A stretch of DNA of 64,000 bases, from contig JBMYOQ010000011.1 in NCBI GenBank assembly GCA_049599475.1, positions 1-64,000 of the forward strand, written 5' to 3'. The stretch comes from Opitutales bacterium (GTDB taxonomy: Bacteria; Verrucomicrobiota; Verrucomicrobiia; Opitutales; JABSRG01). The notes below the pieces were generated by a model, which saw nothing but the letters and a program-made list of their open reading frames with translations, ran no database searches and had not been told where the DNA came from. The position numbers and the translations under genes were made by a program. Of the stretch, positions 1 to 64,000 are shown in pieces. Position 1 is the first letter of the stretch; each line of letters begins with the position of its first letter.

Positions 1-51
1 GGTGCACTTTGACCCGCAAACGAGTGGTGCACTTTAACCCGCAAAATGACA
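1..51. mobile_element. Probable terminal end of an IS21-family insertion sequence (body lies outside the window)
   Basis: Two 20-bp direct repeats GGTGCACTTT(G/A)ACCCGCAAA at 1-20 and 26-45 (1 mismatch), ending in ATGACA at 46-51 (reverse complement starts TGTCA). Tandem subterminal repeats plus TG...CA termini are typical of IS21 ends. Confidence 0.6.
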
Positions 52-3000
52 AAATAACTGATCCCGGCGCAGACTTTGATGGAGATGGTATCAGTAATTC
101 AGAGGAATTGGCTGCAAATACCAATATGTATGATATCTCGAATTCGACTAGTGTGCTCTCGGTATCAGCAGATATTCAAGCAGTCTGTTGCGAAGGCGGA
201 GGTCTTGGTGGGGCGGACAAAAGAGTCTATCTTGCAAAAGTAGCCTTCCCAGACCGATTCGAGTCCATGGAAGAGGGCGAGACGATGGAGGAAGCGCCTT
301 GGGACGTTTACCTGATGGGAGATCCTTCTTGGGGGTATCGCTTTGCTAGTGCAGGTCGCGTCGTCCTGGGCGGATGGGTACGTCAAGATCTCGTCGAGTA
401 TGAAGGTTTCGGTGACGAACGTTTCGAATACATTGAAGGCGCGTCTGGAACTCCAGTGTTCGTGACTTGGGATCTGCCTAGCTATCCTGGCGGTTCAGTC
501 GAAGAATTGCTCACCTTGCTCACACCTGAAAGTGCGCTGAGCGAGCCCGAGAAATTCTTGTCTCCAATCAATCTCCGAGAGTTTGCGAACAACTTGGTGA
601 GAGACGAAAACGGAAATGTCCTCATCCAGGTAAACATATATTCATCCAATCCATGTAGCACATCTTTTGCATCCGCTGCGCCCCCACCGACAAGACCGGG
701 TATCGGCGAAGGTGAAGCCTATTACGATGAAATCTCAGTAGATTTGGATGGCGGGCAAACCTACGATGTAGAAAGAGGAAAATCAGGTCCTGAAACGGAG
801 GTCACACCTGAACCCCCAGCATCGACAGGGGATAGTGAAGGTGGTAGCAGGTTGGATATCTGTTCCAGCTGGATTGCCTATTCGCCGATGTATATCGTGC
901 CCGTTAAGAATTTCGAAACAGTAAATACGGGCGACATCGATTTCGATGGCGTGCCCAACTACGCTGATGGTATTGAAGAATTCGCGGGGCAATATGGAGA
1001 TATATCCGATCCCGAATCAGGACCAGAAGGTGGCATCTATATCCTGCACGAAATCCACCTCCCCGAAGGGCTCGGTAACCTAGATGAGATTTTGATCCGC
1101 TTGGACTACGTAGCAGCGGATCCAAGCAACATTACGGTAAACTCAGTAGGCGAAGACTCTTATCAATTCTCCTTCGGAAGCACGGGTAACAATCGCATAT
1201 GGCTCAAGGATGGAGACACACCACGGAGTAAAGAGCCCATCGATGAGCTAGGTGATTTTGTGCCAGCGGGTGAATACATACCGCTCAGTGATTTCGGAGA
1301 GGCTTACAATCCAGCTACACGTACCCTAAACGTGTTCGCCGAAAGTCTACGAACATCACCTGCTGGTAGTTTCGAAGCGCTCGCAGTTAGCTACCAAACC
1401 ACCTCAACGGTAGCCCCCGAATACATAAATCAGCCATCGATAATCCCAGTTTCGTATTTGGCGACTCATTATAACCTTCCGAATGCAGACTTGGTCGAAC
1501 GCGACCCTGACGATGGAGAGATTATCTCAAGTGGCGGTTTGTATTATGATTCGAATCCGATTCCCAATATTGATCTCACTTTAGACAGCGCTGAGATCAA
1601 CGATGATGGAAATCTAGTAGTCACTGTTACAGGACAGTTTAGCGACCGCCTGTCTGAATTAATCGATGAGTCTGATTACCGCGTTCAGGACGTAACGATC
1701 AGCTGCAATGGAGAAGATCTAGAAACGATTACGATGAATTACGGCGGTGCTGGTGTTATGCCTTGGCAGCCACATACCTCTGATAATGATTTTACGCGAA
1801 CCTTTACAGTTGAGAATCCTGGCCCACAGACATACACGATTCGAGCTGAAACAGGACAAAACGCAGTGGGTAACGTAGGCTGGGACTCTGTGTCGATTGG
1901 TCTGCAGAATGTGGAGATTGTAAACTCAACACCAGCGCCGAGTGCTGACGTCAGCATTGTCTTCAACCAGAAGTTAAACGCTCAAACAATTGAAACTGCA
2001 CAGGTATATTTTGGTGACCGCGAAGTTTTGCCGACAGATCCAATTGTTACCGAAAGTGCTGCTGGTTCCTATTCGTTCGAAGGCTCGATTTTGGTCAATG
2101 GGGAGTTGAGGCCTTGCAGTTTTCAGATCTTCAAAAATTCAGAATTTAGCGACACCGGAGTCGATAACTTTTCAACAGAGTTCAAATACACTGTTTCAAG
2201 TGGTGGTGTTACGACTGTCTTGGAAGCTCGTGGTCATTGGGAAGAGAGTTCACCGTCGAGCCTGCGCTTCTATCCTGTAGAGTTCTACCATGAAGAGATT
2301 TTTTATGATCTCGTGATCTCGCATACACTCGAGCTAGAGGGATCTCCTGAAGGCAGTGTTGTGCCGATGGTTTGGCGCTCAGGAATCTCCGGGAATGAAT
2401 TAATCGAGGATGAAGATTCGATGGTTTTTGTCGGAGATACACGTCAAACTTTGGCTCCATTTACCTATAGTCCGACTTATCAATATATTGTTGATGATTC
2501 ACGAAGAGGTAGGCCCAAGATCTTTGTCGTCACAGCTGAAGAATTACCCGCTGATCTCGATTATTTAACACCGTCGGATATAACTTCAGATGGGCAGCTA
2601 AGCTTCTCCTTGAAACGCGATGCGGAAGACAAAGCGTTCTCCTCAATAGATGTCAGTATCCTTGAAAGCGATTTTGGCACTTGGGAGCCAGAAGGAGATG
2701 ACTATGATGGTGCAGTTACAATGCCTGTGCTCCTGACTTATTTTGAGCTACTCTATGGTGAGCCTGGATTAGAATTACTCAGTTATTTTCAGCAGGCCAA
2801 TGGGGAAATTATCCTTGATGACTTTGCGGACAACTGTGACCTAGATTACTGGGGTGTCGAACGTCCTCGAATCGAAATTGAAGAAGACAAAGACCCCATC
2901 TGGGCCGCGAATTGTTTGATGGAAAAATTACGTCAGTCGATGGCGTATTATGATATACGCAAAGTGATCCTAGAGAATGGTGACCTGGCCTTGTTGAGCC

Positions 3001-3707
3001 AAGCAATCCAGCAACAAGCGCAGGGGGCAGCGGAGGTGGGCCTGGCCGCCGCCAATGTTTATTTGGCTGGACTGAGCTTGGTAAACGAAGGGACTGACTG
3101 GGTAGTCACTATAAACGAGTTAGCTCAAGGTGAATACACCGCAGCTATTGGGTTTATCCCATTCATTCCGGCAGGAGCGCGTTTTGTAATACAGCGTGCT
3201 GATGGAACTGTGGTTCAGTCGTTTTCATCAGAAGTTGTTGATCAGATCCGTAATGCGTTAAGGGTTTTGGGTAAGGATCGTGCGCGATCACGACTAGATC
3301 GTATGGATGCTCTGAGTGATCTATTGGATCAAAATATTATCACCCGAGGTCATCTTGAGGCGTTCTATGATAGTGGTTTGATTAAAGTCTCAGAAGGACG
3401 GAGTCGTGCGTTACTTAGAGAGTTACTATCGCCAAAACCATCAGGCATGAGAAATCCACGTGCACACCATGATTTACCACTTGAATTTGAGCGTGAATTT
3501 ATCTCGGCAGGCCTAGATCCCAATAATTACGGAAGGTGGGTGCCAAATGCTCTGCACAGAGAATGGCATCGAGGCGCTGGTGGTGGTTTCTTTAACGATG
3601 AATGGGAGGAGTTTCTCTTTAATGGAGGAGTCTCTATGCAGAGATCTAAAGCAGAGATTTTAGACTTTCTTGATTATATGAGAAATACTTACAGATTAGA
3701 TGACTAA
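9..3707 (+). CDS. Large polymorphic toxin, probably 5'-truncated, with a C-terminal HH-type nuclease-like tip (DUF2380/AHH-like)
   Basis: 1232-aa acidic, beta-rich-looking body with DxDxDG motifs (DFDGDGISNSEE, DIDFDGVPNYADG). Hydrophobic pretoxin-like segment (AAIGFIPFIPAG). C-terminus AHHDLP...F...G.D.NNYG...H..WH.G.GGG.FN.EW..F. The frame is open to the window edge and the first ~14 codons overlap the IS-like end. Confidence 0.7.
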   Translation: MTRKRVVHFNPQNDKITDPGADFDGDGISNSEELAANTNMYDISNSTSVLSVSADIQAVCCEGGGLGGADKRVYLAKVAFPDRFESMEEGETMEEAPWDVYLMGDPSWGYRFASAGRVVLGGWVRQDLVEYEGFGDERFEYIEGASGTPVFVTWDLPSYPGGSVEELLTLLTPESALSEPEKFLSPINLREFANNLVRDENGNVLIQVNIYSSNPCSTSFASAAPPPTRPGIGEGEAYYDEISVDLDGGQTYDVERGKSGPETEVTPEPPASTGDSEGGSRLDICSSWIAYSPMYIVPVKNFETVNTGDIDFDGVPNYADGIEEFAGQYGDISDPESGPEGGIYILHEIHLPEGLGNLDEILIRLDYVAADPSNITVNSVGEDSYQFSFGSTGNNRIWLKDGDTPRSKEPIDELGDFVPAGEYIPLSDFGEAYNPATRTLNVFAESLRTSPAGSFEALAVSYQTTSTVAPEYINQPSIIPVSYLATHYNLPNADLVERDPDDGEIISSGGLYYDSNPIPNIDLTLDSAEINDDGNLVVTVTGQFSDRLSELIDESDYRVQDVTISCNGEDLETITMNYGGAGVMPWQPHTSDNDFTRTFTVENPGPQTYTIRAETGQNAVGNVGWDSVSIGLQNVEIVNSTPAPSADVSIVFNQKLNAQTIETAQVYFGDREVLPTDPIVTESAAGSYSFEGSILVNGELRPCSFQIFKNSEFSDTGVDNFSTEFKYTVSSGGVTTVLEARGHWEESSPSSLRFYPVEFYHEEIFYDLVISHTLELEGSPEGSVVPMVWRSGISGNELIEDEDSMVFVGDTRQTLAPFTYSPTYQYIVDDSRRGRPKIFVVTAEELPADLDYLTPSDITSDGQLSFSLKRDAEDKAFSSIDVSILESDFGTWEPEGDDYDGAVTMPVLLTYFELLYGEPGLELLSYFQQANGEIILDDFADNCDLDYWGVERPRIEIEEDKDPIWAANCLMEKLRQSMAYYDIRKVILENGDLALLSQAIQQQAQGAAEVGLAAANVYLAGLSLVNEGTDWVVTINELAQGEYTAAIGFIPFIPAGARFVIQRADGTVVQSFSSEVVDQIRNALRVLGKDRARSRLDRMDALSDLLDQNIITRGHLEAFYDSGLIKVSEGRSRALLRELLSPKPSGMRNPRAHHDLPLEFEREFISAGLDPNNYGRWVPNALHREWHRGAGGGFFNDEWEEFLFNGGVSMQRSKAEILDFLDYMRNTYRLDD

Positions 3708-3709
3708 AT

Positions 3710-4417
3710 ATGGACGAAAATCGACCAACACTCTTTCGTTTTGATTCCGCGAATAACAGAGGAAGCCCTGTTATCGAGCATGTAAAAACACTCGACCCTA
3801 AGCTCTCAAATTTAGACTCCATTGAAGAGGGTCTAGAGGTAGAAAACCTGTTTCATTTGATTGAATCACCGCAAATAACGATAGGTGAAACTGGCACCGA
3901 ATGGACTGACATTATTGGAGGTAGACATCATGATTTGGTCCCATTCATCTTGAAAGAAAATGTCGTAGATTGTTTGCTGAAAAATAACTGTTCGGGATTT
4001 GAGGCTTCCGAAATTGAAATTATTGAAGTTCATAGCAAGAAGCTCCGGAAGATTAACCGACCGCGATATTTTTATCTGAAGATCAAGGGTGCCTTGGCTT
4101 TAGAAACCAAAATTTACGGAGAAACTGATAGGTTTGGAAGATCCGATTATACGAGGTCTGTACCAGTGAATGTTAGCAATTTGAATGAGGATCTTATGAG
4201 AGGTGAGGGTAAGTCATCACTCAGAATGTGTAGTTATAAGATCATTCAATTAGCGCATCAGAATAAATGGAGTAATTTTTCTTTTGAACCTCTAGATTCT
4301 GTGAAAGCGAAAGTTTCAATGAGAAAGGCGCGTCCAGTAATAGACTATCTTTCAAAACGTTTTCCTCCAAAAGTTTGGTATCCTGAATACCATTATGAAA
4401 TCATTAATAACCAGTAA
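3710..4417 (+). CDS. Putative immunity protein for the upstream toxin (Imm11/DUF1629-like by eye)
   Basis: Starts 2 nt after the toxin stop; visibly AT-rich; 235 aa with no signal peptide. Confidence 0.6.
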   Translation: MDENRPTLFRFDSANNRGSPVIEHVKTLDPKLSNLDSIEEGLEVENLFHLIESPQITIGETGTEWTDIIGGRHHDLVPFILKENVVDCLLKNNCSGFEASEIEIIEVHSKKLRKINRPRYFYLKIKGALALETKIYGETDRFGRSDYTRSVPVNVSNLNEDLMRGEGKSSLRMCSYKIIQLAHQNKWSNFSFEPLDSVKAKVSMRKARPVIDYLSKRFPPKVWYPEYHYEIINNQ

Positions 4418-4674
4418 TGCTGCAACTTGTCTGCCCCGGGGGACGCGAAAGATGACGTGGGGAGAGTTGTCAGTAGCGAGTGGATCGCTTGATCTGACAG
4501 ATGATGAAAACAGGTTATCTAAATACGCTGTGTCGTTACGCTTGACAGGGCGATATTGTATTCTCTCGTGATCCAATAACGAGAGAATATGGAGAGCGCC
4601 GTGTTCTAGACACCTTCACGACACATCCAGAGCGCCTCTATCATATCACGTTATCTTCAGGCGGTGATGGTTCT

Positions 4675-5595
4675 TTGCTGGATGCTGAGTTCCAGCTTTC
4701 TGCAACCGGAGAACACCCATTCTACGTTCTAGAAAAAGAAGATTTCATACCCGTTGACGAATTAGAGATAGGCTTCACCGTGAGCCTGGCGGACGGTAAT
4801 ACCGCTCATATTCGAGACATTCAAACGGAAGAAGCACCCGATGGGGAAACCTTCACCACCTACAATTTTGAAGTAGATGACTTCCATACTTACTTTGCAG
4901 GAGAGCCAGGGGTTTGGGTCCATAATACGGGCAAGAGTCCATGTGATGAGGTATTTAGTTACTTTAGACAAATACTAGATAATGATGCAGCTTTCTACGG
5001 CAAGCCGTGGGGGGCGTTTGCAAATACTGCAGAGAATATGGGCGCAGGTCGTAATAAGGCCATCTTTGGATGGGCTGCTGATGAGGTGATGAGGAAAGAC
5101 CTTAAGGATCTTCCTTTAGCTGATAGAATTGCTCAGTGGCCTAGCCATACTCAGGTAAAGGAAACCATGAGTAACATTCCTGGCGTCAATGCTACGACTG
5201 ACCTGAATGGTGTCGTCAATTACGGTAAGATAGACGTCCCTGATTGGGTGATACAAGATAGAGTTGATCTTGCGCAGGTTAAAGCATTCACATTGGAGTC
5301 ACATCATGGGGTGCCTAAGAAAATCCAAGAGTGGTTAGGTGTAACTAAAGATCGTGACAGTGTTCCTGCTTATCTTACAACTATGCTGGAGCACCGAGGC
5401 GCTGAATATGGAATCCATCAACGTCTTTCTAAAAAACTTGGAGAGAAGATTGGTGTAGACCGAGTTCCACTTAATCGTGATAGGCCGGCAGGGCTTGAAG
5501 ATGATGATATAATTGATGCAATGAGAGAGGTATATGAAGAGGCGGGCTTAAGCCATTTTTGGCAAGTGTGCGATAACTGGCTAACAACTCCGTAG
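4675..5595 (+). CDS. Orphan toxin module: N-terminally incomplete pretoxin Hint domain plus HH-motif nuclease-like tip
   Basis: Hint motifs TGEHPFYV and TYNFEVDDFHTYFAG...VWVHN (HN at 4921-4926). In-frame Hint-like sequence GDIVFSRDP starts at ~4549, right after a TGA (4543-4545), with no start codon or N-terminal Cys. The tip contains LESHHGVP...PAYLTTMLEHRG...IH. Confidence 0.75.
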   Translation: MLDAEFQLSATGEHPFYVLEKEDFIPVDELEIGFTVSLADGNTAHIRDIQTEEAPDGETFTTYNFEVDDFHTYFAGEPGVWVHNTGKSPCDEVFSYFRQILDNDAAFYGKPWGAFANTAENMGAGRNKAIFGWAADEVMRKDLKDLPLADRIAQWPSHTQVKETMSNIPGVNATTDLNGVVNYGKIDVPDWVIQDRVDLAQVKAFTLESHHGVPKKIQEWLGVTKDRDSVPAYLTTMLEHRGAEYGIHQRLSKKLGEKIGVDRVPLNRDRPAGLEDDDIIDAMREVYEEAGLSHFWQVCDNWLTTP

Positions 5596-5599
5596 GCTT

Positions 5600-6517
5600 A
5601 TGACTAAACAATCGACCCGTACGATAAAAATACCGCGCCCATTTTCTGATGAAGAGGTTGAGGTTTTAGGCAAAGATCCAGAGTCTAGGGTTTTATCGTC
5701 TGCTTATGATGCGATCGCTAGTAAGTTTCCGAATTACGTGAAATCGGGGCGAATTGAGCTTAAGAGATCCATTGCAGATAGTGCCTTAGTAGAGTTCTTA
5801 GATTTTGCCAGAAGTGTAGGGGCGAGAATCCCCAAGGATAGATCTCAGAATCATGGGCAATTGAGTATTTTTGATTTAGTCTATCCTAGCTCAAAGGAAA
5901 TTGATTCCTCTGTTTTTGTGACATCTCAGCTGCTCTCTAGTCAGTATATGAGCCTTAATGGAGGGCCGGAGACAAAGGGTCTTGGGGTTTTTTGTGAGAT
6001 TGATGCCGACCTTGAAAAAGACGCAGACCGTGAATTTGGATCCGTCCCGAATCTAGGGCATTTGATTGCAGTTCGAGGTAAGACTAGGCAGAAAATCTTG
6101 AATGCAGGTCTAAGAGGTTTAAAACTAATTGAGATTCCAACTAATACGCCTGATGGAAAATGGCCTGATGATATTGAGCCGTTGAGCGTGATATGGAGTG
6201 ATGAAAAACTTCCACCTGTTCAAAATCACCTTTTTGATAACAAAAAGAATATCTTTTCTTCCGAAGAGATCGATTTTGATAATATCAAAACCCAATTGTA
6301 TTTGATTGATGGTTACAGAATGAATGGGAGACTCTTTTATACAGGACTTCCTGAAGAGTCTTTCGATGTAGCGATTACTCATGAAATTTTAGGGGGAGTG
6401 AAGCCTTGTTATCATCAGCCTTTGTATAGCAAAAAAGCAATTAAAGTGCTCCGGGAGCAAGGAATGGACCTTGAATGTTTGCCTGTAATATCAACTACAC
6501 AGTCTACGTGCACATAG
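5600..6517 (+). CDS. Putative immunity protein for the orphan toxin
   Basis: Starts 4 nt after the toxin stop; AT-rich; 305 aa, no recognisable enzyme motif. Confidence 0.55.
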   Translation: MTKQSTRTIKIPRPFSDEEVEVLGKDPESRVLSSAYDAIASKFPNYVKSGRIELKRSIADSALVEFLDFARSVGARIPKDRSQNHGQLSIFDLVYPSSKEIDSSVFVTSQLLSSQYMSLNGGPETKGLGVFCEIDADLEKDADREFGSVPNLGHLIAVRGKTRQKILNAGLRGLKLIEIPTNTPDGKWPDDIEPLSVIWSDEKLPPVQNHLFDNKKNIFSSEEIDFDNIKTQLYLIDGYRMNGRLFYTGLPEESFDVAITHEILGGVKPCYHQPLYSKKAIKVLREQGMDLECLPVISTTQSTCT

Positions 6518-6646
6518 GCTGCCAGCGGAGCTGATCATCCTATCTGCTATCTTCGCTGCGTCACACGCGGCACGGTTATCTAAATACACCGGTTATCACC
6601 GATCTCTTGACAAAAGTCGCTAAAATCCCGCTTCTAGTTTCGTAGA

Positions 6647-7660
6647 ATGGGCTACCACCGAAGAACTAGGATCCGAGAGAGGCATCTGATGAGGAACGAG
6701 AGCTGTGTTTACCATGTGGTGAATAGGGTGGCATTGGGTAGTATGGTATTGGATGAAGGAGCGAAGGGAATGTTTGTGCAGATGATGCGTAGGCAGGCAG
6801 GTTTTGCTGGGGTGGAGGTGATGGCGTTTTGTGTGATGACGAATCATTTTCATCTGTTGGTTCGGGTTCCTGAGCCTTGTGAAATCTCAGATGAGGAGCT
6901 TTTGAGGCGGTATCGGATCCTTTATGGGAAGCATTGTCCGCAGTCTATGCTGCAACCCGATTACCTGGAGCAGATGTTGGCTGAGGGAGATGAAGATGTC
7001 GAGGAGTGGCGTAAGCGTATTGTTGCTCGAATGCATGACCTGAGTGCCTTTGTAGGCGAGCTGAAGCATCGCTTTTCTATTTGGTTTAATGACCATCGTC
7101 ATAATAAGGGGACGGTGTGGTCTGAGCGTTTTAGGAACATTATTGTTGAGGATTTACCTGAATATACCGCTCCGGTGGCAGCTTACATTGATTTGAATCC
7201 TGTGCGTGCTCAAATGGTGGATGATCCCGGTGAATATGCTTACAGCAGCTATGGCTCTGCCATGAAGGGGAGCCGCTCTGCCCAGTACGGGTTACGGTCT
7301 TTATGTTCCGGAAAACGCACCTGGAAGGTGGCCTTGGAGTCCTATCGTGTTCTGTTGTTCGGAAAGGGATACGAATCTAAAGGAACGCCTCATAAGGATA
7401 AAGGCATGATCGATCCTGATCGTGCGTATCAAGTCATCCAGGACGGAGGTCGTTTGTCCTGGGCGGAATATCTGCGCATGCGCGTCGGTTACTTTGCGCG
7501 AGGAGGTGCGCTGGGGTCCTCGGAATTTGTCAGGACCTTGAAGGGTAGTAATTCGCCGCCAGACCCTGATGCGGTCAGTCCAGGCGGTGCCCGAGTGAAA
7601 GGCTTGGCTGAGAAAGTCTACAGCTTCCGAAATCTGCAGACTGAGGTCTTTGGGAAATAA
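6647..7660 (+). CDS. Y1 HUH transposase, REP-associated tyrosine transposase (RAYT)/IS200-like superfamily
   Basis: YHVVNR, AFCVMTNHFHLLV (HUH), GTVWSERF, YIDLNPVRA (catalytic Tyr), Y.YSSY motifs. Confidence 0.85.
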   Translation: MGYHRRTRIRERHLMRNESCVYHVVNRVALGSMVLDEGAKGMFVQMMRRQAGFAGVEVMAFCVMTNHFHLLVRVPEPCEISDEELLRRYRILYGKHCPQSMLQPDYLEQMLAEGDEDVEEWRKRIVARMHDLSAFVGELKHRFSIWFNDHRHNKGTVWSERFRNIIVEDLPEYTAPVAAYIDLNPVRAQMVDDPGEYAYSSYGSAMKGSRSAQYGLRSLCSGKRTWKVALESYRVLLFGKGYESKGTPHKDKGMIDPDRAYQVIQDGGRLSWAEYLRMRVGYFARGGALGSSEFVRTLKGSNSPPDPDAVSPGGARVKGLAEKVYSFRNLQTEVFGK

Positions 7661-8240
7661 TCGGAATCGTCTCTATTTTGAGGCGGTCGGTGGTTGAGCA
7701 TCTAAGGTGAGCATGGCTTTAGGCAGTGCCGGTTCGACAAGCGCGAGAAGTTACCGTCGCTTCGAAGGCACCGGTTAGACTTTCACCTGCTATATAACCT
7801 GCGGTGATGGCTCGTGTGAAGCGTGCTGCTCTGTTTTCATTTTTTTTGAAAACAGGGAGGTCTCTCGCGTCTCTATAACATGGCGAGAATTGTTAGAATG
7901 AAGGATCCCGGATGTGCCTGTTATTTGGCCGACAGGGTGAATTCTTGGAGTAGGAAAGTTATTATACGCTGAGCACCGCGTGTCTTGAAATGATACCTCA
8001 GAGACGATCTGAGCACCCCCTGTATGACGTTGTTACGCGTGTGGTGAGCGCAAATGGAGTCAGTGGGGATCCGGCCTGAGCTCGGGTCTGGTAGGTTTTT
8101 TACGTAAAATTGAAATAATATTATCAAAAATCCCCACGTTTTTCGACCTTCGAGACGAATTTATAGCTTATTCCACAACACATGAACCGCAGACCCTTTT
8201 GAACAGTCCCTCATAAGAAACCCTTGAGCAAATATTGAAG

Positions 8241-8714
8241 ATGCAAGTATACAAGCACGAGCTGATAAAAGTACCCTATACGAGAATACATGTCTGCGTT
8301 TTTCTAATCACGTTATGCATGCTAGCTCTCGGTATTGCAGGGGTGCTTTTTGCCTGTGTTTCGCTGTTCACCCAATCATTCTTCATCCATAGTTTGTTAA
8401 TACCCTGCCTGCCTTTCTCGATTTGGCTCATTAAGACCGGGCGCAAGCATTGGTATTTTGAGGAAATTGATGCGGCCTCGAATCGCATGGGAGATGCCTA
8501 TACCTTTAAGTTACAAGAAGAACGGTCTTCCATAGAGACTTTGCTGCATACGCTCAAAACAGCTGAGTTGACTCTGGAAGAGCGCGTAGAAATTCGTCAG
8601 GAGCTTAAGGCGCTGATACTTTCACTCGAAGCCCAGGAAGGCTTAGAGTCTGTCGTCCATTATTGGCAGAAGATTCCTTACCTGGAGCCGGTAAGAGAAG
8701 AGATGTCGGATTGA
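8241..8714 (+). CDS. Hypothetical membrane protein (two predicted TM helices plus helical tail)
   Basis: Hydrophobic segments VCVFLITLCMLALGIAGVLFACVSLF and FFIHSLLIPCLPFSIWLI; ATG at 8241. Confidence 0.5.
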   Translation: MQVYKHELIKVPYTRIHVCVFLITLCMLALGIAGVLFACVSLFTQSFFIHSLLIPCLPFSIWLIKTGRKHWYFEEIDAASNRMGDAYTFKLQEERSSIETLLHTLKTAELTLEERVEIRQELKALILSLEAQEGLESVVHYWQKIPYLEPVREEMSD

Positions 8715-8796
8715 TCTCATTGGCGCCCCGCTATAGGCAAAGGCATGCCTGGACTAGCCGCTCGGCGCAATGTTGGTTGCAATGCTCTATGAATCC

Positions 8797-9243
8797 TTAC
8801 CGACTGTGGACCTGTGGAATGAGGTGGCCGGTTAGGGTGAGGCCTCCTGAGGAGACACCTTTGCAAGTGACTAATCGGTTTGTGATATGGCGAAGTTGCT
8901 CGACGGGGCCTTGGACCAGCACGACCTCCATAATGTAATCGCCCTCGAGCAAAACGCGTTGGGAGCTGATGACTTCCTCGATGTGCTCCCGTTGAATTTT
9001 AGAGATTTTAGCCAGCAAGCCCTGCTTCGCGGTGTCATAGACAAGGGTGATGGTGCCTGCGAGTACGGCGTTGGGGTCCTTGCTGCGCTCGTCTACCAAG
9101 CTCTCGCGAATCAGGTCGGCGACGGCTTGAGAGCGGTTGTGGAATCCCCGTTCCTCGATCATCGCGTCGAGTTTGTCTACGAGCGTGCTGGGAATCGAAA
9201 GGCTTACGCGGCGTGCGCCGTTGTTCTGCTCATTATTGCTCAT
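8797..9243 (-). CDS. NikR-family ribbon-helix-helix/ACT transcriptional regulator lacking nickel ligands
   Basis: RHH motif RVSLSIP...[22 protein letters not shown] plus NikR C-terminal domain (GTITLVYD...MEVVLVQG); divergent from the ABC/uca operon. Confidence 0.85.
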
Positions 9244-9274
9244 GGGTGCATCTTTTTTTCTTTATCTGTATAAA

Positions 9275-9302
9275 GTAATACTTTTAAGTCAAAAGGTAAT
9301 AC
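9275..9302. promoter_or_regulatory. Putative operator for the NikR-like regulator: GTAATAC-N14-GTAATAC (third inverted copy GTATTAC at 9410-9416)
   Basis: GTAATAC at 9275-9281 and 9296-9302 (21-bp period). The near-palindromic half-sites resemble NikR/RHH boxes. Confidence 0.55.
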
Positions 9303-9324
9303 GATTCTGTGTGAGCCGAACGGG

Positions 9325-9340
9325 TGGCACAAAACGTGCG
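9325..9340 (+). promoter_or_regulatory. Sigma54 (-24/-12) promoter of the ABC-uca operon
   Basis: TGGCAC-AAAAC-GTGCG with exact GG-N10-GC spacing, ~78 nt upstream of ATG 9418. Confidence 0.65.
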
Positions 9341-9417
9341 TTAGGGATACGTGTTCTCATGAATGAGGGCTTTCGAACTCAATTAGCATTCTTTAACTTC
9401 ACATAAATAGTATTACG

Positions 9418-10413
9418 ATGCTCAAACAAACAAAAGCAGTGGCAAAAACTTGCCTTCTCGGCCTCGCGAGCCTGTTCGCTGGGTTCTCAGTAAACGCAGA
9501 ACCTTTGAAAATTGGTTATAGTGACTGGCCAGGGTGGGTCGCTTGGGAAATCGGCATTAGCAAGGGCTGGTTCGAAGAAGCCGGTGTAGAAGTCGACTTC
9601 AAGTGGATGGATTACGTAGCATCTATGGACGCTTACGTTGCTGGCACTCTCGACGCGGTTTCTATGACAAACGGAGATGCGCTTGTGACTGGTGGAACTG
9701 GAAAACCTTCTGTCGGCATCATCATTAACGACTTCTCTAATGGTAACGACATGATCGTTGCTCAACCAGGTATCGAGTCTCTGGAAGATCTGAAGGGTAA
9801 GAAGATCGGCCTCGAAGAAGGCTTCGTTCTTCACCTTCTTCTCCTGAAGGCTGCTGAGAAAAAGGGTATCGACCCATCAGAATTCGAGATCGTAAACGTT
9901 CCAACGAACGAGACTCCTCAAGTGCTCGCTTCTAAGGATGTGGACGCGATCGGAGCTTGGCAGCCAAGCTCTGGCCAATCTCTGAAGACAGTTCCAGGGT
10001 CTAAGCCTGTGTTCACATCAGCGGACGTTCCTGGTCTCATCTACGACGTTCTTTACGTCGATCCAGAAAGCCTCGAAAAGCGTCGCGACGACTGGGCGAA
10101 GGTAGTCAAGGTCTGGTACAAGATCGTCGATTTCATCAAGGACGAGGACAACCTCGACGAAGCTCTCGAAATTCTCGCAGGCCGCGTATCTATCTCACCA
10201 GAAGAGTATGAGCCTTTCTTTGGTGGCACTTACATTCTCACGCTTGAGGAAGCCCTTAAGGTATGGGAAAAGGCTGAAGGACTTGAGTCCATCTACGGAT
10301 CATCGGTTATCTCCGACAAGTTCAACGTCTCACAGGGCGTTTACGAGGAAGCTCTCGATACAGAGAAATACCTCGACCCTAGCCTCACTATGGAATACGC
10401 GAAGTCTAAGTAA
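9418..10413 (+). CDS. ABC transporter substrate-binding protein (NMT1/SsuA-like, urea carboxylase-associated type)
   Basis: Signal peptide; [27 protein letters not shown] motifs. Confidence 0.88.
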
Positions 10414-10455
10414 GCTTCAGACCTTTTCACACAAAGAATAATCTAATGTGTATGA

Positions 10456-10486
10456 AGGCGGGCCCGACCCGGCCCGCCTCCTTTTT
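10456..10486 (+). terminator. Rho-independent terminator/attenuator-like hairpin after the SBP gene
   Basis: Stem AGGCGGGCC / GGCCCGCCT followed by CCTTTTT. Confidence 0.6.
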
Positions 10487-10630
10487 GCCCAAATACTGGG
10501 AAAAACCAAAAGAAATACACTGCAAATATGTATCGTTTAGGCGGATACGAACATTCGCCCTCCTTTATATTTATCTTGAGGAAGGCAAATTTTCGTAATC
10601 GCCCAAATCGCACAATTGCTCTCTTGAAAG

Positions 10631-12007
10631 ATGCCAAGCTCTAAAAAAACAAAGGCGCAAAAGCGCTCATGGTTCGCCATTCGTAAGGATTTAGACGCTA
10701 AGCAGCGCACAATTCTCACTTTCCTATCCTTTCTTACGCCGCTCTTTATCTGGTCATTGGTCAGCTACTCGCCCTTTATCTGGCGCCCCGATATCAAACT
10801 ACAGATCTCTGCTGAGCGCGAAGGAATCACAACCGTATTCACTCCAGGAGACCATCTCTCTAAAGAGTTTTTCCCGACATTTGTAGAGGGCGTTCAAAGC
10901 GACAATGCCGCTATCATGGCTGAGCGAGAGTCTGGTGATATCAAGGGCACCGGTTCGCGCATTCGACGTGCTAATCTGAAAAAAATGCGCCACATTGCCG
11001 CTGTCGCTACCGCGAATGGCTGGCTCACGAAAGATCAGGCAGAAGAAGATGCAGAGCTTTATAAAATTTGGGGTGGAGTCGCCCAAGGCACCTTGGTCCA
11101 AGATAAGGTAAAGCTGAATGAAGAAAACATCGGCATCATTCAGCGCAATTGGGCTCTGATGGTGGAGCGCAGCGAGGTCTATGAATCCAAGCTGCTCCCA
11201 GAAGTTCCGTTGGAAAAATTGATTCCTCAAGGAAAAGCCGCAAACCCTGTTTTTTTGCCAGCTCCGCATGAGGTCCTATTAAAGGGGATTGAGGATTTTA
11301 CCTTCAGTACTGAAGGGGATAAACCCGCCATGTTTGAGCGCTACAAGCACTCGCTCACGATTGTCTTTTCCGGATTCCTCTTGGCTGCTTTGATCGGAAC
11401 GCCCCTCGGAATTATGTGCGGGACTTTCGATTTCTTCTCAAAATTATTTGAACCCTTCATCGACTTCTTCCGATACATGCCAGCTCCGGCATTCAGCACG
11501 CTGCTCGTGGCGATTCTTTCGCTGGGTGATGCGCCGAAAGTTGGTCTGGTTTTCCTGGGAACCTTTTTCCAGCTCGTATTGGTTGTAGCGAATACGACAC
11601 GACAATTGGACGCTTCTTTAATCGAAGCTGCGCAAACGCTCGGAGCTAAAGGGTTTACATTAATTCGCCGAGTCATTTTGCCGGGAATTACTCCGAATTT
11701 ATATAATGATATGCGCATCCTCCTAGGGTGGGCCTGGACATGGTTGGTCATCGCGGAACTCATCGGGACCAAGTCGGGCTTGACCGAGTTTATTGATGTC
11801 CAGGGCCGCTTCCGCAATTTCGACAGTGTCTATCCAATCATCATTTTGATTGGTATGTCCGGGTTCGCGACGGACCAATTTTTGTCATCCCTGCGCAAAT
11901 ATCTCTTCCCTTGGACGCCTGAAGCTTCTGAGAAGAAACATGGCCCATTTGGAAAATTCTTCCTCTGGGTCATCGACCGCAACGCCTACGTAGACCAGAA
12001 AGGATAA
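10631..12007 (+). CDS. ABC transporter permease (SsuC/TauC-like) with a large extracytoplasmic insertion
   Basis: [23 protein letters not shown] loop [24 protein letters not shown]. Confidence 0.9.
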
Positions 12008-12013
12008 AAAGCA

Positions 12014-12913
12014 ATGAGCGACGTAATTGATTTACCCAGTTATAAAGATCAAAGCGAAGCGGTTCGTAAGCGTTTCGAGGAAATTAAAAAGCGCCCGATT
12101 AAGCTCGAGGTAAAAGGTGTGAGCAAGAGCTTCACTACTGCCAAAGGCACTGTGGACGTGCTGAGCCCGATTGAGTTCAACGTCCATCGCCGTGAGTTTA
12201 TCTCAGTTATCGGGCCCTCGGGTTGCGGTAAGTCTACCTTGATCCGGATGCTTGCGGGGCTCGAAACCCTCTCGGGCGGCACCTTCCTACTCGATGGCGA
12301 AGAGCCGCACGGCCCCGGGGCCGATCGCGGTATGGTTTTTCAGGGCTATACGCTGTTCCCATGGTTGAGCGTGAAGAAAAATGTCATGTTTGGCCTAGAG
12401 ATCAACGGGCGCTCGGGCACAGCTGTTGAGCAAGAGGCCTTGCAATGGATCGAACTCGTGGGACTCTCCCACGCTGCAGAAAAATATCCTAGCCAACTCT
12501 CGGGTGGCATGAAGCAACGTGTCGCGATTGCCCGCGCATTGGCAAACCAGCCACAGATTCTCTTTATGGATGAACCCTTTGGTGCGCTGGATCCACACAC
12601 ACGTTGCCAAATGCAGTCTCACCTGTTGCAGATCTGGCGCAATGTGGATGTCACCATCATGTTTGTGACACACGACTTGGACGAGGCGATTTACCTGTCG
12701 GATCGCATCCTTGTTTTAAAAGCAAATCCTGGTGAAATTCATGAATTCATCGAGGTACCGGTGGAACGTCCACGGACTCAGGAATGCCTCTTGAGCCCAG
12801 AATTCCTGGCGACCAAACAGCGCCTAGAAGAACTCATCCACCCGAAGTCAGAAGAGGAAGAAGAACAACTTCCAATAATCAAAATGACGGAGGCCGACGA
12901 CGAAGTAGAGTAA
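12014..12913 (+). CDS. ABC transporter ATP-binding protein (SsuB/TauB/NrtD-like)
   Basis: Walker [10 protein letters not shown], signature LSGGMKQR, Walker [17 protein letters not shown]. Confidence 0.93.
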
Positions 12914-12915
12914 GC

Positions 12916-13692
12916 ATGCCTGAAACTTCGAACAGTCAATGGTCGATCATGACCTGGCCCGAGATTTTGGATACAATCAATTCGGGCTGCGATGCGGCTA
13001 TTCTACCCCTCGGTGCGACCGAACAACACGGTCCTCACCTAGGCACGGGTATGGATAGCGTGATCGCTGAAAAGCTTTGTGCTGCTGTTGCAGAGCGGAC
13101 GGGCGTTCCCATGTTGCCGACACTGACTTACGGCTGTTCAATTGGGCACTCGCATCGCTGGCCAGGTACCCTCGCCCTGAGCCCGGCAACCTTTATCGCC
13201 GTGCTCACGGATATCGGTGACTGGCTCTACAAAGCAGGCGTGCGTCGTTTATTCATGATCAATTGCCATGTGGGCAATGCGGCTGCGGTGCGCTGTGCGC
13301 TCGATACCTTGCGTTGCCGCTATGACGACATGATGATCGCGGCGTTCAACGACGGTGATTTGACGCCCGAGATTCAGGCCATCTTCGCGTCCGACGGCGC
13401 TGACTGGCACGCCAACGCCTCGGAAACGAGCCTCATGCTCAGTCATGCTCCGGAGATGGTGCGTCCTGAACTCCTCGATACCTCTGATGATCCTGATCGC
13501 ACTGAAGACTGCGTCTTTGCTCACCCGGTAAACCGGACAAGTACCAATGGTGTGACCGGGCGGCCCAGCGAGGCGAGTGAAGAGGCCGGTCATAAACTTT
13601 TTGAACTGCTTGTTGAGACGTTGACAGACAAAATCAAAAAAGGCCTCACAGAACAACCCCCTCTAAACGCATCTTACTTTAAACGTATTTGA
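12916..13692 (+). CDS. Creatininase-family metal-dependent amidohydrolase
   Basis: [13 protein letters not shown]...[27 protein letters not shown]. Start reassigned to ATG 12916, just after the ATPase stop. Confidence 0.88.
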
Positions 13693-13703
13693 ATAATAGA
13701 CAC

Positions 13704-13732
13704 AGGTAGGGGCCGGCGTCCTCGCCGAGCCG
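13704..13732 (+). repeat. GTAG-type REP-like element (copy 1)
   Basis: AGGTAGGGGCCGGCGTCCTCGCCGAGCCG, similar to copies at 26919-27005 and 56361-56387. Confidence 0.55.
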
Positions 13733-13807
13733 AGGCTGAAAATACGGTCAAACGGTGACGCATACCTCTGCCTTTGAGTTTCAAACAATCTTAAACCCAA
13801 AACACCC

Positions 13808-15229
13808 ATGAAAGATTTTTACGCAAAATACAATAAGGCCGCGGGCAACCTCTATAGCGACGGTGAGCGCTGGAGCCCGGAGCAGGTGGAGGCGATTCAA
13901 GCTGAGCTGCAAAAGCTGGGCGTTAAGTATTGTGCAGGCAACTACGTAGACATCCACGGCGTGCCTAAAGGGAAGGTTGTCCCCGTGAGCCATTTTGCAG
14001 ATTTCGCTGCGGGGTCTGAGCTTTACACTGGGTATGCGCTCGACGGCCTGGGGCAGAGTCCCAATGATGATGAAATCGCATCTGTGCCTGACCTCGGGAT
14101 GATCATTCCGCTTCCCTGGAATCCTGAAGTGGCGTGGATCCCGGCGGATAATACCCTGCATGGGGAGCCCTATGAAGTAAACGCACGAGTCATATTGCAG
14201 AAGGTCTTAAAAGAGGCTGAAGAGATGGGCTTCGGCATGAATTTGGGCATCGAGTGTGAGGTCTTTGTCTTAAAACAGACCGAAGAGGGCACGCTTGAGA
14301 TCCCCAATAGTGACGATAATTTAGAAAAGGCCTGCTACGACTTTAAGCGCTTCATGGATCGCTATCCCTGGCTCGACAAGATGGCTACGGCGATCGACGA
14401 TTTGGGCTGGGATTTGTATTCCTTCGACCATGAAGATGCGAATTCACAGTTTGAGTTCGATTTCAAATACGCAGATGTGCTCACCATGTGTGACCGCTTC
14501 GTTTTCTTCCGCAATATGGCAAAATACTATGCCTCGGAAGAGGGGTTGATTGCTACTTTTATGCCTAAGCCCTTCGCCGATAAGACGGGTAGTGGAGCGC
14601 ATTTCAATATGTCCCTCTTTGATAAGAATACAGGCGAAAACCTATTTAAATGCAGGAAGGAAGATGATCCGCGTGGACTCGGGCTCAGCGAGCTGGGCTA
14701 CCAATTTAGCGCAGGTATTCTCAAGCACGGACAAGCGCTCTGTGCGGCATTTGCGCCGACTGTTAACAGCTACAAGCGTCTCGTCCGCCGCGGCCTCATG
14801 TCCTACTACTCATGGGCTCCAGTCTTTAATTCCTACGGCAGTAATAACCGCACAAACTCTCTGCGCGTCCCCATGGCAGGTGGCCGCGTAGAATCGCGCA
14901 ATGCAGATGCAGCGTGCAACCCTTACTTTGCTGCGGCCCTTGCGCTTGCGGCTGGCCTTGAGGGCATCAAAGAGAAACTCAATCCTGGCGATCCTCAGGA
15001 AGACAATTTATACGAGCTGAGCCAGGCGGAACTCGCAGAGCGTGGCATTAGCGAACTCCCTCGGACCCTGGACGAGGCAGTCGAAGCCTTTGCCGCAGAT
15101 CCCTTTGTCGAAAAGGTACTCGGCACAGAGCTGCGCAAGGAATTCATTACCTATAAGTCAGAGGAATGGCGCCAATACCACCAGCGCATTAGCCAGTGGG
15201 AAATCGACGAATACGCGAGGCTCTACTAA
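13808..15229 (+). CDS. glnT: Glutamine synthetase-like gamma-glutamyl ligase, type III/GlnT (GmaS-related)
   Basis: [62 protein letters not shown]. Confidence 0.8.
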
Positions 15230-15252
15230 ATTTTCTACAGAGTATCAAACCC

Positions 15253-16005
15253 ATGAATACTGAAAAACCCAACCCACCGCTCGGTTCGAGCGATCTCATA
15301 TACAACACTACACTGCCCGGAGCTACAATGTGGTCGAAAGTCATCGGCCGTGGAAAAACCCTGCGTATGACGAATAGAGAGGGCACTGCAAATGTTGGCA
15401 TGCTGCTATACAATGCTTACGAGAAGCATGAGCGCTACAACATGCCGGATACCCTAAAGGGCCAACATGTTTTTTACCTGACAAGCCCATATTGCCTGCA
15501 TTCTGATATGGGTCGTATATTCGCCTCTATCACGGGGGATACCTATGGTTGGCACGACACCGTTTGCGGCTGTTCAAATCCCGAATCATTGAAAGCGAAA
15601 TATGGCACCAAAACTTTCCAGGAGGCGCGCAATGGTTTCTATAAGGATGCTCGCACAAGTTTCCTGATTGAGCTGGCAAAATGGGGGCTCGGCAAAAAAG
15701 ATTTGGCTCCGAATATCAATTGGTTCAGTAAGGTTGTGGCTGATGAAGAGGGAAAAATTTCGATACCAGTGGAAGAGCCCAAGCCCGGTAGCTACGTGGA
15801 TGTTTATTTCGAAATGGATACCTTAGTTGTGCTCAATACATGCCAACATCCTCTGGATCCACGTCCGGAATATGCGCCAGGGAGAGTGGAATTGGAAGTT
15901 TATAAGACGGAGTTAAAGCCCGAAGATAATCCTTGCTTGAAGAGCCGCCCAGAGAATTTGCGGGCGTATGAGAATAACGAAGAATATCACGCGCTGCGTT
16001 TCTAA
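15253..16005 (+). CDS. cgdA: Urea carboxylase-associated protein 1 (UAAP1/DUF1989; carboxyguanidine deiminase subunit)
   Basis: [30 protein letters not shown]; likely ATG at 15253. Confidence 0.85.
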
Positions 16006-16025
16006 CCCCGAAATACCTGACAAAA

Positions 16026-16667
16026 ATGCTTACAGAGAGTACTTTAGACCTATCAACAGCAGTTTATCGCGAAGTCGTGCCTGCCGGAGAACATTGGTTG
16101 CATACAATCAAAAAGGGGCAGACCCTACGCTTGGTAGACCTGGAGGGTAATCAAGCGGCTGATACGATTTTTTACGATGCGCATGATCCAGAAAATCGAT
16201 ACAGTGCGAATGATACGATCCTGAGCCAACAGGCACTCTATTTAACTACGGGGTCTAAGCTGATGTCTACGATGGGCGACTTGCTTTTGACTATCACTGC
16301 CGACACCTGTGGTCGCCACGATACGGTGGGAGGCGCTTGTTCGCGTGAGAGCAATACGATGCGCTACGCACACAATAAGATTCATCTACACGCATGTCGT
16401 GATGTATTCATTACAGGTCTCCAAGAATGGGATGCTGATGTCGGGAAACGAGATATTACCTGCAATATCAATTTTTTTATGAACGTTCCAGTGACTCCCG
16501 AGGGTAAATTGACGTTTGAAGACGGTATATCTGCACCGGGGCGCTATGTAGAAATGCTGGCTGACCGTGACGTCGTATGTCTGATTTCGAACTGTCCGCA
16601 GCTTCTAAACCCCTGCAACGCTTACAATCCGACCCCCATAGAAGCCATCATCTGGGACCCCAAATAA
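16026..16667 (+). CDS. cgdB: Urea carboxylase-associated protein 2 (UAAP2/DUF1989; carboxyguanidine deiminase subunit)
   Basis: [47 protein letters not shown]. Confidence 0.88.
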
Positions 16668-16670
16668 GCC

Positions 16671-19600
16671 GTGTTTAAAAAAGTTCTTATTGCGAATCGC
16701 GGCGAGATTGCTTGTCGCATTATCCGTACTTTGTCCGAAATGGGCATCGAATCGGTGGCGGTCTATTCCGAAGCTGATGCAGATGCTCCGCATGTCTCGA
16801 TGGCCACTGAGGCATTCTTGCTGGGGCCGGCGGCTGTCAGTGAAAGTTACTTACGTATCGAGCGTATCCTCGAAATTGCCAAGCAGAGTGGCGCCGAAGC
16901 CATCCATCCCGGGTACGGGCTCTTGAGTGAAAATGCTGATTTTGCGACACAGTGTGAGGCTCAAGGGATTGCTTTCGTTGGGCCGACTCCGGGGCAAATG
17001 CTCGAGTTTGGCTTAAAGCACGAGGCACGTCGTCTTGCGGAGGAAAACCAAGTGCCACTGCTGCCAGGGAGTGATTTGCTGTCGGGCTTGGACGAAGCGT
17101 TGAGCACTGCGGAAAATGTCGGCTATCCGGTAATGCTGAAGAGCACTGCGGGCGGTGGCGGCATTGGCATGCAGATCTGTGGTGATGCAGCGAGTCTGTG
17201 TGAGGCTTATGATCGCGTTGAGCGCCTGAGCCAAAGCCACTTCGGTCAAGGTGGTATTTTTCTAGAAAAATATGTCACCCTGGCGCGCCATCTCGAAGTG
17301 CAAATATTTGGCGATGGCGCAGGTAGTGTAGTGTCCCTGGGGGTACGCGATTGCTCAGCCCAGAGACGAAACCAAAAGGTGATTGAAGAAACACCTCCGC
17401 CGAATGTCCCAGACTCTGTTGTTTCGGGGCTGGAGCAGGCTGCTCTGCGCCTGGCGCGTGGTGTGTCATATCGCTCTGCGGGAACGGTTGAGTTTATTTA
17501 CGACAATGACACCCAGGAATACTATTTTCTTGAGGTGAACACGCGCCTCCAGGTGGAGCACGGAGTCAGCGAGCTCGTTACAGGCGTGGACCTCGTCCGC
17601 TGGATGGTCGAGCAAGCAGCAGGTGAATTGTCATTGCCCAATACAGACAGTATTCCTCAAAAGGGACACGCCATACAGACGCGTCTCTACGCGGAGGACC
17701 CGCATCGCAATTTTCAGCCTTCCAGCGGCACGCTGACGCATGTGGAATTCCCGGAGGACGTGCGTTGCGACCACTGGATAGCCTCGGGATCAGAGATCAC
17801 ACCTTATTACGATCCCTTGTTGGCGAAGCTTCAGGTGTATGCGGACGATCGTCCTTCCGCAGTGGATGCTCTGCAAAAGGCTTTATCGGAAACACGCATA
17901 GATGGACTAGAAAGCAATCTGGCCTACCTACGATCGATTGTAGCCGATGACGTATTTTGTAAGGGAACAGTGGTGACGCGTTCTCTGGGAGAGCACACCT
18001 TTCGCCCACGAAGCTTTGAAGTGTTGAGATCGGGCACCATGACCACAGTGCAGGATTTCCCCGGGCGTGTTGGCTACTGGGATGTCGGTGTGCCGCCGTC
18101 TGGGCCTATGGATAATTTTAGCTTCCGTCTTGGAAATCGGATGCTCGGCAACTCGGATGACGCTGCCGGGCTCGAGATTACGGCGACTGGGCCTAAACTG
18201 AGCTTCAATTTTCCAACACGAGCGGTCCTTACAGGGGCTCCGATGAGCGCTTCGCTCGATGGGCAAGCTGTCGAATTTAACAATCCATTCGACATCCGTG
18301 AGGGTGCCGTCCTCGATGTGGGCTCGGTGCTCGAAGCCGGGGTGCGTGCCTACCTGCTCATTCAAGGAGGCCTGGATATTCCGAAATATCTAGGCAGCCG
18401 CTCGACCTTTACCCTTGGGAAATTCGGCGGGCACGGTGGCCGCGCGCTGCGCGTGGGTGATGTCATTCATATGCTGCCTGCAGACGACTCTGGGGCTGAG
18501 GCTGTTTTTACGGTAGAACATCTTCCTGAAATTTCCACTACATGGGATATCGCAGTGTTGTCCGGCCCGCATGGTGCTCCAGACTTCTTTACGGAACGGG
18601 ATATCACTGAATTCTTCGAAACGGATTGGAAAGTCCACTTCAACTCTGCGCGCACAGGTGTGCGTTTGATTGGGCCGAAGCCCGAATGGGCGCGTCCAGA
18701 CGGTGGTGAAGCGGGACTGCACCCATCGAATTTGCATGATAATGCGTATTCTATCGGAGCTGTTGATTTTACCGGAGACATGCCTGTTATCCTGGGCCCG
18801 GATGGCCCAAGTCTAGGGGGCTTTGTCTGCCCGGTTACGATTATCGAATGCGAGCTGTGGAAAATGGGGCAGTTGCGTCCAGGAGATTCGGTGCGTTTTC
18901 GATGCCTATCGCCAGATGAAGCCAAGGCAATGACTGTGGCCTATCAAGCAACACTTGAGGAGGCTGCACCACTGCTTGAATGTGCGAAGCGTTTGCACTA
19001 TCCGAGTGCTGACGAGGCGATTCTCCATAGCTCCGGATCTGGCGATGAACAGATTGTGGTAAGACGGGCCGGGGACACGAATGTATTGGTCGAGATCGGC
19101 CCGATGGCTCTCGATTTCCGACTCCGTTTCCACATTCACGTATTGTACGAGGCCTTTAAAAAGCGAGAGATCGTCGGCGTGTCAGACTTGACGCCGGGGA
19201 TTCGCTCCCTGCAGGTCCATTTCGACCCGAAGCTGATTTCGGCGGCTAGCATTTGTGAGGCTATAGTGGATACGAATGCTAGTTTGCCTGCTCTAGAGAA
19301 TGTCACAGTGCCATCGCGCGTGGTGCACTTGCCTCTCTCCTGGGATGATCCCTCGACCCAAGAAGCGATTGACCGCTATGTGAGCACGGTGCGTGCAGAT
19401 GCACCTTGGTGTCCTGATAATATCGAATTTATCCGCCGGATCAATGGGCTCGATTCCCGCCAAGACGTGTATGATATTGTGTTTAATGCGCGATACGTTG
19501 TCCTGGGCCTCGGGGATGTATATTTGGGCGCTCCGGTCGCTACACCGATGGATCCACGTCATCGATTAGTCACTACGAAGTATAACCCTGCTCGAACTTG

Positions 19601-20267
19601 GACGCCCGAGAACGCAGTCGGAATCGGCGGTGCCTACATGTGTATCTACGGCATGGAGGGCCCTGGAGGCTATCAATTTGTCGGCCGAACGATCCAGATG
19701 TGGAATTCCTACGACAGTGAAGCACCCTTTGAAGTGGGGAAGCCTTGGTTGCTTCGCTTCTTCGACCAGATTCGCTTCTACCCAGTCAGTGAAGACGAGT
19801 TAAAAACGCTGCGTAAGGACTTTCCGGCGGCACGCTTTTCACCGAAAATCGAAGAAGGCCATTTCAGCCTGTCTGAGTATCAAGGATTCTTAGACAAGAA
19901 TTCGGAAAGTATTGCTGAATTCAAAAGCTCACAGAAAGTGGCATTTGAGGCCGAGCGGAAACGCTGGGAAGCAGCTGGAATCGCGGCCTACATCGACGAT
20001 TCAGAAGTAGAAACCGAAGTGGAGACTGCAAGCTTGCCGGAGGGCGCTGTGCCTGTGGAGAGCCCTGTAGCGGGAAGCCTTTGGAAAATTTTGGCAAATG
20101 AAGAAGGGGCCGAGATTGAGGAAGGAGATACCCTCGCGATCTTAGAATCCATGAAGATGGAAATTCAGATTGCGGCGCCGGCTTCGGGAACGCTTTGTTT
20201 AATTGCATCGAAAGAGGGCCAGACATTGGACCCCGGACAACTGCTCTTTGCTATTCAACCGAAATAA
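16671..20267 (+). CDS. uca: Urea/guanidine carboxylase (biotin carboxylase + carboxyltransferase + biotin carrier)
   Basis: [66 protein letters not shown] biotinylation motif. Confidence 0.95.
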
Positions 20268-20270
20268 GAA

Positions 20271-21989
20271 ATGCTTCAGATCACATCCTTACTTTCAGAC
20301 TACCGTGCAGGCACGCGCACGCCTCGAGAGGTATTAACATCTCTCGTTGAAAAAATCAAAAGCTCCGACAATCCGAAAGTCTGGATCTATGCATTGAGCT
20401 TGGAGGAAATCGAGCCATGGATTGCGCGTTTGGAAGGTGCGTCTCCGGATAGTTTACCGCTCTATGGCGTTCCCTTTGCGATCAAGGACAATATCGACCT
20501 AGCAGGTATTCCGACAACGGCGGCATGTCCCGAGTATGCATATACTCCAGAAAAATCGGCGACTGTAGTGGAAAACTTGATCGCGGCAGGCGCGGTGCCT
20601 TTGGGTAAAACAAACCTTGACCAATTTGCCACGGGCTTGGTCGGAGTCCGTACGCCCTATGGAACACCGGTGAATCCGATAGCCCCTGATCGTGTGCCCG
20701 GGGGCTCAAGCTGTGGATCGGCTGTCGCTTTAAGCGAAGGCTTTGTCAGTTTCTCCCTGGGGACGGATACCGCGGGCTCTGGGCGGGTACCAGCGGTTTT
20801 TAATAAGCTGTGGGGCGTGAAACCCAGCCGGGGCCGTTTAAGTAATACCGGACTGGTTCCGGCATGTAAGACCTTGGACTGTATTTCGATTTTTGCCTTC
20901 GATGCTGAGGGCGCAAAGTTGGCGCTGAGTGCTGCGGAAGGTTTTGACGAATCGGATGCGTATTCGCAGCCCGTTATCAACAAGCCCGTTCCTACTGAGT
21001 CAGTCTTGGGGATTCCGCAGCCGGATCAACTTATGTTCTTTGGCGATGCTCAATATGATGAAGCATGGGTTGCTGCTAAAGCAGAACTTAAGGCTAAAGG
21101 CTGGACGCTGCGGGAGGTCGATTTTTCTCCGTTTATTCAGGCGGCTCGCCTATTGTATGAAGGGCCGTGGGTCTCTGAGCGCTATGCGGCCATCGAAACG
21201 TTCTTAAAGGAGCAGCCGGAATCTGTATTCCCCGTAACACGACAAATTATATCCGGTGGCGGTGATCACTCCGCACGTGATGCCTTTGTGTCGACCTACA
21301 AACTCGCGGAGCTCAAGCGCAAATCGGAAGCAGCCTGGGAAGGCGTCGCGGCGATTGTCACGCCGACAGTCGGCGGATTCCCGACGCTTGAAGATATGGA
21401 AAAAGATCCGGTAGGACCCAATTCTCAATTGGGTTATTTCACCAATTTTATGAACCTGCTCGACCTGAGCGCTCTGGCTGTGCCGGCTGGAGAAGCACCG
21501 AGTGGACTGCCTTTCGGAATCACCTACATCGCGCCGCGTGACAGTGATCAAGCTCTTCTTGAAATCGCTAGTAAGGGTCCAGTGGATACATCCATGTCAT
21601 CGCCAGAAACGGTATCCATTATCCTATTTGGTGCGCACATGAGTGGCTTGCCATTGAATACCCAAGTCCTCGGCCTCGGCGGAACCTTCGTCGGCGAAGT
21701 GAAAACGGCCGAAAAATATAAAATGGTCTATCTACCCGAGCCCAAGCCTCATCGCCCTGGTATCGTAAAAATAGGCGAGGGCGGTGTCTCAATTGCGTGT
21801 GAAGAGTGGAGTTTCCCGGCTGAGAGTGTAGGGGCCTTTTTGGCCTCGATATCCACGCCGCTTGGCCTCGGTCAAATTGAACTGTCGGACGGTCGCTACG
21901 TTCACGGTTTCCTATGCGAACCCTACGCGGCAGACGCTGCCGAAGATATTTCAAGCTCCGAGGGCTGGCGGGCTTACTTAGCTGACTGA
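20271..21989 (+). CDS. atzF: Allophanate hydrolase
   Basis: Amidase signature [44 protein letters not shown]-terminal [10 protein letters not shown] domain. Confidence 0.93.
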
Positions 21990-21996
21990 TTTTTTA

Positions 21997-22078
21997 AACC
22001 ACAGAGGGCACAGAGAGCACGGAGTATCTAAGAATCGCATGGAGCTTTTTCTTCGTGCTCTTAGTGCCCTCTGTGGTT
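21997..22078. repeat. Long imperfect intergenic inverted repeat (REP/MITE-like)
   Basis: AACCACAGAGGGCAC (21997-22011) pairs perfectly with GTGCCCTCTGTGGTT (22064-22078); pairing continues imperfectly inward. Confidence 0.6.
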
Positions 22079-22324
22079 CTTGTAAGAAGTTCTGGCAAGC
22101 CTTTGGAATTATTGATGACCGGCAGTTCAGGATAGTTTTCCGCAGATTTTACAGATAGACGCAGAATGATTATAGGTAATTGCCCCGTTTCCTCTTTGCG
22201 TCTTCGCTGCTTGAGCGCAGCGGGCGTGAGACTTTGCCTAAAACACGTAGGTGATACCGAAAAGTTAGACAGTGTTGGTATACGTGGTTGATAATTGATT
22301 CTTACCAGCCAGTCTCCAGGGAAT

Positions 22325-25099
22325 ATGGCCGATTCCGAGGGTCCCAAATTACCAGATGAAAAAGAAATCGCTGAGCTTTCGCGTGAAGCCCAAGCTGCTC
22401 TTGCTGCGCGTTGCGCTTTGCGTGTATTCCCGTTTATTGGAGCTCAGGGGCATTTAAATTTCTGGGGAGAAGATGTTGCCCGCCATTTGAATGGAGTTTG
22501 GGCAGCAGTTTTGGTTGCATTGACTAAAGATCATTCCGCCGCCCACGCCACCGCCGCCGCCACTGCCGCCACCGCCACTGCCGCCGCCACCGCCACTGCC
22601 GCCGCCGCCGACGCCGCTTACGCCGCCGCCAACGCCGACGCCAACGCCGCCTTAAACGCCGCCGCCTACGCTGCCTTAAACGCCGCCGGTGACGAATTTC
22701 TGGCCTCTTTTCGACTTTCGGTTAGGGATGATTTTGAGCGCCTTAAGTCGGGAGAACGTCCCGATTGGGATTTTGTCGGGTCTCCCTTATTTGGAAAAAT
22801 TGGAATGTCCCTGGAGGATTGGGTGACGTCCGATATCGGTAAGGCTTTTGGGTCAATTGGCGCGGGGGTCATCCTAGATATGTGGATTTCCTTCTTCCAT
22901 GGTGAGGCATCGTTGGAGAGGTGTCGGGAGTGGTTGGAGCGCTGGAAGGCTGAATACGGAGACTTTGATGAAGAGCCTGTAAGGAAAGAGGTGAAGGCTG
23001 TAGCGAAGAAGGTTCCTGCTAAGAAGAAGAGGCCTCGAACAGTTCAAGAATCTTCTACGGAAGACATAGACCAGACAACAGACTCAACGATATCGAAATT
23101 TTCTGACGATGGCATCCCTGCAGGCTCCATGGATGGTCCGGCGAGTGAGGATGCTTTGGGGCGGGACCCTTTGATCAAGAGTTTGGCGAATATGCTTTCG
23201 ATTAAGGATCAGGGGACACCGATTACCTTGGGTTTGTTCGGGCATTGGGGCTCTGGGAAGAGTACTGTGATGCGGCTGTTGCAGAAGGAGTTGAGCAGTG
23301 AGGAGACTCAGCATAAATATTCAGATTTTGATTTCCTGTTTGGGTGGTTCAATGCTTGGGAGTATGAGCACACCGATGACATTCGTGCAGGGTTAGCGCA
23401 GGAAGTTGTGAATGGGCTTCTCAATGATGGACAATATGCGGAAGAGGAGCGCTGCTATAGTAAGCGCATATCTTGGCGTCAGAAATTTTTGTTACAAATT
23501 CAATATTTGCTGAGCGAGAAGCCTAAAGAGAGTCTTGGTCTCGCTCTAAAGGTATTTGCTGTTGTGATGTCTGCTTTCTTGGGGCTGGGGGGTGTGGTCG
23601 CGAGTAGTTCGGATTCTCTGCGCGAAGTCATCATGTTTTCATTTTCGGGGAGTGGAGAGTCGGGTGACCCTGTTTCCGGATTTGCAACGCGCCATGAGAT
23701 TTCTGCGGAAGAAGAGCCTGAGGACCCTAATTTACTGGCAGATGTCGTTACCGCACTAATCGAATTTTTAAAAGACCCGGGGGCCGGCGGTCAGATTTTG
23801 GGGACGAGTGCCTTGGTCTTTTCCGCTTTTTTGGGTTTTCGTTGGCTTCCCGATGCCAAGCGTTTGTGGGACCATCCCTTGGCCACAGATTTGGGCACCT
23901 TTTTCAAATTACCATCCTACCGTGAAGAATTAGGTCAGATCCCTGTTATTCGGAAGCAATTGGAGGGGCTCTGTAAAATAAGGTTAGGTAACACAACAAA
24001 AGAGCCGACCTGGTGGGAGCGGGTTGTAGGGAAATTATGTAAGCCACTGCGGCAAAAGGAACCGGAAAGACCGAAGCGCCTGATTGTTTTTATTGATGAT
24101 CTGGATCGTTGTCAGACTGAGAAAATTGCCGAGACTTTCGATGCTGCGCGCCTGATTGCTCATATCGAAGGCGTTATCTTAGTCATTGGGATTGATGAAC
24201 GGATAGCCTTCAACGCGATGGGCCGAACGTATGAGGAATATGCTGAAGGGGACGCGGGTCGGAAACCAGAAGACGTGGCTCGAGACTACTTAGGTAAAAT
24301 CATCCAAGTACCGGTTCGCTTGGAGCCGCCGACAATTCGCGAATTGAAAGGATTCATCGAAAATCAATTGTTTGTCGATGGGGTCCCTGCACCGCCACAG
24401 ACTGTCATTGATCCAAGCGGACAAGAGAACGCACCTGCGGATCATGAGGAGACTATAAATGAGAATCCCGCGCAAAGCGAGGATCCCAAAACGCCAGAGA
24501 CGCGTGATAAAAAAGTTGATACAGCGACTCGTGTTGAGGATCGGAAAGCCCCGTCGCCTGAAGATAAGATTCAAGAAATGCACGAAAAAGAGGCAAAAGG
24601 TGCGAGTGAAGAGCGCAGTCGGATGGTAGAGACAAACGAGGAGAAAATCCATTTTGTGACGCTTTGCCATATTTTTGATTTCAATAATCCGCGACAGCTT
24701 CTGCGTTTGAAGAATACCTACCGTCTGTTGAAGGCTTTGCTGCGAAGACGACAAGCAGGGAGAAATCGAGCGGATATGCCTGATAACCCACTGAGCTTGC
24801 TACGAATGCTATTCTGGCTGGAGTTCCAGTTGGAATCTAGCCCTGAAGAGGTCCACAAATGGGTAAAGACATCTCTGGAGCCGGATGATACTTCATTAAA
24901 ATCTGAATACAAAAAATTCAGCGATAAGTTTCCGAAACCCAAGCTTGTTGAAGATTGCTGGCGATTCGATGCTCAGAAAGATCGGCGGACGAAGGCTTAC
25001 AAAGAAGGTCAGGAGTTTCAGGCTCTGGAAGAGTTTACCCGCACCTGTTTGCTTCCTTACCCAAGCCGAGAAGCCGGAGCGACCGAGGATGATGCGTGA
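22325..25099 (+). CDS. KAP-family P-loop NTPase with TM segments and an N-terminal Ala-rich helical domain
   Basis: GLFGHWGSGKST, FNAWEY, hydrophobic segments between Walker A and B, LIVFIDDLDRC, YLGKIIQVP, NPRQL.RL.N; likely ATG 22325. Confidence 0.88.
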   Translation: MADSEGPKLPDEKEIAELSREAQAALAARCALRVFPFIGAQGHLNFWGEDVARHLNGVWAAVLVALTKDHSAAHATAAATAATATAAATATAAAADAAYAAANADANAALNAAAYAALNAAGDEFLASFRLSVRDDFERLKSGERPDWDFVGSPLFGKIGMSLEDWVTSDIGKAFGSIGAGVILDMWISFFHGEASLERCREWLERWKAEYGDFDEEPVRKEVKAVAKKVPAKKKRPRTVQESSTEDIDQTTDSTISKFSDDGIPAGSMDGPASEDALGRDPLIKSLANMLSIKDQGTPITLGLFGHWGSGKSTVMRLLQKELSSEETQHKYSDFDFLFGWFNAWEYEHTDDIRAGLAQEVVNGLLNDGQYAEEERCYSKRISWRQKFLLQIQYLLSEKPKESLGLALKVFAVVMSAFLGLGGVVASSSDSLREVIMFSFSGSGESGDPVSGFATRHEISAEEEPEDPNLLADVVTALIEFLKDPGAGGQILGTSALVFSAFLGFRWLPDAKRLWDHPLATDLGTFFKLPSYREELGQIPVIRKQLEGLCKIRLGNTTKEPTWWERVVGKLCKPLRQKEPERPKRLIVFIDDLDRCQTEKIAETFDAARLIAHIEGVILVIGIDERIAFNAMGRTYEEYAEGDAGRKPEDVARDYLGKIIQVPVRLEPPTIRELKGFIENQLFVDGVPAPPQTVIDPSGQENAPADHEETINENPAQSEDPKTPETRDKKVDTATRVEDRKAPSPEDKIQEMHEKEAKGASEERSRMVETNEEKIHFVTLCHIFDFNNPRQLLRLKNTYRLLKALLRRRQAGRNRADMPDNPLSLLRMLFWLEFQLESSPEEVHKWVKTSLEPDDTSLKSEYKKFSDKFPKPKLVEDCWRFDAQKDRRTKAYKEGQEFQALEEFTRTCLLPYPSREAGATEDDA
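22538..22687 (+). repeat. GCC-rich low-complexity tandem tract encoding poly-Ala within the KAP gene
   Basis: Units such as ACCGCCACTGCCGCC repeated, then GCCTTAAACGCCGCC twice. Confidence 0.8.
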
Positions 25100-25341
25100 G
25101 AGCTTGGACTTGTGTGCAGTCAATTCTCAAAAGTCCGTTCGCATTGAGCTCAAATTATAATCGTGGGTTTTCCGGCAGAGACGCTGTCCTCAGCATCCGT
25201 GGAGCCGATCGCAGTGGACATTTAGGATATGTCCCTCCCACCTATACCAAATCAAGTTTGAGAACGGGTCAATTTGCTCGATCAGCACTTTCGCCAGAAA
25301 GAGGTCCGTGGCTTCTCCGAATGTCCCAGTTTCTTAGCCGA

Positions 25342-26823
25342 TTATGCGTGCGTTTCCCGTAGGCTCTTTACGCCGACGAGCCAATAGCTGGCAACGTATA
25401 CGAGGGCGAAGATGCCTACGTTTAGGCGGTCCGTGCTGAGGGAAAGGGCGAAAGCTATGAGGCAATAGGCTCCTAGGGCGGTTTCGATCCAGGGGCCTAA
25501 GCTCTTGTTCAGATTGTAGGACTTCTGGGTGCTGGAACCGCGTTTTGGAGTGCGGATGAAGGCGGATTGTTTTCCGGTGAAGCCTTCCCAGACGGCGCGC
25601 GCGTTTGAGTAGGAAATCCCGAAACCGACCATGAGGAGTGCGGGCAGTTGACGTATTGCGTAGCCGAAACGCTTCGGGTCGATTGCGCATTGGGCGAAGA
25701 TGCAGGAAAGGCTGGGGCCGAGTGAGGCAGCCAGTATGGGGCCGAAGGCGATAGGCCAGAAGAAGGGACCTAGGTCGACTTCTTGCACGAGGACCATCGG
25801 TAGGGACACCAAAGCCATCAGGAACATGCAGAAGTGGATGGCGTAGTGGGTGAGGTGGCAGACGGCCTGGAAGCGTTTAATGAGGCTGCGCTTGGGGTCA
25901 AACTTGAGCTTCGGCAGAATTTTTAGCGCAGTTTGAATGGATCCCTTGGCCCAGCGGAATTGTTGGCTTTTGAGTGCCGTAAACGTAGCCGGAAGTTCGG
26001 CGGGGACGACGAGATCGAGCAGGTAGTGCAGGCGCCAGCCTTTGATTTGGGCCCGGTAGCTGAGGTCCATATCCTCAGTCAGGGTGTCGGCTTGCCAACC
26101 TCCGGCTTCGTCGATGGCTTGTCGGCGCCAGACACCAGCTGTGCCATTGAAATTTAGATAGAGGTTGTTCCAGGAGCGGGCAGATTGTTCGATGACAAAG
26201 TGGCAATCGATTCCCATAGCGAGGGCTCGCGTGAGCCAGGACTCTTCGCGGTTGAGGTGGCCCCAACGTGCTTGGACGAGGCCGACTTCTTCTTGGCTGA
26301 TCAGCTGTGGGATCGAGCGCTTGAGGAAATCTTTAGTGGGAACGAAATCGCTGTCGAAGATCGCGATATAAGGGGCGTTATCCTGAGTGAGCCCATATTG
26401 GAGGGCGCCTGCTTTGAAGCCTTCGCGATTGTCGCGTCGGACGACTGCGATATCGATGCCTTCGGCGGATAATTCAGCTACGACCTTGTCGACGATCTCG
26501 CGTGTCTCGTCGGTCGAGTCATCAAGGACCTGGATGCGATGGAGGCCTTTCGGATACTCCATTTTCGCGGCGGCTCGGATGACGCGCTCGGCGACGTTGA
26601 GCTCATTGTAAAGGGGAAGTTGGGTGAGGACCTCAGGCCAAGATCGTTCGCCTGACTCGAGTTCGGCGAGGGCCTGAGTTTCGCGCTCAGCGTCTTGCTC
26701 GCGAGCCTGCTTGCGCTTGCGGATAAACAGGCGCATCAACACATAGCTGTTGAGCCCGTAGACTAACAGTAGGCTGCAGAGGATTCCGTAGAAAATCCAA
26801 ATGATTGTTGAGACCTGTGACAT
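25342..26823 (-). CDS. Glycosyltransferase family 2, cellulose synthase-like membrane protein
   Basis: QLPLYNE, DDSTD, KAGAL, FDSDF, TEDMDL, QQFRWAKG (D,D,D,QxxRW); C-terminal TMs. Confidence 0.92.
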   Translation of the reverse strand: MSQVSTIIWIFYGILCSLLLVYGLNSYVLMRLFIRKRKQAREQDAERETQALAELESGERSWPEVLTQLPLYNELNVAERVIRAAAKMEYPKGLHRIQVLDDSTDETREIVDKVVAELSAEGIDIAVVRRDNREGFKAGALQYGLTQDNAPYIAIFDSDFVPTKDFLKRSIPQLISQEEVGLVQARWGHLNREESWLTRALAMGIDCHFVIEQSARSWNNLYLNFNGTAGVWRRQAIDEAGGWQADTLTEDMDLSYRAQIKGWRLHYLLDLVVPAELPATFTALKSQQFRWAKGSIQTALKILPKLKFDPKRSLIKRFQAVCHLTHYAIHFCMFLMALVSLPMVLVQEVDLGPFFWPIAFGPILAASLGPSLSCIFAQCAIDPKRFGYAIRQLPALLMVGFGISYSNARAVWEGFTGKQSAFIRTPKRGSSTQKSYNLNKSLGPWIETALGAYCLIAFALSLSTDRLNVGIFALVYVASYWLVGVKSLRETHA

Positions 26824-26918
26824 GATGGAGGAGCGGCGAGCACATCAGTTCCCGTCTAAAGAGCAACCGGGAAATTTGGAGAACCCATGTGGTATCTGTA
26901 TGTAGAAGAGATTGTTTT

Positions 26919-27005
26919 GGTAGGCGGAACCGTCGCGGTAAGCCGCAGGATCGGCTGATAAAGCGCGATTGCACATGCGGCTCGGCGGGACGCCTCGCCC
27001 TACCT
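26919..27005. repeat. Inverted pair of GTAG-type REP-like elements
   Basis: GGTAGGCGGAACCGTCGCGGTAAGCCGC (26919-26946) and, on the minus strand, AGGTAGGGCGAGGCGTCCCGCCGAGCCGC (26977-27005). Confidence 0.6.
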
Positions 27006-27071
27006 AAAGTCCTTTGAAGATTAAAGATGTTAGTAGGAGATTGAGAATAGAACTAGACCGCTCTAGAGCAG

Positions 27072-29366
27072 TTATGAGACCCGCTTTGCAGCCTTTTCCA
27101 TATACTCGTCAATTGGGGTCTTCTCAAGTTCGGCTTCGCTTTGCTGGACGGGCGAGGCCCAGAGCTTTTCGAGTTGTGGTTTACCATCCTTATCGTAGCT
27201 GCCGAAGTTGAGGGTGCCGGTTGGGCAAACGTGCACACATGCTGAGCAGCGCACACATTCGGGATCTTCCATGCCTTTGCCCTTGTTGGCGAAGTTCATG
27301 ATGTCGATACCCTGGTGGCAGACCGTGGTGCAGGCGTTGCACGAAATACATTTCTTCTTGTCTGCGAAAATGCGGAATTTCGAGAAGCGTGCGTAGATGT
27401 GCATGAGGGCCGCGAGCGGACATGCAAAACGACACCAAGCGCGTCCCGAAAAGTGGAAGTAAAGGCCGTAGCCGAGAATGCCGGCAAGCCAGAGGTCGAC
27501 GATGTATTTGTAATTCGCGACGGGGAGTTCGCTGACCATGCTCTTGAAACTGTTTGCGAACCATTCAATGCCCATCCAGCCAAGAATTCTCCAAACCAGA
27601 AGAATCATTGCAACGGCGAGAATCGCTTGGCCAAGCATGTTGAGCTTATTCCAAAACGGACCGTGTGGCATCTTGTGGCGGTGTCCATCGCCGAGAGTTT
27701 CCGCCATCGCTCCGCAACTGCAGATCCAGCCGCAGTAGGCGCCTTTACCCCACTTGATGACAATGAATGGGATGATCACAAAGGTCTGAATTAGGCTGAC
27801 GATGAGCCATCCCCAGATAGGAGCTTCCGTGAACACGTTGAAGGCGAAAAGTGGCCAGGCTAGGATAAACCCGAATGCGCGCCAGTATTGGTCTGGGTTT
27901 GTCCCTGGCCCGTTGGAAAGAAATGTCATGCCGAACCACTCGCCGATACCGCCATTGGTAAAGGCTCCCAGGGCCCCCATGTATGGTAAAATGACGTAGG
28001 GGAGGAGGAACAAGGGCAGCACCTGTATTGCCATGAGAGACAGGGTTTGCCGAGTGATGTAGGGAGTCTTGCGAGTCTTAATTCGCTTAATCCCAAAGAT
28101 TACAATCACCAATGAATAGACGAAGGTATACCAAAAATCGGGGCGCGTTTGCGCTGTCTGGGAAAGGGTGTGTAAGAATCCCCCAGGTTCGCCTAGGATA
28201 CTTAAATTGAAGGGAAAAATATCCTTTTGGTCGAAGATTTGCCACAGGTTGGTATTGGGAATGCCCAATATGTTTACGTAGCCCTTCCAGTGGTAAATGA
28301 ATCCGAAAATCAATAGGGAGATCGCTAGGGTAAACCAGAATTTCGGCGAACGCTCACCGGATATTTTGATCCCGGAACGGCGGAAAAATTCGAGGGGCGG
28401 CTCGCGTCCGATCAGCGAAAATACATAATCATTTTCCAGAGAAATGGAGGCTCTGTTTTGATCGATGAAGACACGATCGTCGGTGATTTTCTTGATATTG
28501 GAAGCCATGAACAGTTTCAGGCTACCGGCTTTCTGAAGAGCCTCGATTTTCTCGATGTTCTCGGGTTTGGGGCGTTGGAACTCTGCGCGGCGGTAGCTTA
28601 GGGCGACAGTGGCTCCTTCTTCGGCCATTGAAATCGCGGCTTCGAGCGCGGAATCGCCTCCGCCTACCACGAGGACTTTTTTGCCGACGAACTCGCGAGG
28701 ATCGATCAGGCGATTGGAGACCTTCTCGAGCTCTTCGCCTTCGACGCCGAGTTTGCGGAAGTTGCCCGTGCGGCCGATTGCGATGACCACGCGTTGTGCT
28801 TTGATATCTTCGCCGCCCTTCGTTTTGAGAACACGGTGGCTGCCCTTGTCCTCGATCGCTTCTACCTGCGCTTGGCGGGTCTCGATCTCAAACTCCTGGC
28901 GCTGGGCCTCCAGCTCGTCGATCAGGTCTTCCTTTACCTCGGATTTGAAGCGCATGCTACCCGCCGGTTCCATGTCGGTAGGGTAGGTGTAAATAGGTTT
29001 ACGGCGCGGGAAATTCCGAATGGTTGAAAAGGCTTGTTGTGCTTCCAGGACGCAATAGCTGAGCCCGGCTTTCTTGGCCTCGATGGCCGCTGAGATACCG
29101 GAAACGCCGGCTCCGATGATGGCGACGTCGACGTCGGTCTTACTCGACTGTTTCTCAAAGCCTTTCTCTTCGATGAAACCAAGCACCGCCTTGGCGCCTG
29201 TATCCGCTGAGAACTTCAGAAGGGGCACGCCTGTAAGATCGCCGACGATGCGAACTCCGGGAAGGTTCGTGAGCCCGTTTTCCTGGATTTCAGGGCCCTT
29301 TTCAGGGACGCCTGCGGGCCACTGAGTGTGCAGCCAGTGTGTGTACTTTGAGATGAGATTGAGCAT
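27072..29366 (-). CDS. FAD/NAD(P)-dependent oxidoreductase (TrxB/YpdA-like) fused to a NapH/RdxA-like 4Fe-4S membrane domain
   Basis: IIGAGVSG, VVGGGDSALE; multiple TMs; YCGWICSCG, WCRFACP, CISCNACTTVC, CVRCSACVHVCP. Confidence 0.85.
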   Translation of the reverse strand: MLNLISKYTHWLHTQWPAGVPEKGPEIQENGLTNLPGVRIVGDLTGVPLLKFSADTGAKAVLGFIEEKGFEKQSSKTDVDVAIIGAGVSGISAAIEAKKAGLSYCVLEAQQAFSTIRNFPRRKPIYTYPTDMEPAGSMRFKSEVKEDLIDELEAQRQEFEIETRQAQVEAIEDKGSHRVLKTKGGEDIKAQRVVIAIGRTGNFRKLGVEGEELEKVSNRLIDPREFVGKKVLVVGGGDSALEAAISMAEEGATVALSYRRAEFQRPKPENIEKIEALQKAGSLKLFMASNIKKITDDRVFIDQNRASISLENDYVFSLIGREPPLEFFRRSGIKISGERSPKFWFTLAISLLIFGFIYHWKGYVNILGIPNTNLWQIFDQKDIFPFNLSILGEPGGFLHTLSQTAQTRPDFWYTFVYSLVIVIFGIKRIKTRKTPYITRQTLSLMAIQVLPLFLLPYVILPYMGALGAFTNGGIGEWFGMTFLSNGPGTNPDQYWRAFGFILAWPLFAFNVFTEAPIWGWLIVSLIQTFVIIPFIVIKWGKGAYCGWICSCGAMAETLGDGHRHKMPHGPFWNKLNMLGQAILAVAMILLVWRILGWMGIEWFANSFKSMVSELPVANYKYIVDLWLAGILGYGLYFHFSGRAWCRFACPLAALMHIYARFSKFRIFADKKKCISCNACTTVCHQGIDIMNFANKGKGMEDPECVRCSACVHVCPTGTLNFGSYDKDGKPQLEKLWASPVQQSEAELEKTPIDEYMEKAAKRVS

Positions 29367-29435
29367 GCAGAATAAGGATTGGAGCCGAAGTCGGCTACAG
29401 AGTTACGCGGATGTGGTTGAAAATAGAGCGACGGA

Positions 29436-30182
29436 TTATTCGGAGAGCGGAGTATTGAGAGACCAATCGTAGGGGAGAAATTTTACGGATGCCTTAGCAG
29501 GAAGTTTTGCGCCAGTGCGATAGGGGTTGATGTATTCGATTGGATTTTCGGTCGGAAAGTCATGTTTATACCAATCGAAGAGGGCTGAGACGTGGACCTC
29601 GCGGCCTTTCACTTGGACGCCCCATTGATCGTTGAGGAAGATTTGGGCCTGTTCATCCATCTGCTCATCGAGTTTGCTGCTCAGAAAGGGCTCGCTTCTG
29701 AGCGGTGGACAGCTGCGGCTGGCGCAGTTGACGGCCCAGTGAATCCGTGGGTCCGGGTATTCCTTGAGGAGGATGACCTTCTCGACGTCGTCTAGAGAAA
29801 GTGTGCGGCCACTCTGTTGGATGAACGGCTTTTTGAAGATTCCAAAATCGGGCAAAATCTCGGTGACACTTTTCACCGGATATGCGTCGAACACTGCCTT
29901 CAGCATGCCGAGATTATACAGATTGATATAAAATGCCTTTTGTTGATCGAAGCTGAGTTCGGACAAGTCGAGCTTGGACCAAGTCTTTAGAATTGAGTCG
30001 ACGGCCTTGAGATCGTCTGTGCTCTTCGCCCACTTCGCATAATCTACGCCGGTAGCGGTCGCATATTTATCGAGTAGTTCGGCGTAGTCGGTGTATAGGG
30101 CGGACTCATTTGCCTCTGAAAACTGGGCGTTCAACGCTTGTGCACTGAAAACGAGGGCGAATAAAATGGAAAGTGTCTTCAT
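29436..30182 (-). CDS. DUF547 domain-containing secreted protein
   Basis: Signal peptide; VDY, AFYINLYN, DPRIHWAVNCASRSCPPL, FDWY..DF, YDWSLN. Confidence 0.88.
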   Translation of the reverse strand: MKTLSILFALVFSAQALNAQFSEANESALYTDYAELLDKYATATGVDYAKWAKSTDDLKAVDSILKTWSKLDLSELSFDQQKAFYINLYNLGMLKAVFDAYPVKSVTEILPDFGIFKKPFIQQSGRTLSLDDVEKVILLKEYPDPRIHWAVNCASRSCPPLRSEPFLSSKLDEQMDEQAQIFLNDQWGVQVKGREVHVSALFDWYKHDFPTENPIEYINPYRTGAKLPAKASVKFLPYDWSLNTPLSE

Positions 30183-30243
30183 TGTCTTCTCGGTTTATTA
30201 GGATGATAGAGTGAAGCCTTTCCGAATTATTCCAAATAGACCC

Positions 30244-32289
30244 TTATTCGTTGGCAGGCACTGGCTTAGGATCGACCCATTTGCCGTGTTGCTTAATGAG
30301 GTCGACGAGACGGTCGACCGCTTCGTCCTGCGCAATGCCGGCCTTCACTACCTTTTTCCCGACATATAAATTTATTTTTCCAGGGGCGCCTCCCACGTAT
30401 CCGAAGTCGGCATCTGCCATTTCGCCCGGGCCATTTACAATACAGCCCATGACTGCGATGGTGACTCCCTTTAGGTGAGCGGTCTTTTCCTTTACCCGTG
30501 CGGTGGTGCTCTGCAAGTCGAAGAGCGTGCGCCCGCATGAAGGGCAGGCGACGTATTCGGTTTTCGAAATGCGTGAGCGGGCGGCTTGGAGGATGTTGTA
30601 GGCGAGACCGTTGGCCTGCTTGAGCTCCTTGAGCGCGTGGATGCTGATCATATCGCCCAGTCCGTCCGCGAGGAGTGGGCCGGCGAGAATACTGGCCTCG
30701 ATAAGCTGCCCTCCAAAGTAATCTGCGGGATCGATATGTGTCTCGGAGCCGAGACGGATCCAAAGCGGAGCATCGATTTCGGCTTGTTTCAGGGCCTCCG
30801 CGAGCTGTCGATACTGTCCGAGTGGATGAATAGAGTCACTCGGAACAAACTGGAGGCTGGCGATTACTGAACCGGAATTCAGGTTTGGAATGATTTCCTG
30901 TTCCCAGGTTTCGGGTGTCGCTTGGATTGCGAGCTGAGTCCCAAAATTTTCGGAAAGAGACTGTGCGGTCTGGAGCTGGGCTGCGGAGTCAAGGGAGGTT
31001 GAAATAATCCATCCATTAGCCCCTGCTGGGCGTTTCCAGTCAGAGAAAATATCCTCAAGCTGCTCAGAAGGGGCTTCGAGCACGAAAAACGGAATCACCG
31101 AGCTGAGGGCTGTGAAAATCGCTTCGACGTGCGGTAAGTCTGCTGCAGAAGCGACGGGTAGCAGGATGCCCTCGATCTTGGAGTCTTGGAAATGCAGTTG
31201 GGTTTGGCAGACAGCCTGGATGATTGCCTGAGTGTCCTCGATCGGATCAGTGGGCGCCAGACATACCGCGGGTACTTCCGATCCGCCGATCGCGACTTTG
31301 CTGGGAGTATTCGAAAGCTCGATAGTCTGTGTTTCGCGGCGTGTGTATTCGAAAGGATTGATGCTGTCTTTTGTGGAAGGAATGTCCTGCGGGGCTTGCT
31401 CACGCAGGATGGTTGCTCGCTTTGCTAGGTCGCGGGCAACGGGCAGCTCGTGGATCGGGTCCTCCGTGAGCGAGACGCGTATGGTGTCCCCCAGACCGTC
31501 GTAGAGTAGGGAGCCGATTCCGATGGTGCTCTTGATTCGGGCATCTTCACCATCGCCGGCCTCGGTAACACCCAAGTGTAGGGGATACTGCATCCCGAGT
31601 TCCTGCATGCGGGCGGCAGCGAGGCGATAGGCTTCGATCATGACCTTCGGATTCGAGGCCTTCATCGAAAGAATGATGTCGTGGAAATTGTGTGACTCTG
31701 CAATGCGAATGAACTCTAGCGCCGATTCCACCATGCCATTGGGCGTGTCGCCGTAGCGGTTCATAATCCGGTCGGACAGGGAGCCGTGATTGGTCCCTAT
31801 GCGCATCGCTTTGCCGAGCTCCTTGGAACGCAGAACGATGGGGGAGAAGGCCTCGTGAAGGCGCTCGAGCTCCTCCTCATATTGATCGTCAGAATACTCG
31901 CGAATTTTGAAAGCTTTGCGGTCGGCGTAGTTGCCAGGATTGATGCGCACCTTGTCGACATGGTTCACTGCCTCCATGGCTACCTTCGGGAGGAAGTGGA
32001 TATCGGCGACCAAAGGGACGTCTACTTTTGCCTTTTCGAGCTCGGCGCGGATCTCCTTGAGGGCCTCGCCCGCCTTCATCGTAGGAGCGGTAATCCGCAC
32101 GATCTCGCAACCCGCCTCCGCAAGCTCTATGGTCTGTTTGACTGTTCCAGCCACATCGCAGGTGTCGGTGGTGGTCATGGACTGGACGCGAACAGGATTC
32201 GCTCCGCCGATACCGACATCACCGACCCGGACTTCTCGGGTTTCCCAGCGGCGGGTCTGAAAGCGCGAATGACAGTAGCTCAGAGACAT
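30244..32289 (-). CDS. ispG: (E)-4-hydroxy-3-methylbut-2-enyl diphosphate synthase (long form)
   Basis: VRVQSMT, PLVADIHF, RINPGN, RIGTNHGSL, LHLGVTEAG, ACPSCGRT, MGCIVNGPGE. Confidence 0.95.
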   Translation of the reverse strand: MSLSYCHSRFQTRRWETREVRVGDVGIGGANPVRVQSMTTTDTCDVAGTVKQTIELAEAGCEIVRITAPTMKAGEALKEIRAELEKAKVDVPLVADIHFLPKVAMEAVNHVDKVRINPGNYADRKAFKIREYSDDQYEEELERLHEAFSPIVLRSKELGKAMRIGTNHGSLSDRIMNRYGDTPNGMVESALEFIRIAESHNFHDIILSMKASNPKVMIEAYRLAAARMQELGMQYPLHLGVTEAGDGEDARIKSTIGIGSLLYDGLGDTIRVSLTEDPIHELPVARDLAKRATILREQAPQDIPSTKDSINPFEYTRRETQTIELSNTPSKVAIGGSEVPAVCLAPTDPIEDTQAIIQAVCQTQLHFQDSKIEGILLPVASAADLPHVEAIFTALSSVIPFFVLEAPSEQLEDIFSDWKRPAGANGWIISTSLDSAAQLQTAQSLSENFGTQLAIQATPETWEQEIIPNLNSGSVIASLQFVPSDSIHPLGQYRQLAEALKQAEIDAPLWIRLGSETHIDPADYFGGQLIEASILAGPLLADGLGDMISIHALKELKQANGLAYNILQAARSRISKTEYVACPSCGRTLFDLQSTTARVKEKTAHLKGVTIAVMGCIVNGPGEMADADFGYVGGAPGKINLYVGKKVVKAGIAQDEAVDRLVDLIKQHGKWVDPKPVPANE

Positions 32290-32432
32290 GGCCGCAAGTT
32301 GCTATGAAAAAGGGTTCTGATCAAATCCAGAATCGAATGTTTTACATCATCACCTCGCGAGCCGCGTTAATCTATCCATCAATTCTCAAAGAAATCCTTG
32401 AGGCGGGAGCGTTCTTTGCTATGCGAAGAGTG

Positions 32433-33392
32433 ATGAACCGAGATGTTTCCAACTTACTTGCCGCTATGTTTGGTGTGCTGCTTTTATTCGGAGCTGCCTT
32501 TCTTTTCTTGCGAGAAAAAGATGCGCCGCCGGTTGTGGATGTTCCGGAGCCTGAGCCCAGCGAGTATTTTGTATACTTTCCAAAATTTGAGCAATGGTTG
32601 GAAACTCCGGTGAAGGTTCATGCTTTGCATAGCCTGAACAATGTGACGCTGGAGGAGATCAAGAACGGACAGAATATCGTGCGGACGGTGTTGTTCGACA
32701 CTGAGAACGCGCAGAAAGATTTGGCACGTATCGTTCAGGCGGTTGATTTGACATGTAGAGACATCGTACCTCCCGCCGATGGGGGAGAGCGAACGAGTAA
32801 GTTGCGGAGCGGCGTACTCGTCTTTGATTCTGATGATCTGTCGGATTTACGGATACCACGGCGCCCACAGCCATCGCCTGAAGTCGCTATTCCGGTGGCC
32901 CAGGACCTAGATCGCCTAATGCGCGGATTCTACATTCAAGATTTCGAAAAGGTTCAGAGCAGTTTTAATATCAAAGCAGACTCTTGGGAGAAGAAGTATT
33001 CGAGCTTCAATAGCGCATCAGGGGGCACACGGGTGGGGGCTTCGAGTATTCATTACATCCGTCAAGTTCGAAGCTTTTTACAGGGAATGGGCCAGATCAA
33101 CGATCGCTATCTCTATATTCAATCTAGCTTGAACGGGACGAATGAGGCGCGCGAAGACTGGAGCAAATTTAAGGAAGAAAGTATTCCAGGCCTTGAGGCG
33201 GTCATCGTCGGTGGGTCGAATGAATCTGTGGAAGTTCAGCCAGGAGGACGTGTTCCTTTTGAACAAACGCATTCGACGCGGTCTTATTTCGTCGGCGAAC
33301 TAGATATCCGAGGAAATAAAGTATTTTTGCTGCTTGGAAGCTACGCGGATCCCCGAATGAAAGTTCTATGGAGCCACAAGCGCCCCGTCTGA
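32433..33392 (+). CDS. Hypothetical protein with an N-terminal membrane anchor
   Basis: Long ORF divergent from ispG; hydrophobic LLAAMFGVLLLFGAAFLFL; start uncertain (32421 or 32433). Confidence 0.55.
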   Translation: MNRDVSNLLAAMFGVLLLFGAAFLFLREKDAPPVVDVPEPEPSEYFVYFPKFEQWLETPVKVHALHSLNNVTLEEIKNGQNIVRTVLFDTENAQKDLARIVQAVDLTCRDIVPPADGGERTSKLRSGVLVFDSDDLSDLRIPRRPQPSPEVAIPVAQDLDRLMRGFYIQDFEKVQSSFNIKADSWEKKYSSFNSASGGTRVGASSIHYIRQVRSFLQGMGQINDRYLYIQSSLNGTNEAREDWSKFKEESIPGLEAVIVGGSNESVEVQPGGRVPFEQTHSTRSYFVGELDIRGNKVFLLLGSYADPRMKVLWSHKRPV

Positions 33393-33399
33393 GGCGGCC

Positions 33400-35322
33400 C
33401 TAGACCACCTTATAAACGCGCATGGCCTTGTGGCCTTTATCGAGGGTTTTCTCTCCGAGAAATTCAAATTTGCTGTCGTAACCTTCTTCAGTCTTCGCGA
33501 GAGCGGCAAAATATTCGGATGCGTAGATCTGTCCCTCTTCCGCAATGGGCTCCAAGCGTGCGGCTAGACTGACATGCGATCCCGTGAAGGTAATGCAGCG
33601 CTGGATCGGGTCGAAACATTGGTAAAGTGGGCCGGCGTGTAGTCCGATGCGAAGCTTCAACTCAACTGAAAACGCATCGCTGATCTGTGCCTCTTGTAGC
33701 AGGGCTTTGGAAAAAGCTGCCGCGACCTGAGCTGAGGGGAAAACCGCGAAAAGCGCGTCGCCCCAAGTATTCGATACATCGGGAGCAAACTCTTCTTGGC
33801 TCATCAGCTCCGAGCATAGACCCAGGAATCTTGAGACAAATTCAGGGATTTCGACTTCGGGCAGGCGTGTGTAGCCGGACACATCGGCAAAGAGTATTGC
33901 TTTGGTCTCCTTGTGGGGGCGGAAGGGGGCCTTGTCTGAATTTCCCGAGTTGGATCGAGGCCTGACTGGTTGACGCCTGTTGATTTCTTCTAACTGCTGT
34001 CCCGAGTTGGCTTTGATGGTAAAAGCTTGGGGAGATGCAGTGTCTCGCCAGATATTTTCCGAAACGACGCCTTGGGCGTGCCATTGAGCAATGTTTAAGG
34101 CGGTGCCTCCTTGGCCGCGGGCGATAGCGCCGTCCCACACACTCAGGCCCCGCACCGCGAGATCCATTTGATCACTGATTAGCAGCGCTTTCCCGAGCAA
34201 AATATTGGATGCGAACTCGAAGTCGATTGGATCTCCAGAGTATGCGAATGGGTTGAGAATATTAATGGAAGTCGCACGCTCCAGCACCCAATTCAGACGA
34301 CTCTCCCAGTGGTCGCCCTCGGCGGAGTTGATGCAGATCTCTTTGAACGATTCCAATGAGAATGGAAGGATCACGTGAGCGTCGCCACCCTGCCGTATCA
34401 CCGATTCGAGGAACAAAAGATCTCCGCCAGAAGCTGCGCTGGAAAACCCAAAGCGCACATTGTTGTCTTTGACCCACTGATCTATCTGCTCGGCCAGGGC
34501 TGGGACATCTGATTCGCGCAAGCGTTGATTTTCGGCAGATACCATCGCAGGATCTGCCAGGTGGCCGGTGAATAAGGTTATAGCCCCGAGATTGAAAATT
34601 GGTTCCCAGGCATCGAGATCTTCGCCACGTGCTCTCAGAATGAGTCGGGCTTGTTTCCGTGTAGATGCCACATCTGCCCACTTATCTTTTCCTATCTTAC
34701 GTGCTTCGATATATGCCTCTTTTGCACCCCAAGCATCTCCTAGAAGTAGATTCGCTTCGCCCAGAGTCGCAAGATTCCAATAGGTGTTGTTCTCCTTCAA
34801 ACGTTTCAAGCAGACGCCGCGAATCTCGTCTGCAAGGTCGGCTGCGGAGTCCTTATCTCCCAGCAAATATGCTATCGTTGCTGCATTGATTCCAGGGTAA
34901 GGATCTCCGGAAATCCTCCATGCCCGGTTGTAGTAGGTGAGCGATTTTTGGAGATTCTTTATTTCTGGTTTCGGAACTGGGTGGGTGATCGTGTCCGATT
35001 TGTAAGAGCGGCCCAGGAGGGAAAGGGTCTCGGCATCTTCGGAAAATTGCCGGAGGGTGAGCTCTAGAAGCTCGCGGGCGGTCTGCGTGGCCCCGCAGCG
35101 CAAAAAGGCCAGGGCCCGTTGCTGTTGAAGCGTTTTGGAGCCTGGATGAATTTGCAGAGCGCGGGTGGCGAGTTCGACTGCCGAGAACGGATCGCCCAGG
35201 CTATTCAATTGTTTGACGGCAGATACGCAGTCGTCACTTGATGTGGCTTCAAGCAGTGTGGAATTCGCGAGCCAAAGGTTTCTGAGCTGGTAGACGCGGG
35301 ACTGGTTTCCGTCGGTAGACAT
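33400..35322 (-). CDS. TPR (DUF4071/TPR-S-like) + SLOG-like + class III nucleotide cyclase fusion
   Basis: ETLSLLGRSYK, YPGINAAT, YWNLATLGEA; LFTGH...SSAASGGDLLFLE...VILPF; ILFADVSGY, TWGDA, RIGLHAGP, G.HV..AARLEP. Likely ATG at 35322. Confidence 0.8.
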   Translation of the reverse strand: MSTDGNQSRVYQLRNLWLANSTLLEATSSDDCVSAVKQLNSLGDPFSAVELATRALQIHPGSKTLQQQRALAFLRCGATQTARELLELTLRQFSEDAETLSLLGRSYKSDTITHPVPKPEIKNLQKSLTYYNRAWRISGDPYPGINAATIAYLLGDKDSAADLADEIRGVCLKRLKENNTYWNLATLGEANLLLGDAWGAKEAYIEARKIGKDKWADVASTRKQARLILRARGEDLDAWEPIFNLGAITLFTGHLADPAMVSAENQRLRESDVPALAEQIDQWVKDNNVRFGFSSAASGGDLLFLESVIRQGGDAHVILPFSLESFKEICINSAEGDHWESRLNWVLERATSINILNPFAYSGDPIDFEFASNILLGKALLISDQMDLAVRGLSVWDGAIARGQGGTALNIAQWHAQGVVSENIWRDTASPQAFTIKANSGQQLEEINRRQPVRPRSNSGNSDKAPFRPHKETKAILFADVSGYTRLPEVEIPEFVSRFLGLCSELMSQEEFAPDVSNTWGDALFAVFPSAQVAAAFSKALLQEAQISDAFSVELKLRIGLHAGPLYQCFDPIQRCITFTGSHVSLAARLEPIAEEGQIYASEYFAALAKTEEGYDSKFEFLGEKTLDKGHKAMRVYKVV

Positions 35323-35430
35323 AGGAGGGTTTATCCCTGATAAAGGCTTATTGATAAGCTGTCTAGTGCTCACTGCCTCGTGTGCGGCGAATTGGAGCAT
35401 ATTTATTTTTCTAACGGCTTCCATCGCAGG

Positions 35431-35468
35431 AAAAAATAAGGGCGGCCGACACCTCCAGCCGGCCGCCC
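35431..35468 (-). terminator. Rho-independent terminator downstream of small ORF 35488-35694
   Basis: Stem GGGCGGCCG/CGGCCGCCC, followed on the minus strand by TTATTTTTT. Confidence 0.6.
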
Positions 35469-35487
35469 AGTCACACTGTATTGAGCT

Positions 35488-35694
35488 CTAACCTAACAGA
35501 CCTGTGCCGTTTTCACGACAAGCAGACCGATGTTTCCGGTTCGACATAGCCTCCCCGAAAGTCTTAAAATTCGTATCTCGATCGACCTTCTCGAAGAGTT
35601 TCAAGCGTTGAGTAGGCTTGAACGATTCCCTGTTCATTCTGCGAATCTGGGCGCAGTACAGGGAAGGTGTTTTAGTGAGAAATGCGGTGTGCAT
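35488..35694 (-). CDS. Small basic hypothetical protein (68 aa)
   Basis: ATG start in an otherwise empty spacer; followed by a strong terminator on the same strand. Confidence 0.4.
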   Translation of the reverse strand: MHTAFLTKTPSLYCAQIRRMNRESFKPTQRLKLFEKVDRDTNFKTFGEAMSNRKHRSACRENGTGLLG

Positions 35695-35968
35695 GATGGT
35701 CGGTATGTGAGAGTGAGATGTGTCGCGACTGCGGGTTGGTAAGTGATGCAGTGCGCGTTCACAGGGAATACGAAGAAAGCCGAGCCGTTTTCAGAAATTT
35801 TCTATTTTTCTGAAAAAACTTTCGTTTTCTCTCTGAAACCCTCGGTTTTTTCGGCGTATGATCGTGGCCAATTTGGGGTGACCGTATCTATTCAGGCGCG
35901 CTCCGGCAGAACGATGCGATTGGCCAATCAGCTAGAAATCGTCAAACCGAGCGCCACGGGGCGAGGGC

Positions 35969-38485
35969 TTATTCGCCATCTCTGAGAATGCTCAGAGGAG
36001 GGTGCTGCGCGATACCCCGGCTATTCAACATACCGGTAATGAGGGTCAGGAAGGCGACCCCAAGAGCCGCTAAAACCGAATCGCTAATCGGTAGGACCAC
36101 TTCGATCTCTAATAAGAACCGAGCTAGGGCCCAGGCGGCGAGCATGGCGATTATTATTCCGAGCGACGCCGCAATGGCGCCGATCATGAGATACTCAATT
36201 GCCATAATCCCCCTGACTTGTTTGCCACTGGCTCCCAAGGTGCGGAGCAATACACTTTCGCGCACGCGTTGATATCGGCTTGTGGTGATGGCGCTGGCGA
36301 GGACTACGATCCCTGTGCCAATTGTGAAAAGGGCCATGAAGCGGACTGCAAAGCTAATTTTCGAAAGAACGTTTTCCAGTGCGCTTAGGACTACCTGCAG
36401 ATCAACGGCAGATACATTTGGGAAATCTAGGAAAATATCGCGTTGAAGAGCGGCCGTGGTCTCCACGTCCGGTGAGCGGGTGACTGCGATCCACCAGTGT
36501 GGTGCAGCTTCGAGGACCCCAGTCGGGAAGGTGACAAAGAAATTGGGGCGCATTTGTAACCAGTCCACGGTTCGCAGGCTCGAAACGACCACTTCAATTG
36601 GAATGCCTTGGACATCGTATTCTAGTTTGTCGCCCAAGGTAACACCAAGATCTTTAGCCATGTCCTCTTCGAGTGAGACGGGCACGGGCTGTTTGAAGGG
36701 TTCCCACTCGGATACATATTCTCCTGCGATCAGTACTTCGGACTCGCGAGGGGCTGATCGGTAGGTGTTACGCCATTCGCGATTGAGGATCCAACCATCA
36801 ATCTTGTTTTCTGGATCCTTGCGAATCTCCGAGACGGATCGGCCTTTTACTGACTTTAGGCGCATCGTCACAATCGGAGCTTCTTCTTCGATGACGAGAC
36901 CGGCATCTTGAATTGTTTGATACACAGCCTCTCTCTGATCTGGTTGAATATCGAAGAGTAGGAGGTTGGGGTCGTCGCCCGTGGCGGCTCGCTCAGATTG
37001 TTGAAGTAGTCCGGTTTGTACAAGAGTCAGCGTGTAGACGAGAAAGGTCCCCATACCAATGCTCACCAGGAGGAATGTTGTGCGATTTTGAGGCCTATAC
37101 AGATTGGATAGGGCTTGCCGCAGGAGGTATAGATTGAGCAGGGGGAGTTTTTTGAGGATGAATTGGAGGATCTTCGCCGCTGCCCAGAAAATGAAAAAGG
37201 CCACCCCGATGAATGCTGCGAAAATGAGGCCGTGCCACCATACCTGGTTTTTCGCCATACAATATGCGGTCAAGGTCGCTCCGGTGAGTAGGGCCAGCGG
37301 AATGGTGAATTTATCTCGAGGTGTATTCCCCTCATCGATACGAGCTCTGAGTGCCCGCAGCGGACTGATGTTTCTGATGGGTAAGAGCGGAAACAGCGCA
37401 AATAAAACAGCTATGAGAAAACCGAAACTGGCTCCGCTCAATATACTGGGCCAGCTGATGAAAAACTCGAGATCTACCGGTAAAAGAGGCGCCAGGATAC
37501 GTGGGAGGAGAGTCTGTATACCTACGCCTAAGATGGCTCCAGCAATGGCCCCGAGTCCTGCGACTCCTGAGATCTGTAAAAGGAAAATGGAAAATGCGGT
37601 CTTGGATGAACTTCCCAAACAGCGGAGAATTGCGACGGTATCCCGCTTTTGCAAAAGGTATGCCTGGATAGACCCCGCGATGCCCACTCCGCCGAGCAGG
37701 AGCGAGATAAATCCGACGAGCCCGAGGTAGCGAGTGAGGTTTTCCAGGGGTTCTCCTACGTCCTCCTTGCGCTCTTCCACATCGTCGAGATTCAGGCGAT
37801 CTTCGGCAAAGTTGGCTTTTGTGAAATCTCTGAGAGCCCGGGTGTCGAGGGTGTTATTTTTGATGTATACTCGATGGAATGCGATGCTTCCTGTCTCGAT
37901 TAATCCTGTAGAATCGAGCTGTGTCTTGGGAATATAGATACGCGGTGCGAAGAGGCCTGCGAATCCAGACTCTCCCGGTATTTCAACGATTTCACCAATT
38001 ATCTTAAATTCGATTTCTCCGAGGCTCAGCGTGTCTCCGACTTTGAGCTCATACTGGGCCATCAGCACTGAATCAATGGTAGCTACGGGCTCGTCGTATT
38101 CTGCTGGATTGGCGCCTTCTGGATTTGTTTTGAATGTACCGTAGAACGGAAAACCTCCTTCGAGTGCGCGGACCTGAACTAATCGTGTCGACTCGTCCTT
38201 GTGGAAGTAAGCCATCGAGGAAAAGCGTGTCTCCCGGGCACGTTCGCCGCCCAAGGATTGTATCCAAAATTCTACATCATCAGAAAAGGGAGTGCGTGAA
38301 GAAACCTGAAGGTCGGCGCCGAGCAGAGTCATCGCTTCATCTTCGATCGCATCGCGGACGTTGTGCGTGAATGAATCGATTGCGACCATGGCAGCTACGC
38401 CAAACACGATGGCCAGAGCGCATAATGAGAGATGCTTGAGGCGGCTCTTGGCGTCGAGCCACGCAGTTGTGAGCAGAAATCTCAT
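35969..38485 (-). CDS. ABC transporter permease, YbbP/FtsX-like (MacB family)
   Basis: LLGADL, QVRALEGGFPFYG, ILRCLG, FDIQPDQ, R.VDW...PNFFV, LLRTLGA; two FtsX-like halves. Confidence 0.88.
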   Translation of the reverse strand: MRFLLTTAWLDAKSRLKHLSLCALAIVFGVAAMVAIDSFTHNVRDAIEDEAMTLLGADLQVSSRTPFSDDVEFWIQSLGGERARETRFSSMAYFHKDESTRLVQVRALEGGFPFYGTFKTNPEGANPAEYDEPVATIDSVLMAQYELKVGDTLSLGEIEFKIIGEIVEIPGESGFAGLFAPRIYIPKTQLDSTGLIETGSIAFHRVYIKNNTLDTRALRDFTKANFAEDRLNLDDVEERKEDVGEPLENLTRYLGLVGFISLLLGGVGIAGSIQAYLLQKRDTVAILRCLGSSSKTAFSIFLLQISGVAGLGAIAGAILGVGIQTLLPRILAPLLPVDLEFFISWPSILSGASFGFLIAVLFALFPLLPIRNISPLRALRARIDEGNTPRDKFTIPLALLTGATLTAYCMAKNQVWWHGLIFAAFIGVAFFIFWAAAKILQFILKKLPLLNLYLLRQALSNLYRPQNRTTFLLVSIGMGTFLVYTLTLVQTGLLQQSERAATGDDPNLLLFDIQPDQREAVYQTIQDAGLVIEEEAPIVTMRLKSVKGRSVSEIRKDPENKIDGWILNREWRNTYRSAPRESEVLIAGEYVSEWEPFKQPVPVSLEEDMAKDLGVTLGDKLEYDVQGIPIEVVVSSLRTVDWLQMRPNFFVTFPTGVLEAAPHWWIAVTRSPDVETTAALQRDIFLDFPNVSAVDLQVVLSALENVLSKISFAVRFMALFTIGTGIVVLASAITTSRYQRVRESVLLRTLGASGKQVRGIMAIEYLMIGAIAASLGIIIAMLAAWALARFLLEIEVVLPISDSVLAALGVAFLTLITGMLNSRGIAQHPPLSILRDGE

Positions 38486-39183
38486 TGAGCGCTATCGCCG
38501 ATCAGTTTGCCATCTCGAAGGCGAATTTGCGCATCGCACTTCTCTGCAAGTCCGAGATCGTGGGTCACCAGGACCAATGTGGTATTCTTGTCGCGATTCA
38601 TATCGAACAGCAGGTCGGTGACATGACCCCCATTCGACCCATCTAGATTTCCGGTAGGTTCGTCTGCGAAGAGAATTTTGGGCTCATTTACAAAAGCTCG
38701 CGCCAGGGCGACACGCTGCTGCTCTCCACCAGAAAGCTGGAGGGGGTAATGATCCAGGCGATGGCCGAGTCCCACAGATTTGAGCAGCTCCTTCGCACGT
38801 TCCCGAGAGCCGGGCGCTTTGCGTAGATCGAGAGGCACGGCCACGTTTTCTACAGCGGTAAGGGTGGGGATGAGTTGGAAATTCTGAAAAACGAAACCAA
38901 TGTGCTCGCCCCGGAAAGCCGCTCGTTCGTCTTCACTCAGCGGATTAAGTGAAGTGCCAAGAAGCTCGATATCTCCGCCGCTTGCGGTATCGAGTCCGGC
39001 GCACAGGCCGAGGAGTGTTGTTTTACCACTACCGGATGGGCCGACGATGGCCAGGCTTTGTCCGGCGTTTACTTCGAAACTTACGGCGTGAAGCACGGTC
39101 AGAGCATCTTCTCCGGATTGATAGGTCTTAGTCAGTCCAGTTGCTCGGATTATGGGCGAATTATGCGCGGTGGTTGACATCAT
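38482..39183 (-). CDS. ABC transporter ATP-binding protein, YbbA-like
   Basis: [36 protein letters not shown]. Confidence 0.92.
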
Positions 39184-39209
39184 TTAAAATTTCAAAGCAA
39201 TACGACTCT

Positions 39210-39845
39210 ATGCATCGATTCCTTAGCTTATTGCAAATAACAGTGCTCTTTTGCTGGGCCACTCCTTCGAATGCTGAGCTCGGTGCGGGGGAAACTGGCA
39301 GCATTTTGTTTTTTGGAGACAGCTTGACCGCAGCCTATGGCCTTGACGAAACGCAGGGATATCCGGCTTTGATTGGAGATAAAATTAAACAAGAGGGCCT
39401 TCCTTGGGAGACTTTTGTAGGGGCTGTCAGTGGCGATACCAGTGCGGGTGGATTAAGGCGTATCGATTGGATGCTACAGAGAAAGGTCGATATTTTCGTA
39501 TTGGCGCTAGGAGCAAATGATGGCTTGCGGGGGACTGAGCTGTCATCCACGCGAGACAATTTGCAACAGACGATTGATCGGGTCCTAAAGAAATACCCCT
39601 CTGCTGAGGTGATCATCGCTGGGATGCAAATGCCGCCCAATTTGGGTGCCAAATATACGGAAGAGTTCGCGGCGCTGTTTCCAGAGTTAGCCGAAAAGAA
39701 TAAGGCTCATTTGATTCCCTTCCTCCTGGAAGGTGTGGCGGCGAATAATGAGTTGAATCAAGAAGACATCATTCATCCGACGGCTGAGGGGCAAAAAGTC
39801 ATCGCGGAGAACGTCTGGAAGGTTCTCCGCCCCCTTCTGGATTGA
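39210..39845 (+). CDS. tesA: GDSL/SGNH arylesterase (TesA-like)
   Basis: FFGDSLTAAYG, VSGDTSAGG, LGANDGLRG, PPNLG, DIIHP; divergent from the ybbA-like gene, as in the conserved ybbAP-tesA arrangement. Confidence 0.85.
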   Translation: MHRFLSLLQITVLFCWATPSNAELGAGETGSILFFGDSLTAAYGLDETQGYPALIGDKIKQEGLPWETFVGAVSGDTSAGGLRRIDWMLQRKVDIFVLALGANDGLRGTELSSTRDNLQQTIDRVLKKYPSAEVIIAGMQMPPNLGAKYTEEFAALFPELAEKNKAHLIPFLLEGVAANNELNQEDIIHPTAEGQKVIAENVWKVLRPLLD

Positions 39846-39890
39846 CCCCTAGGGCTGCTGTTGCATTGCCATCCAAGGGATGGGATTACC

Positions 39891-41759
39891 TTAGGCGGTC
39901 TGCTTGTCTAGGATGCTCTCAATCTCATCCATGATAGAATCCATGCGACGAATCAGAGCACGGTAGGGAGCCTCTTTCGTCATATCTAAACCCGATTCCA
40001 TAAGGATTTCGTGAGGGTAATCTGAACCGCCCGCTTTGAGCACGTTTAAGAATTTCTCCAGGGCCGGTTCTCCATATTTCTTAATTTCCTCAGTATAGTA
40101 AGCTGCCGCTGAGATAGAGGTAGAGTACTGAAACACGTAAAAATCATAGTAGAAGTGAGGGATGTATGCCCACTCCACGCAGTATGCGTCGTCGATGGTC
40201 AGGACTCCTTGGTCGTGCCCGTGGTAGCGCTTGAGCAGATCACCGTAAATCTCAGTCAAGCGGTCTCCGGTGAGGGGTGCGCCCTTTTCGACTTCCTCGT
40301 GGATGGCCAATTCGAATTCCGCAAACATCGTCTGGCGGAAGAAGGTTCCTCTGAGCTGCTCCAGGGCAGTGCCTAGGTAGAAGAGGCGCTCTTGGTCATC
40401 CTTAGCATTTTCTAGGGAATAGTCCTGGAGCATGAGCTCGTTCACAATTGCCGCAATCTCGGCGATAAAAGTAGAGTATCCAGACTTCTCAAAGGGCTGA
40501 TTGTCCTTGGTCAAAATAGTGTGGAGTGCATGGCCCACTTCGTGAGCATAGGTGCTCATCGAGTTGTAATCATCGTTGTGGTTCAAGAGCATGTACGGGT
40601 CTGTATCGTATGCGGCGCCAGACATGTATGCTCCCGAACGTTTGCCCTTTTGTGGATACACGTGGGTGTGATCTGTTTGGGCATACGCTTTTAACTTTTT
40701 CCCATATTCTTCGCCCAGGTAGGTGAGGCTCGCGATGGTCGTATCGATCGAGCGATCGATGGTATAGACCTTATCGCTTTCAACTAAATCTGGATAGATA
40801 TCATAGTATTTCACCTCTTCAACGCCTAGCATGCGCCCGCGTAGTTTGAAGTAGCGGTGGAGTGTCGGTAGGCTCTCGTTGGTAACTTTGACTAGGGATC
40901 GATAAACGTCTTCAGGCAAATTGTCGTCGGACAGTGCCCAGTCCAAGACGTTGTCATATTTGCGCATTTGGGATTGAAATACGTTGGCTTGGACCTCGGA
41001 AAGAAGGACTTGACCCATCGTGTTTTTATACTCTCCAAGCTTTCCCCAGAAAGCGTCGAAAACGGCTTTGCGGTCCCCGCGATCCTCGGCTGCACGGTGT
41101 TTAGAGTATCCGGATTGGTTCAGGTAGACCTCCTCACCATCGGAAAGAGTGATCGTCGGCCAGGGTAGATCTGCATTTGCGAAAACGCTATAGATTTGGG
41201 ACGGCTGTCTCAGGAGTTTGCTGGTTGCTGCCATCACCTGCTCGGCATCCGGTGAGAGGGTGTGCGGAGCTTGTCGCAGAGTATTGCGCAGGCTGTGATC
41301 GAATGGGCTGAGGCCGGGGGCTTCCGCTATGAAGGCTTCAATCTTTTCGGCGCCCACACTGATGATCTCAGGGTCGATCCATGAGCTGGCTTGCTGCAGG
41401 TTTGAATATGTGGCGAGGACTCGCTGTTTGCGCGCCTGAGGTTCCGACTCAGCTATATTCTCGTCTGCGTTTAGCGAGGCGTAGACATAGACGTGAATCA
41501 GTTTACGGAAAAGCTTGGACTGCGTTTTGAGGGCTTCTTCCAGCTTCGCGGCGCTCTCACCAAGTTGGCCTTTGAATTTGGTTATCTCCGGAATGCCCGC
41601 CTGAACTTCATTTAATGCCGTCTCCCAGGCTTCGACGGTAGGGAAGAGATCGGTCAAATCCCAGACTGTGGATGTGTTCGTGCTGAGTGTTTCAGACTCC
41701 TTGGCGAAGATAAACAAGGGGGCTAAAACGGACAGGATAAGGAAGCGTGTGAGATGCAT
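39891..41759 (-). CDS. pepF: Oligoendopeptidase F (M3B), with signal peptide
   Basis: WDLTDLF, GKRSGAY, AHEVGHALH, FIAEIAA..NE, FFRQTMFAEFE, IPHFY. Confidence 0.92.
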   Translation of the reverse strand: MHLTRFLILSVLAPLFIFAKESETLSTNTSTVWDLTDLFPTVEAWETALNEVQAGIPEITKFKGQLGESAAKLEEALKTQSKLFRKLIHVYVYASLNADENIAESEPQARKQRVLATYSNLQQASSWIDPEIISVGAEKIEAFIAEAPGLSPFDHSLRNTLRQAPHTLSPDAEQVMAATSKLLRQPSQIYSVFANADLPWPTITLSDGEEVYLNQSGYSKHRAAEDRGDRKAVFDAFWGKLGEYKNTMGQVLLSEVQANVFQSQMRKYDNVLDWALSDDNLPEDVYRSLVKVTNESLPTLHRYFKLRGRMLGVEEVKYYDIYPDLVESDKVYTIDRSIDTTIASLTYLGEEYGKKLKAYAQTDHTHVYPQKGKRSGAYMSGAAYDTDPYMLLNHNDDYNSMSTYAHEVGHALHTILTKDNQPFEKSGYSTFIAEIAAIVNELMLQDYSLENAKDDQERLFYLGTALEQLRGTFFRQTMFAEFELAIHEEVEKGAPLTGDRLTEIYGDLLKRYHGHDQGVLTIDDAYCVEWAYIPHFYYDFYVFQYSTSISAAAYYTEEIKKYGEPALEKFLNVLKAGGSDYPHEILMESGLDMTKEAPYRALIRRMDSIMDEIESILDKQTA

Positions 41760-41833
41760 GTAGGTTGTATAACTTGGTTAAATTTTGGAAACGTCAAATT
41801 CTGGATACTGTAGGGGTAGAGCTAATTACGCTC

Positions 41834-43030
41834 CTATTGGAAACCATATTCCAGAATTTGTTCGGAATGTTGAATACTTACGTGATTCGACCCGTCAGTC
41901 CGCCCACTGGCTACAGTCTTGCCGATGATCTGGGCGTCGACTCCAAAGCTTTGAGCGGTCTCTATAATGCCTTTGGCTGCGCTTTCAGGACAATAGATCT
42001 CCAGGCGATGCCCCATGTTATAAACCTGATACATCTCTTGATCAGAGGTCCCACTCGCCTTTTGAATCGCGCTGAAGAGCGGTGGCGTGGGGAACAAATT
42101 GTCCTTTAGGTAATGGACACCGTTGCCGAACCGCAGACACTTGGTCTGACCACCGCCAGAGCAGTGTACCATGCCCTTGATTGCCTCGCGGTTATCCTGG
42201 AGTAGCTTTGACACGATGGGCGCGTAGGTGCGCGTAGGGCTCAAGAGGGCTTGACCGACGCTCAGTTCGCTGCCGGGAAGCGGGTCTTCCATGCGGTAAG
42301 GTCCACAGTAAAGGAGTGCCGGGTCTGTATTGGAATCCCAGGTCTCAGGATAGGTTTCCCGATAGTGACTGCAAAGCATGTCGTGGCGTGCGCTTGTAAG
42401 GCCATTTGAGCCAATTCCGCTGTTTTCCGCAGATTCGTAGTTAGCTTTTCCGAATGAGGCCAAGCCCACGATCGCAAGACCTGGCTCGATCTGATGATTA
42501 TCGATGATGTCGCTTCGATCCATCACGCACACCGCGCAAGAGTCTACAGTCACCGTGCCGGTGAGGTCGCCGACATCGGCAGTCTCTCCGCCACCGCTGG
42601 TAATGCCGACGCCTAGGTTGCGCATTTCGCTTAGGAATGACTCGTTGCCCTTGATCAGAGCGCCCAGGGCTTCGCCTGGAAAGTTGCGCGCATTTCGATT
42701 TACGGTGCTCGAGATCAAAATGTTTTTGATGGCGCCTGTGCAGATGAGATCGTCCAGATTCATCACGATGCTGTCCTGTGCTATGCCTGCGAATACGGAT
42801 GGGTCCCCAGTTTCGCGATAGTGGAGGTAGCCCAGAATCGACTTCGTGCCGGAGCCGTCGGCATGGATGATATTGGCTTTGGTCGGATCTCCAGTCAGGA
42901 CATCTGCCGTAATTTTGCAGAAGGCACCGGGGACGATTCCGCGGTCCATCTTGTCCACGACAGCGTGAACTTCGTTTTTCGATGAAGATACGCCTCGTCC
43001 TGCGTATCGGCTTCCTTCCTGGATTTGCAT
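41834..43030 (-). CDS. purM: AIR synthase-related protein (PurM-like)
   Basis: [56 protein letters not shown]. Confidence 0.75.
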
Positions 43031-43172
43031 GCGCTTAGTTTTATTTGAATCGGATTAAGACGACAGCTAAGAGGGCTTGTCTGGAATCCGCAAAGCCTTT
43101 TTCGACATGCTAATGGATTCTTAAGTTCGGGCTCCAGCATGCGACTTACAGCTTGATAAATACCCATCAACT

Positions 43173-45653
43173 GTGAGTGAGGAACCTAAAGACGACGAAA
43201 ACGAAGTCCCAATCGAGACTGCGGAGAGCGAAGATGATGTAACGCTCTCTGAGGATGCGATTGACTCTATTGTCGGGGAGGCAGCTGATTCTGGAGAAAC
43301 TCGCGACCCTGAAGAGGTCACCGCAGACCAGGTGGATGCCCTCAAAGAAATGATGGGAACGGTCGGTCCTGCTGAGGAAGAATCAGAGTCTGAAACAGTG
43401 GATCCAGACGATATCGCTTCTATTCTGGAGCAGGCGGGTGACGAATCTTCTGATGAGTCTGAGGCTCCGACTGAGGAGGCTTCTACGCCGGCACCGGAAC
43501 CCGAAGAAGCCACAGCGGATCAAGTCGATGCACTGGCGGCTATGATGGGGAATTTCGGCAATGATAAATCGGAGGACTCACCCGAGGAAACATCTGAAGA
43601 GGCGGCAGCATCACCAGCATCAGAAGAAGTCGAAGAAGAGTCCGAAGCGACTGCAGAGTCGGAGCCAGAAACTCAGCCGGAGGCGGCCGCAGCAGATCCC
43701 GAGGAAGCGACAGCAGACCAAGTGGACGCCTTAGCGGCCATGATGGGAAATTTTGGTGCTGATAAGCCTGCACCCGAAACCGCATCGGAGGAAAACTCTG
43801 AGTCTGCGGATGAGCCCGAACCGGAGGCCGCAGTTCAGGACGCGGAAGAGAATACCGCCGCCGAACCGGAGGCCCCTGAAACTCCCGAAGCTGATCCAGA
43901 GCCGGAAGCGACTGCAGAGCCGGAAGCTGCAGCGGACGATTCACCCGTGGATGCGGATGATATTGCCTCGATACTCGCAGCGGAGAGTCCCGAAGTCGAA
44001 GAAGAGCCGGAGACCGAAGAAAAACCCGAGACCGAAGAAGCAAAGCCCGAGGCCAAGGTTGATCCCGGGAACGTCGCCAAAGAAGAAGGGATACTCACGC
44101 CAGATATCCTCGAAAATCTTATTTTGACACCCCCGGATGATAAGCCCGAATCCGATGGAAAAGCGGCGCCGGCCGCCAAGGTTTCCGACGAGGAGGCCTC
44201 TAAGATTTTGGGTGACGAGGAGATTGAAGACGCCGGGGATGACGAACAAATCTCGGCTGATGAGCTCGCTTCTCTGATGGACGCAGAGGCACCCGCAAAG
44301 GAAAAAGAGTCATCTGAGGCGGAGCCCGAAAAAGAGCCCGAGGCGGTTCCAGACGATGCCGCAAACATCGTAACGCCGGAGGACGACCTCGATGAGGAAG
44401 AAGAGCTCGCTGAGGAACCCTCTGAAGCGCCCAAGGAAGCCGAGGCACCCAAAGAACCGGAGCCCGAGGCCAAACCTAAGAAATCAAAGCTTCAATTGAA
44501 GTTCCCCGTATTTTCGAAGCTAGTCCGTCTGTTTAAGCCTTTGGGCTTTGTCGCTATGGTGTCCTCCATAGCAATGGTTTCAGCATTCATTGTCATTAAA
44601 ATCGCCGCTCCTAAATCAGGCGCAGACGCCGACGAACATATGTTGCGCCGGATCCCGGTGGTGGGTTCGGACTACACGATACGCGTTCAAGATATCCAGC
44701 CCTCGATCGATCTCGCGATCGAACCGTATCTGGACAACTTTACGATCAACCAAGGATGGATCCATGCCGTAGCGCACTCAGGAGATGACATTTCTGTGTC
44801 GGTCTCCCTCACTGCGACTACGAAACAGATACTCTACGAAATCGTCGACGACAGTGTCCTGCTCAACCGCTTGGTCTTGACTCCCAATCGTTTCAATATG
44901 CTCCGCAGAGAGCTGATGGATGACGAAAAAAGTGAAGTGCCGGCGCGTCCAGCAGCGCCCGCAGATCAATACATCCGAGAGCGTTTCCCTGAAGGATTCT
45001 CGACGCGGGCAGTTCTAAATTTTTATGGCAAGCCTGATGGCCGTGAATGGGTATTCACAGAACCGGACTGGCAGGTTGCTGATTATTCCGGGAAACTGCC
45101 GACCGGATTCATCAAAGATTTCCTCGGAGGCGAGGCCATGCACATCGATGATCCCAAAGTGGGATTTTGGGTGCAGGAGTATAATGAGGCAGCCCAGACC
45201 CTGCTAGACGCCGCCCAGTCGGGGACCGAAATTGCCAATTTGAATGCCCTGCAGAAACGTGTCGATAATCGCCTAACGCTCTTTTCTCCGTTCGAAGTAT
45301 TGTCTGGACGCATGTATACGCCCGACAATTTGGATCGGGGGGTCAGCTTCAACGCGATCATCACAGACGTCTACGAAGATGGATTTTTCGAAGGCTATTT
45401 CGAAATGAGGAATTTGGGTCTCGATCCGAAACGCTTCTCAGGGCGCGTTGCCCTCAGTCGGGGAGAGAATGGCTCTTTTGTGCAAACGGCGCATATCCGC
45501 ACATTCCGGGAATCGGGTCTGGAAAGTCGGGAAGATGGCTCGGTTCCGCGGATATTTGCTAAAGGATTCCAGGACAGCATTTCTCTGGTTTCCGAGCCGG
45601 GCTTCTTATCAGGTCGGCTCGACGATATGTATATCACCCTAGCTAAACCTTAG
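43173..45653 (+). CDS. Hypothetical single-pass membrane protein with a long acidic repeat-rich N-terminus
   Basis: ~440 aa E/D/A/P-rich region with repeated PEEATADQVDAL..MMG; TM LGFVAMVSSIAMVSAFIVI; globular C-terminus. Confidence 0.75.
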   Translation: MSEEPKDDENEVPIETAESEDDVTLSEDAIDSIVGEAADSGETRDPEEVTADQVDALKEMMGTVGPAEEESESETVDPDDIASILEQAGDESSDESEAPTEEASTPAPEPEEATADQVDALAAMMGNFGNDKSEDSPEETSEEAAASPASEEVEEESEATAESEPETQPEAAAADPEEATADQVDALAAMMGNFGADKPAPETASEENSESADEPEPEAAVQDAEENTAAEPEAPETPEADPEPEATAEPEAAADDSPVDADDIASILAAESPEVEEEPETEEKPETEEAKPEAKVDPGNVAKEEGILTPDILENLILTPPDDKPESDGKAAPAAKVSDEEASKILGDEEIEDAGDDEQISADELASLMDAEAPAKEKESSEAEPEKEPEAVPDDAANIVTPEDDLDEEEELAEEPSEAPKEAEAPKEPEPEAKPKKSKLQLKFPVFSKLVRLFKPLGFVAMVSSIAMVSAFIVIKIAAPKSGADADEHMLRRIPVVGSDYTIRVQDIQPSIDLAIEPYLDNFTINQGWIHAVAHSGDDISVSVSLTATTKQILYEIVDDSVLLNRLVLTPNRFNMLRRELMDDEKSEVPARPAAPADQYIRERFPEGFSTRAVLNFYGKPDGREWVFTEPDWQVADYSGKLPTGFIKDFLGGEAMHIDDPKVGFWVQEYNEAAQTLLDAAQSGTEIANLNALQKRVDNRLTLFSPFEVLSGRMYTPDNLDRGVSFNAIITDVYEDGFFEGYFEMRNLGLDPKRFSGRVALSRGENGSFVQTAHIRTFRESGLESREDGSVPRIFAKGFQDSISLVSEPGFLSGRLDDMYITLAKP

Positions 45654-45716
45654 GCTCCGTACATAAAAAAGACCTCAACCGAGTGGCGAGGCCTTGAGCG
45701 GGTATACTGTTGGAAA

Positions 45717-45875
45717 CTACTTCCCAGCTTCAGCGCGTGCTTTCGCAATTTTTGCTTCGAGGCGCTTTTGGCTGGCTTCAAAATTGATGAGCACCGCTGC
45801 TGCGACGACCGCGAGGGTGAGAGGGCCCATTAGAATGAAGAATCCGAGAAAATCGTTAAAGTGACCGTTGTTCAT
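45717..45875 (-). CDS. Small membrane peptide (52 aa)
   Basis: MNNGHFNDFLGFFILMGPLTLAVVAAAVLINF followed by a basic tail; ATG at 45875, downstream of murJ. Confidence 0.5.
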   Translation of the reverse strand: MNNGHFNDFLGFFILMGPLTLAVVAAAVLINFEASQKRLEAKIAKARAEAGK

Positions 45876-45922
45876 ATGTAGATAGCCAATGCTTGGTGTT
45901 AATAAAATCAAGACTTCTGTGT

Positions 45923-47506
45923 CTATTTTTGCGAGAGTGTTCCCAATTTTTCGCGCACAAGCCTCCAGGATTTGATGCAATCGGTCTGCTTGAAAATCAG
46001 CAGAGAGCCAAAATAGAGGACGACAGCGATCGGGATTCCCGCGGCAATTGTCGTGAACGAGGCCCATTTCCCCGGGGGCAAAAAGGCTGTGACTAGCTGG
46101 GCGATGCCTAAGCAGCTGAATCCCATAAGGAGGCTCGCTCCGAGTATCCGTGACCCTTCAAGAACGGGCTTAGACGCTTTCAAGGCCGATGTTACGTCGG
46201 GTAGTCGCATGAGGAGCAGCAGGCAACCCAGCTGTACCCATGCTGCTATCACATTACCTAAAGTGAGCCCGAGAGTGCCGCCAAGCTGCATGCCAATGAA
46301 GCACAATACGGCATTTACGACCAAGGTGAGCGCGGATACACGCAGTGTTTCCTTCATCTTCTTTTGCGCATGGAGCGCCCGTGTGACAAAGGAGATCCAA
46401 GCATAGGCCGGGATGGACAGGGCGTATAGCCCGACCACGGGCGCCGTGAGAGCGACCGATCGTTCATCAAACGCACCAAATTTGAAGAGACTGTCGACGA
46501 TCTCGACACGATACACAATCAGGCCGATGACACTCGGTATCGTGATTACTGCGATCCAGCGGAGTCCCTGAATGCAGATGCTTGCGAATTTCCCCGGTTC
46601 TTTACTGGAAACTGCTCGCGCCAAGTCGGGAAACAATACGGTGGAAATCGCGATTGCGAACACACCGAGCGGAAGCTCCATAAGCCGACTAGCTAGATAG
46701 AGGACCGATGCCGAGCTGTCGTCGATGGCGTTCGAAAGCGTCCGGGTGAGTAAAATATTTATCTGTAAAATAGAGCTACTCGCGAGCCCTGGAAGCAGCA
46801 GGGCCCACATGTTGTCGAGTTCGTCTGAGCGGCCCCAGTCCGTCTTTACACGCCAGCCGGAGCGATTTAAGCCCCAAAATACGGACCCAAACTGAATGAC
46901 TCCTCCCACGAGCACCGCGATGCACAGAGTTGCCACGCGTTGATACATACTGAGGTCCAAGAGGAAGCTGCCAATGCCCGCAGCGATAATAATGCTCAGA
47001 TTGAGCCAGATTGAGCTGAGGGAGCTCAGGCCGAAATGCCCCTTGAGATTGAGGGCTGCTATGAAGATCGCAGCGAGGCATATGAAAATCATGTAGGGCA
47101 TCAACCAACTCGCAAAATGGGCCCCAAGTACCCAGCGCTCCTCCCAGGGAGCCAGTTCGGCCAGCGCCCAGAAACCGATCGAGGAAACGATTGCCAGACC
47201 GACCAACCATGCAGCAAGCCGTGTTGTCACTTGGTTGAGGATCCGTGGAGTCGGTGCCTTTCGCGGGTTTTCCATATCCCCCAGAGAATCCGAAAGAATC
47301 GGCATGAGGGCCGAAGTCATAGCACCTTCGCCCAAAAGCCTTCGGAATAGATTGGGAAGCGTGAACGCCAATACGAAGGCAGAACTAAAGACGGAGGTGC
47401 CCAGCATGGCATAGATGAACACGTCCCTCAGCAACCCCAGGACGCGCGAAAGCATCGTAAGACCCGCAACGAGCCCTAAGTCCTTGAGTTTGTTCTTGTT
47501 GTCCAC
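45923..47506 (-). CDS. murJ: Lipid II flippase MurJ (MviN)
   Basis: TMLSRVLGLLRD, AFTLPNLFRRLLGEGA, ASRLMELPLGVF, many TMs; start likely GTG ~47506. Confidence 0.92.
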   Translation of the reverse strand: MDNKNKLKDLGLVAGLTMLSRVLGLLRDVFIYAMLGTSVFSSAFVLAFTLPNLFRRLLGEGAMTSALMPILSDSLGDMENPRKAPTPRILNQVTTRLAAWLVGLAIVSSIGFWALAELAPWEERWVLGAHFASWLMPYMIFICLAAIFIAALNLKGHFGLSSLSSIWLNLSIIIAAGIGSFLLDLSMYQRVATLCIAVLVGGVIQFGSVFWGLNRSGWRVKTDWGRSDELDNMWALLLPGLASSSILQINILLTRTLSNAIDDSSASVLYLASRLMELPLGVFAIAISTVLFPDLARAVSSKEPGKFASICIQGLRWIAVITIPSVIGLIVYRVEIVDSLFKFGAFDERSVALTAPVVGLYALSIPAYAWISFVTRALHAQKKMKETLRVSALTLVVNAVLCFIGMQLGGTLGLTLGNVIAAWVQLGCLLLLMRLPDVTSALKASKPVLEGSRILGASLLMGFSCLGIAQLVTAFLPPGKWASFTTIAAGIPIAVVLYFGSLLIFKQTDCIKSWRLVREKLGTLSQK

Positions 47507-47611
47507 TTTATAAAAAGCCAGCGTTTGATTTGCCCCTTGCCGAAAATTGGCAATAGCGGGCATCCTGTTTCCCATTCGCGACATATAGCAACGACAAACC
47601 CCAAGCTCACT

Positions 47612-48646
47612 ATGGCTCTTCTCGATAACTTGATGGATCGGCTCAGAAATCACCCCAAGCGGATTGTGTTTCCCGAAGGTGGAGATCCACGTATTCTTCA
47701 AGCCGCCCGTCAATTTGCTAAAAATAAACTCGGCGTTCCGATCCTCCTCGGGGATCGCTCGGACATTAAGGCGAAGGCTGCCCAGTTGGATATCAATCTG
47801 GAACACATCCGCATTATTGAGCCGGAGCGTAGTGACGAGATGGAACTGTTTGTTAAGAAATTCCAAGGACTGCGCCGCTTTGCAGGCTTGGCGGATAAAC
47901 AAGCTGAAGATTTCCTAAAAAATAATAATTACTTCGCGACAATGATGCTCGCGACGGGTCAGGCCTCGGCCTTGGTGTCGGGTGCCACGATGGCGGCTTC
48001 CAGTGCTTTGCGCCCGCTGCTGCAGATTATCCCGCTTCAGGAGGGGGTCGATACGATGTCCTCGGTGCAGGTGCTCGATTTGGAAGACAGCACGCTTGGA
48101 GTTGAAGGTGCGCTCTTTCTTGCGGACTGTGCGGTATTGCCTCAGCCAAACGAGAAGCAATTGGCCGACATAGGCCTGACCGCTGCAGGTATTTGTTATC
48201 ATATTACGAATGAGCACCCTCGGGTAGCGATGCTGGCATTTACCTCGAAGTCGAAGACAAGTAAGCTGGCCCCGATTCAGCGAATGAAGGCTGCTACCGA
48301 GCTCTGTCGCGAAAAAGCGAAGCAGATGATGTTTGATCTCGACGTGGATGGTGAGCTCCAAGTGGACGCTGCTCTCAATCCCCATGTTGCGGAAACAAAA
48401 GGCATTGTGAGCTCCGTTGCGGGCCATGCCAACGTATTGGTATTTCCAAGTCTGAATGCTGCGAATATTTCGCTTAAAATGATTCAGGCGATCGCGCGTT
48501 GTCGCTCTTACGGACCTATTTTGACAGGTCTCACGAAACCTGCTGCGGAAATCTCCCGTGGTGCAAGCGCACATGATATCTTTGGCACCGCAGTCATGGT
48601 CGGCGCTCAGGCGATCGATCAAAAACTCCTTCACCCCATGGCCTAA
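47612..48646 (+). CDS. pta: Phosphate acetyl/acyltransferase (catalytic PTA_PTB domain only)
   Basis: RIVFPEG.D.RIL, LADCAV, DGELQVDAAL, ANVLVFPSLNAANI, GPILTG. Confidence 0.85.
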   Translation: MALLDNLMDRLRNHPKRIVFPEGGDPRILQAARQFAKNKLGVPILLGDRSDIKAKAAQLDINLEHIRIIEPERSDEMELFVKKFQGLRRFAGLADKQAEDFLKNNNYFATMMLATGQASALVSGATMAASSALRPLLQIIPLQEGVDTMSSVQVLDLEDSTLGVEGALFLADCAVLPQPNEKQLADIGLTAAGICYHITNEHPRVAMLAFTSKSKTSKLAPIQRMKAATELCREKAKQMMFDLDVDGELQVDAALNPHVAETKGIVSSVAGHANVLVFPSLNAANISLKMIQAIARCRSYGPILTGLTKPAAEISRGASAHDIFGTAVMVGAQAIDQKLLHPMA

Positions 48647-48652
48647 ACGAAC

Positions 48653-49960
48653 ATGCCTTCTAAAAGCGAACGACGAAGACGGTCGAAACCTATCGACCAA
48701 CTGACCCGAGGTCCCTTCGAGAATGATAAATTCGAGGGATTGTTGAAGAATCCGCGCAACACGACTACTAAGCGCATATTCGTCGCCGCTACACGCATGA
48801 ACGACGGCAAGACGACCACCTGCTTGGGGCTATTTGCTGCACTGCAGGCGGCGAACCCGAAGGTAGGTTTTATCAAACCTGTCGGGCAACGTTTTGTCGA
48901 AATCGAAGGCTATAAAATCGATGAGGATTCGGTATTGTTCGATACCGTTTTCGATACCAAGACTCCGATTGAGGCGATGAGCCCAGTCGCTGTGGATGGC
49001 ACCTTTACGCGTCGCTATTTGCACGACCCGGAAGGCAATTACGATCTGATGATCGATCGCATCTGCCGTGGTTTCGACAGAGCCTCCTATCAGAAGGATT
49101 ATGTCATCATTGAAGGCACCGGACACGCCGGTGTCGGATCGGTGTTTGATTTCTCCAATGCTTCCGCAGCTAAGGTCCTCGGCGCCAAGGCCATTATCGT
49201 CTCGCAGGGCGGAGTGGGGCGTCCGGTGGACGAAATTGCTCTAAACAAAGCATTGTTTGACCAGGCGGGCGTCGAAGTTATCGGAGCCATTCTAAACAAA
49301 GTACTGCCCGAGAAAGTGGATATGATCCGCGAGTATGCTGAAATTGGCCTGCGCCGTCTAGGTGTTCCGCTGCTCGGCGTCATGCCGATGCAAAAGAAGC
49401 TCGGGGCTCCCAATCTTTCTCAAATCGTCGATGAAATCAGTGGGCGTTGGCTCAATGGTCGGGCCTCGGGGATGAACGAGCGCGTCTTGCGCGTAGTCAT
49501 CGGTGCCATGACGGCTAAGGGCATCGTGGATTATATTCAGCCGGGCGTCTTGATCATTACTCCTGGAGACCGCGAAGACATCATTCTTTCCGCCATTGCG
49601 ACATCGGGAATTGCTGGAGGCAAATGCCTGTCCGGTATCATTCTTACGCGTAATATTCTGCCGCATCCAAAACTGATGGATATGATCCAGCAGACGCAGA
49701 TTCCGGTGGTCATCAGTAATGAGGATTCTTACGCGGTCGCATCTAAGATCAATCAAATGACCGTCAAAACGATGCCGACGGACACGGATAAAATTCCAAT
49801 TATCCAGAAACTGATCAGCGAAAATGTGGATCTGGATATGATTCGAAAGGCTTTCGACGAGTCCACTGAGTCATCTGAAGCTGTCCAGCAACCTTACCTA
49901 CCTTACAACGAGGAAACGTCGAAGGCGCGGTCCAAATCAAAGCCTGAGGCGAAGGTATGA
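48653..49960 (+). CDS. BioD-like AAA + DRTGG domain protein (Pta N-terminal regulatory-like)
   Basis: NDGKTT, GFIKPVG, VIIEG, ILNKV, IITPGDREDI (DRTGG). Confidence 0.82.
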   Translation: MPSKSERRRRSKPIDQLTRGPFENDKFEGLLKNPRNTTTKRIFVAATRMNDGKTTTCLGLFAALQAANPKVGFIKPVGQRFVEIEGYKIDEDSVLFDTVFDTKTPIEAMSPVAVDGTFTRRYLHDPEGNYDLMIDRICRGFDRASYQKDYVIIEGTGHAGVGSVFDFSNASAAKVLGAKAIIVSQGGVGRPVDEIALNKALFDQAGVEVIGAILNKVLPEKVDMIREYAEIGLRRLGVPLLGVMPMQKKLGAPNLSQIVDEISGRWLNGRASGMNERVLRVVIGAMTAKGIVDYIQPGVLIITPGDREDIILSAIATSGIAGGKCLSGIILTRNILPHPKLMDMIQQTQIPVVISNEDSYAVASKINQMTVKTMPTDTDKIPIIQKLISENVDLDMIRKAFDESTESSEAVQQPYLPYNEETSKARSKSKPEAKV

Positions 49961-50033
49961 TTCCTGCAGTTGTGCTGCTTTATCATACTGAGCTCTTGCG
50001 CCCGGGGCGAATAGAGCTATTCTAGAAGATTCC

Positions 50034-50933
50034 ATGTCTGATCAAATACCGGATCCCAAGACCTCTAAGCGCAAACCGAACTGGTTGAGAGCCAAGCTCC
50101 CGACAAGTCCTGCCTACCACGGCGTGCGCGAGATGGTGGAGTCGAACAAGCTGCATACGGTCTGCCAATCAGCGCAGTGCCCGAATATGGGAGAATGCTG
50201 GTCGCGCGGCACCGCGACGCTGATGATCTTGGGTAATATTTGCACCCGTGCCTGCTCGTTTTGCGCGATTCAGACGGGCCGTCCGACTGAGCTTGATTTG
50301 GGCGAACCGGCACGCGTCGCGCAGGCGGTAAAGAAAATGAATTTGAAGCACTGCGTGATTACATCCGTCGCGCGTGATGACTTGAAAGACGGTGGAGCTG
50401 CGGTTTGGGCCGCAACCATTCGTGCAATCAAGAATGTAAATCCTGGAACCGCCGTTGAGGTGCTCACCGCCGATTTCCGTGGGGTTTCCGAGCACGTCGA
50501 TATCGTCCTCGACGCAAAACCAGATATTTTCAATCACAACTTGGAGACGGTAGAGCGCCTCCAACGACCCATTCGCAAGACTGCTCGTTATGATCGGTCG
50601 CTATGGATCCTCAAGTACGCCAGTGATAAAGGATTCACAACCAAGTCGGGGATCATGCTTGGTATTGGGGAGAAAGAAGACGAAATCCGCACAGTGATGC
50701 AGGATATTCGCAACGCGGGTGTCTCGATTTTGACGATTGGGCAGTATCTCCAGCCTACTGAAAAGCACTCTGCGATCGACCGTTGGGTGACTCCAGAAGA
50801 GTTCGATAAGTGGAAACAAGTAGGCCTCGAAATGGGCTTCGGCTTTGTTGAGTCTGGTCCTATGGTTCGTTCTTCGTACCACGCAGAAGAGCAGTCTGCG
50901 CATTACACGCAAGACGCTCTAGCGAAGGCCTAA
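50034..50933 (+). CDS. lipA: Lipoyl synthase
   Basis: CQSAQCPNMGEC, CTRACSFC, RSSYHA. Confidence 0.96.
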   Translation: MSDQIPDPKTSKRKPNWLRAKLPTSPAYHGVREMVESNKLHTVCQSAQCPNMGECWSRGTATLMILGNICTRACSFCAIQTGRPTELDLGEPARVAQAVKKMNLKHCVITSVARDDLKDGGAAVWAATIRAIKNVNPGTAVEVLTADFRGVSEHVDIVLDAKPDIFNHNLETVERLQRPIRKTARYDRSLWILKYASDKGFTTKSGIMLGIGEKEDEIRTVMQDIRNAGVSILTIGQYLQPTEKHSAIDRWVTPEEFDKWKQVGLEMGFGFVESGPMVRSSYHAEEQSAHYTQDALAKA

Positions 50934-51092
50934 GACCCAGGTTGCTACCTGCTTAGAAAAATAGGGGTAGCCGCCGATCACCGAGCGGTGGAAGACAGGA
51001 GTTCCGCCCAGCTGTTACGCAGCATTCAGCCGCTCGGCGTCTTAATTCTGATTTCTCTGAAAAGACGGCGCTTATCCAGCGTATGATCCTGT

Positions 51093-51806
51093 ATGGATTA
51101 CCAAAGCCGTTTGAAGATCACTGAAATGGCCGTGCACGAGCGGCCGCGCGAACGTTTATCAACTCATGGGGCGCGTGCGTTGAGCGACTCAGAACTCCTG
51201 GCGCTTATCCTGCGAAGTGGAAGCCAGAATATCGATGTGATGGGACTGGCTCAGCAAATGATGGCCAGTGCGGGCTCCTTATCCGCGATCCAGCAGATGA
51301 GTGAAGATGAATTCTGTGCCTTCGAGGGTATTGGCCAGGTCAAGGCAGGGCAGTTTGTAGCAATTTTCGAAATGGCCCGTCGTTTTGCTGCGGAGCAATC
51401 TAATGAGCTCAAAGTAATCGACGCGCCCGAGGAGGCGTATCGCTATCTTAGAGGCATCACGGTGGGGCTTGATGTGGAAAAATTTTATGTGCTGTGCCTG
51501 AACCGCAAAAATCGTCTGATCAAACATGTCGAAATCAGCTCGGGGACGGCGACGTCGAGTCTGGTCCATCCTCGAGAAGTCTTTAGGGAAGTTATACGTT
51601 GTGGAGCGGCAGGGGTCTTGTGCGCGCATAATCATCCTAGCGGAGACCCTATGCCCAGCCGTGCAGATATTCAGATTACCCGGCGCCTGAAGGAGGCTGC
51701 CAAGATTCTAGATATTCATCTGCTCGACCACATCATCGTGGGAGAACTCAGGCATGATCCGCAAGGAATAGGATTCTACAGCTTTTCTGATAACGGCCTC
51801 ATATAG
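51093..51806 (+). CDS. radC: RadC/UPF0758 JAB-domain protein
   Basis: RPRERL, LSDSELLALIL, GIGQVKA, VHPREVF, AHNHPSGDP.PS.AD, LLDHII. Confidence 0.93.
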   Translation: MDYQSRLKITEMAVHERPRERLSTHGARALSDSELLALILRSGSQNIDVMGLAQQMMASAGSLSAIQQMSEDEFCAFEGIGQVKAGQFVAIFEMARRFAAEQSNELKVIDAPEEAYRYLRGITVGLDVEKFYVLCLNRKNRLIKHVEISSGTATSSLVHPREVFREVIRCGAAGVLCAHNHPSGDPMPSRADIQITRRLKEAAKILDIHLLDHIIVGELRHDPQGIGFYSFSDNGLI

Positions 51807-51871
51807 TACTGCTTTCGAATTAGATATCTTCCGTCTTTTGCAAAAACGCCGTAGCGGACTAGGGTAGTTCT

Positions 51872-53296
51872 ATGAAACGCGCTATAGTTTGGTTTCGGCA
51901 AGATCTTCGTATTCAGGATAATACAGCATTGGCACATGCCGTAGAGCAGGGCTATGAGCTATTACCTCTGTATATCTGGGATCCGGAGTCTGAGGGGGCT
52001 TGGGTTCCTGGAGGCGCGGGACAATGGTGGCTGCACCATGCCTTAAAATCTCTGGATGAGTCCTTTAGGGTCATTGGGGGAGAGCTCTTAATAAAATCTG
52101 GTCTGAGTGGCGCGGTGCTTGAGGAGCTAGCAGAAAGTTTCCAGGCCGACGCAGTATTTTGGAATCGCCGCTACGAACCCGAAATCATACGGCGTGATAG
52201 TGCCATTAAGGCGGATTTGGCAGAGGTCGGCCTGACGGTAGAGTCTTTTAACACATCGCTGATCTGGGAGCCGCATACCGTAGCGACCGGCCAGGGGAGA
52301 GCTTACCAAGTCTATACGCCTTATTGGAAGCAAGTGAGTAAGCGGAAAATTCCCGATCCTATCCGCGTCGATGAGGGGAAGCTGAAATTTATCACATTTG
52401 AAGAGGTTCAACAGGAGTCTCTCGATTCACTCGGTCTCTTGCCCGATATTCCATGGGATAGCGGGATGCGAGAAACTTGGGAGGTGTCGGAGGCTGCAGC
52501 AGTTGAGCTCTTAGATACGTTTTCAAAATCGGCCTTGGACGTGTATCATGATGATCGTGACATTCCTTCGACTGTGGGGACTTCGCGCCTGTCTCCCTAT
52601 CTTCATTTTGGTCAAATTGGGCCGCGCCAGATTTGGAAGGTGATTAGTGAGCAGATGGCTGATCGAGGCTTAAGTAATGAGACCTACCTTAAGGAAATCG
52701 CTTGGAGAGAATATGCTCACCATGTGATGTATCATTTTCCTAGTACACCCGAGAAACCACTGCGCGAGAAGTTTGAGGCTTTTCCGTGGTCGGATAATGA
52801 AGAGCACCTGGTAGCTTGGCAGAAAGGGCAAACGGGCTATCCCATTGTTGATGCAGGTATGCGAGAGCTCTGGCATACGGGTTGGATGCATAATCGGGTG
52901 CGCATGGTGGTGGCTTCCTTCCTGGTGAAGCATTTGTTGATTTCTTGGTATGAAGGCGCGCGTTGGTTTTGGGACACGCTTGTAGATGCGGACTTGGCGA
53001 GCAATACGCTGGGTTGGCAGTGGGCTGGGGGATGTGGCGCAGATGCCGCGCCGTATTTTCGTATTTTCAATCCGATGACACAGGGGACCAAATTTGATCC
53101 AGAAGGGGAATATGTGCGGAGATGGTGTCCAGAATTATCCAAACTCCCCAAGAAGTTTATCCATGAGCCTTGGAAGGCCCCTGCCAATATTCTCGAGTAC
53201 GCTGGGGTAAGTCTTGGTGAAAATTATCCGTTACCTATTGTGGATCACCCAGAGGCAAGGAAGCGTGCACTCGACGCTCTAGAAACAACGAAATGA
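51872..53296 (+). CDS. phrB: Deoxyribodipyrimidine photolyase/cryptochrome family
   Basis: WFRQDLR, TSRLSPYLHFG, GQTGYPIVDAGMRELW.TG.MHNRVRM, DADLASN, RIFNP. Confidence 0.93.
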   Translation: MKRAIVWFRQDLRIQDNTALAHAVEQGYELLPLYIWDPESEGAWVPGGAGQWWLHHALKSLDESFRVIGGELLIKSGLSGAVLEELAESFQADAVFWNRRYEPEIIRRDSAIKADLAEVGLTVESFNTSLIWEPHTVATGQGRAYQVYTPYWKQVSKRKIPDPIRVDEGKLKFITFEEVQQESLDSLGLLPDIPWDSGMRETWEVSEAAAVELLDTFSKSALDVYHDDRDIPSTVGTSRLSPYLHFGQIGPRQIWKVISEQMADRGLSNETYLKEIAWREYAHHVMYHFPSTPEKPLREKFEAFPWSDNEEHLVAWQKGQTGYPIVDAGMRELWHTGWMHNRVRMVVASFLVKHLLISWYEGARWFWDTLVDADLASNTLGWQWAGGCGADAAPYFRIFNPMTQGTKFDPEGEYVRRWCPELSKLPKKFIHEPWKAPANILEYAGVSLGENYPLPIVDHPEARKRALDALETTK

Positions 53297-54666
53297 TAAA
53301 CTTCGAAGCTCAATCTGAATTTCCTGTATCGGTTGAAACGCTCTTTGATTGGCATGAGCGCCCTGGGGCCTTTGCGCGCTTGGCGCCGCCATGGCAGACG
53401 GTGAGACTTGTGAAGCATGAAGGAGGGATTCGTGATGGAGCGCGAGTTGAAGTAGAAACGCGTGTTGCAGGGGTGCCTCAGTCGTGGAAGATTCGCCATG
53501 AAGGCTTCGATTATGGGAAGCGGTTTGTGGATGTGCTCGATTCGGGCCCTTTTCGAGCGTGGCGTCATGAGCATCTATTTTCTCATTTAGCGGAAACTCG
53601 TTCATCGCTCGAAGATCGGCTGAAGATAGAGCCGATGGGCGGAGGCTTCGGAAATTGGTTGCAAGCTGGTTTCTTGCGCGGCGAGCTTAAGCAGGTTTTC
53701 AAATACAGACATAGTGTTCTGAAGGCTGATCTTGAGCGTGCGAAAGCGATGGGAGATCCCGCGTATTCAGGCAAGGTTTTAGTCACCGGGGTCACTGGAT
53801 TGCTGGGTAAGGCGGTTGCCGGCTATTTGCAGACACGCGGCTATCAGGTCGTCGGAGTGTCGCGTTCTGGACGTTCTCCCTGGCCTGGTATCGAGACCAT
53901 TGCTTGGGATCCCGACAATCAGTTGATTGACTCGGGGGCTCTTGATGATGTGGACGTCGTCATCAATCTGGCCGGAGAGTCTATTTTGGGCGCGTGGTCT
54001 CAATCCAAAATGAAGCGAGTTCGAAGTAGCCGTGAGAAATCAGCGAGCACTTTAATACATGCATTTGAAAGTAATGGTCATTGGCCGAAGCTCTGGATCA
54101 ACGCTTCGGGTACCGGGTATTATGGGCCGAAGCCATCGGGTGCTGTGAGCGAGCAGAGCGAGAGTGGCACCGGTTTTCTTGCGCATGTATGTCGCTCTTG
54201 GGAAGGGATTCTTGACCCTATAAGAAAACGGACACGCGTAGTGAGTGCACGCTTAGGTGCGGTGATGAGCCCTGGGGGTGGTGCCCTGAGTATTATGCTC
54301 CCTGTTTTTAAAATGGGAGGTGGTGGTGTATTGGGAAATCCTGACGCAAAGATGCCTTGGATCGCTTTGGATGACGTGGTGTATGCGATGGAGTCTCTTT
54401 TTTATAAGGATGTCGAGGGTCCGGTGAATTTTGTGTCACCCCATAAAATTACCCAGAGAGATCTAGCGAAGGTACTCAGCAAGGTTTTGAGGCGCCCGTC
54501 TTTAATTCCGGCCCCAGAGTCTTTGATCAAGATGACTCTGGGTTCGCTCGGAAAAGAAGTGTTCTTAATTGATCAAGATGTGGATCCAGAGATTCTACAG
54601 ACATCAGGCTTTGAATACTCTCATTCGAGCTTTGAAAGAATGCTAAAGCATAGCTTGGGAATTTAG
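53293..54666 (+). CDS. SRPBCC-like domain fused to TIGR01777-family epimerase/oxidoreductase
   Basis: WHERPGAF.RL.PPW...GPF..W.HEH; then VTGVTGLLG, VINLAGE, NASGTGYYG, GFLAHVC..WE, PWIALDD; overlaps the phrB stop. Confidence 0.88.
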   Translation: MINFEAQSEFPVSVETLFDWHERPGAFARLAPPWQTVRLVKHEGGIRDGARVEVETRVAGVPQSWKIRHEGFDYGKRFVDVLDSGPFRAWRHEHLFSHLAETRSSLEDRLKIEPMGGGFGNWLQAGFLRGELKQVFKYRHSVLKADLERAKAMGDPAYSGKVLVTGVTGLLGKAVAGYLQTRGYQVVGVSRSGRSPWPGIETIAWDPDNQLIDSGALDDVDVVINLAGESILGAWSQSKMKRVRSSREKSASTLIHAFESNGHWPKLWINASGTGYYGPKPSGAVSEQSESGTGFLAHVCRSWEGILDPIRKRTRVVSARLGAVMSPGGGALSIMLPVFKMGGGGVLGNPDAKMPWIALDDVVYAMESLFYKDVEGPVNFVSPHKITQRDLAKVLSKVLRRPSLIPAPESLIKMTLGSLGKEVFLIDQDVDPEILQTSGFEYSHSSFERMLKHSLGI

Positions 54667-54762
54667 AGGGTGCACCACAAGACCTTGAGTGGGGACGGGG
54701 CGCATTCGAATTATGAACGAAAATTCATCGAACTTTTTGAGCGACTTGCCGTTCTTTGAGGT

Positions 54763-56301
54763 ATGTCAAATTACCCCTCTTTTTGTAACCCTAGGTTTGT
54801 TTTATATCTCACTTTTATAAATATCGCAGTAGCTGATAATGTCTTATTGATAATCGCGGATGATCTCGGACGCGATTCGCTGGGTATCTACAATGATGAA
54901 GCTTCCGCTTCTGTTCCGCCGACGCCCACGATAGATAGCCTCGCGGCAAGTGGCATACAGTTTAACCGTGCCTACGCGTATCCCACCTGTTCTCCGACGC
55001 GTTCGTCCATACTTACAGGAAGGCATCATTTTCGGACTGGGGTTCATAGCCCTTCAATCAATGAGTTACAGCCGAATGAGTTTACCCTTGCGGAAGCGAT
55101 TTTGGAGTCGGGTCAGATTGGTAATCGCTTAGCGCATTTTGGAAAATGGCATTTAGGTGGGGGAAACGATGGGCCGAATGTAAACGGAGGTTGGCCACAC
55201 TATGCAGGCTCCACCTCGGGAGGAGTTTCGGATTACTACAGCTGGACCAAGGTGGTAAACGGGGTGAGCACGCGAAACTATTCGGTATATGCGACAACGG
55301 ACGTTGTAAACGATGCGATCGCGTGGATCGATGAGCAAGGTGAGGCAGACTGGTTTGCATGGGTCGCGTTTAACGCCCCGCACACGCCCTTTCATAAGCC
55401 GGATAATAGTCTCCATGATTATGACCATCTTGATGGTAGCGATTCGGATATTTCAAATAATTCACGTCCGTATTACGAAGCAATGATCCAGGCGATGGAT
55501 ACCGAAATCGGTAGACTGCTGGCTCACGTGGACCTCGCTGAAACTACCGTCATCTTTATGGGCGACAACGGGACTCCCGGGAGAGTTGCGCAAGCTCCGT
55601 TCGGTAGAGGCCACACCAAAGGCTCTCTCTACGAAGGAGGTGTGAATGTGCCGTTTATTGTAGCTGGTGCCGGTGTCGATAGTGGGTTAGCTGGCATCGT
55701 GAGTGAGGAGCTCGTGCACTCGGTCGACTTGTATCTTACTATTTTAGATCTACTGGGAATAGATCTCTCGGGATTGTTACCGAATGGATTGGTCTATGAC
55801 TCATTGTCCTTTTTTCCCTACCTGAACGGAAGCGCCGATGCGCATGTGCGCGATTATACGTATTCAGGAAGTTATGACTCCGGAGAAGGCGAAAGGAACC
55901 TTATGCTCGTCAATGATGCGTATAAATGGATACAGTTTGCGGACGGAACAGAAGAGTTATACGCGCTCAGTGACGGGCTTTCCGAGACAAATAATCGAAT
56001 AAACGGACTGGACTCGGAAGAAATGGCAAGTCTGGCTAAATTCGAAATTGAGCGCGATGTATTGGTAAATTTACCTCAAATTGTTGGAACGTTCCTGAGT
56101 CAAGATGGAGCATTTACGATTGAAACGGGGTGGTTCGCGGATGCCAACTTATCCGTAGAACATTGCTCCGATCTCCTGACCGGAGATTGGTCACTAGTAG
56201 ACTCGGTGAGCGTGATTGATATCGGTGAGGCTACCGTCGAACTCGTTTTCGACATCGATTCAGAATCACAGCAGTTTTTCCGAGTCGGTCATACTCCGTA
56301 G
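54763..56301 (+). CDS. Sulfatase (Cys-type) with extra C-terminal domain
   Basis: LLIIADDLG, CSPTRSSILTG, GKWHLG, GDNGT, KGSLYEGG. Confidence 0.9.
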   Translation: MSNYPSFCNPRFVLYLTFINIAVADNVLLIIADDLGRDSLGIYNDEASASVPPTPTIDSLAASGIQFNRAYAYPTCSPTRSSILTGRHHFRTGVHSPSINELQPNEFTLAEAILESGQIGNRLAHFGKWHLGGGNDGPNVNGGWPHYAGSTSGGVSDYYSWTKVVNGVSTRNYSVYATTDVVNDAIAWIDEQGEADWFAWVAFNAPHTPFHKPDNSLHDYDHLDGSDSDISNNSRPYYEAMIQAMDTEIGRLLAHVDLAETTVIFMGDNGTPGRVAQAPFGRGHTKGSLYEGGVNVPFIVAGAGVDSGLAGIVSEELVHSVDLYLTILDLLGIDLSGLLPNGLVYDSLSFFPYLNGSADAHVRDYTYSGSYDSGEGERNLMLVNDAYKWIQFADGTEELYALSDGLSETNNRINGLDSEEMASLAKFEIERDVLVNLPQIVGTFLSQDGAFTIETGWFADANLSVEHCSDLLTGDWSLVDSVSVIDIGEATVELVFDIDSESQQFFRVGHTP

Positions 56302-56360
56302 TCGAATACCAATTTATTTCAAAATTATATTCTTTCTCAAAAGTAATTTTGTAAGCGAAG

Positions 56361-56434
56361 GGTAGGGTGAGCCGTCTCGGCGAGCCGATCGAGGGCCCAA
56401 TAAAGGCTTAAATGGTAAGGTTTACCCTACCCTT
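56361..56434. repeat. GTAG-type REP-like element with a degenerate inverted partner
   Basis: GGTAGGGTGAGCCGTCTCGGCGAGCCG (56361-56387) and TTACCCTACCC at ~56422-56432. Confidence 0.5.
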
Positions 56435-56463
56435 GAATGCGATCAAAACTAATGGAGAGCGCT

Positions 56464-57891
56464 TTATTTCTTCTGCTTAGGTGCCGTCCATCCGGGTTTC
56501 ATCTCTTCGAATGTCGCGAAGTGCTGAATATAATCCGGGCTGACTGACCAACGCTTGTCTTTGGGTTGGGGCGTACGGATGCGTTCGCCTTCTGGATAGT
56601 CTTTCCCTGCTTCGCTTTCCTCAACGCTAGCCATAATCCCCTGAAGCTCAGCTTTCATACGTTCCATAAGCTCAGGGAATTGTGTTGAAATATCACTGTG
56701 TTCGCCGGGGTCTGCATCTACGTCGAAGAGTTCCCATTTTGGGTTGTTTCGTTTCTTGGATAGGTTGCGCAGTTTGAAATTCTCGGTGATCAACACTTTA
56801 CCCTTTTCTAAGAAAGCAATCCCTTTTTCTCGGCTAGGAGTATTGCCGAAGAAAATATCCTTGATGCTTTCGCCATCTACCACGCTGAGCATGGAGTCCT
56901 GTGGCAGCTCCAGGAGGTCTACAAATGTGGGCATGATATCCATCGTCGACGCAGGAAAATTCGTGATGGTAGGTTTTATCGTGCCGGGCCACTCGATGAT
57001 GCCGGGTACACGGATTCCCCCCTCGGTGAGAGCGCCTTTGTTTCCTGTTAATTTGCCTCCAGAATGTGGGTCGTCCTTCAGGCCGCCATTGTCACTACAG
57101 AACCATACAATGGTGTTTTCGGCGATGCCCATATCGCGGAGACCTTGTCGCAAAGTGCCTACACTGCGGTCCATAGCGGCAATTTCTGCAAGATGATACG
57201 CATGTTTATCGTCGAACCCTAAAGCTTTGTAAGGAGCTACATCTTCTTCAGAAGTCCTAAAGGGAAAGTGCGGAGAGCCATACCAGATGACGGCCAAGAA
57301 CGGATTGTCCTTTTCCCTTTCGATGAATTTCAGTGCATCATCGACAATGATATCAGAGGAGTCGCCCTCGATATATACGAATTCGCCATTGCGGCTCATC
57401 AGGGGATCCATGTCGAAAAAATTGGTGGTCGAGAGCCAATAATCGAAACCGTAAGCACCTGGATGATGTAAGGAGTCCTCTAATACAGGCATGCCGTTGC
57501 CCTTGACTCCACCCAAGTGCCACTTGCCAAAATGGGCGGTGGTGTATCCTGCTTTTTGTAGGGCTTGCGGTAGGGTCTTCTCCTGGAGAGATAGGGTTCC
57601 ACTAATGGCGGGGGCTCCGGTGCGGCGCGGGAGACGCCCCGTCATGACAGATGCACGCGTCGGGGTGCAGGTCGCTGCTGCGGCGTAAAAGCGATCAAAG
57701 CGGATACCGTTTTTCGCCATGGCATCCAAGTTGGGGGTTTTTAGGTGCGGGTGGCCGTTGTAGCCTGTCTGCCCCCAGCCTTGGTCGTCGGTCATCACCA
57801 AGATAATGTTGGGGCGTTCTGTATTTGCGCTGAGAACGGATGCGCACATACAGATTATAGAGATTAGTATGGGGAGTCGTATACGTTTCAT
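56464..57891 (-). CDS. Sulfatase (Cys-type), secreted
   Basis: PNIILVMTDDQG, CTPTRASVMTG, GKWHLG, SDNGG; signal peptide. Confidence 0.92.
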   Translation of the reverse strand: MKRIRLPILISIICMCASVLSANTERPNIILVMTDDQGWGQTGYNGHPHLKTPNLDAMAKNGIRFDRFYAAAATCTPTRASVMTGRLPRRTGAPAISGTLSLQEKTLPQALQKAGYTTAHFGKWHLGGVKGNGMPVLEDSLHHPGAYGFDYWLSTTNFFDMDPLMSRNGEFVYIEGDSSDIIVDDALKFIEREKDNPFLAVIWYGSPHFPFRTSEEDVAPYKALGFDDKHAYHLAEIAAMDRSVGTLRQGLRDMGIAENTIVWFCSDNGGLKDDPHSGGKLTGNKGALTEGGIRVPGIIEWPGTIKPTITNFPASTMDIMPTFVDLLELPQDSMLSVVDGESIKDIFFGNTPSREKGIAFLEKGKVLITENFKLRNLSKKRNNPKWELFDVDADPGEHSDISTQFPELMERMKAELQGIMASVEESEAGKDYPEGERIRTPQPKDKRWSVSPDYIQHFATFEEMKPGWTAPKQKK

Positions 57892-59306
57892 GAATTGGGT
57901 GATTTTTTCTTGGATCGTACCAAGCTCTTCTCTGTTTCGATTGGGTCGCTGTCTCCGAGTTCGTCGAGTTTTTCCATGAGGTGAGTCTTCATGGCTTCAA
58001 TGACAGAGGCGTATTCTGGATTTCCTATTTGATTATTTAATTCATAGGGATCTCGGCTGAGATCATAGAATTCAAATTCGGGCCTGTTGTGTAGTTTATG
58101 AACCAAGGGAGTGAGCTGAGGGTCGCTTTGGGACTTCGCTACCCAAGAGGCGCCAATATTCTCGAGATCCGGTTTAGATCCAGCCAATGCTTTAAGGGCA
58201 GGCATTAAAGTAAGGTTGGCTGTCTGGTTTGTATGATTGGGGTTGTATATGAGTGAATAGTCTCGGTTACGAATTACTCTAATTGGAAAGACACGCTCGC
58301 GGTTTTGTATGATGTTGCAGTTTGTGAAGGCTCCGTAGACGTATTCATTTATCTGTGACGTGTTTCCTTTGAGTGTTTTTAGGAAACTCGAGCCGTCGAA
58401 ATCGTTATTCTCGAAAGATCCTCCTGCCGCATGTACGAGGGTCGGGGCGACATCGGCGATAGAGAGTAGGGCATCGGACGAACTCTTTGGTGCGATAACT
58501 CCAGGCCAATGGATGACCATTCCTGATCGCAGGCCATTATCGTAGCATGTCCACTTGGCAAACGGAAGTTGAGTGCCTTGCTCACTGCAGACAATGAATA
58601 GGGTGTTTTCCCAGAGGCCCCTGTTCTCCAACTCATTGCGCACGGATCCGACCAACTTGTCGAAATTGGAGATTTCGGCGTAGTACTTTACTAGGGTTTC
58701 TCTGAGAGCTGGGGTGTCTATCCAATAAGGTGGGATAGTCAGGTTCTCGGCTTTGTATTGGTCTGTGTTGCCGGTGGTAAAGGGCGCATGTGAGTCATTG
58801 GAGGCAATGAAAATGCAAAAGGGCGCATTCTTTTCCACTGATTGATCTATCACCTTTCTGGCTGCTTTTAGATAATCCTCATTGCTGTCTCTCTTCTTAT
58901 TCCCGGTATTGATGTATTGGAATGGGTATGCGCTTTGAGGGCCTACATGTGATTTACCAATGAGAGCCACTTGGTAACCTAGCGGCTTTAAATAATGAGG
59001 AAGGCTCCGGGTGCCCTCTGTTGATTTTGAATGATTGGCTAGAGTGCCTGTCCGCCAAGGTGTACGACCACTATAAAGCTCTTGGCGAAAGGGTGCACAC
59101 ATGGCGACGGAGGCATACATACTCTGTAGAGTCATGCCCTCTTGGGCCAATTGATCGATATGAGGTGTTTTACAGTCGACACTCCCGTAGACTCCCCAGG
59201 TATCTCGACTCATATCGTCGGCCAAAAGAAAGACTATATTGGGGCGATCCTGCGCGAGGCAAACCATACCGCTCGCGCAGGAGAGAAGAATCAGGAGGAA
59301 TCTCAT
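57888..59306 (-). CDS. Sulfatase-family protein (sulfamidase-like), secreted
   Basis: PNIVFLLADD, CAPFR, GKSHVG, HAPF, SEQG, YD...DPYEL.N; overlaps the next gene by 4 nt. Confidence 0.88.
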   Translation of the reverse strand: MRFLLILLSCASGMVCLAQDRPNIVFLLADDMSRDTWGVYGSVDCKTPHIDQLAQEGMTLQSMYASVAMCAPFRQELYSGRTPWRTGTLANHSKSTEGTRSLPHYLKPLGYQVALIGKSHVGPQSAYPFQYINTGNKKRDSNEDYLKAARKVIDQSVEKNAPFCIFIASNDSHAPFTTGNTDQYKAENLTIPPYWIDTPALRETLVKYYAEISNFDKLVGSVRNELENRGLWENTLFIVCSEQGTQLPFAKWTCYDNGLRSGMVIHWPGVIAPKSSSDALLSIADVAPTLVHAAGGSFENNDFDGSSFLKTLKGNTSQINEYVYGAFTNCNIIQNRERVFPIRVIRNRDYSLIYNPNHTNQTANLTLMPALKALAGSKPDLENIGASWVAKSQSDPQLTPLVHKLHNRPEFEFYDLSRDPYELNNQIGNPEYASVIEAMKTHLMEKLDELGDSDPIETEKSLVRSKKKSPNS

Positions 59307-59316
59307 TACAGAGGAA

Positions 59317-60690
59317 CTACTTCTTCTTTTTCTTTTTATTGTTCTTAGCGGCTTTCATTTCCTTCTGGTACTGTTTCACCTTTTCAGCATCCCAGCCGTC
59401 GACCCATTCAGGGGGACGGATATTCGAAGCGAGTTCCAATTGGTAATCCTGAGCCATTTTCTTTAACTCCTGAACAATTTCAGGGTGCTGTGACGAGATG
59501 TCCGTGGTCTCTCCTATATCGTCCTTCAGGTTGAACAAGCTTCCCTCCTCGATCGGGGTTCGGCCTTGCATGCCGCCTTTTCCGTTTCCGCCTGGAGTGA
59601 CTCGTTTTAGGTAGAGCTTCCAGTCTTTGTATCGAATGGTGCTGCCCGTGAAAAAGGTCTCGTGGATGGGTGAAGACACTTCTTCTCCGAGCATGTAGGG
59701 GAGGATGCTCTTGCCGTCGAGGATGCGATCGGTAGGTGCCTTGACTCCCGAAATTTCAGCGAAGGTTGGGAGCATGTCGACGATAGCTGTGATCTCCTCT
59801 GTCTCTGTGCCAGCTTCAATTTTGTCAGGCCAACGCATGACAGTGGGAACCCGCACGCCGCCTTCAAAATGGGTCCATTTGCCACCCTTGAGCGGACCTG
59901 AACTGCCATGACCGTCTACACTGAGTTGAGCGCCGTTGTCTGAAGTAAAAATGAATAGGGTGTTGTCCGCAATGCCTGTTTCCTCGAGCGCTTTCATGAG
60001 CTCGCCGACCTGCCAGTCGATTTCTTGGATCACATCGCCATAGGTTCCATGTTCTGATGATCCTACGAATTTCTCATTGGGAATCCATTTCACGTGCGGC
60101 AGCGGAGAGGCATAATAGAGGAAAAACGGTTTATCGGAATTTGCGTTTCTTTTGATGAATTCCACGCCTTCTTGGGTGAGGTCTGGCGTGTAGATCCCAT
60201 GAGTCTTTGACTGCGCTTTTTCGATGACGACTTCGTTGTTGCGATAGATAGACTTCCCCATGAATCCATAGAAGTAGTCGAAGCCGTGCAGAGTTGGATT
60301 AAATTGCGGCCATTCACCCAAGTGCCACTTTCCAACGATACCCGTCGTATATCCGGCTTCCTTGAGAATTTCGGCAGTAGTGATCTCCTCGGAGTTAATA
60401 CCCTTGTAAGAGTGCGCGTAAACGACAGTTCCGAGGCTCACGCGGCTGGCTTTCGATCCGGTCATGAATGCGGCCCGCGTCGGCGAGCAGCGATTGTGGA
60501 CGTAGAAGCTGGTAAATTTCATCCCCTCAGCGCCCAGGCGGTCAACATTGGGAGTTTTGTAGCCATCTGCGCCCCAGCTGCTTAAGTCTCCATAACCTTG
60601 GTCATCGGTCATGAAGAAAATGATATTGGGCTGGGCTGCGTTTAGGGTAAAGCAAGCTAGCATGGAGGCTAGCCATAGAGGGTATTTCAT
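59317..60690 (-). CDS. Arylsulfatase A-like sulfatase, secreted
   Basis: PNIIFFMTDDQGYGDL, CSPTRAAFMTG, GKWHLG, SDNGA, EGGVRVP. Confidence 0.92.
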   Translation of the reverse strand: MKYPLWLASMLACFTLNAAQPNIIFFMTDDQGYGDLSSWGADGYKTPNVDRLGAEGMKFTSFYVHNRCSPTRAAFMTGSKASRVSLGTVVYAHSYKGINSEEITTAEILKEAGYTTGIVGKWHLGEWPQFNPTLHGFDYFYGFMGKSIYRNNEVVIEKAQSKTHGIYTPDLTQEGVEFIKRNANSDKPFFLYYASPLPHVKWIPNEKFVGSSEHGTYGDVIQEIDWQVGELMKALEETGIADNTLFIFTSDNGAQLSVDGHGSSGPLKGGKWTHFEGGVRVPTVMRWPDKIEAGTETEEITAIVDMLPTFAEISGVKAPTDRILDGKSILPYMLGEEVSSPIHETFFTGSTIRYKDWKLYLKRVTPGGNGKGGMQGRTPIEEGSLFNLKDDIGETTDISSQHPEIVQELKKMAQDYQLELASNIRPPEWVDGWDAEKVKQYQKEMKAAKNNKKKKKK

Positions 60691-60993
60691 AAGTGTGATG
60701 TCGGTTGAAATGGTGATTTCGTTACCCTGTTAAAACATAGCGTTTAGATTATGTTGCGACTAAAATTAAACGTTTTATGCGGGGTAAAAAGTGGAATTCT
60801 GAGAAGAAATTACCAAGACCCAGGCATGAGTTTTCGATGCCTTTTGATGGGAAATTTCCGGATTGGAAGGTTGCCGAGGTCCTTAGAGCGGCGGACGCCC
60901 GGAGGAAGGCGGGTAAGCTGTAGCAGCGGTCTTAGGCCTTTGGAAAACGGCTAAGACCTGCGTAGACTTTCGTTAAAGTCAGATCAGGACACT

Positions 60994-62685
60994 CTACGCG
61001 TTCTTCAGCCTGTTGAAGGCACTGACGACCGCATAGAGACTAGCAGCCTCGATATTGGAGTCCAAGGCAGCTCCGAAGAACTTTTTGCCAGTGTTTAACT
61101 GCTCGAGTACAATGTAACATGCGGACTGAGTCGCAGAGCCATGACCGATCGCGTGCTGTCGGTAATCGACCAGCTGGAAGTCCTTCCACCCTTGTTGGTC
61201 AATCGCGTTCACGAGTGAGCTGATGGGGCCGTTACCTTGTCCTTCGAGCTCTACTTCCTTGCCTGCAAAGGTTGCGGGAGCTACAAAGGTAACCGCGTCG
61301 ACATCCTCCTCTTGGTGCATTACGCGATAGCGGAGCACTTCCAAGGGTGTCTTAGCCTCAAGATATGTCTTTTTGAAGACCTCGTATACTTCCTCATTAT
61401 TCAACTCGCGTCCGAGGCTGTCGGCATGCGCGTTTACGATACCGCCGATTTCTATGTGCATGGCCTTCGGAAGGTCCAAGCCATAGCCGCGAGAGAGGAT
61501 ATAGGCTACGCCGCCCTTACCGCTCTGGCTGTTAATGCGGATAATGGCTTCGTAAGAGCGGCCAATATCATGGGGATCGATTGGAAGGTAGGGGACGGCC
61601 CAGAGTGGCTCAGTCTCGGCGCCTTCGCCAGCCGCTTTTACGCGGTCCATACCCTTCTTGATGGCATCTTGGTGCGAGCCTGAAAACGCGGTAAAGACGA
61701 GGTCGCCGGCGTATGGATGGCGGTCATGCACGTCCATGCGAGTGACCCGCTCGTAGACTTCGCGGATCTTGGGCAAGTCGCTCAAATCGAGCAGTGGGTC
61801 TACGCCTTGAGTGTAGAGATTCAGGGCGACCTGTACGATATCCAGGTTGCCAGTGCGCTCGCCGTTTCCAAAAAGCGTGCCTTCGACGCGGTCAGCGCCT
61901 GCCATCAAAGCCAACTCGGTGGCAGCTGTTCCGGTGCCGCGGTCGTTGTGCGTATGCAGGCTGATGATGGCTGCATCACGGTCTTTCAGGCTTTGGCAAA
62001 ACCATTCGATCTGGTCCGCATGCACATTGGGTGTCGCCATCTCGACGGTCGCTGGAAGGTTCAGTATCACTGGCTTCTCAGCACGAGCTTCCCAAACCTC
62101 CATCACGGCTTCGCAGACTTCCAAGGCGTAATCGACCTCAGTATCTGAAAAGCTTTCGGGGGAGTATTGAAGCATCACGTCGGTGTCGCTCAAGCGATCC
62201 AAGCGTTCTTGCACCCACTGTGCCCCCTGCACTGCGATCGCTTTGATCTCTTCTTTGGTCTTTCCAAAGGTGACCTCGCGTTGCAGAGGATTCGTGGAAT
62301 TATACAGGTGGATGACTACCTTTTTCGCGCCTTCCAAGCTCTCTACGGTGCGTTCAATCAAGTGCTCCCGAGCTTGGACCAAAACCTGAAGTGCAACATC
62401 ATCGGGCACACGGTTTTCCTCGATCAAACGACGTGCAAAATTGAATTCAGTATCCGATGCAGACGGAAACCCGATCTCGATCTGCTTAAAGCCGATCTTC
62501 ACTAAAAGCTCGAAAAACTCCAACTTCTCCTCGACCGACATCGGGATCGCGAGCGCCTGATTACCGTCCCGGAGATCGACACTGCACCAGATGGGCGCTT
62601 TTTCGATACGCTTATCTGGCCAAGTCCGGTTTTTAATCGGGATCGCCGGAAAGGGGCGATACTTGGAGATTGGGTGCTTTTGCAT
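60994..62685 (-). CDS. leuA: 2-isopropylmalate synthase (yeast/actinobacterial type)
   Basis: WCSVDLRDGNQAL, YSPESF, NLPATVE, LHTHNDRG, GNGERTGN, AFSGSHQDAI, RINSQSGKGG; start ATG 62685. Confidence 0.95.
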   Translation of the reverse strand: MQKHPISKYRPFPAIPIKNRTWPDKRIEKAPIWCSVDLRDGNQALAIPMSVEEKLEFFELLVKIGFKQIEIGFPSASDTEFNFARRLIEENRVPDDVALQVLVQAREHLIERTVESLEGAKKVVIHLYNSTNPLQREVTFGKTKEEIKAIAVQGAQWVQERLDRLSDTDVMLQYSPESFSDTEVDYALEVCEAVMEVWEARAEKPVILNLPATVEMATPNVHADQIEWFCQSLKDRDAAIISLHTHNDRGTGTAATELALMAGADRVEGTLFGNGERTGNLDIVQVALNLYTQGVDPLLDLSDLPKIREVYERVTRMDVHDRHPYAGDLVFTAFSGSHQDAIKKGMDRVKAAGEGAETEPLWAVPYLPIDPHDIGRSYEAIIRINSQSGKGGVAYILSRGYGLDLPKAMHIEIGGIVNAHADSLGRELNNEEVYEVFKKTYLEAKTPLEVLRYRVMHQEEDVDAVTFVAPATFAGKEVELEGQGNGPISSLVNAIDQQGWKDFQLVDYRQHAIGHGSATQSACYIVLEQLNTGKKFFGAALDSNIEAASLYAVVSAFNRLKNA

Positions 62686-62832
62686 GGTAGGTAAAAAGGA
62701 TGAAGGATGAGGGATGACGGAGCGCGTTAGCGCGGAGATGGCACCGTAAGCTTGCGAACGGTGGCCGAAGGCCGACGAAGCGGGTGCCCTTCGGGCAGCT
62801 GAGGAGCAAACCACCGTAACCCTCGCCGCGTT

Positions 62833-63999
62833 CTATTTTTCAGGACCAGAACTAATCAAAATCTCTCTCGCAGACTTTCCTTGTTGGATCATAGGCAAGA
62901 CGTGCTCGGTGTAGGGAACAACCACGTCTAGCAGGTAAGGGCCGTCGTGAGCGAGCATGTCTTGAATTGCGGCGCGGAGGTCTTCGCGTCGGATTACACG
63001 ACGTGCTTTCACGCCGAAGCCTTCGGCGATTTTAACGAAGTCCGGATACAGGCCGTCGATGTTTTCGGGGCCGCCGATGTTGTTCGGGTCGCCCAGGATC
63101 GTTTGGCCACGCACACTCTCGTAAAGCAGGTCTTCCCACTGGACCACCATGCCCAAGTGCTGGTTGTTTATTATGATGGTCTTGGCGTTGATCTTTTCGA
63201 TGGCCTGGGTCGCCAGTTCCTGGACATTCATCAGGAAGCAGCCGTCGCCATCAATATTGATCACTTCCTTGTCCGGAAATGCAACCTTTGCTCCGATCGC
63301 TGCCGGGAGGCCGAATCCCATGGTGCCTAAACCCAGCGAGCTGATATATCGGCGTGGCTCGGAAAATTTGTAATATTGCGCCGCCCACATTTGGTGCTGC
63401 CCGACCCCTGTGGTGATGATGGCATCTCCCTTTGTTTCTTCGTAAAGTACCTCGATCGCTTCTTGAGGAAGGATGTGCTTATTCGGCTCGTATTGGAAGG
63501 GGTATTCCTTTTTCCAGCCGTTCAGCTTAACGTACCAGCCTTTGTAGTCGCGAGGCTCGATCTTGCGCTGGTCTACCAGCTCGATCATGCGGCGCAGCGC
63601 GTATTTAATATCGGTGTGGATCGGGAAATGCGCGGGCTTATTCTTATTGTGCTCCGAGCGATCGATATCGAAGTGAACGATCGTTGATTTCGGGGCAAAT
63701 TTATCTACGCGGCCGGTGATGCGGTCGTCGAAGCGCGCGCCGGCACAAATAAGAAGATCACTTTCGAGAACGGCCCAGTTTCCGGCTACCGTGCCATGCA
63801 TGCCAAACCAGTAGAGTGAACGCTCGTCTTCTGCTGGGTAAGCGCCCAAGCCCATCAAGGTCGAAGCTACTGGGATATTGAGCATCTTCGCGAAGCCGCG
63901 GAGCTCGTCTACAGCATCCCCAGAGATGATGCCACCGCCGGTGTAGAGAACCGGGCGTTCCGCTTGTTTGATCAGTTCCAGAACGACCAATAGATCGTC
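62833..63999 (-). CDS. ilvB: Acetolactate synthase large subunit (5' part outside the window)
   Basis: [38 protein letters not shown] motif DGDG...NN, GMVVQWE; frame open to the window end. Confidence 0.93.
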
Positions 64000-64000
64000 G

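Follow-up and report, generated by a model that had tools for sequence, protein, structure and literature searches.

A guanidine carboxylase locus of an Opitutales bacterium with a predicted gamma-glutamyl ligase and a creatininase-fold hydrolase

The 64,000-nucleotide stretch of an Opitutales bacterium analysed here, referred to as the window, contains a ten-gene locus whose function is very probably guanidine scavenging. The unit is conserved and likely serves the uptake of plain guanidine when nitrogen is scarce, and its core is, judged from the sequence, that of the guanidine-type carboxylase pathway (Asp699, CgdAB, AtzF). Between importer and core lie the genes of a glutamine-synthetase-like ligase and a creatininase-fold hydrolase, which form a strict pair, yet one that is optional to the carboxylase operon. 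For this pair we tentatively predict the reversible gamma-glutamylation of guanidine or of a close analogue from the same importer, a reading to which we give slightly less than an even chance.

Layout and carboxylase core of the locus

Nine uninterrupted open reading frames share one orientation from position 9418 to 21989, with a divergent regulator gene at 8797–9243, and all ten genes are intact and real. The preliminary description of nine co-oriented genes held, but the short spacers it reported are found only in six cases (2–23 bp). The spacer between the binding-protein and permease genes measures 217 bp and contains a hairpin resembling a terminator, with a T-run, and the one between the hydrolase and ligase genes has 115 bp (13693–13807) and carries a repeated, hairpin-forming element with more genomic copies (seven blastn hits including itself). 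The GC-rich hairpin with T-run on the forward strand 3' of the binding-protein gene (10456–10489; z −3.0, 2/200 shuffles folding equally well) is possibly a partial terminator or mRNA stabiliser, and a long hairpin is located at the operon end (21997–22079; z −8.7, 0/200 shuffles). The order binding protein, permease, ATPase, hydrolase and ligase was kept in 22/22 loci compared and, because it recurs in all of them, goes beyond chance.

The core genes, all on the forward strand, encode two DUF1989 carboxyguanidine deiminase subunits (TIGR03425, 15253–16005, and TIGR03424, 16026–16667, which we take to be CgdA and CgdB, respectively), a urea/guanidine carboxylase of 1198 aa (16671–20267; TIGR02712 score 1803, cut-off 1304) and the allophanate hydrolase AtzF of 572 aa (20271–21989; TIGR02713 score 691, cut-off 511), which occur together and all score above the curated cut-offs. 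The profile results match the family calls that had been made earlier for the genes of the locus. No residues tied to the enzyme pair were found in CgdA or CgdB (53 sequences with the cassette against 19 and 18 plain ones). In the carboxylase, Asp699 aligns with Asn1330 of the yeast urea enzyme from K. lactis, presumably the position that sets carboxylase specificity. Asp rather than Asn at the specificity position is the rule for guanidine-type carboxylases (PMC12186494), and the Asp-type motif was present in 51/51 and 19/19 motif matches. The core route would probably lead by known steps from guanidine through the carboxylase, the deiminase and the allophanate hydrolase to ammonia.

Core genes, Asp-type carboxylase and ABC importer are shared with the known carboxylase pathway, whereas the window additionally contains the ligase–hydrolase pair, a NikR-like regulator, an operator and a sigma-54 box, has no guanidine riboswitch, and encodes a binding protein below the TIGR03427 cut-off (PMC12186494). 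Accessory genes also extend the guanidine carboxylase operon in the MgdH/MgdL system, in which the methylguanidine demethylase consists of a 2OG dioxygenase and a lyase instead of a ligase and a hydrolase (PMC12508155). In one locus (L070), a 2OG dioxygenase co-occurs with the enzyme pair. The predicted sigma-54 (−24/−12) promoter lies on the forward strand at 9325–9339, and its TGGCA-N7-TGC box is present in 49/60 upstream regions with about 1.7 expected; nitrogen control of the locus would act through it.

Importer and regulation

The importer genes, on the forward strand, encode an NMT1/SsuA-type substrate-binding protein (9418–10413), likely guanidine-binding, an ABC permease of 458 aa (10631–12007), as opposed to about 320–350 aa in many relatives, and an ABC ATPase of 299 aa (12014–12913). 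The best family of the binding protein is TIGR03427, with a score of 150 against a cut-off of 334, and it has no close solved structure. Its clade is common to 17/19 operons without the pair at 45–71% identity, a comparison of 29 cassette operons with 17 plain ones gave no diagnostic residues, and the binding-protein tree contains at least four gains or losses of the enzyme pair. The earlier claim that the importer takes a special substituted substrate finds no support in view of this shared clade and the missing diagnostic residue, and is weakened further by guanidine-I riboswitches preceding the same cassette in other genomes.

The regulator gene (8797–9243, reverse strand) encodes a NikR-like ribbon-helix-helix (RHH) protein of 148 aa with RHH and NikR_C domains, an architecture shared with NikR (2BJ1, 1Q5V), from which it differs in being predicted to control guanidine genes and not nickel uptake. 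It scores 109.7 against a cut-off of 105 for NF003381 and lies below four other NikR models. We assume that the nickel ligands of E. coli NikR are H76, H87, H89 and C95; all four are replaced here, by R85, R96, L98 and I104. Among 46 relatives the nickel positions hold His in 38, 22 and 17, while at least 39 are without the Cys, and with many relatives keeping one to three His the regulator may still sense a metal. The predicted operator (9275–9302) consists of two GTAWTAC half-sites 21 bp apart, a geometry of two half-sites within 28 bp that presumably resembles the E. coli NikR operator. This 28-bp motif scores high at only two sites in the genome, the second (contig C59, 3872–3899) being located before a Rieske-oxygenase operon.

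No guanidine riboswitch, a usual though not invariable feature of the carboxylase pathway, was found in the window at the gathering score or at 8600–22400 with E up to 5, nor a guanidine-I riboswitch in the genome with the guanidine-I profile. In other genomes, a guanidine-I riboswitch stands directly 5' of the cassette binding protein (L046, L049, L075, L054, L056 and L127 with Rfam), and it also heads the cassette in L073 and L076 according to our own profile. The NikR-like protein would repress via the 28-bp operator and replace the guanidine-I riboswitch, and may be a protein sensor of guanidine; a 2025 review states that regulatory proteins binding guanidine have so far not been described (PMC12186494). 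Two other roles were considered. The ligase product as inducer was rejected, as the regulator is kept in 16/19 pair-less operons and riboswitch-led loci have the pair without the regulator, and the shut-off of a nickel-free route by the regulator in the presence of nickel was weakened by the nickel-dependent GdmH behind the same operator in L086.

The ligase–hydrolase pair

The ligase gene adjoins the hydrolase gene in 100 of the 113 loci selected by the hydrolase, 13 being too short to tell and none lacking the ligase, and one 744-aa ligase–hydrolase fusion protein exists. The same 18 of 401 genomes of the phylum have both genes, all falling among the 41 cgdA genomes, 23 of which are without the pair; the genomes in these counts are related and the counts therefore not independent. 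A carboxylase is present in 32/32 cassette genomes, four of them with the cassette unlinked from it, and urease is found in this genome and in 19/32, with none found in 13/32. An orthologue of the guanidinase GdmH (E 2e-160 to 7ESR/7OI1) is located 3' of the full cassette in L086 and 5' of the hydrolase in L112, while a search without a positive-control genome found none in the 32 cassette genomes. The hydrolase had no match in plasmids at 1e-40. The neighbourhood survey of the creatininase-like and GlnT-like genes bears out a conserved, uncharacterised paired extension of the guanidine carboxylase pathway; in our literature searches, neither the pair nor the gene set turned up in any paper.

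The ligase (13808–15229, forward strand; 473 aa) was assigned by profile, alignment and tree as a glutamine-synthetase-like gamma-glutamyl ligase with the signature E71, T74, S205, D207 and D218. It scores 617 against a cut-off of 470 in the GlnT model TIGR03105, which it has in common with GmaS, and its closest solved structures are GmaS (9QUR, E 3e-114; 7CQL, E 2e-86). K30', Y147, D177, E179, E186, R288, W300 and R312 of GmaS, including the catalytic D177, E186 and R312, are kept, and the ammonium Asp50' as well as the Glu flap are missing in both enzymes (PMC7948447). In contrast, the ligase is only about 43% identical to GmaS, falls outside its clade (SH-aLRT 100 in a quick tree with midpoint root), carries the exchanges A45'E, A48'T, Q175S and N188D, and in the loci examined never adjoins mgsABC but always the creatininase-fold gene. 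Glutamate, ATP and metal residues are retained, and the clade-specific nucleophile pocket is more acidic: the signature reads ETSDD in 82 rows as opposed to AAQDN in 4 GmaS rows, and Gln175 and Asn188 of the methylamine pocket correspond to Ser205 and Asp218 in 82/82 clade rows.

The ligase product is likely an organic gamma-glutamyl amide, as had been predicted. That the pair consists of ordinary enzymes, namely an ammonia-dependent glutamine synthetase recapturing ammonia and a creatinine hydrolase, agrees with the NCBIfam name type III glutamate-ammonia ligase and with RhGmaS taking ammonium at high Km, but we consider it highly improbable. The ligase differs from such a synthetase by Thr74 at the Asp50' position and Trp336 at the Glu flap, a GlnII-like synthetase is encoded on contig C88 of this genome, the hydrolase remains under the creatininase cut-off, and sarcosine-oxidase-like genes were not found in the genome.

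The preliminary description proposed the import and cleavage of a substituted guanidine or urea, e.g., methylguanidine, after which a GmaS-like enzyme would trap the amine in the form of a gamma-glutamyl amide. The close GmaS structures, the complete set of GmaS catalytic residues and the GFA genes by the accessory module, which hint at methylated substrates, speak for this. However, the methylamine trap is weakened by the comparison and improbable, as the pocket is altered at four positions in 82/82 and a true MgsC occurs in 4/32 cassette genomes and in 0/19 from this phylum. Since orthologues of mgsABC, which encodes N-methylglutamate synthase, and of mgdABCD were not found in this genome (96.6% complete), gamma-glutamylmethylamide would here be a dead end. 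Where a ligase with the GmaS signature was met as an out-of-sample match (L182), it adjoins mgsABC, and genome G432 carries both paralogues, the GmaS-type and the cassette ligase. In addition, the characterised methylguanidine route releases formaldehyde rather than methylamine (PMC12508155).

The hydrolase (12916–13692, forward strand, start ATG at 12916; 258 aa) was assigned by profile, alignment and structure comparison as a creatininase-fold binuclear metal hydrolase (PF02633, E 6e-69). It shares the fold (TM 0.80) and the binuclear metal ligands with the P. putida creatininase (1Q3K, 1J2T, 3A6D), which has been solved with 1-methylguanidine bound (3A6D). E36, H38, D47, H118, H165 and E170 are invariant and the metal site is intact, if the metal-ligand roles are as we assume them for creatininase. 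The hydrolase is, however, only about 30% identical to creatininase, scores 126.8 against a cut-off of 235 in TIGR04448, has no creatine or sarcosine pathway context, and conserves H78, W82 and a DDPDRT loop of its own. The position of creatininase E122 is occupied by G, T or S in 106/106, and because E122 is lost, the fold does not reveal the bond specificity.

In the reversible gamma-glutamylation that we prefer, the ligase would form gamma-glutamyl-guanidine from glutamate, ATP and guanidine, and the hydrolase, whose namesake creatininase cleaves an acyl-guanidine bond, would return glutamate and guanidine. The pair would act as a holding pool, retaining guanidine inside the cell after import, in a less toxic form, and supplying whichever guanidine-degrading enzyme is present. 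Against this, in operons without an oxidase the pair would spend ATP on a cycle that yields no net reaction, and 23/41 cgdA genomes manage without it. Guanidinium is a poor nucleophile, so that the actual substrate of the ligase may be an analogue of higher reactivity. A precedent is AtdA1/AtdA2, a co-expressed ligase and reversing hydrolase that buffers gamma-glutamylanilide; there and in NpaA1/NpaA2 (the dioxygenase systems for aniline and 1-naphthylamine, respectively), the ligase is glutamine-synthetase-like and a Rieske oxygenase belongs to the regulon, as predicted here (PMC11335346). The present pair differs in its creatininase-fold hydrolase, which replaces an amidotransferase, in an oxygenase that is optional and on another contig, and in the guanidine context.

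The futile cycle would disappear, with two enzymes only, if gamma-glutamyl-guanidine were cut at the amidino carbon to glutamine and urea, a third assimilation route requiring neither biotin nor nickel, in which glutamine would directly receive the first nitrogen. The acidic pocket, the changes in the hydrolase site (loss of E122, with H78, W82 and a DDPDRT loop conserved), the fusion protein, the riboswitch control and the urease in this genome and 19/32 fit this route, which we nevertheless regard as unlikely. The carboxylase accompanies the cassette in 32/32 genomes, including the four unlinked cases, no urease was found in 13/32, the L086 cassette shares its operon with GdmH, which already converts guanidine to urea, and, to our knowledge, the known creatininase-family enzymes attack a carbonyl. 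Rather unlikely, too, is the conversion of one co-imported analogue, e.g., hydroxyguanidine or an acyl- or cyclic acyl-guanidine, into guanidine in two net steps that leave plain guanidine untouched. The optional pair always stands alongside a guanidine-degrading enzyme of either type, the accessory neighbour genes suggest scavenging of many derivatives, and creatininase opens an acyl-guanidine, but the importer is unchanged with the pair and no redox-free ligase and hydrolase route from a known natural analogue to guanidine could be written.

Oxidative module and significance

The second operator-linked operon, on contig C59, encodes a Rieske oxygenase, an FGE-like protein and a TIM barrel and would dealkylate substituted guanidines. 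These compounds are probably the task of this oxidative module, separate and on another contig but under the same operator. In L183, an oxidase and a TIM barrel occur without the enzyme pair, and only 12/32 cassette genomes gave a TIM barrel match of at least 38% identity; both observations weaken the idea of the glutamyl group as a required oxidation tag. The TIM barrel and a 272-aa protein of L070 have no solved relative and only generic atlas names. Accessory neighbours in the loci comprise a Rieske oxygenase, a desaturase, a 2OG dioxygenase, a lactonase fold, GFA and a glutamine amidotransferase.

Research on guanidine metabolism is active, and two routes of assimilation are known. It is distinctly unlikely that the pair provides a third route, independent of nickel and biotin, and that, jointly, the NikR-derived repressor with its operator GTAWTAC-N14-GTAWTAC takes the place of the guanidine-I riboswitch as the first guanidine-sensing protein, with a regulon extending to oxygenases that act on substituted guanidines. 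The ligase clade has a sharp residue signature, is called a type III glutamine synthetase in databases and might be mistaken in counts for the methylamine marker gmaS. Two further candidates from the locus are an acyl-guanidine hydrolase and a guanidine-responsive repressor, the latter with its operator defined and another operon as second target. If any one of these proved true, it would add a new reaction or sensor to what is known of nitrogen scavenging by Verrucomicrobiota and Gammaproteobacteria of aquatic habitats.

Composition and guanidine-type core of the operon

All ten genes named in the preliminary description are present as uninterrupted open reading frames, namely a divergent NikR-like gene (8797-9243, reverse strand) and a forward-strand operon (9418-21989) for a binding protein, permease, ATPase, hydrolase, ligase, CgdA, CgdB, carboxylase and AtzF. 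Its family assignments hold by family-model scores, with the hydrolase and the binding protein scoring under the named-family cut-offs. The spacers are short as described, with two exceptions: the 217-bp spacer 3' of the binding protein gene, which contains a hairpin and T-run, and that of 115 bp 5' of the ligase gene, which contains a repeated element (intergenic hairpin, 13693-13807). The nearest named relatives are Coraliomargarita-like Verrucomicrobiota (79-89% identity). The permease (10631-12007) has 458 aa as opposed to about 320-350 aa in many relatives, which implies an insertion of more than 100 residues. The surroundings include a single-copy long hairpin (21997-22079), a REP-associated tyrosine transposase-like gene (6647-7660) and the gene of a 934-aa KAP-family P-loop NTPase (22295-25099) with an Ala-rich N-terminal repeat and a weak QatA match (105 versus 600). 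An ORF with a pretoxin-HINT match and an unknown C-terminal part, together with an unknown 305-aa ORF (4675-6517), resembles the tip of a polymorphic toxin with its immunity gene.

Asp699 of the carboxylase aligns with Asn1330 of K. lactis urea amidolyase, which we take to be the position that separates the two carboxylase types. Guanidine carboxylases are marked by Asp and urea carboxylases by Asn, according to a review (PMC12186494). Asp is found in all carboxylase motif matches of the fetched loci (51/51 and 19/19), and by this residue the pathway core is of the guanidine type. Guanidine entering the cell would be carboxylated, deiminated and hydrolysed, the established pathway that yields three ammonia. 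Since the source genome also encodes a urease and a GlnII-like glutamine synthetase elsewhere, the operon is needed for neither job. Two other genomes (G344 and G281) have two carboxylase copies each, and urease was not found in either.

The hydrolase-ligase pair

The preliminary description called for a neighbourhood survey of the creatininase-like (12916-13692) and GlnT-like (13808-15229) genes with uca-cgdAB, and in the survey these two genes keep together. Among 113 loci chosen by the hydrolase, 100 have the ligase adjoining it, another 13 do not extend far enough to show the neighbour, and none presents a hydrolase without a ligase. Of 401 genomes of the phylum, 18 contain the hydrolase clade, 19 a ligase match and 41 cgdA; the 18 hydrolase genomes are all ligase genomes and lie inside the 41, and the 19th ligase match is a true GmaS adjoining mgsABC. 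The hydrolase occurs in 12/400 genomes of the class of a Thioalkalivibrio genome (G432), and a single 744-aa ligase-hydrolase fusion protein was found. Hydrolase and ligase thus form a pair that is fixed in itself yet optional to the operon. A carboxylase match is present in 32/32 genomes examined with the pair-carrying operon type, the cassette (28 over the cut-off, the others partial or frameshifted), urease in 19/32, and a GdmH orthologue neighbours two metagenome loci, beside a full cassette (L086) and beside a hydrolase at a contig end (L112); because the genomes are related, these counts and those of the pair are descriptive. In genome G044, a gene for dinitrogenase reductase ADP-ribosyltransferase (DRAT) is found in the vicinity of the split-off regulator, cgdAB and carboxylase genes (L144:10880-13387).

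The ligase was mapped by alignment on RhGmaS, with residues as given in its description (PMC7948447). K30', Y147, D177, E179, E186, H235, R288, W300, R312, E325 and R327 are kept, so the ligase should still form gamma-glutamyl phosphate. The ammonium Asp50' and the Glu flap are absent, in agreement with the earlier view that this is no ordinary ammonia-dependent glutamine synthetase, and it is very improbable that the pair consists of ordinary enzymes. Compared with RhGmaS, the ligase carries A45'E, A48'T, Q175S and N188D, Q175 and N188 being named pocket residues in the same paper. Its residue signature (E71, T74, S205, D207, D218), of which E71 is a putative pocket residue, reads ETSDD in 82 ligase rows as opposed to AAQDN in four GmaS rows beside mgs genes, and the two clades split apart in a quick tree. 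True MgsC is found in just 4/32 cassette genomes, none from the source phylum, and seven others have no more than weaker matches. Judged by these residues, the ligase is not GmaS; signature and MgsC distribution speak against the proposed trapping of methylamine as by GmaS, which we consider improbable. The wider, more acidic pocket would suit a guanidinium cation, which would echo the Asn-to-Asp switch of the carboxylase.

A second ligase subtype (L044:10374-11852, in tandem with a normal ligase, and L131:801-2246) keeps ETSDD; given that Gly replaces the glutamate-binding Arg288, and given the tandem position, this subtype might act on a different acid or serve as a non-catalytic subunit. 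Directly 3' of the ligase, L052 (7502-8212) and L083 (7397) encode a class I glutamine amidotransferase, possibly a gamma-glutamyl hydrolase.

The hydrolase model is creatininase-like (pLDDT 87.7, TM 0.80). Its metal ligands do not vary across 106 sequences, which differ from creatininase in lacking E122. Creatininase cleaves an acyl-guanidine bond, and such a bond would also occur in glutamylated guanidine. By analogy with AtdA1/AtdA2, as portrayed in PMC11335346, the pair would make and then unmake gamma-glutamyl-guanidine as a holding pool. This is, tentatively, the most likely reading, although ATP would be spent on a cycle without net chemistry, which is its weak point. That the pair instead yields glutamine and urea is possible but unlikely.

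Imported compound and regulation

For comparison, 19 of the 23 genomes that have cgdA but lack the pair were fetched; 17 of these 19 carry the same binding-protein clade (45-71% identity) and 16 the NikR-like gene. When the binding proteins of 29 cassette operons are set against those of 17 plain ones, no residue is diagnostic for the pair, and the binding-protein tree requires at least four gains or losses of the pair (parsimony 7). A guanidine-I riboswitch (Rfam) lies directly 5' of the binding protein in 6/24 cassette loci; our own profile from ten Rfam guanidine-I hits finds further switches in L073 and L076 and also matches a pair-less Paraburkholderia locus (L183). One tested guanidine-I switch does not bind methylguanidine, according to PMC12508155. 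Since the importer is unchanged with the pair, guanidine-I switches lead cassettes and the tested switch ignores methylguanidine, the compound that is imported and sensed is more probably plain guanidine. The shared binding-protein clade and the switches speak against the special substituted substrate earlier proposed for the importer. That the pair itself acts on one specific analogue we hold less likely than the release of glutamine and urea, and likelier than the methylamine trap.

A sigma-54 box lies 5' of the binding protein in 49/60 loci (about 1.7 expected), in the window at 9325-9339 as predicted by motif search; NtrC-like activators are present in the source genome, none over the cut-off. 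The operator motif GTAWTAC-N14-GTAWTAC (two half-sites, at most two mismatches) occurs in 37/41 loci that carry the NikR-like gene (one of them doubtful), 0/5 riboswitch-led loci and 4/14 others, with 0.4 expected over all 60, counts that are not independent because the motif was first noticed in the same sequences. An outside check used a matrix whose training set excluded the source genome; scanned over the 4.68 Mb of that genome, it scores 30.0 at exactly two sites (next 17.5, shuffled maximum 19.8). These predicted operators lie at 9275 in the window and at position 3872 of another contig (C59), 10 bp 5' of a second operon (C59:1054-3899, L143) with its own GG-N10-GC, sigma-54-type box. 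It encodes a Rieske oxygenase (452 aa; nearest solved structures biphenyl dioxygenase and carnitine monooxygenase), an FGE-like protein (224 aa) and a TIM barrel (277 aa) for which no solved relative was found; no adjoining reductase gene was seen. The same three families occur inside extended cassette operons (L044, L095, L102). TIM barrel partners vary by locus (Rieske, desaturase or 2OG oxidase), and a module of desaturase-like, lactonase-fold, TIM-barrel and EamA genes recurs near the cassette (L047, L052, L087, L117, L183). GFA-family (formaldehyde-activating) genes adjoin the cassette or accessory module (L128:5850-6371, L154:2280-2723), and a 50%-identical copy in the source genome (C60:258-680) has no operator.

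Operator sites are also found in 11/16 pair-less loci with the regulator, a count without shuffle control, and 5' of a 29%-identical regulator in Acinetobacter. The regulator of the window has lost all four nickel ligands; many relatives retain histidines at these positions. In the mainly open literature, no description of a NikR-like regulator of guanidine genes was found, nor one of the pair, which upholds the statement that no characterised pathway has this make-up, although supplementary operon tables could list the genes. The locus is a real and conserved variant of the guanidine carboxylase system that has apparently not been described before, and it offers two testable enzymes and, in the NikR-like protein, a candidate guanidine-responsive repressor.
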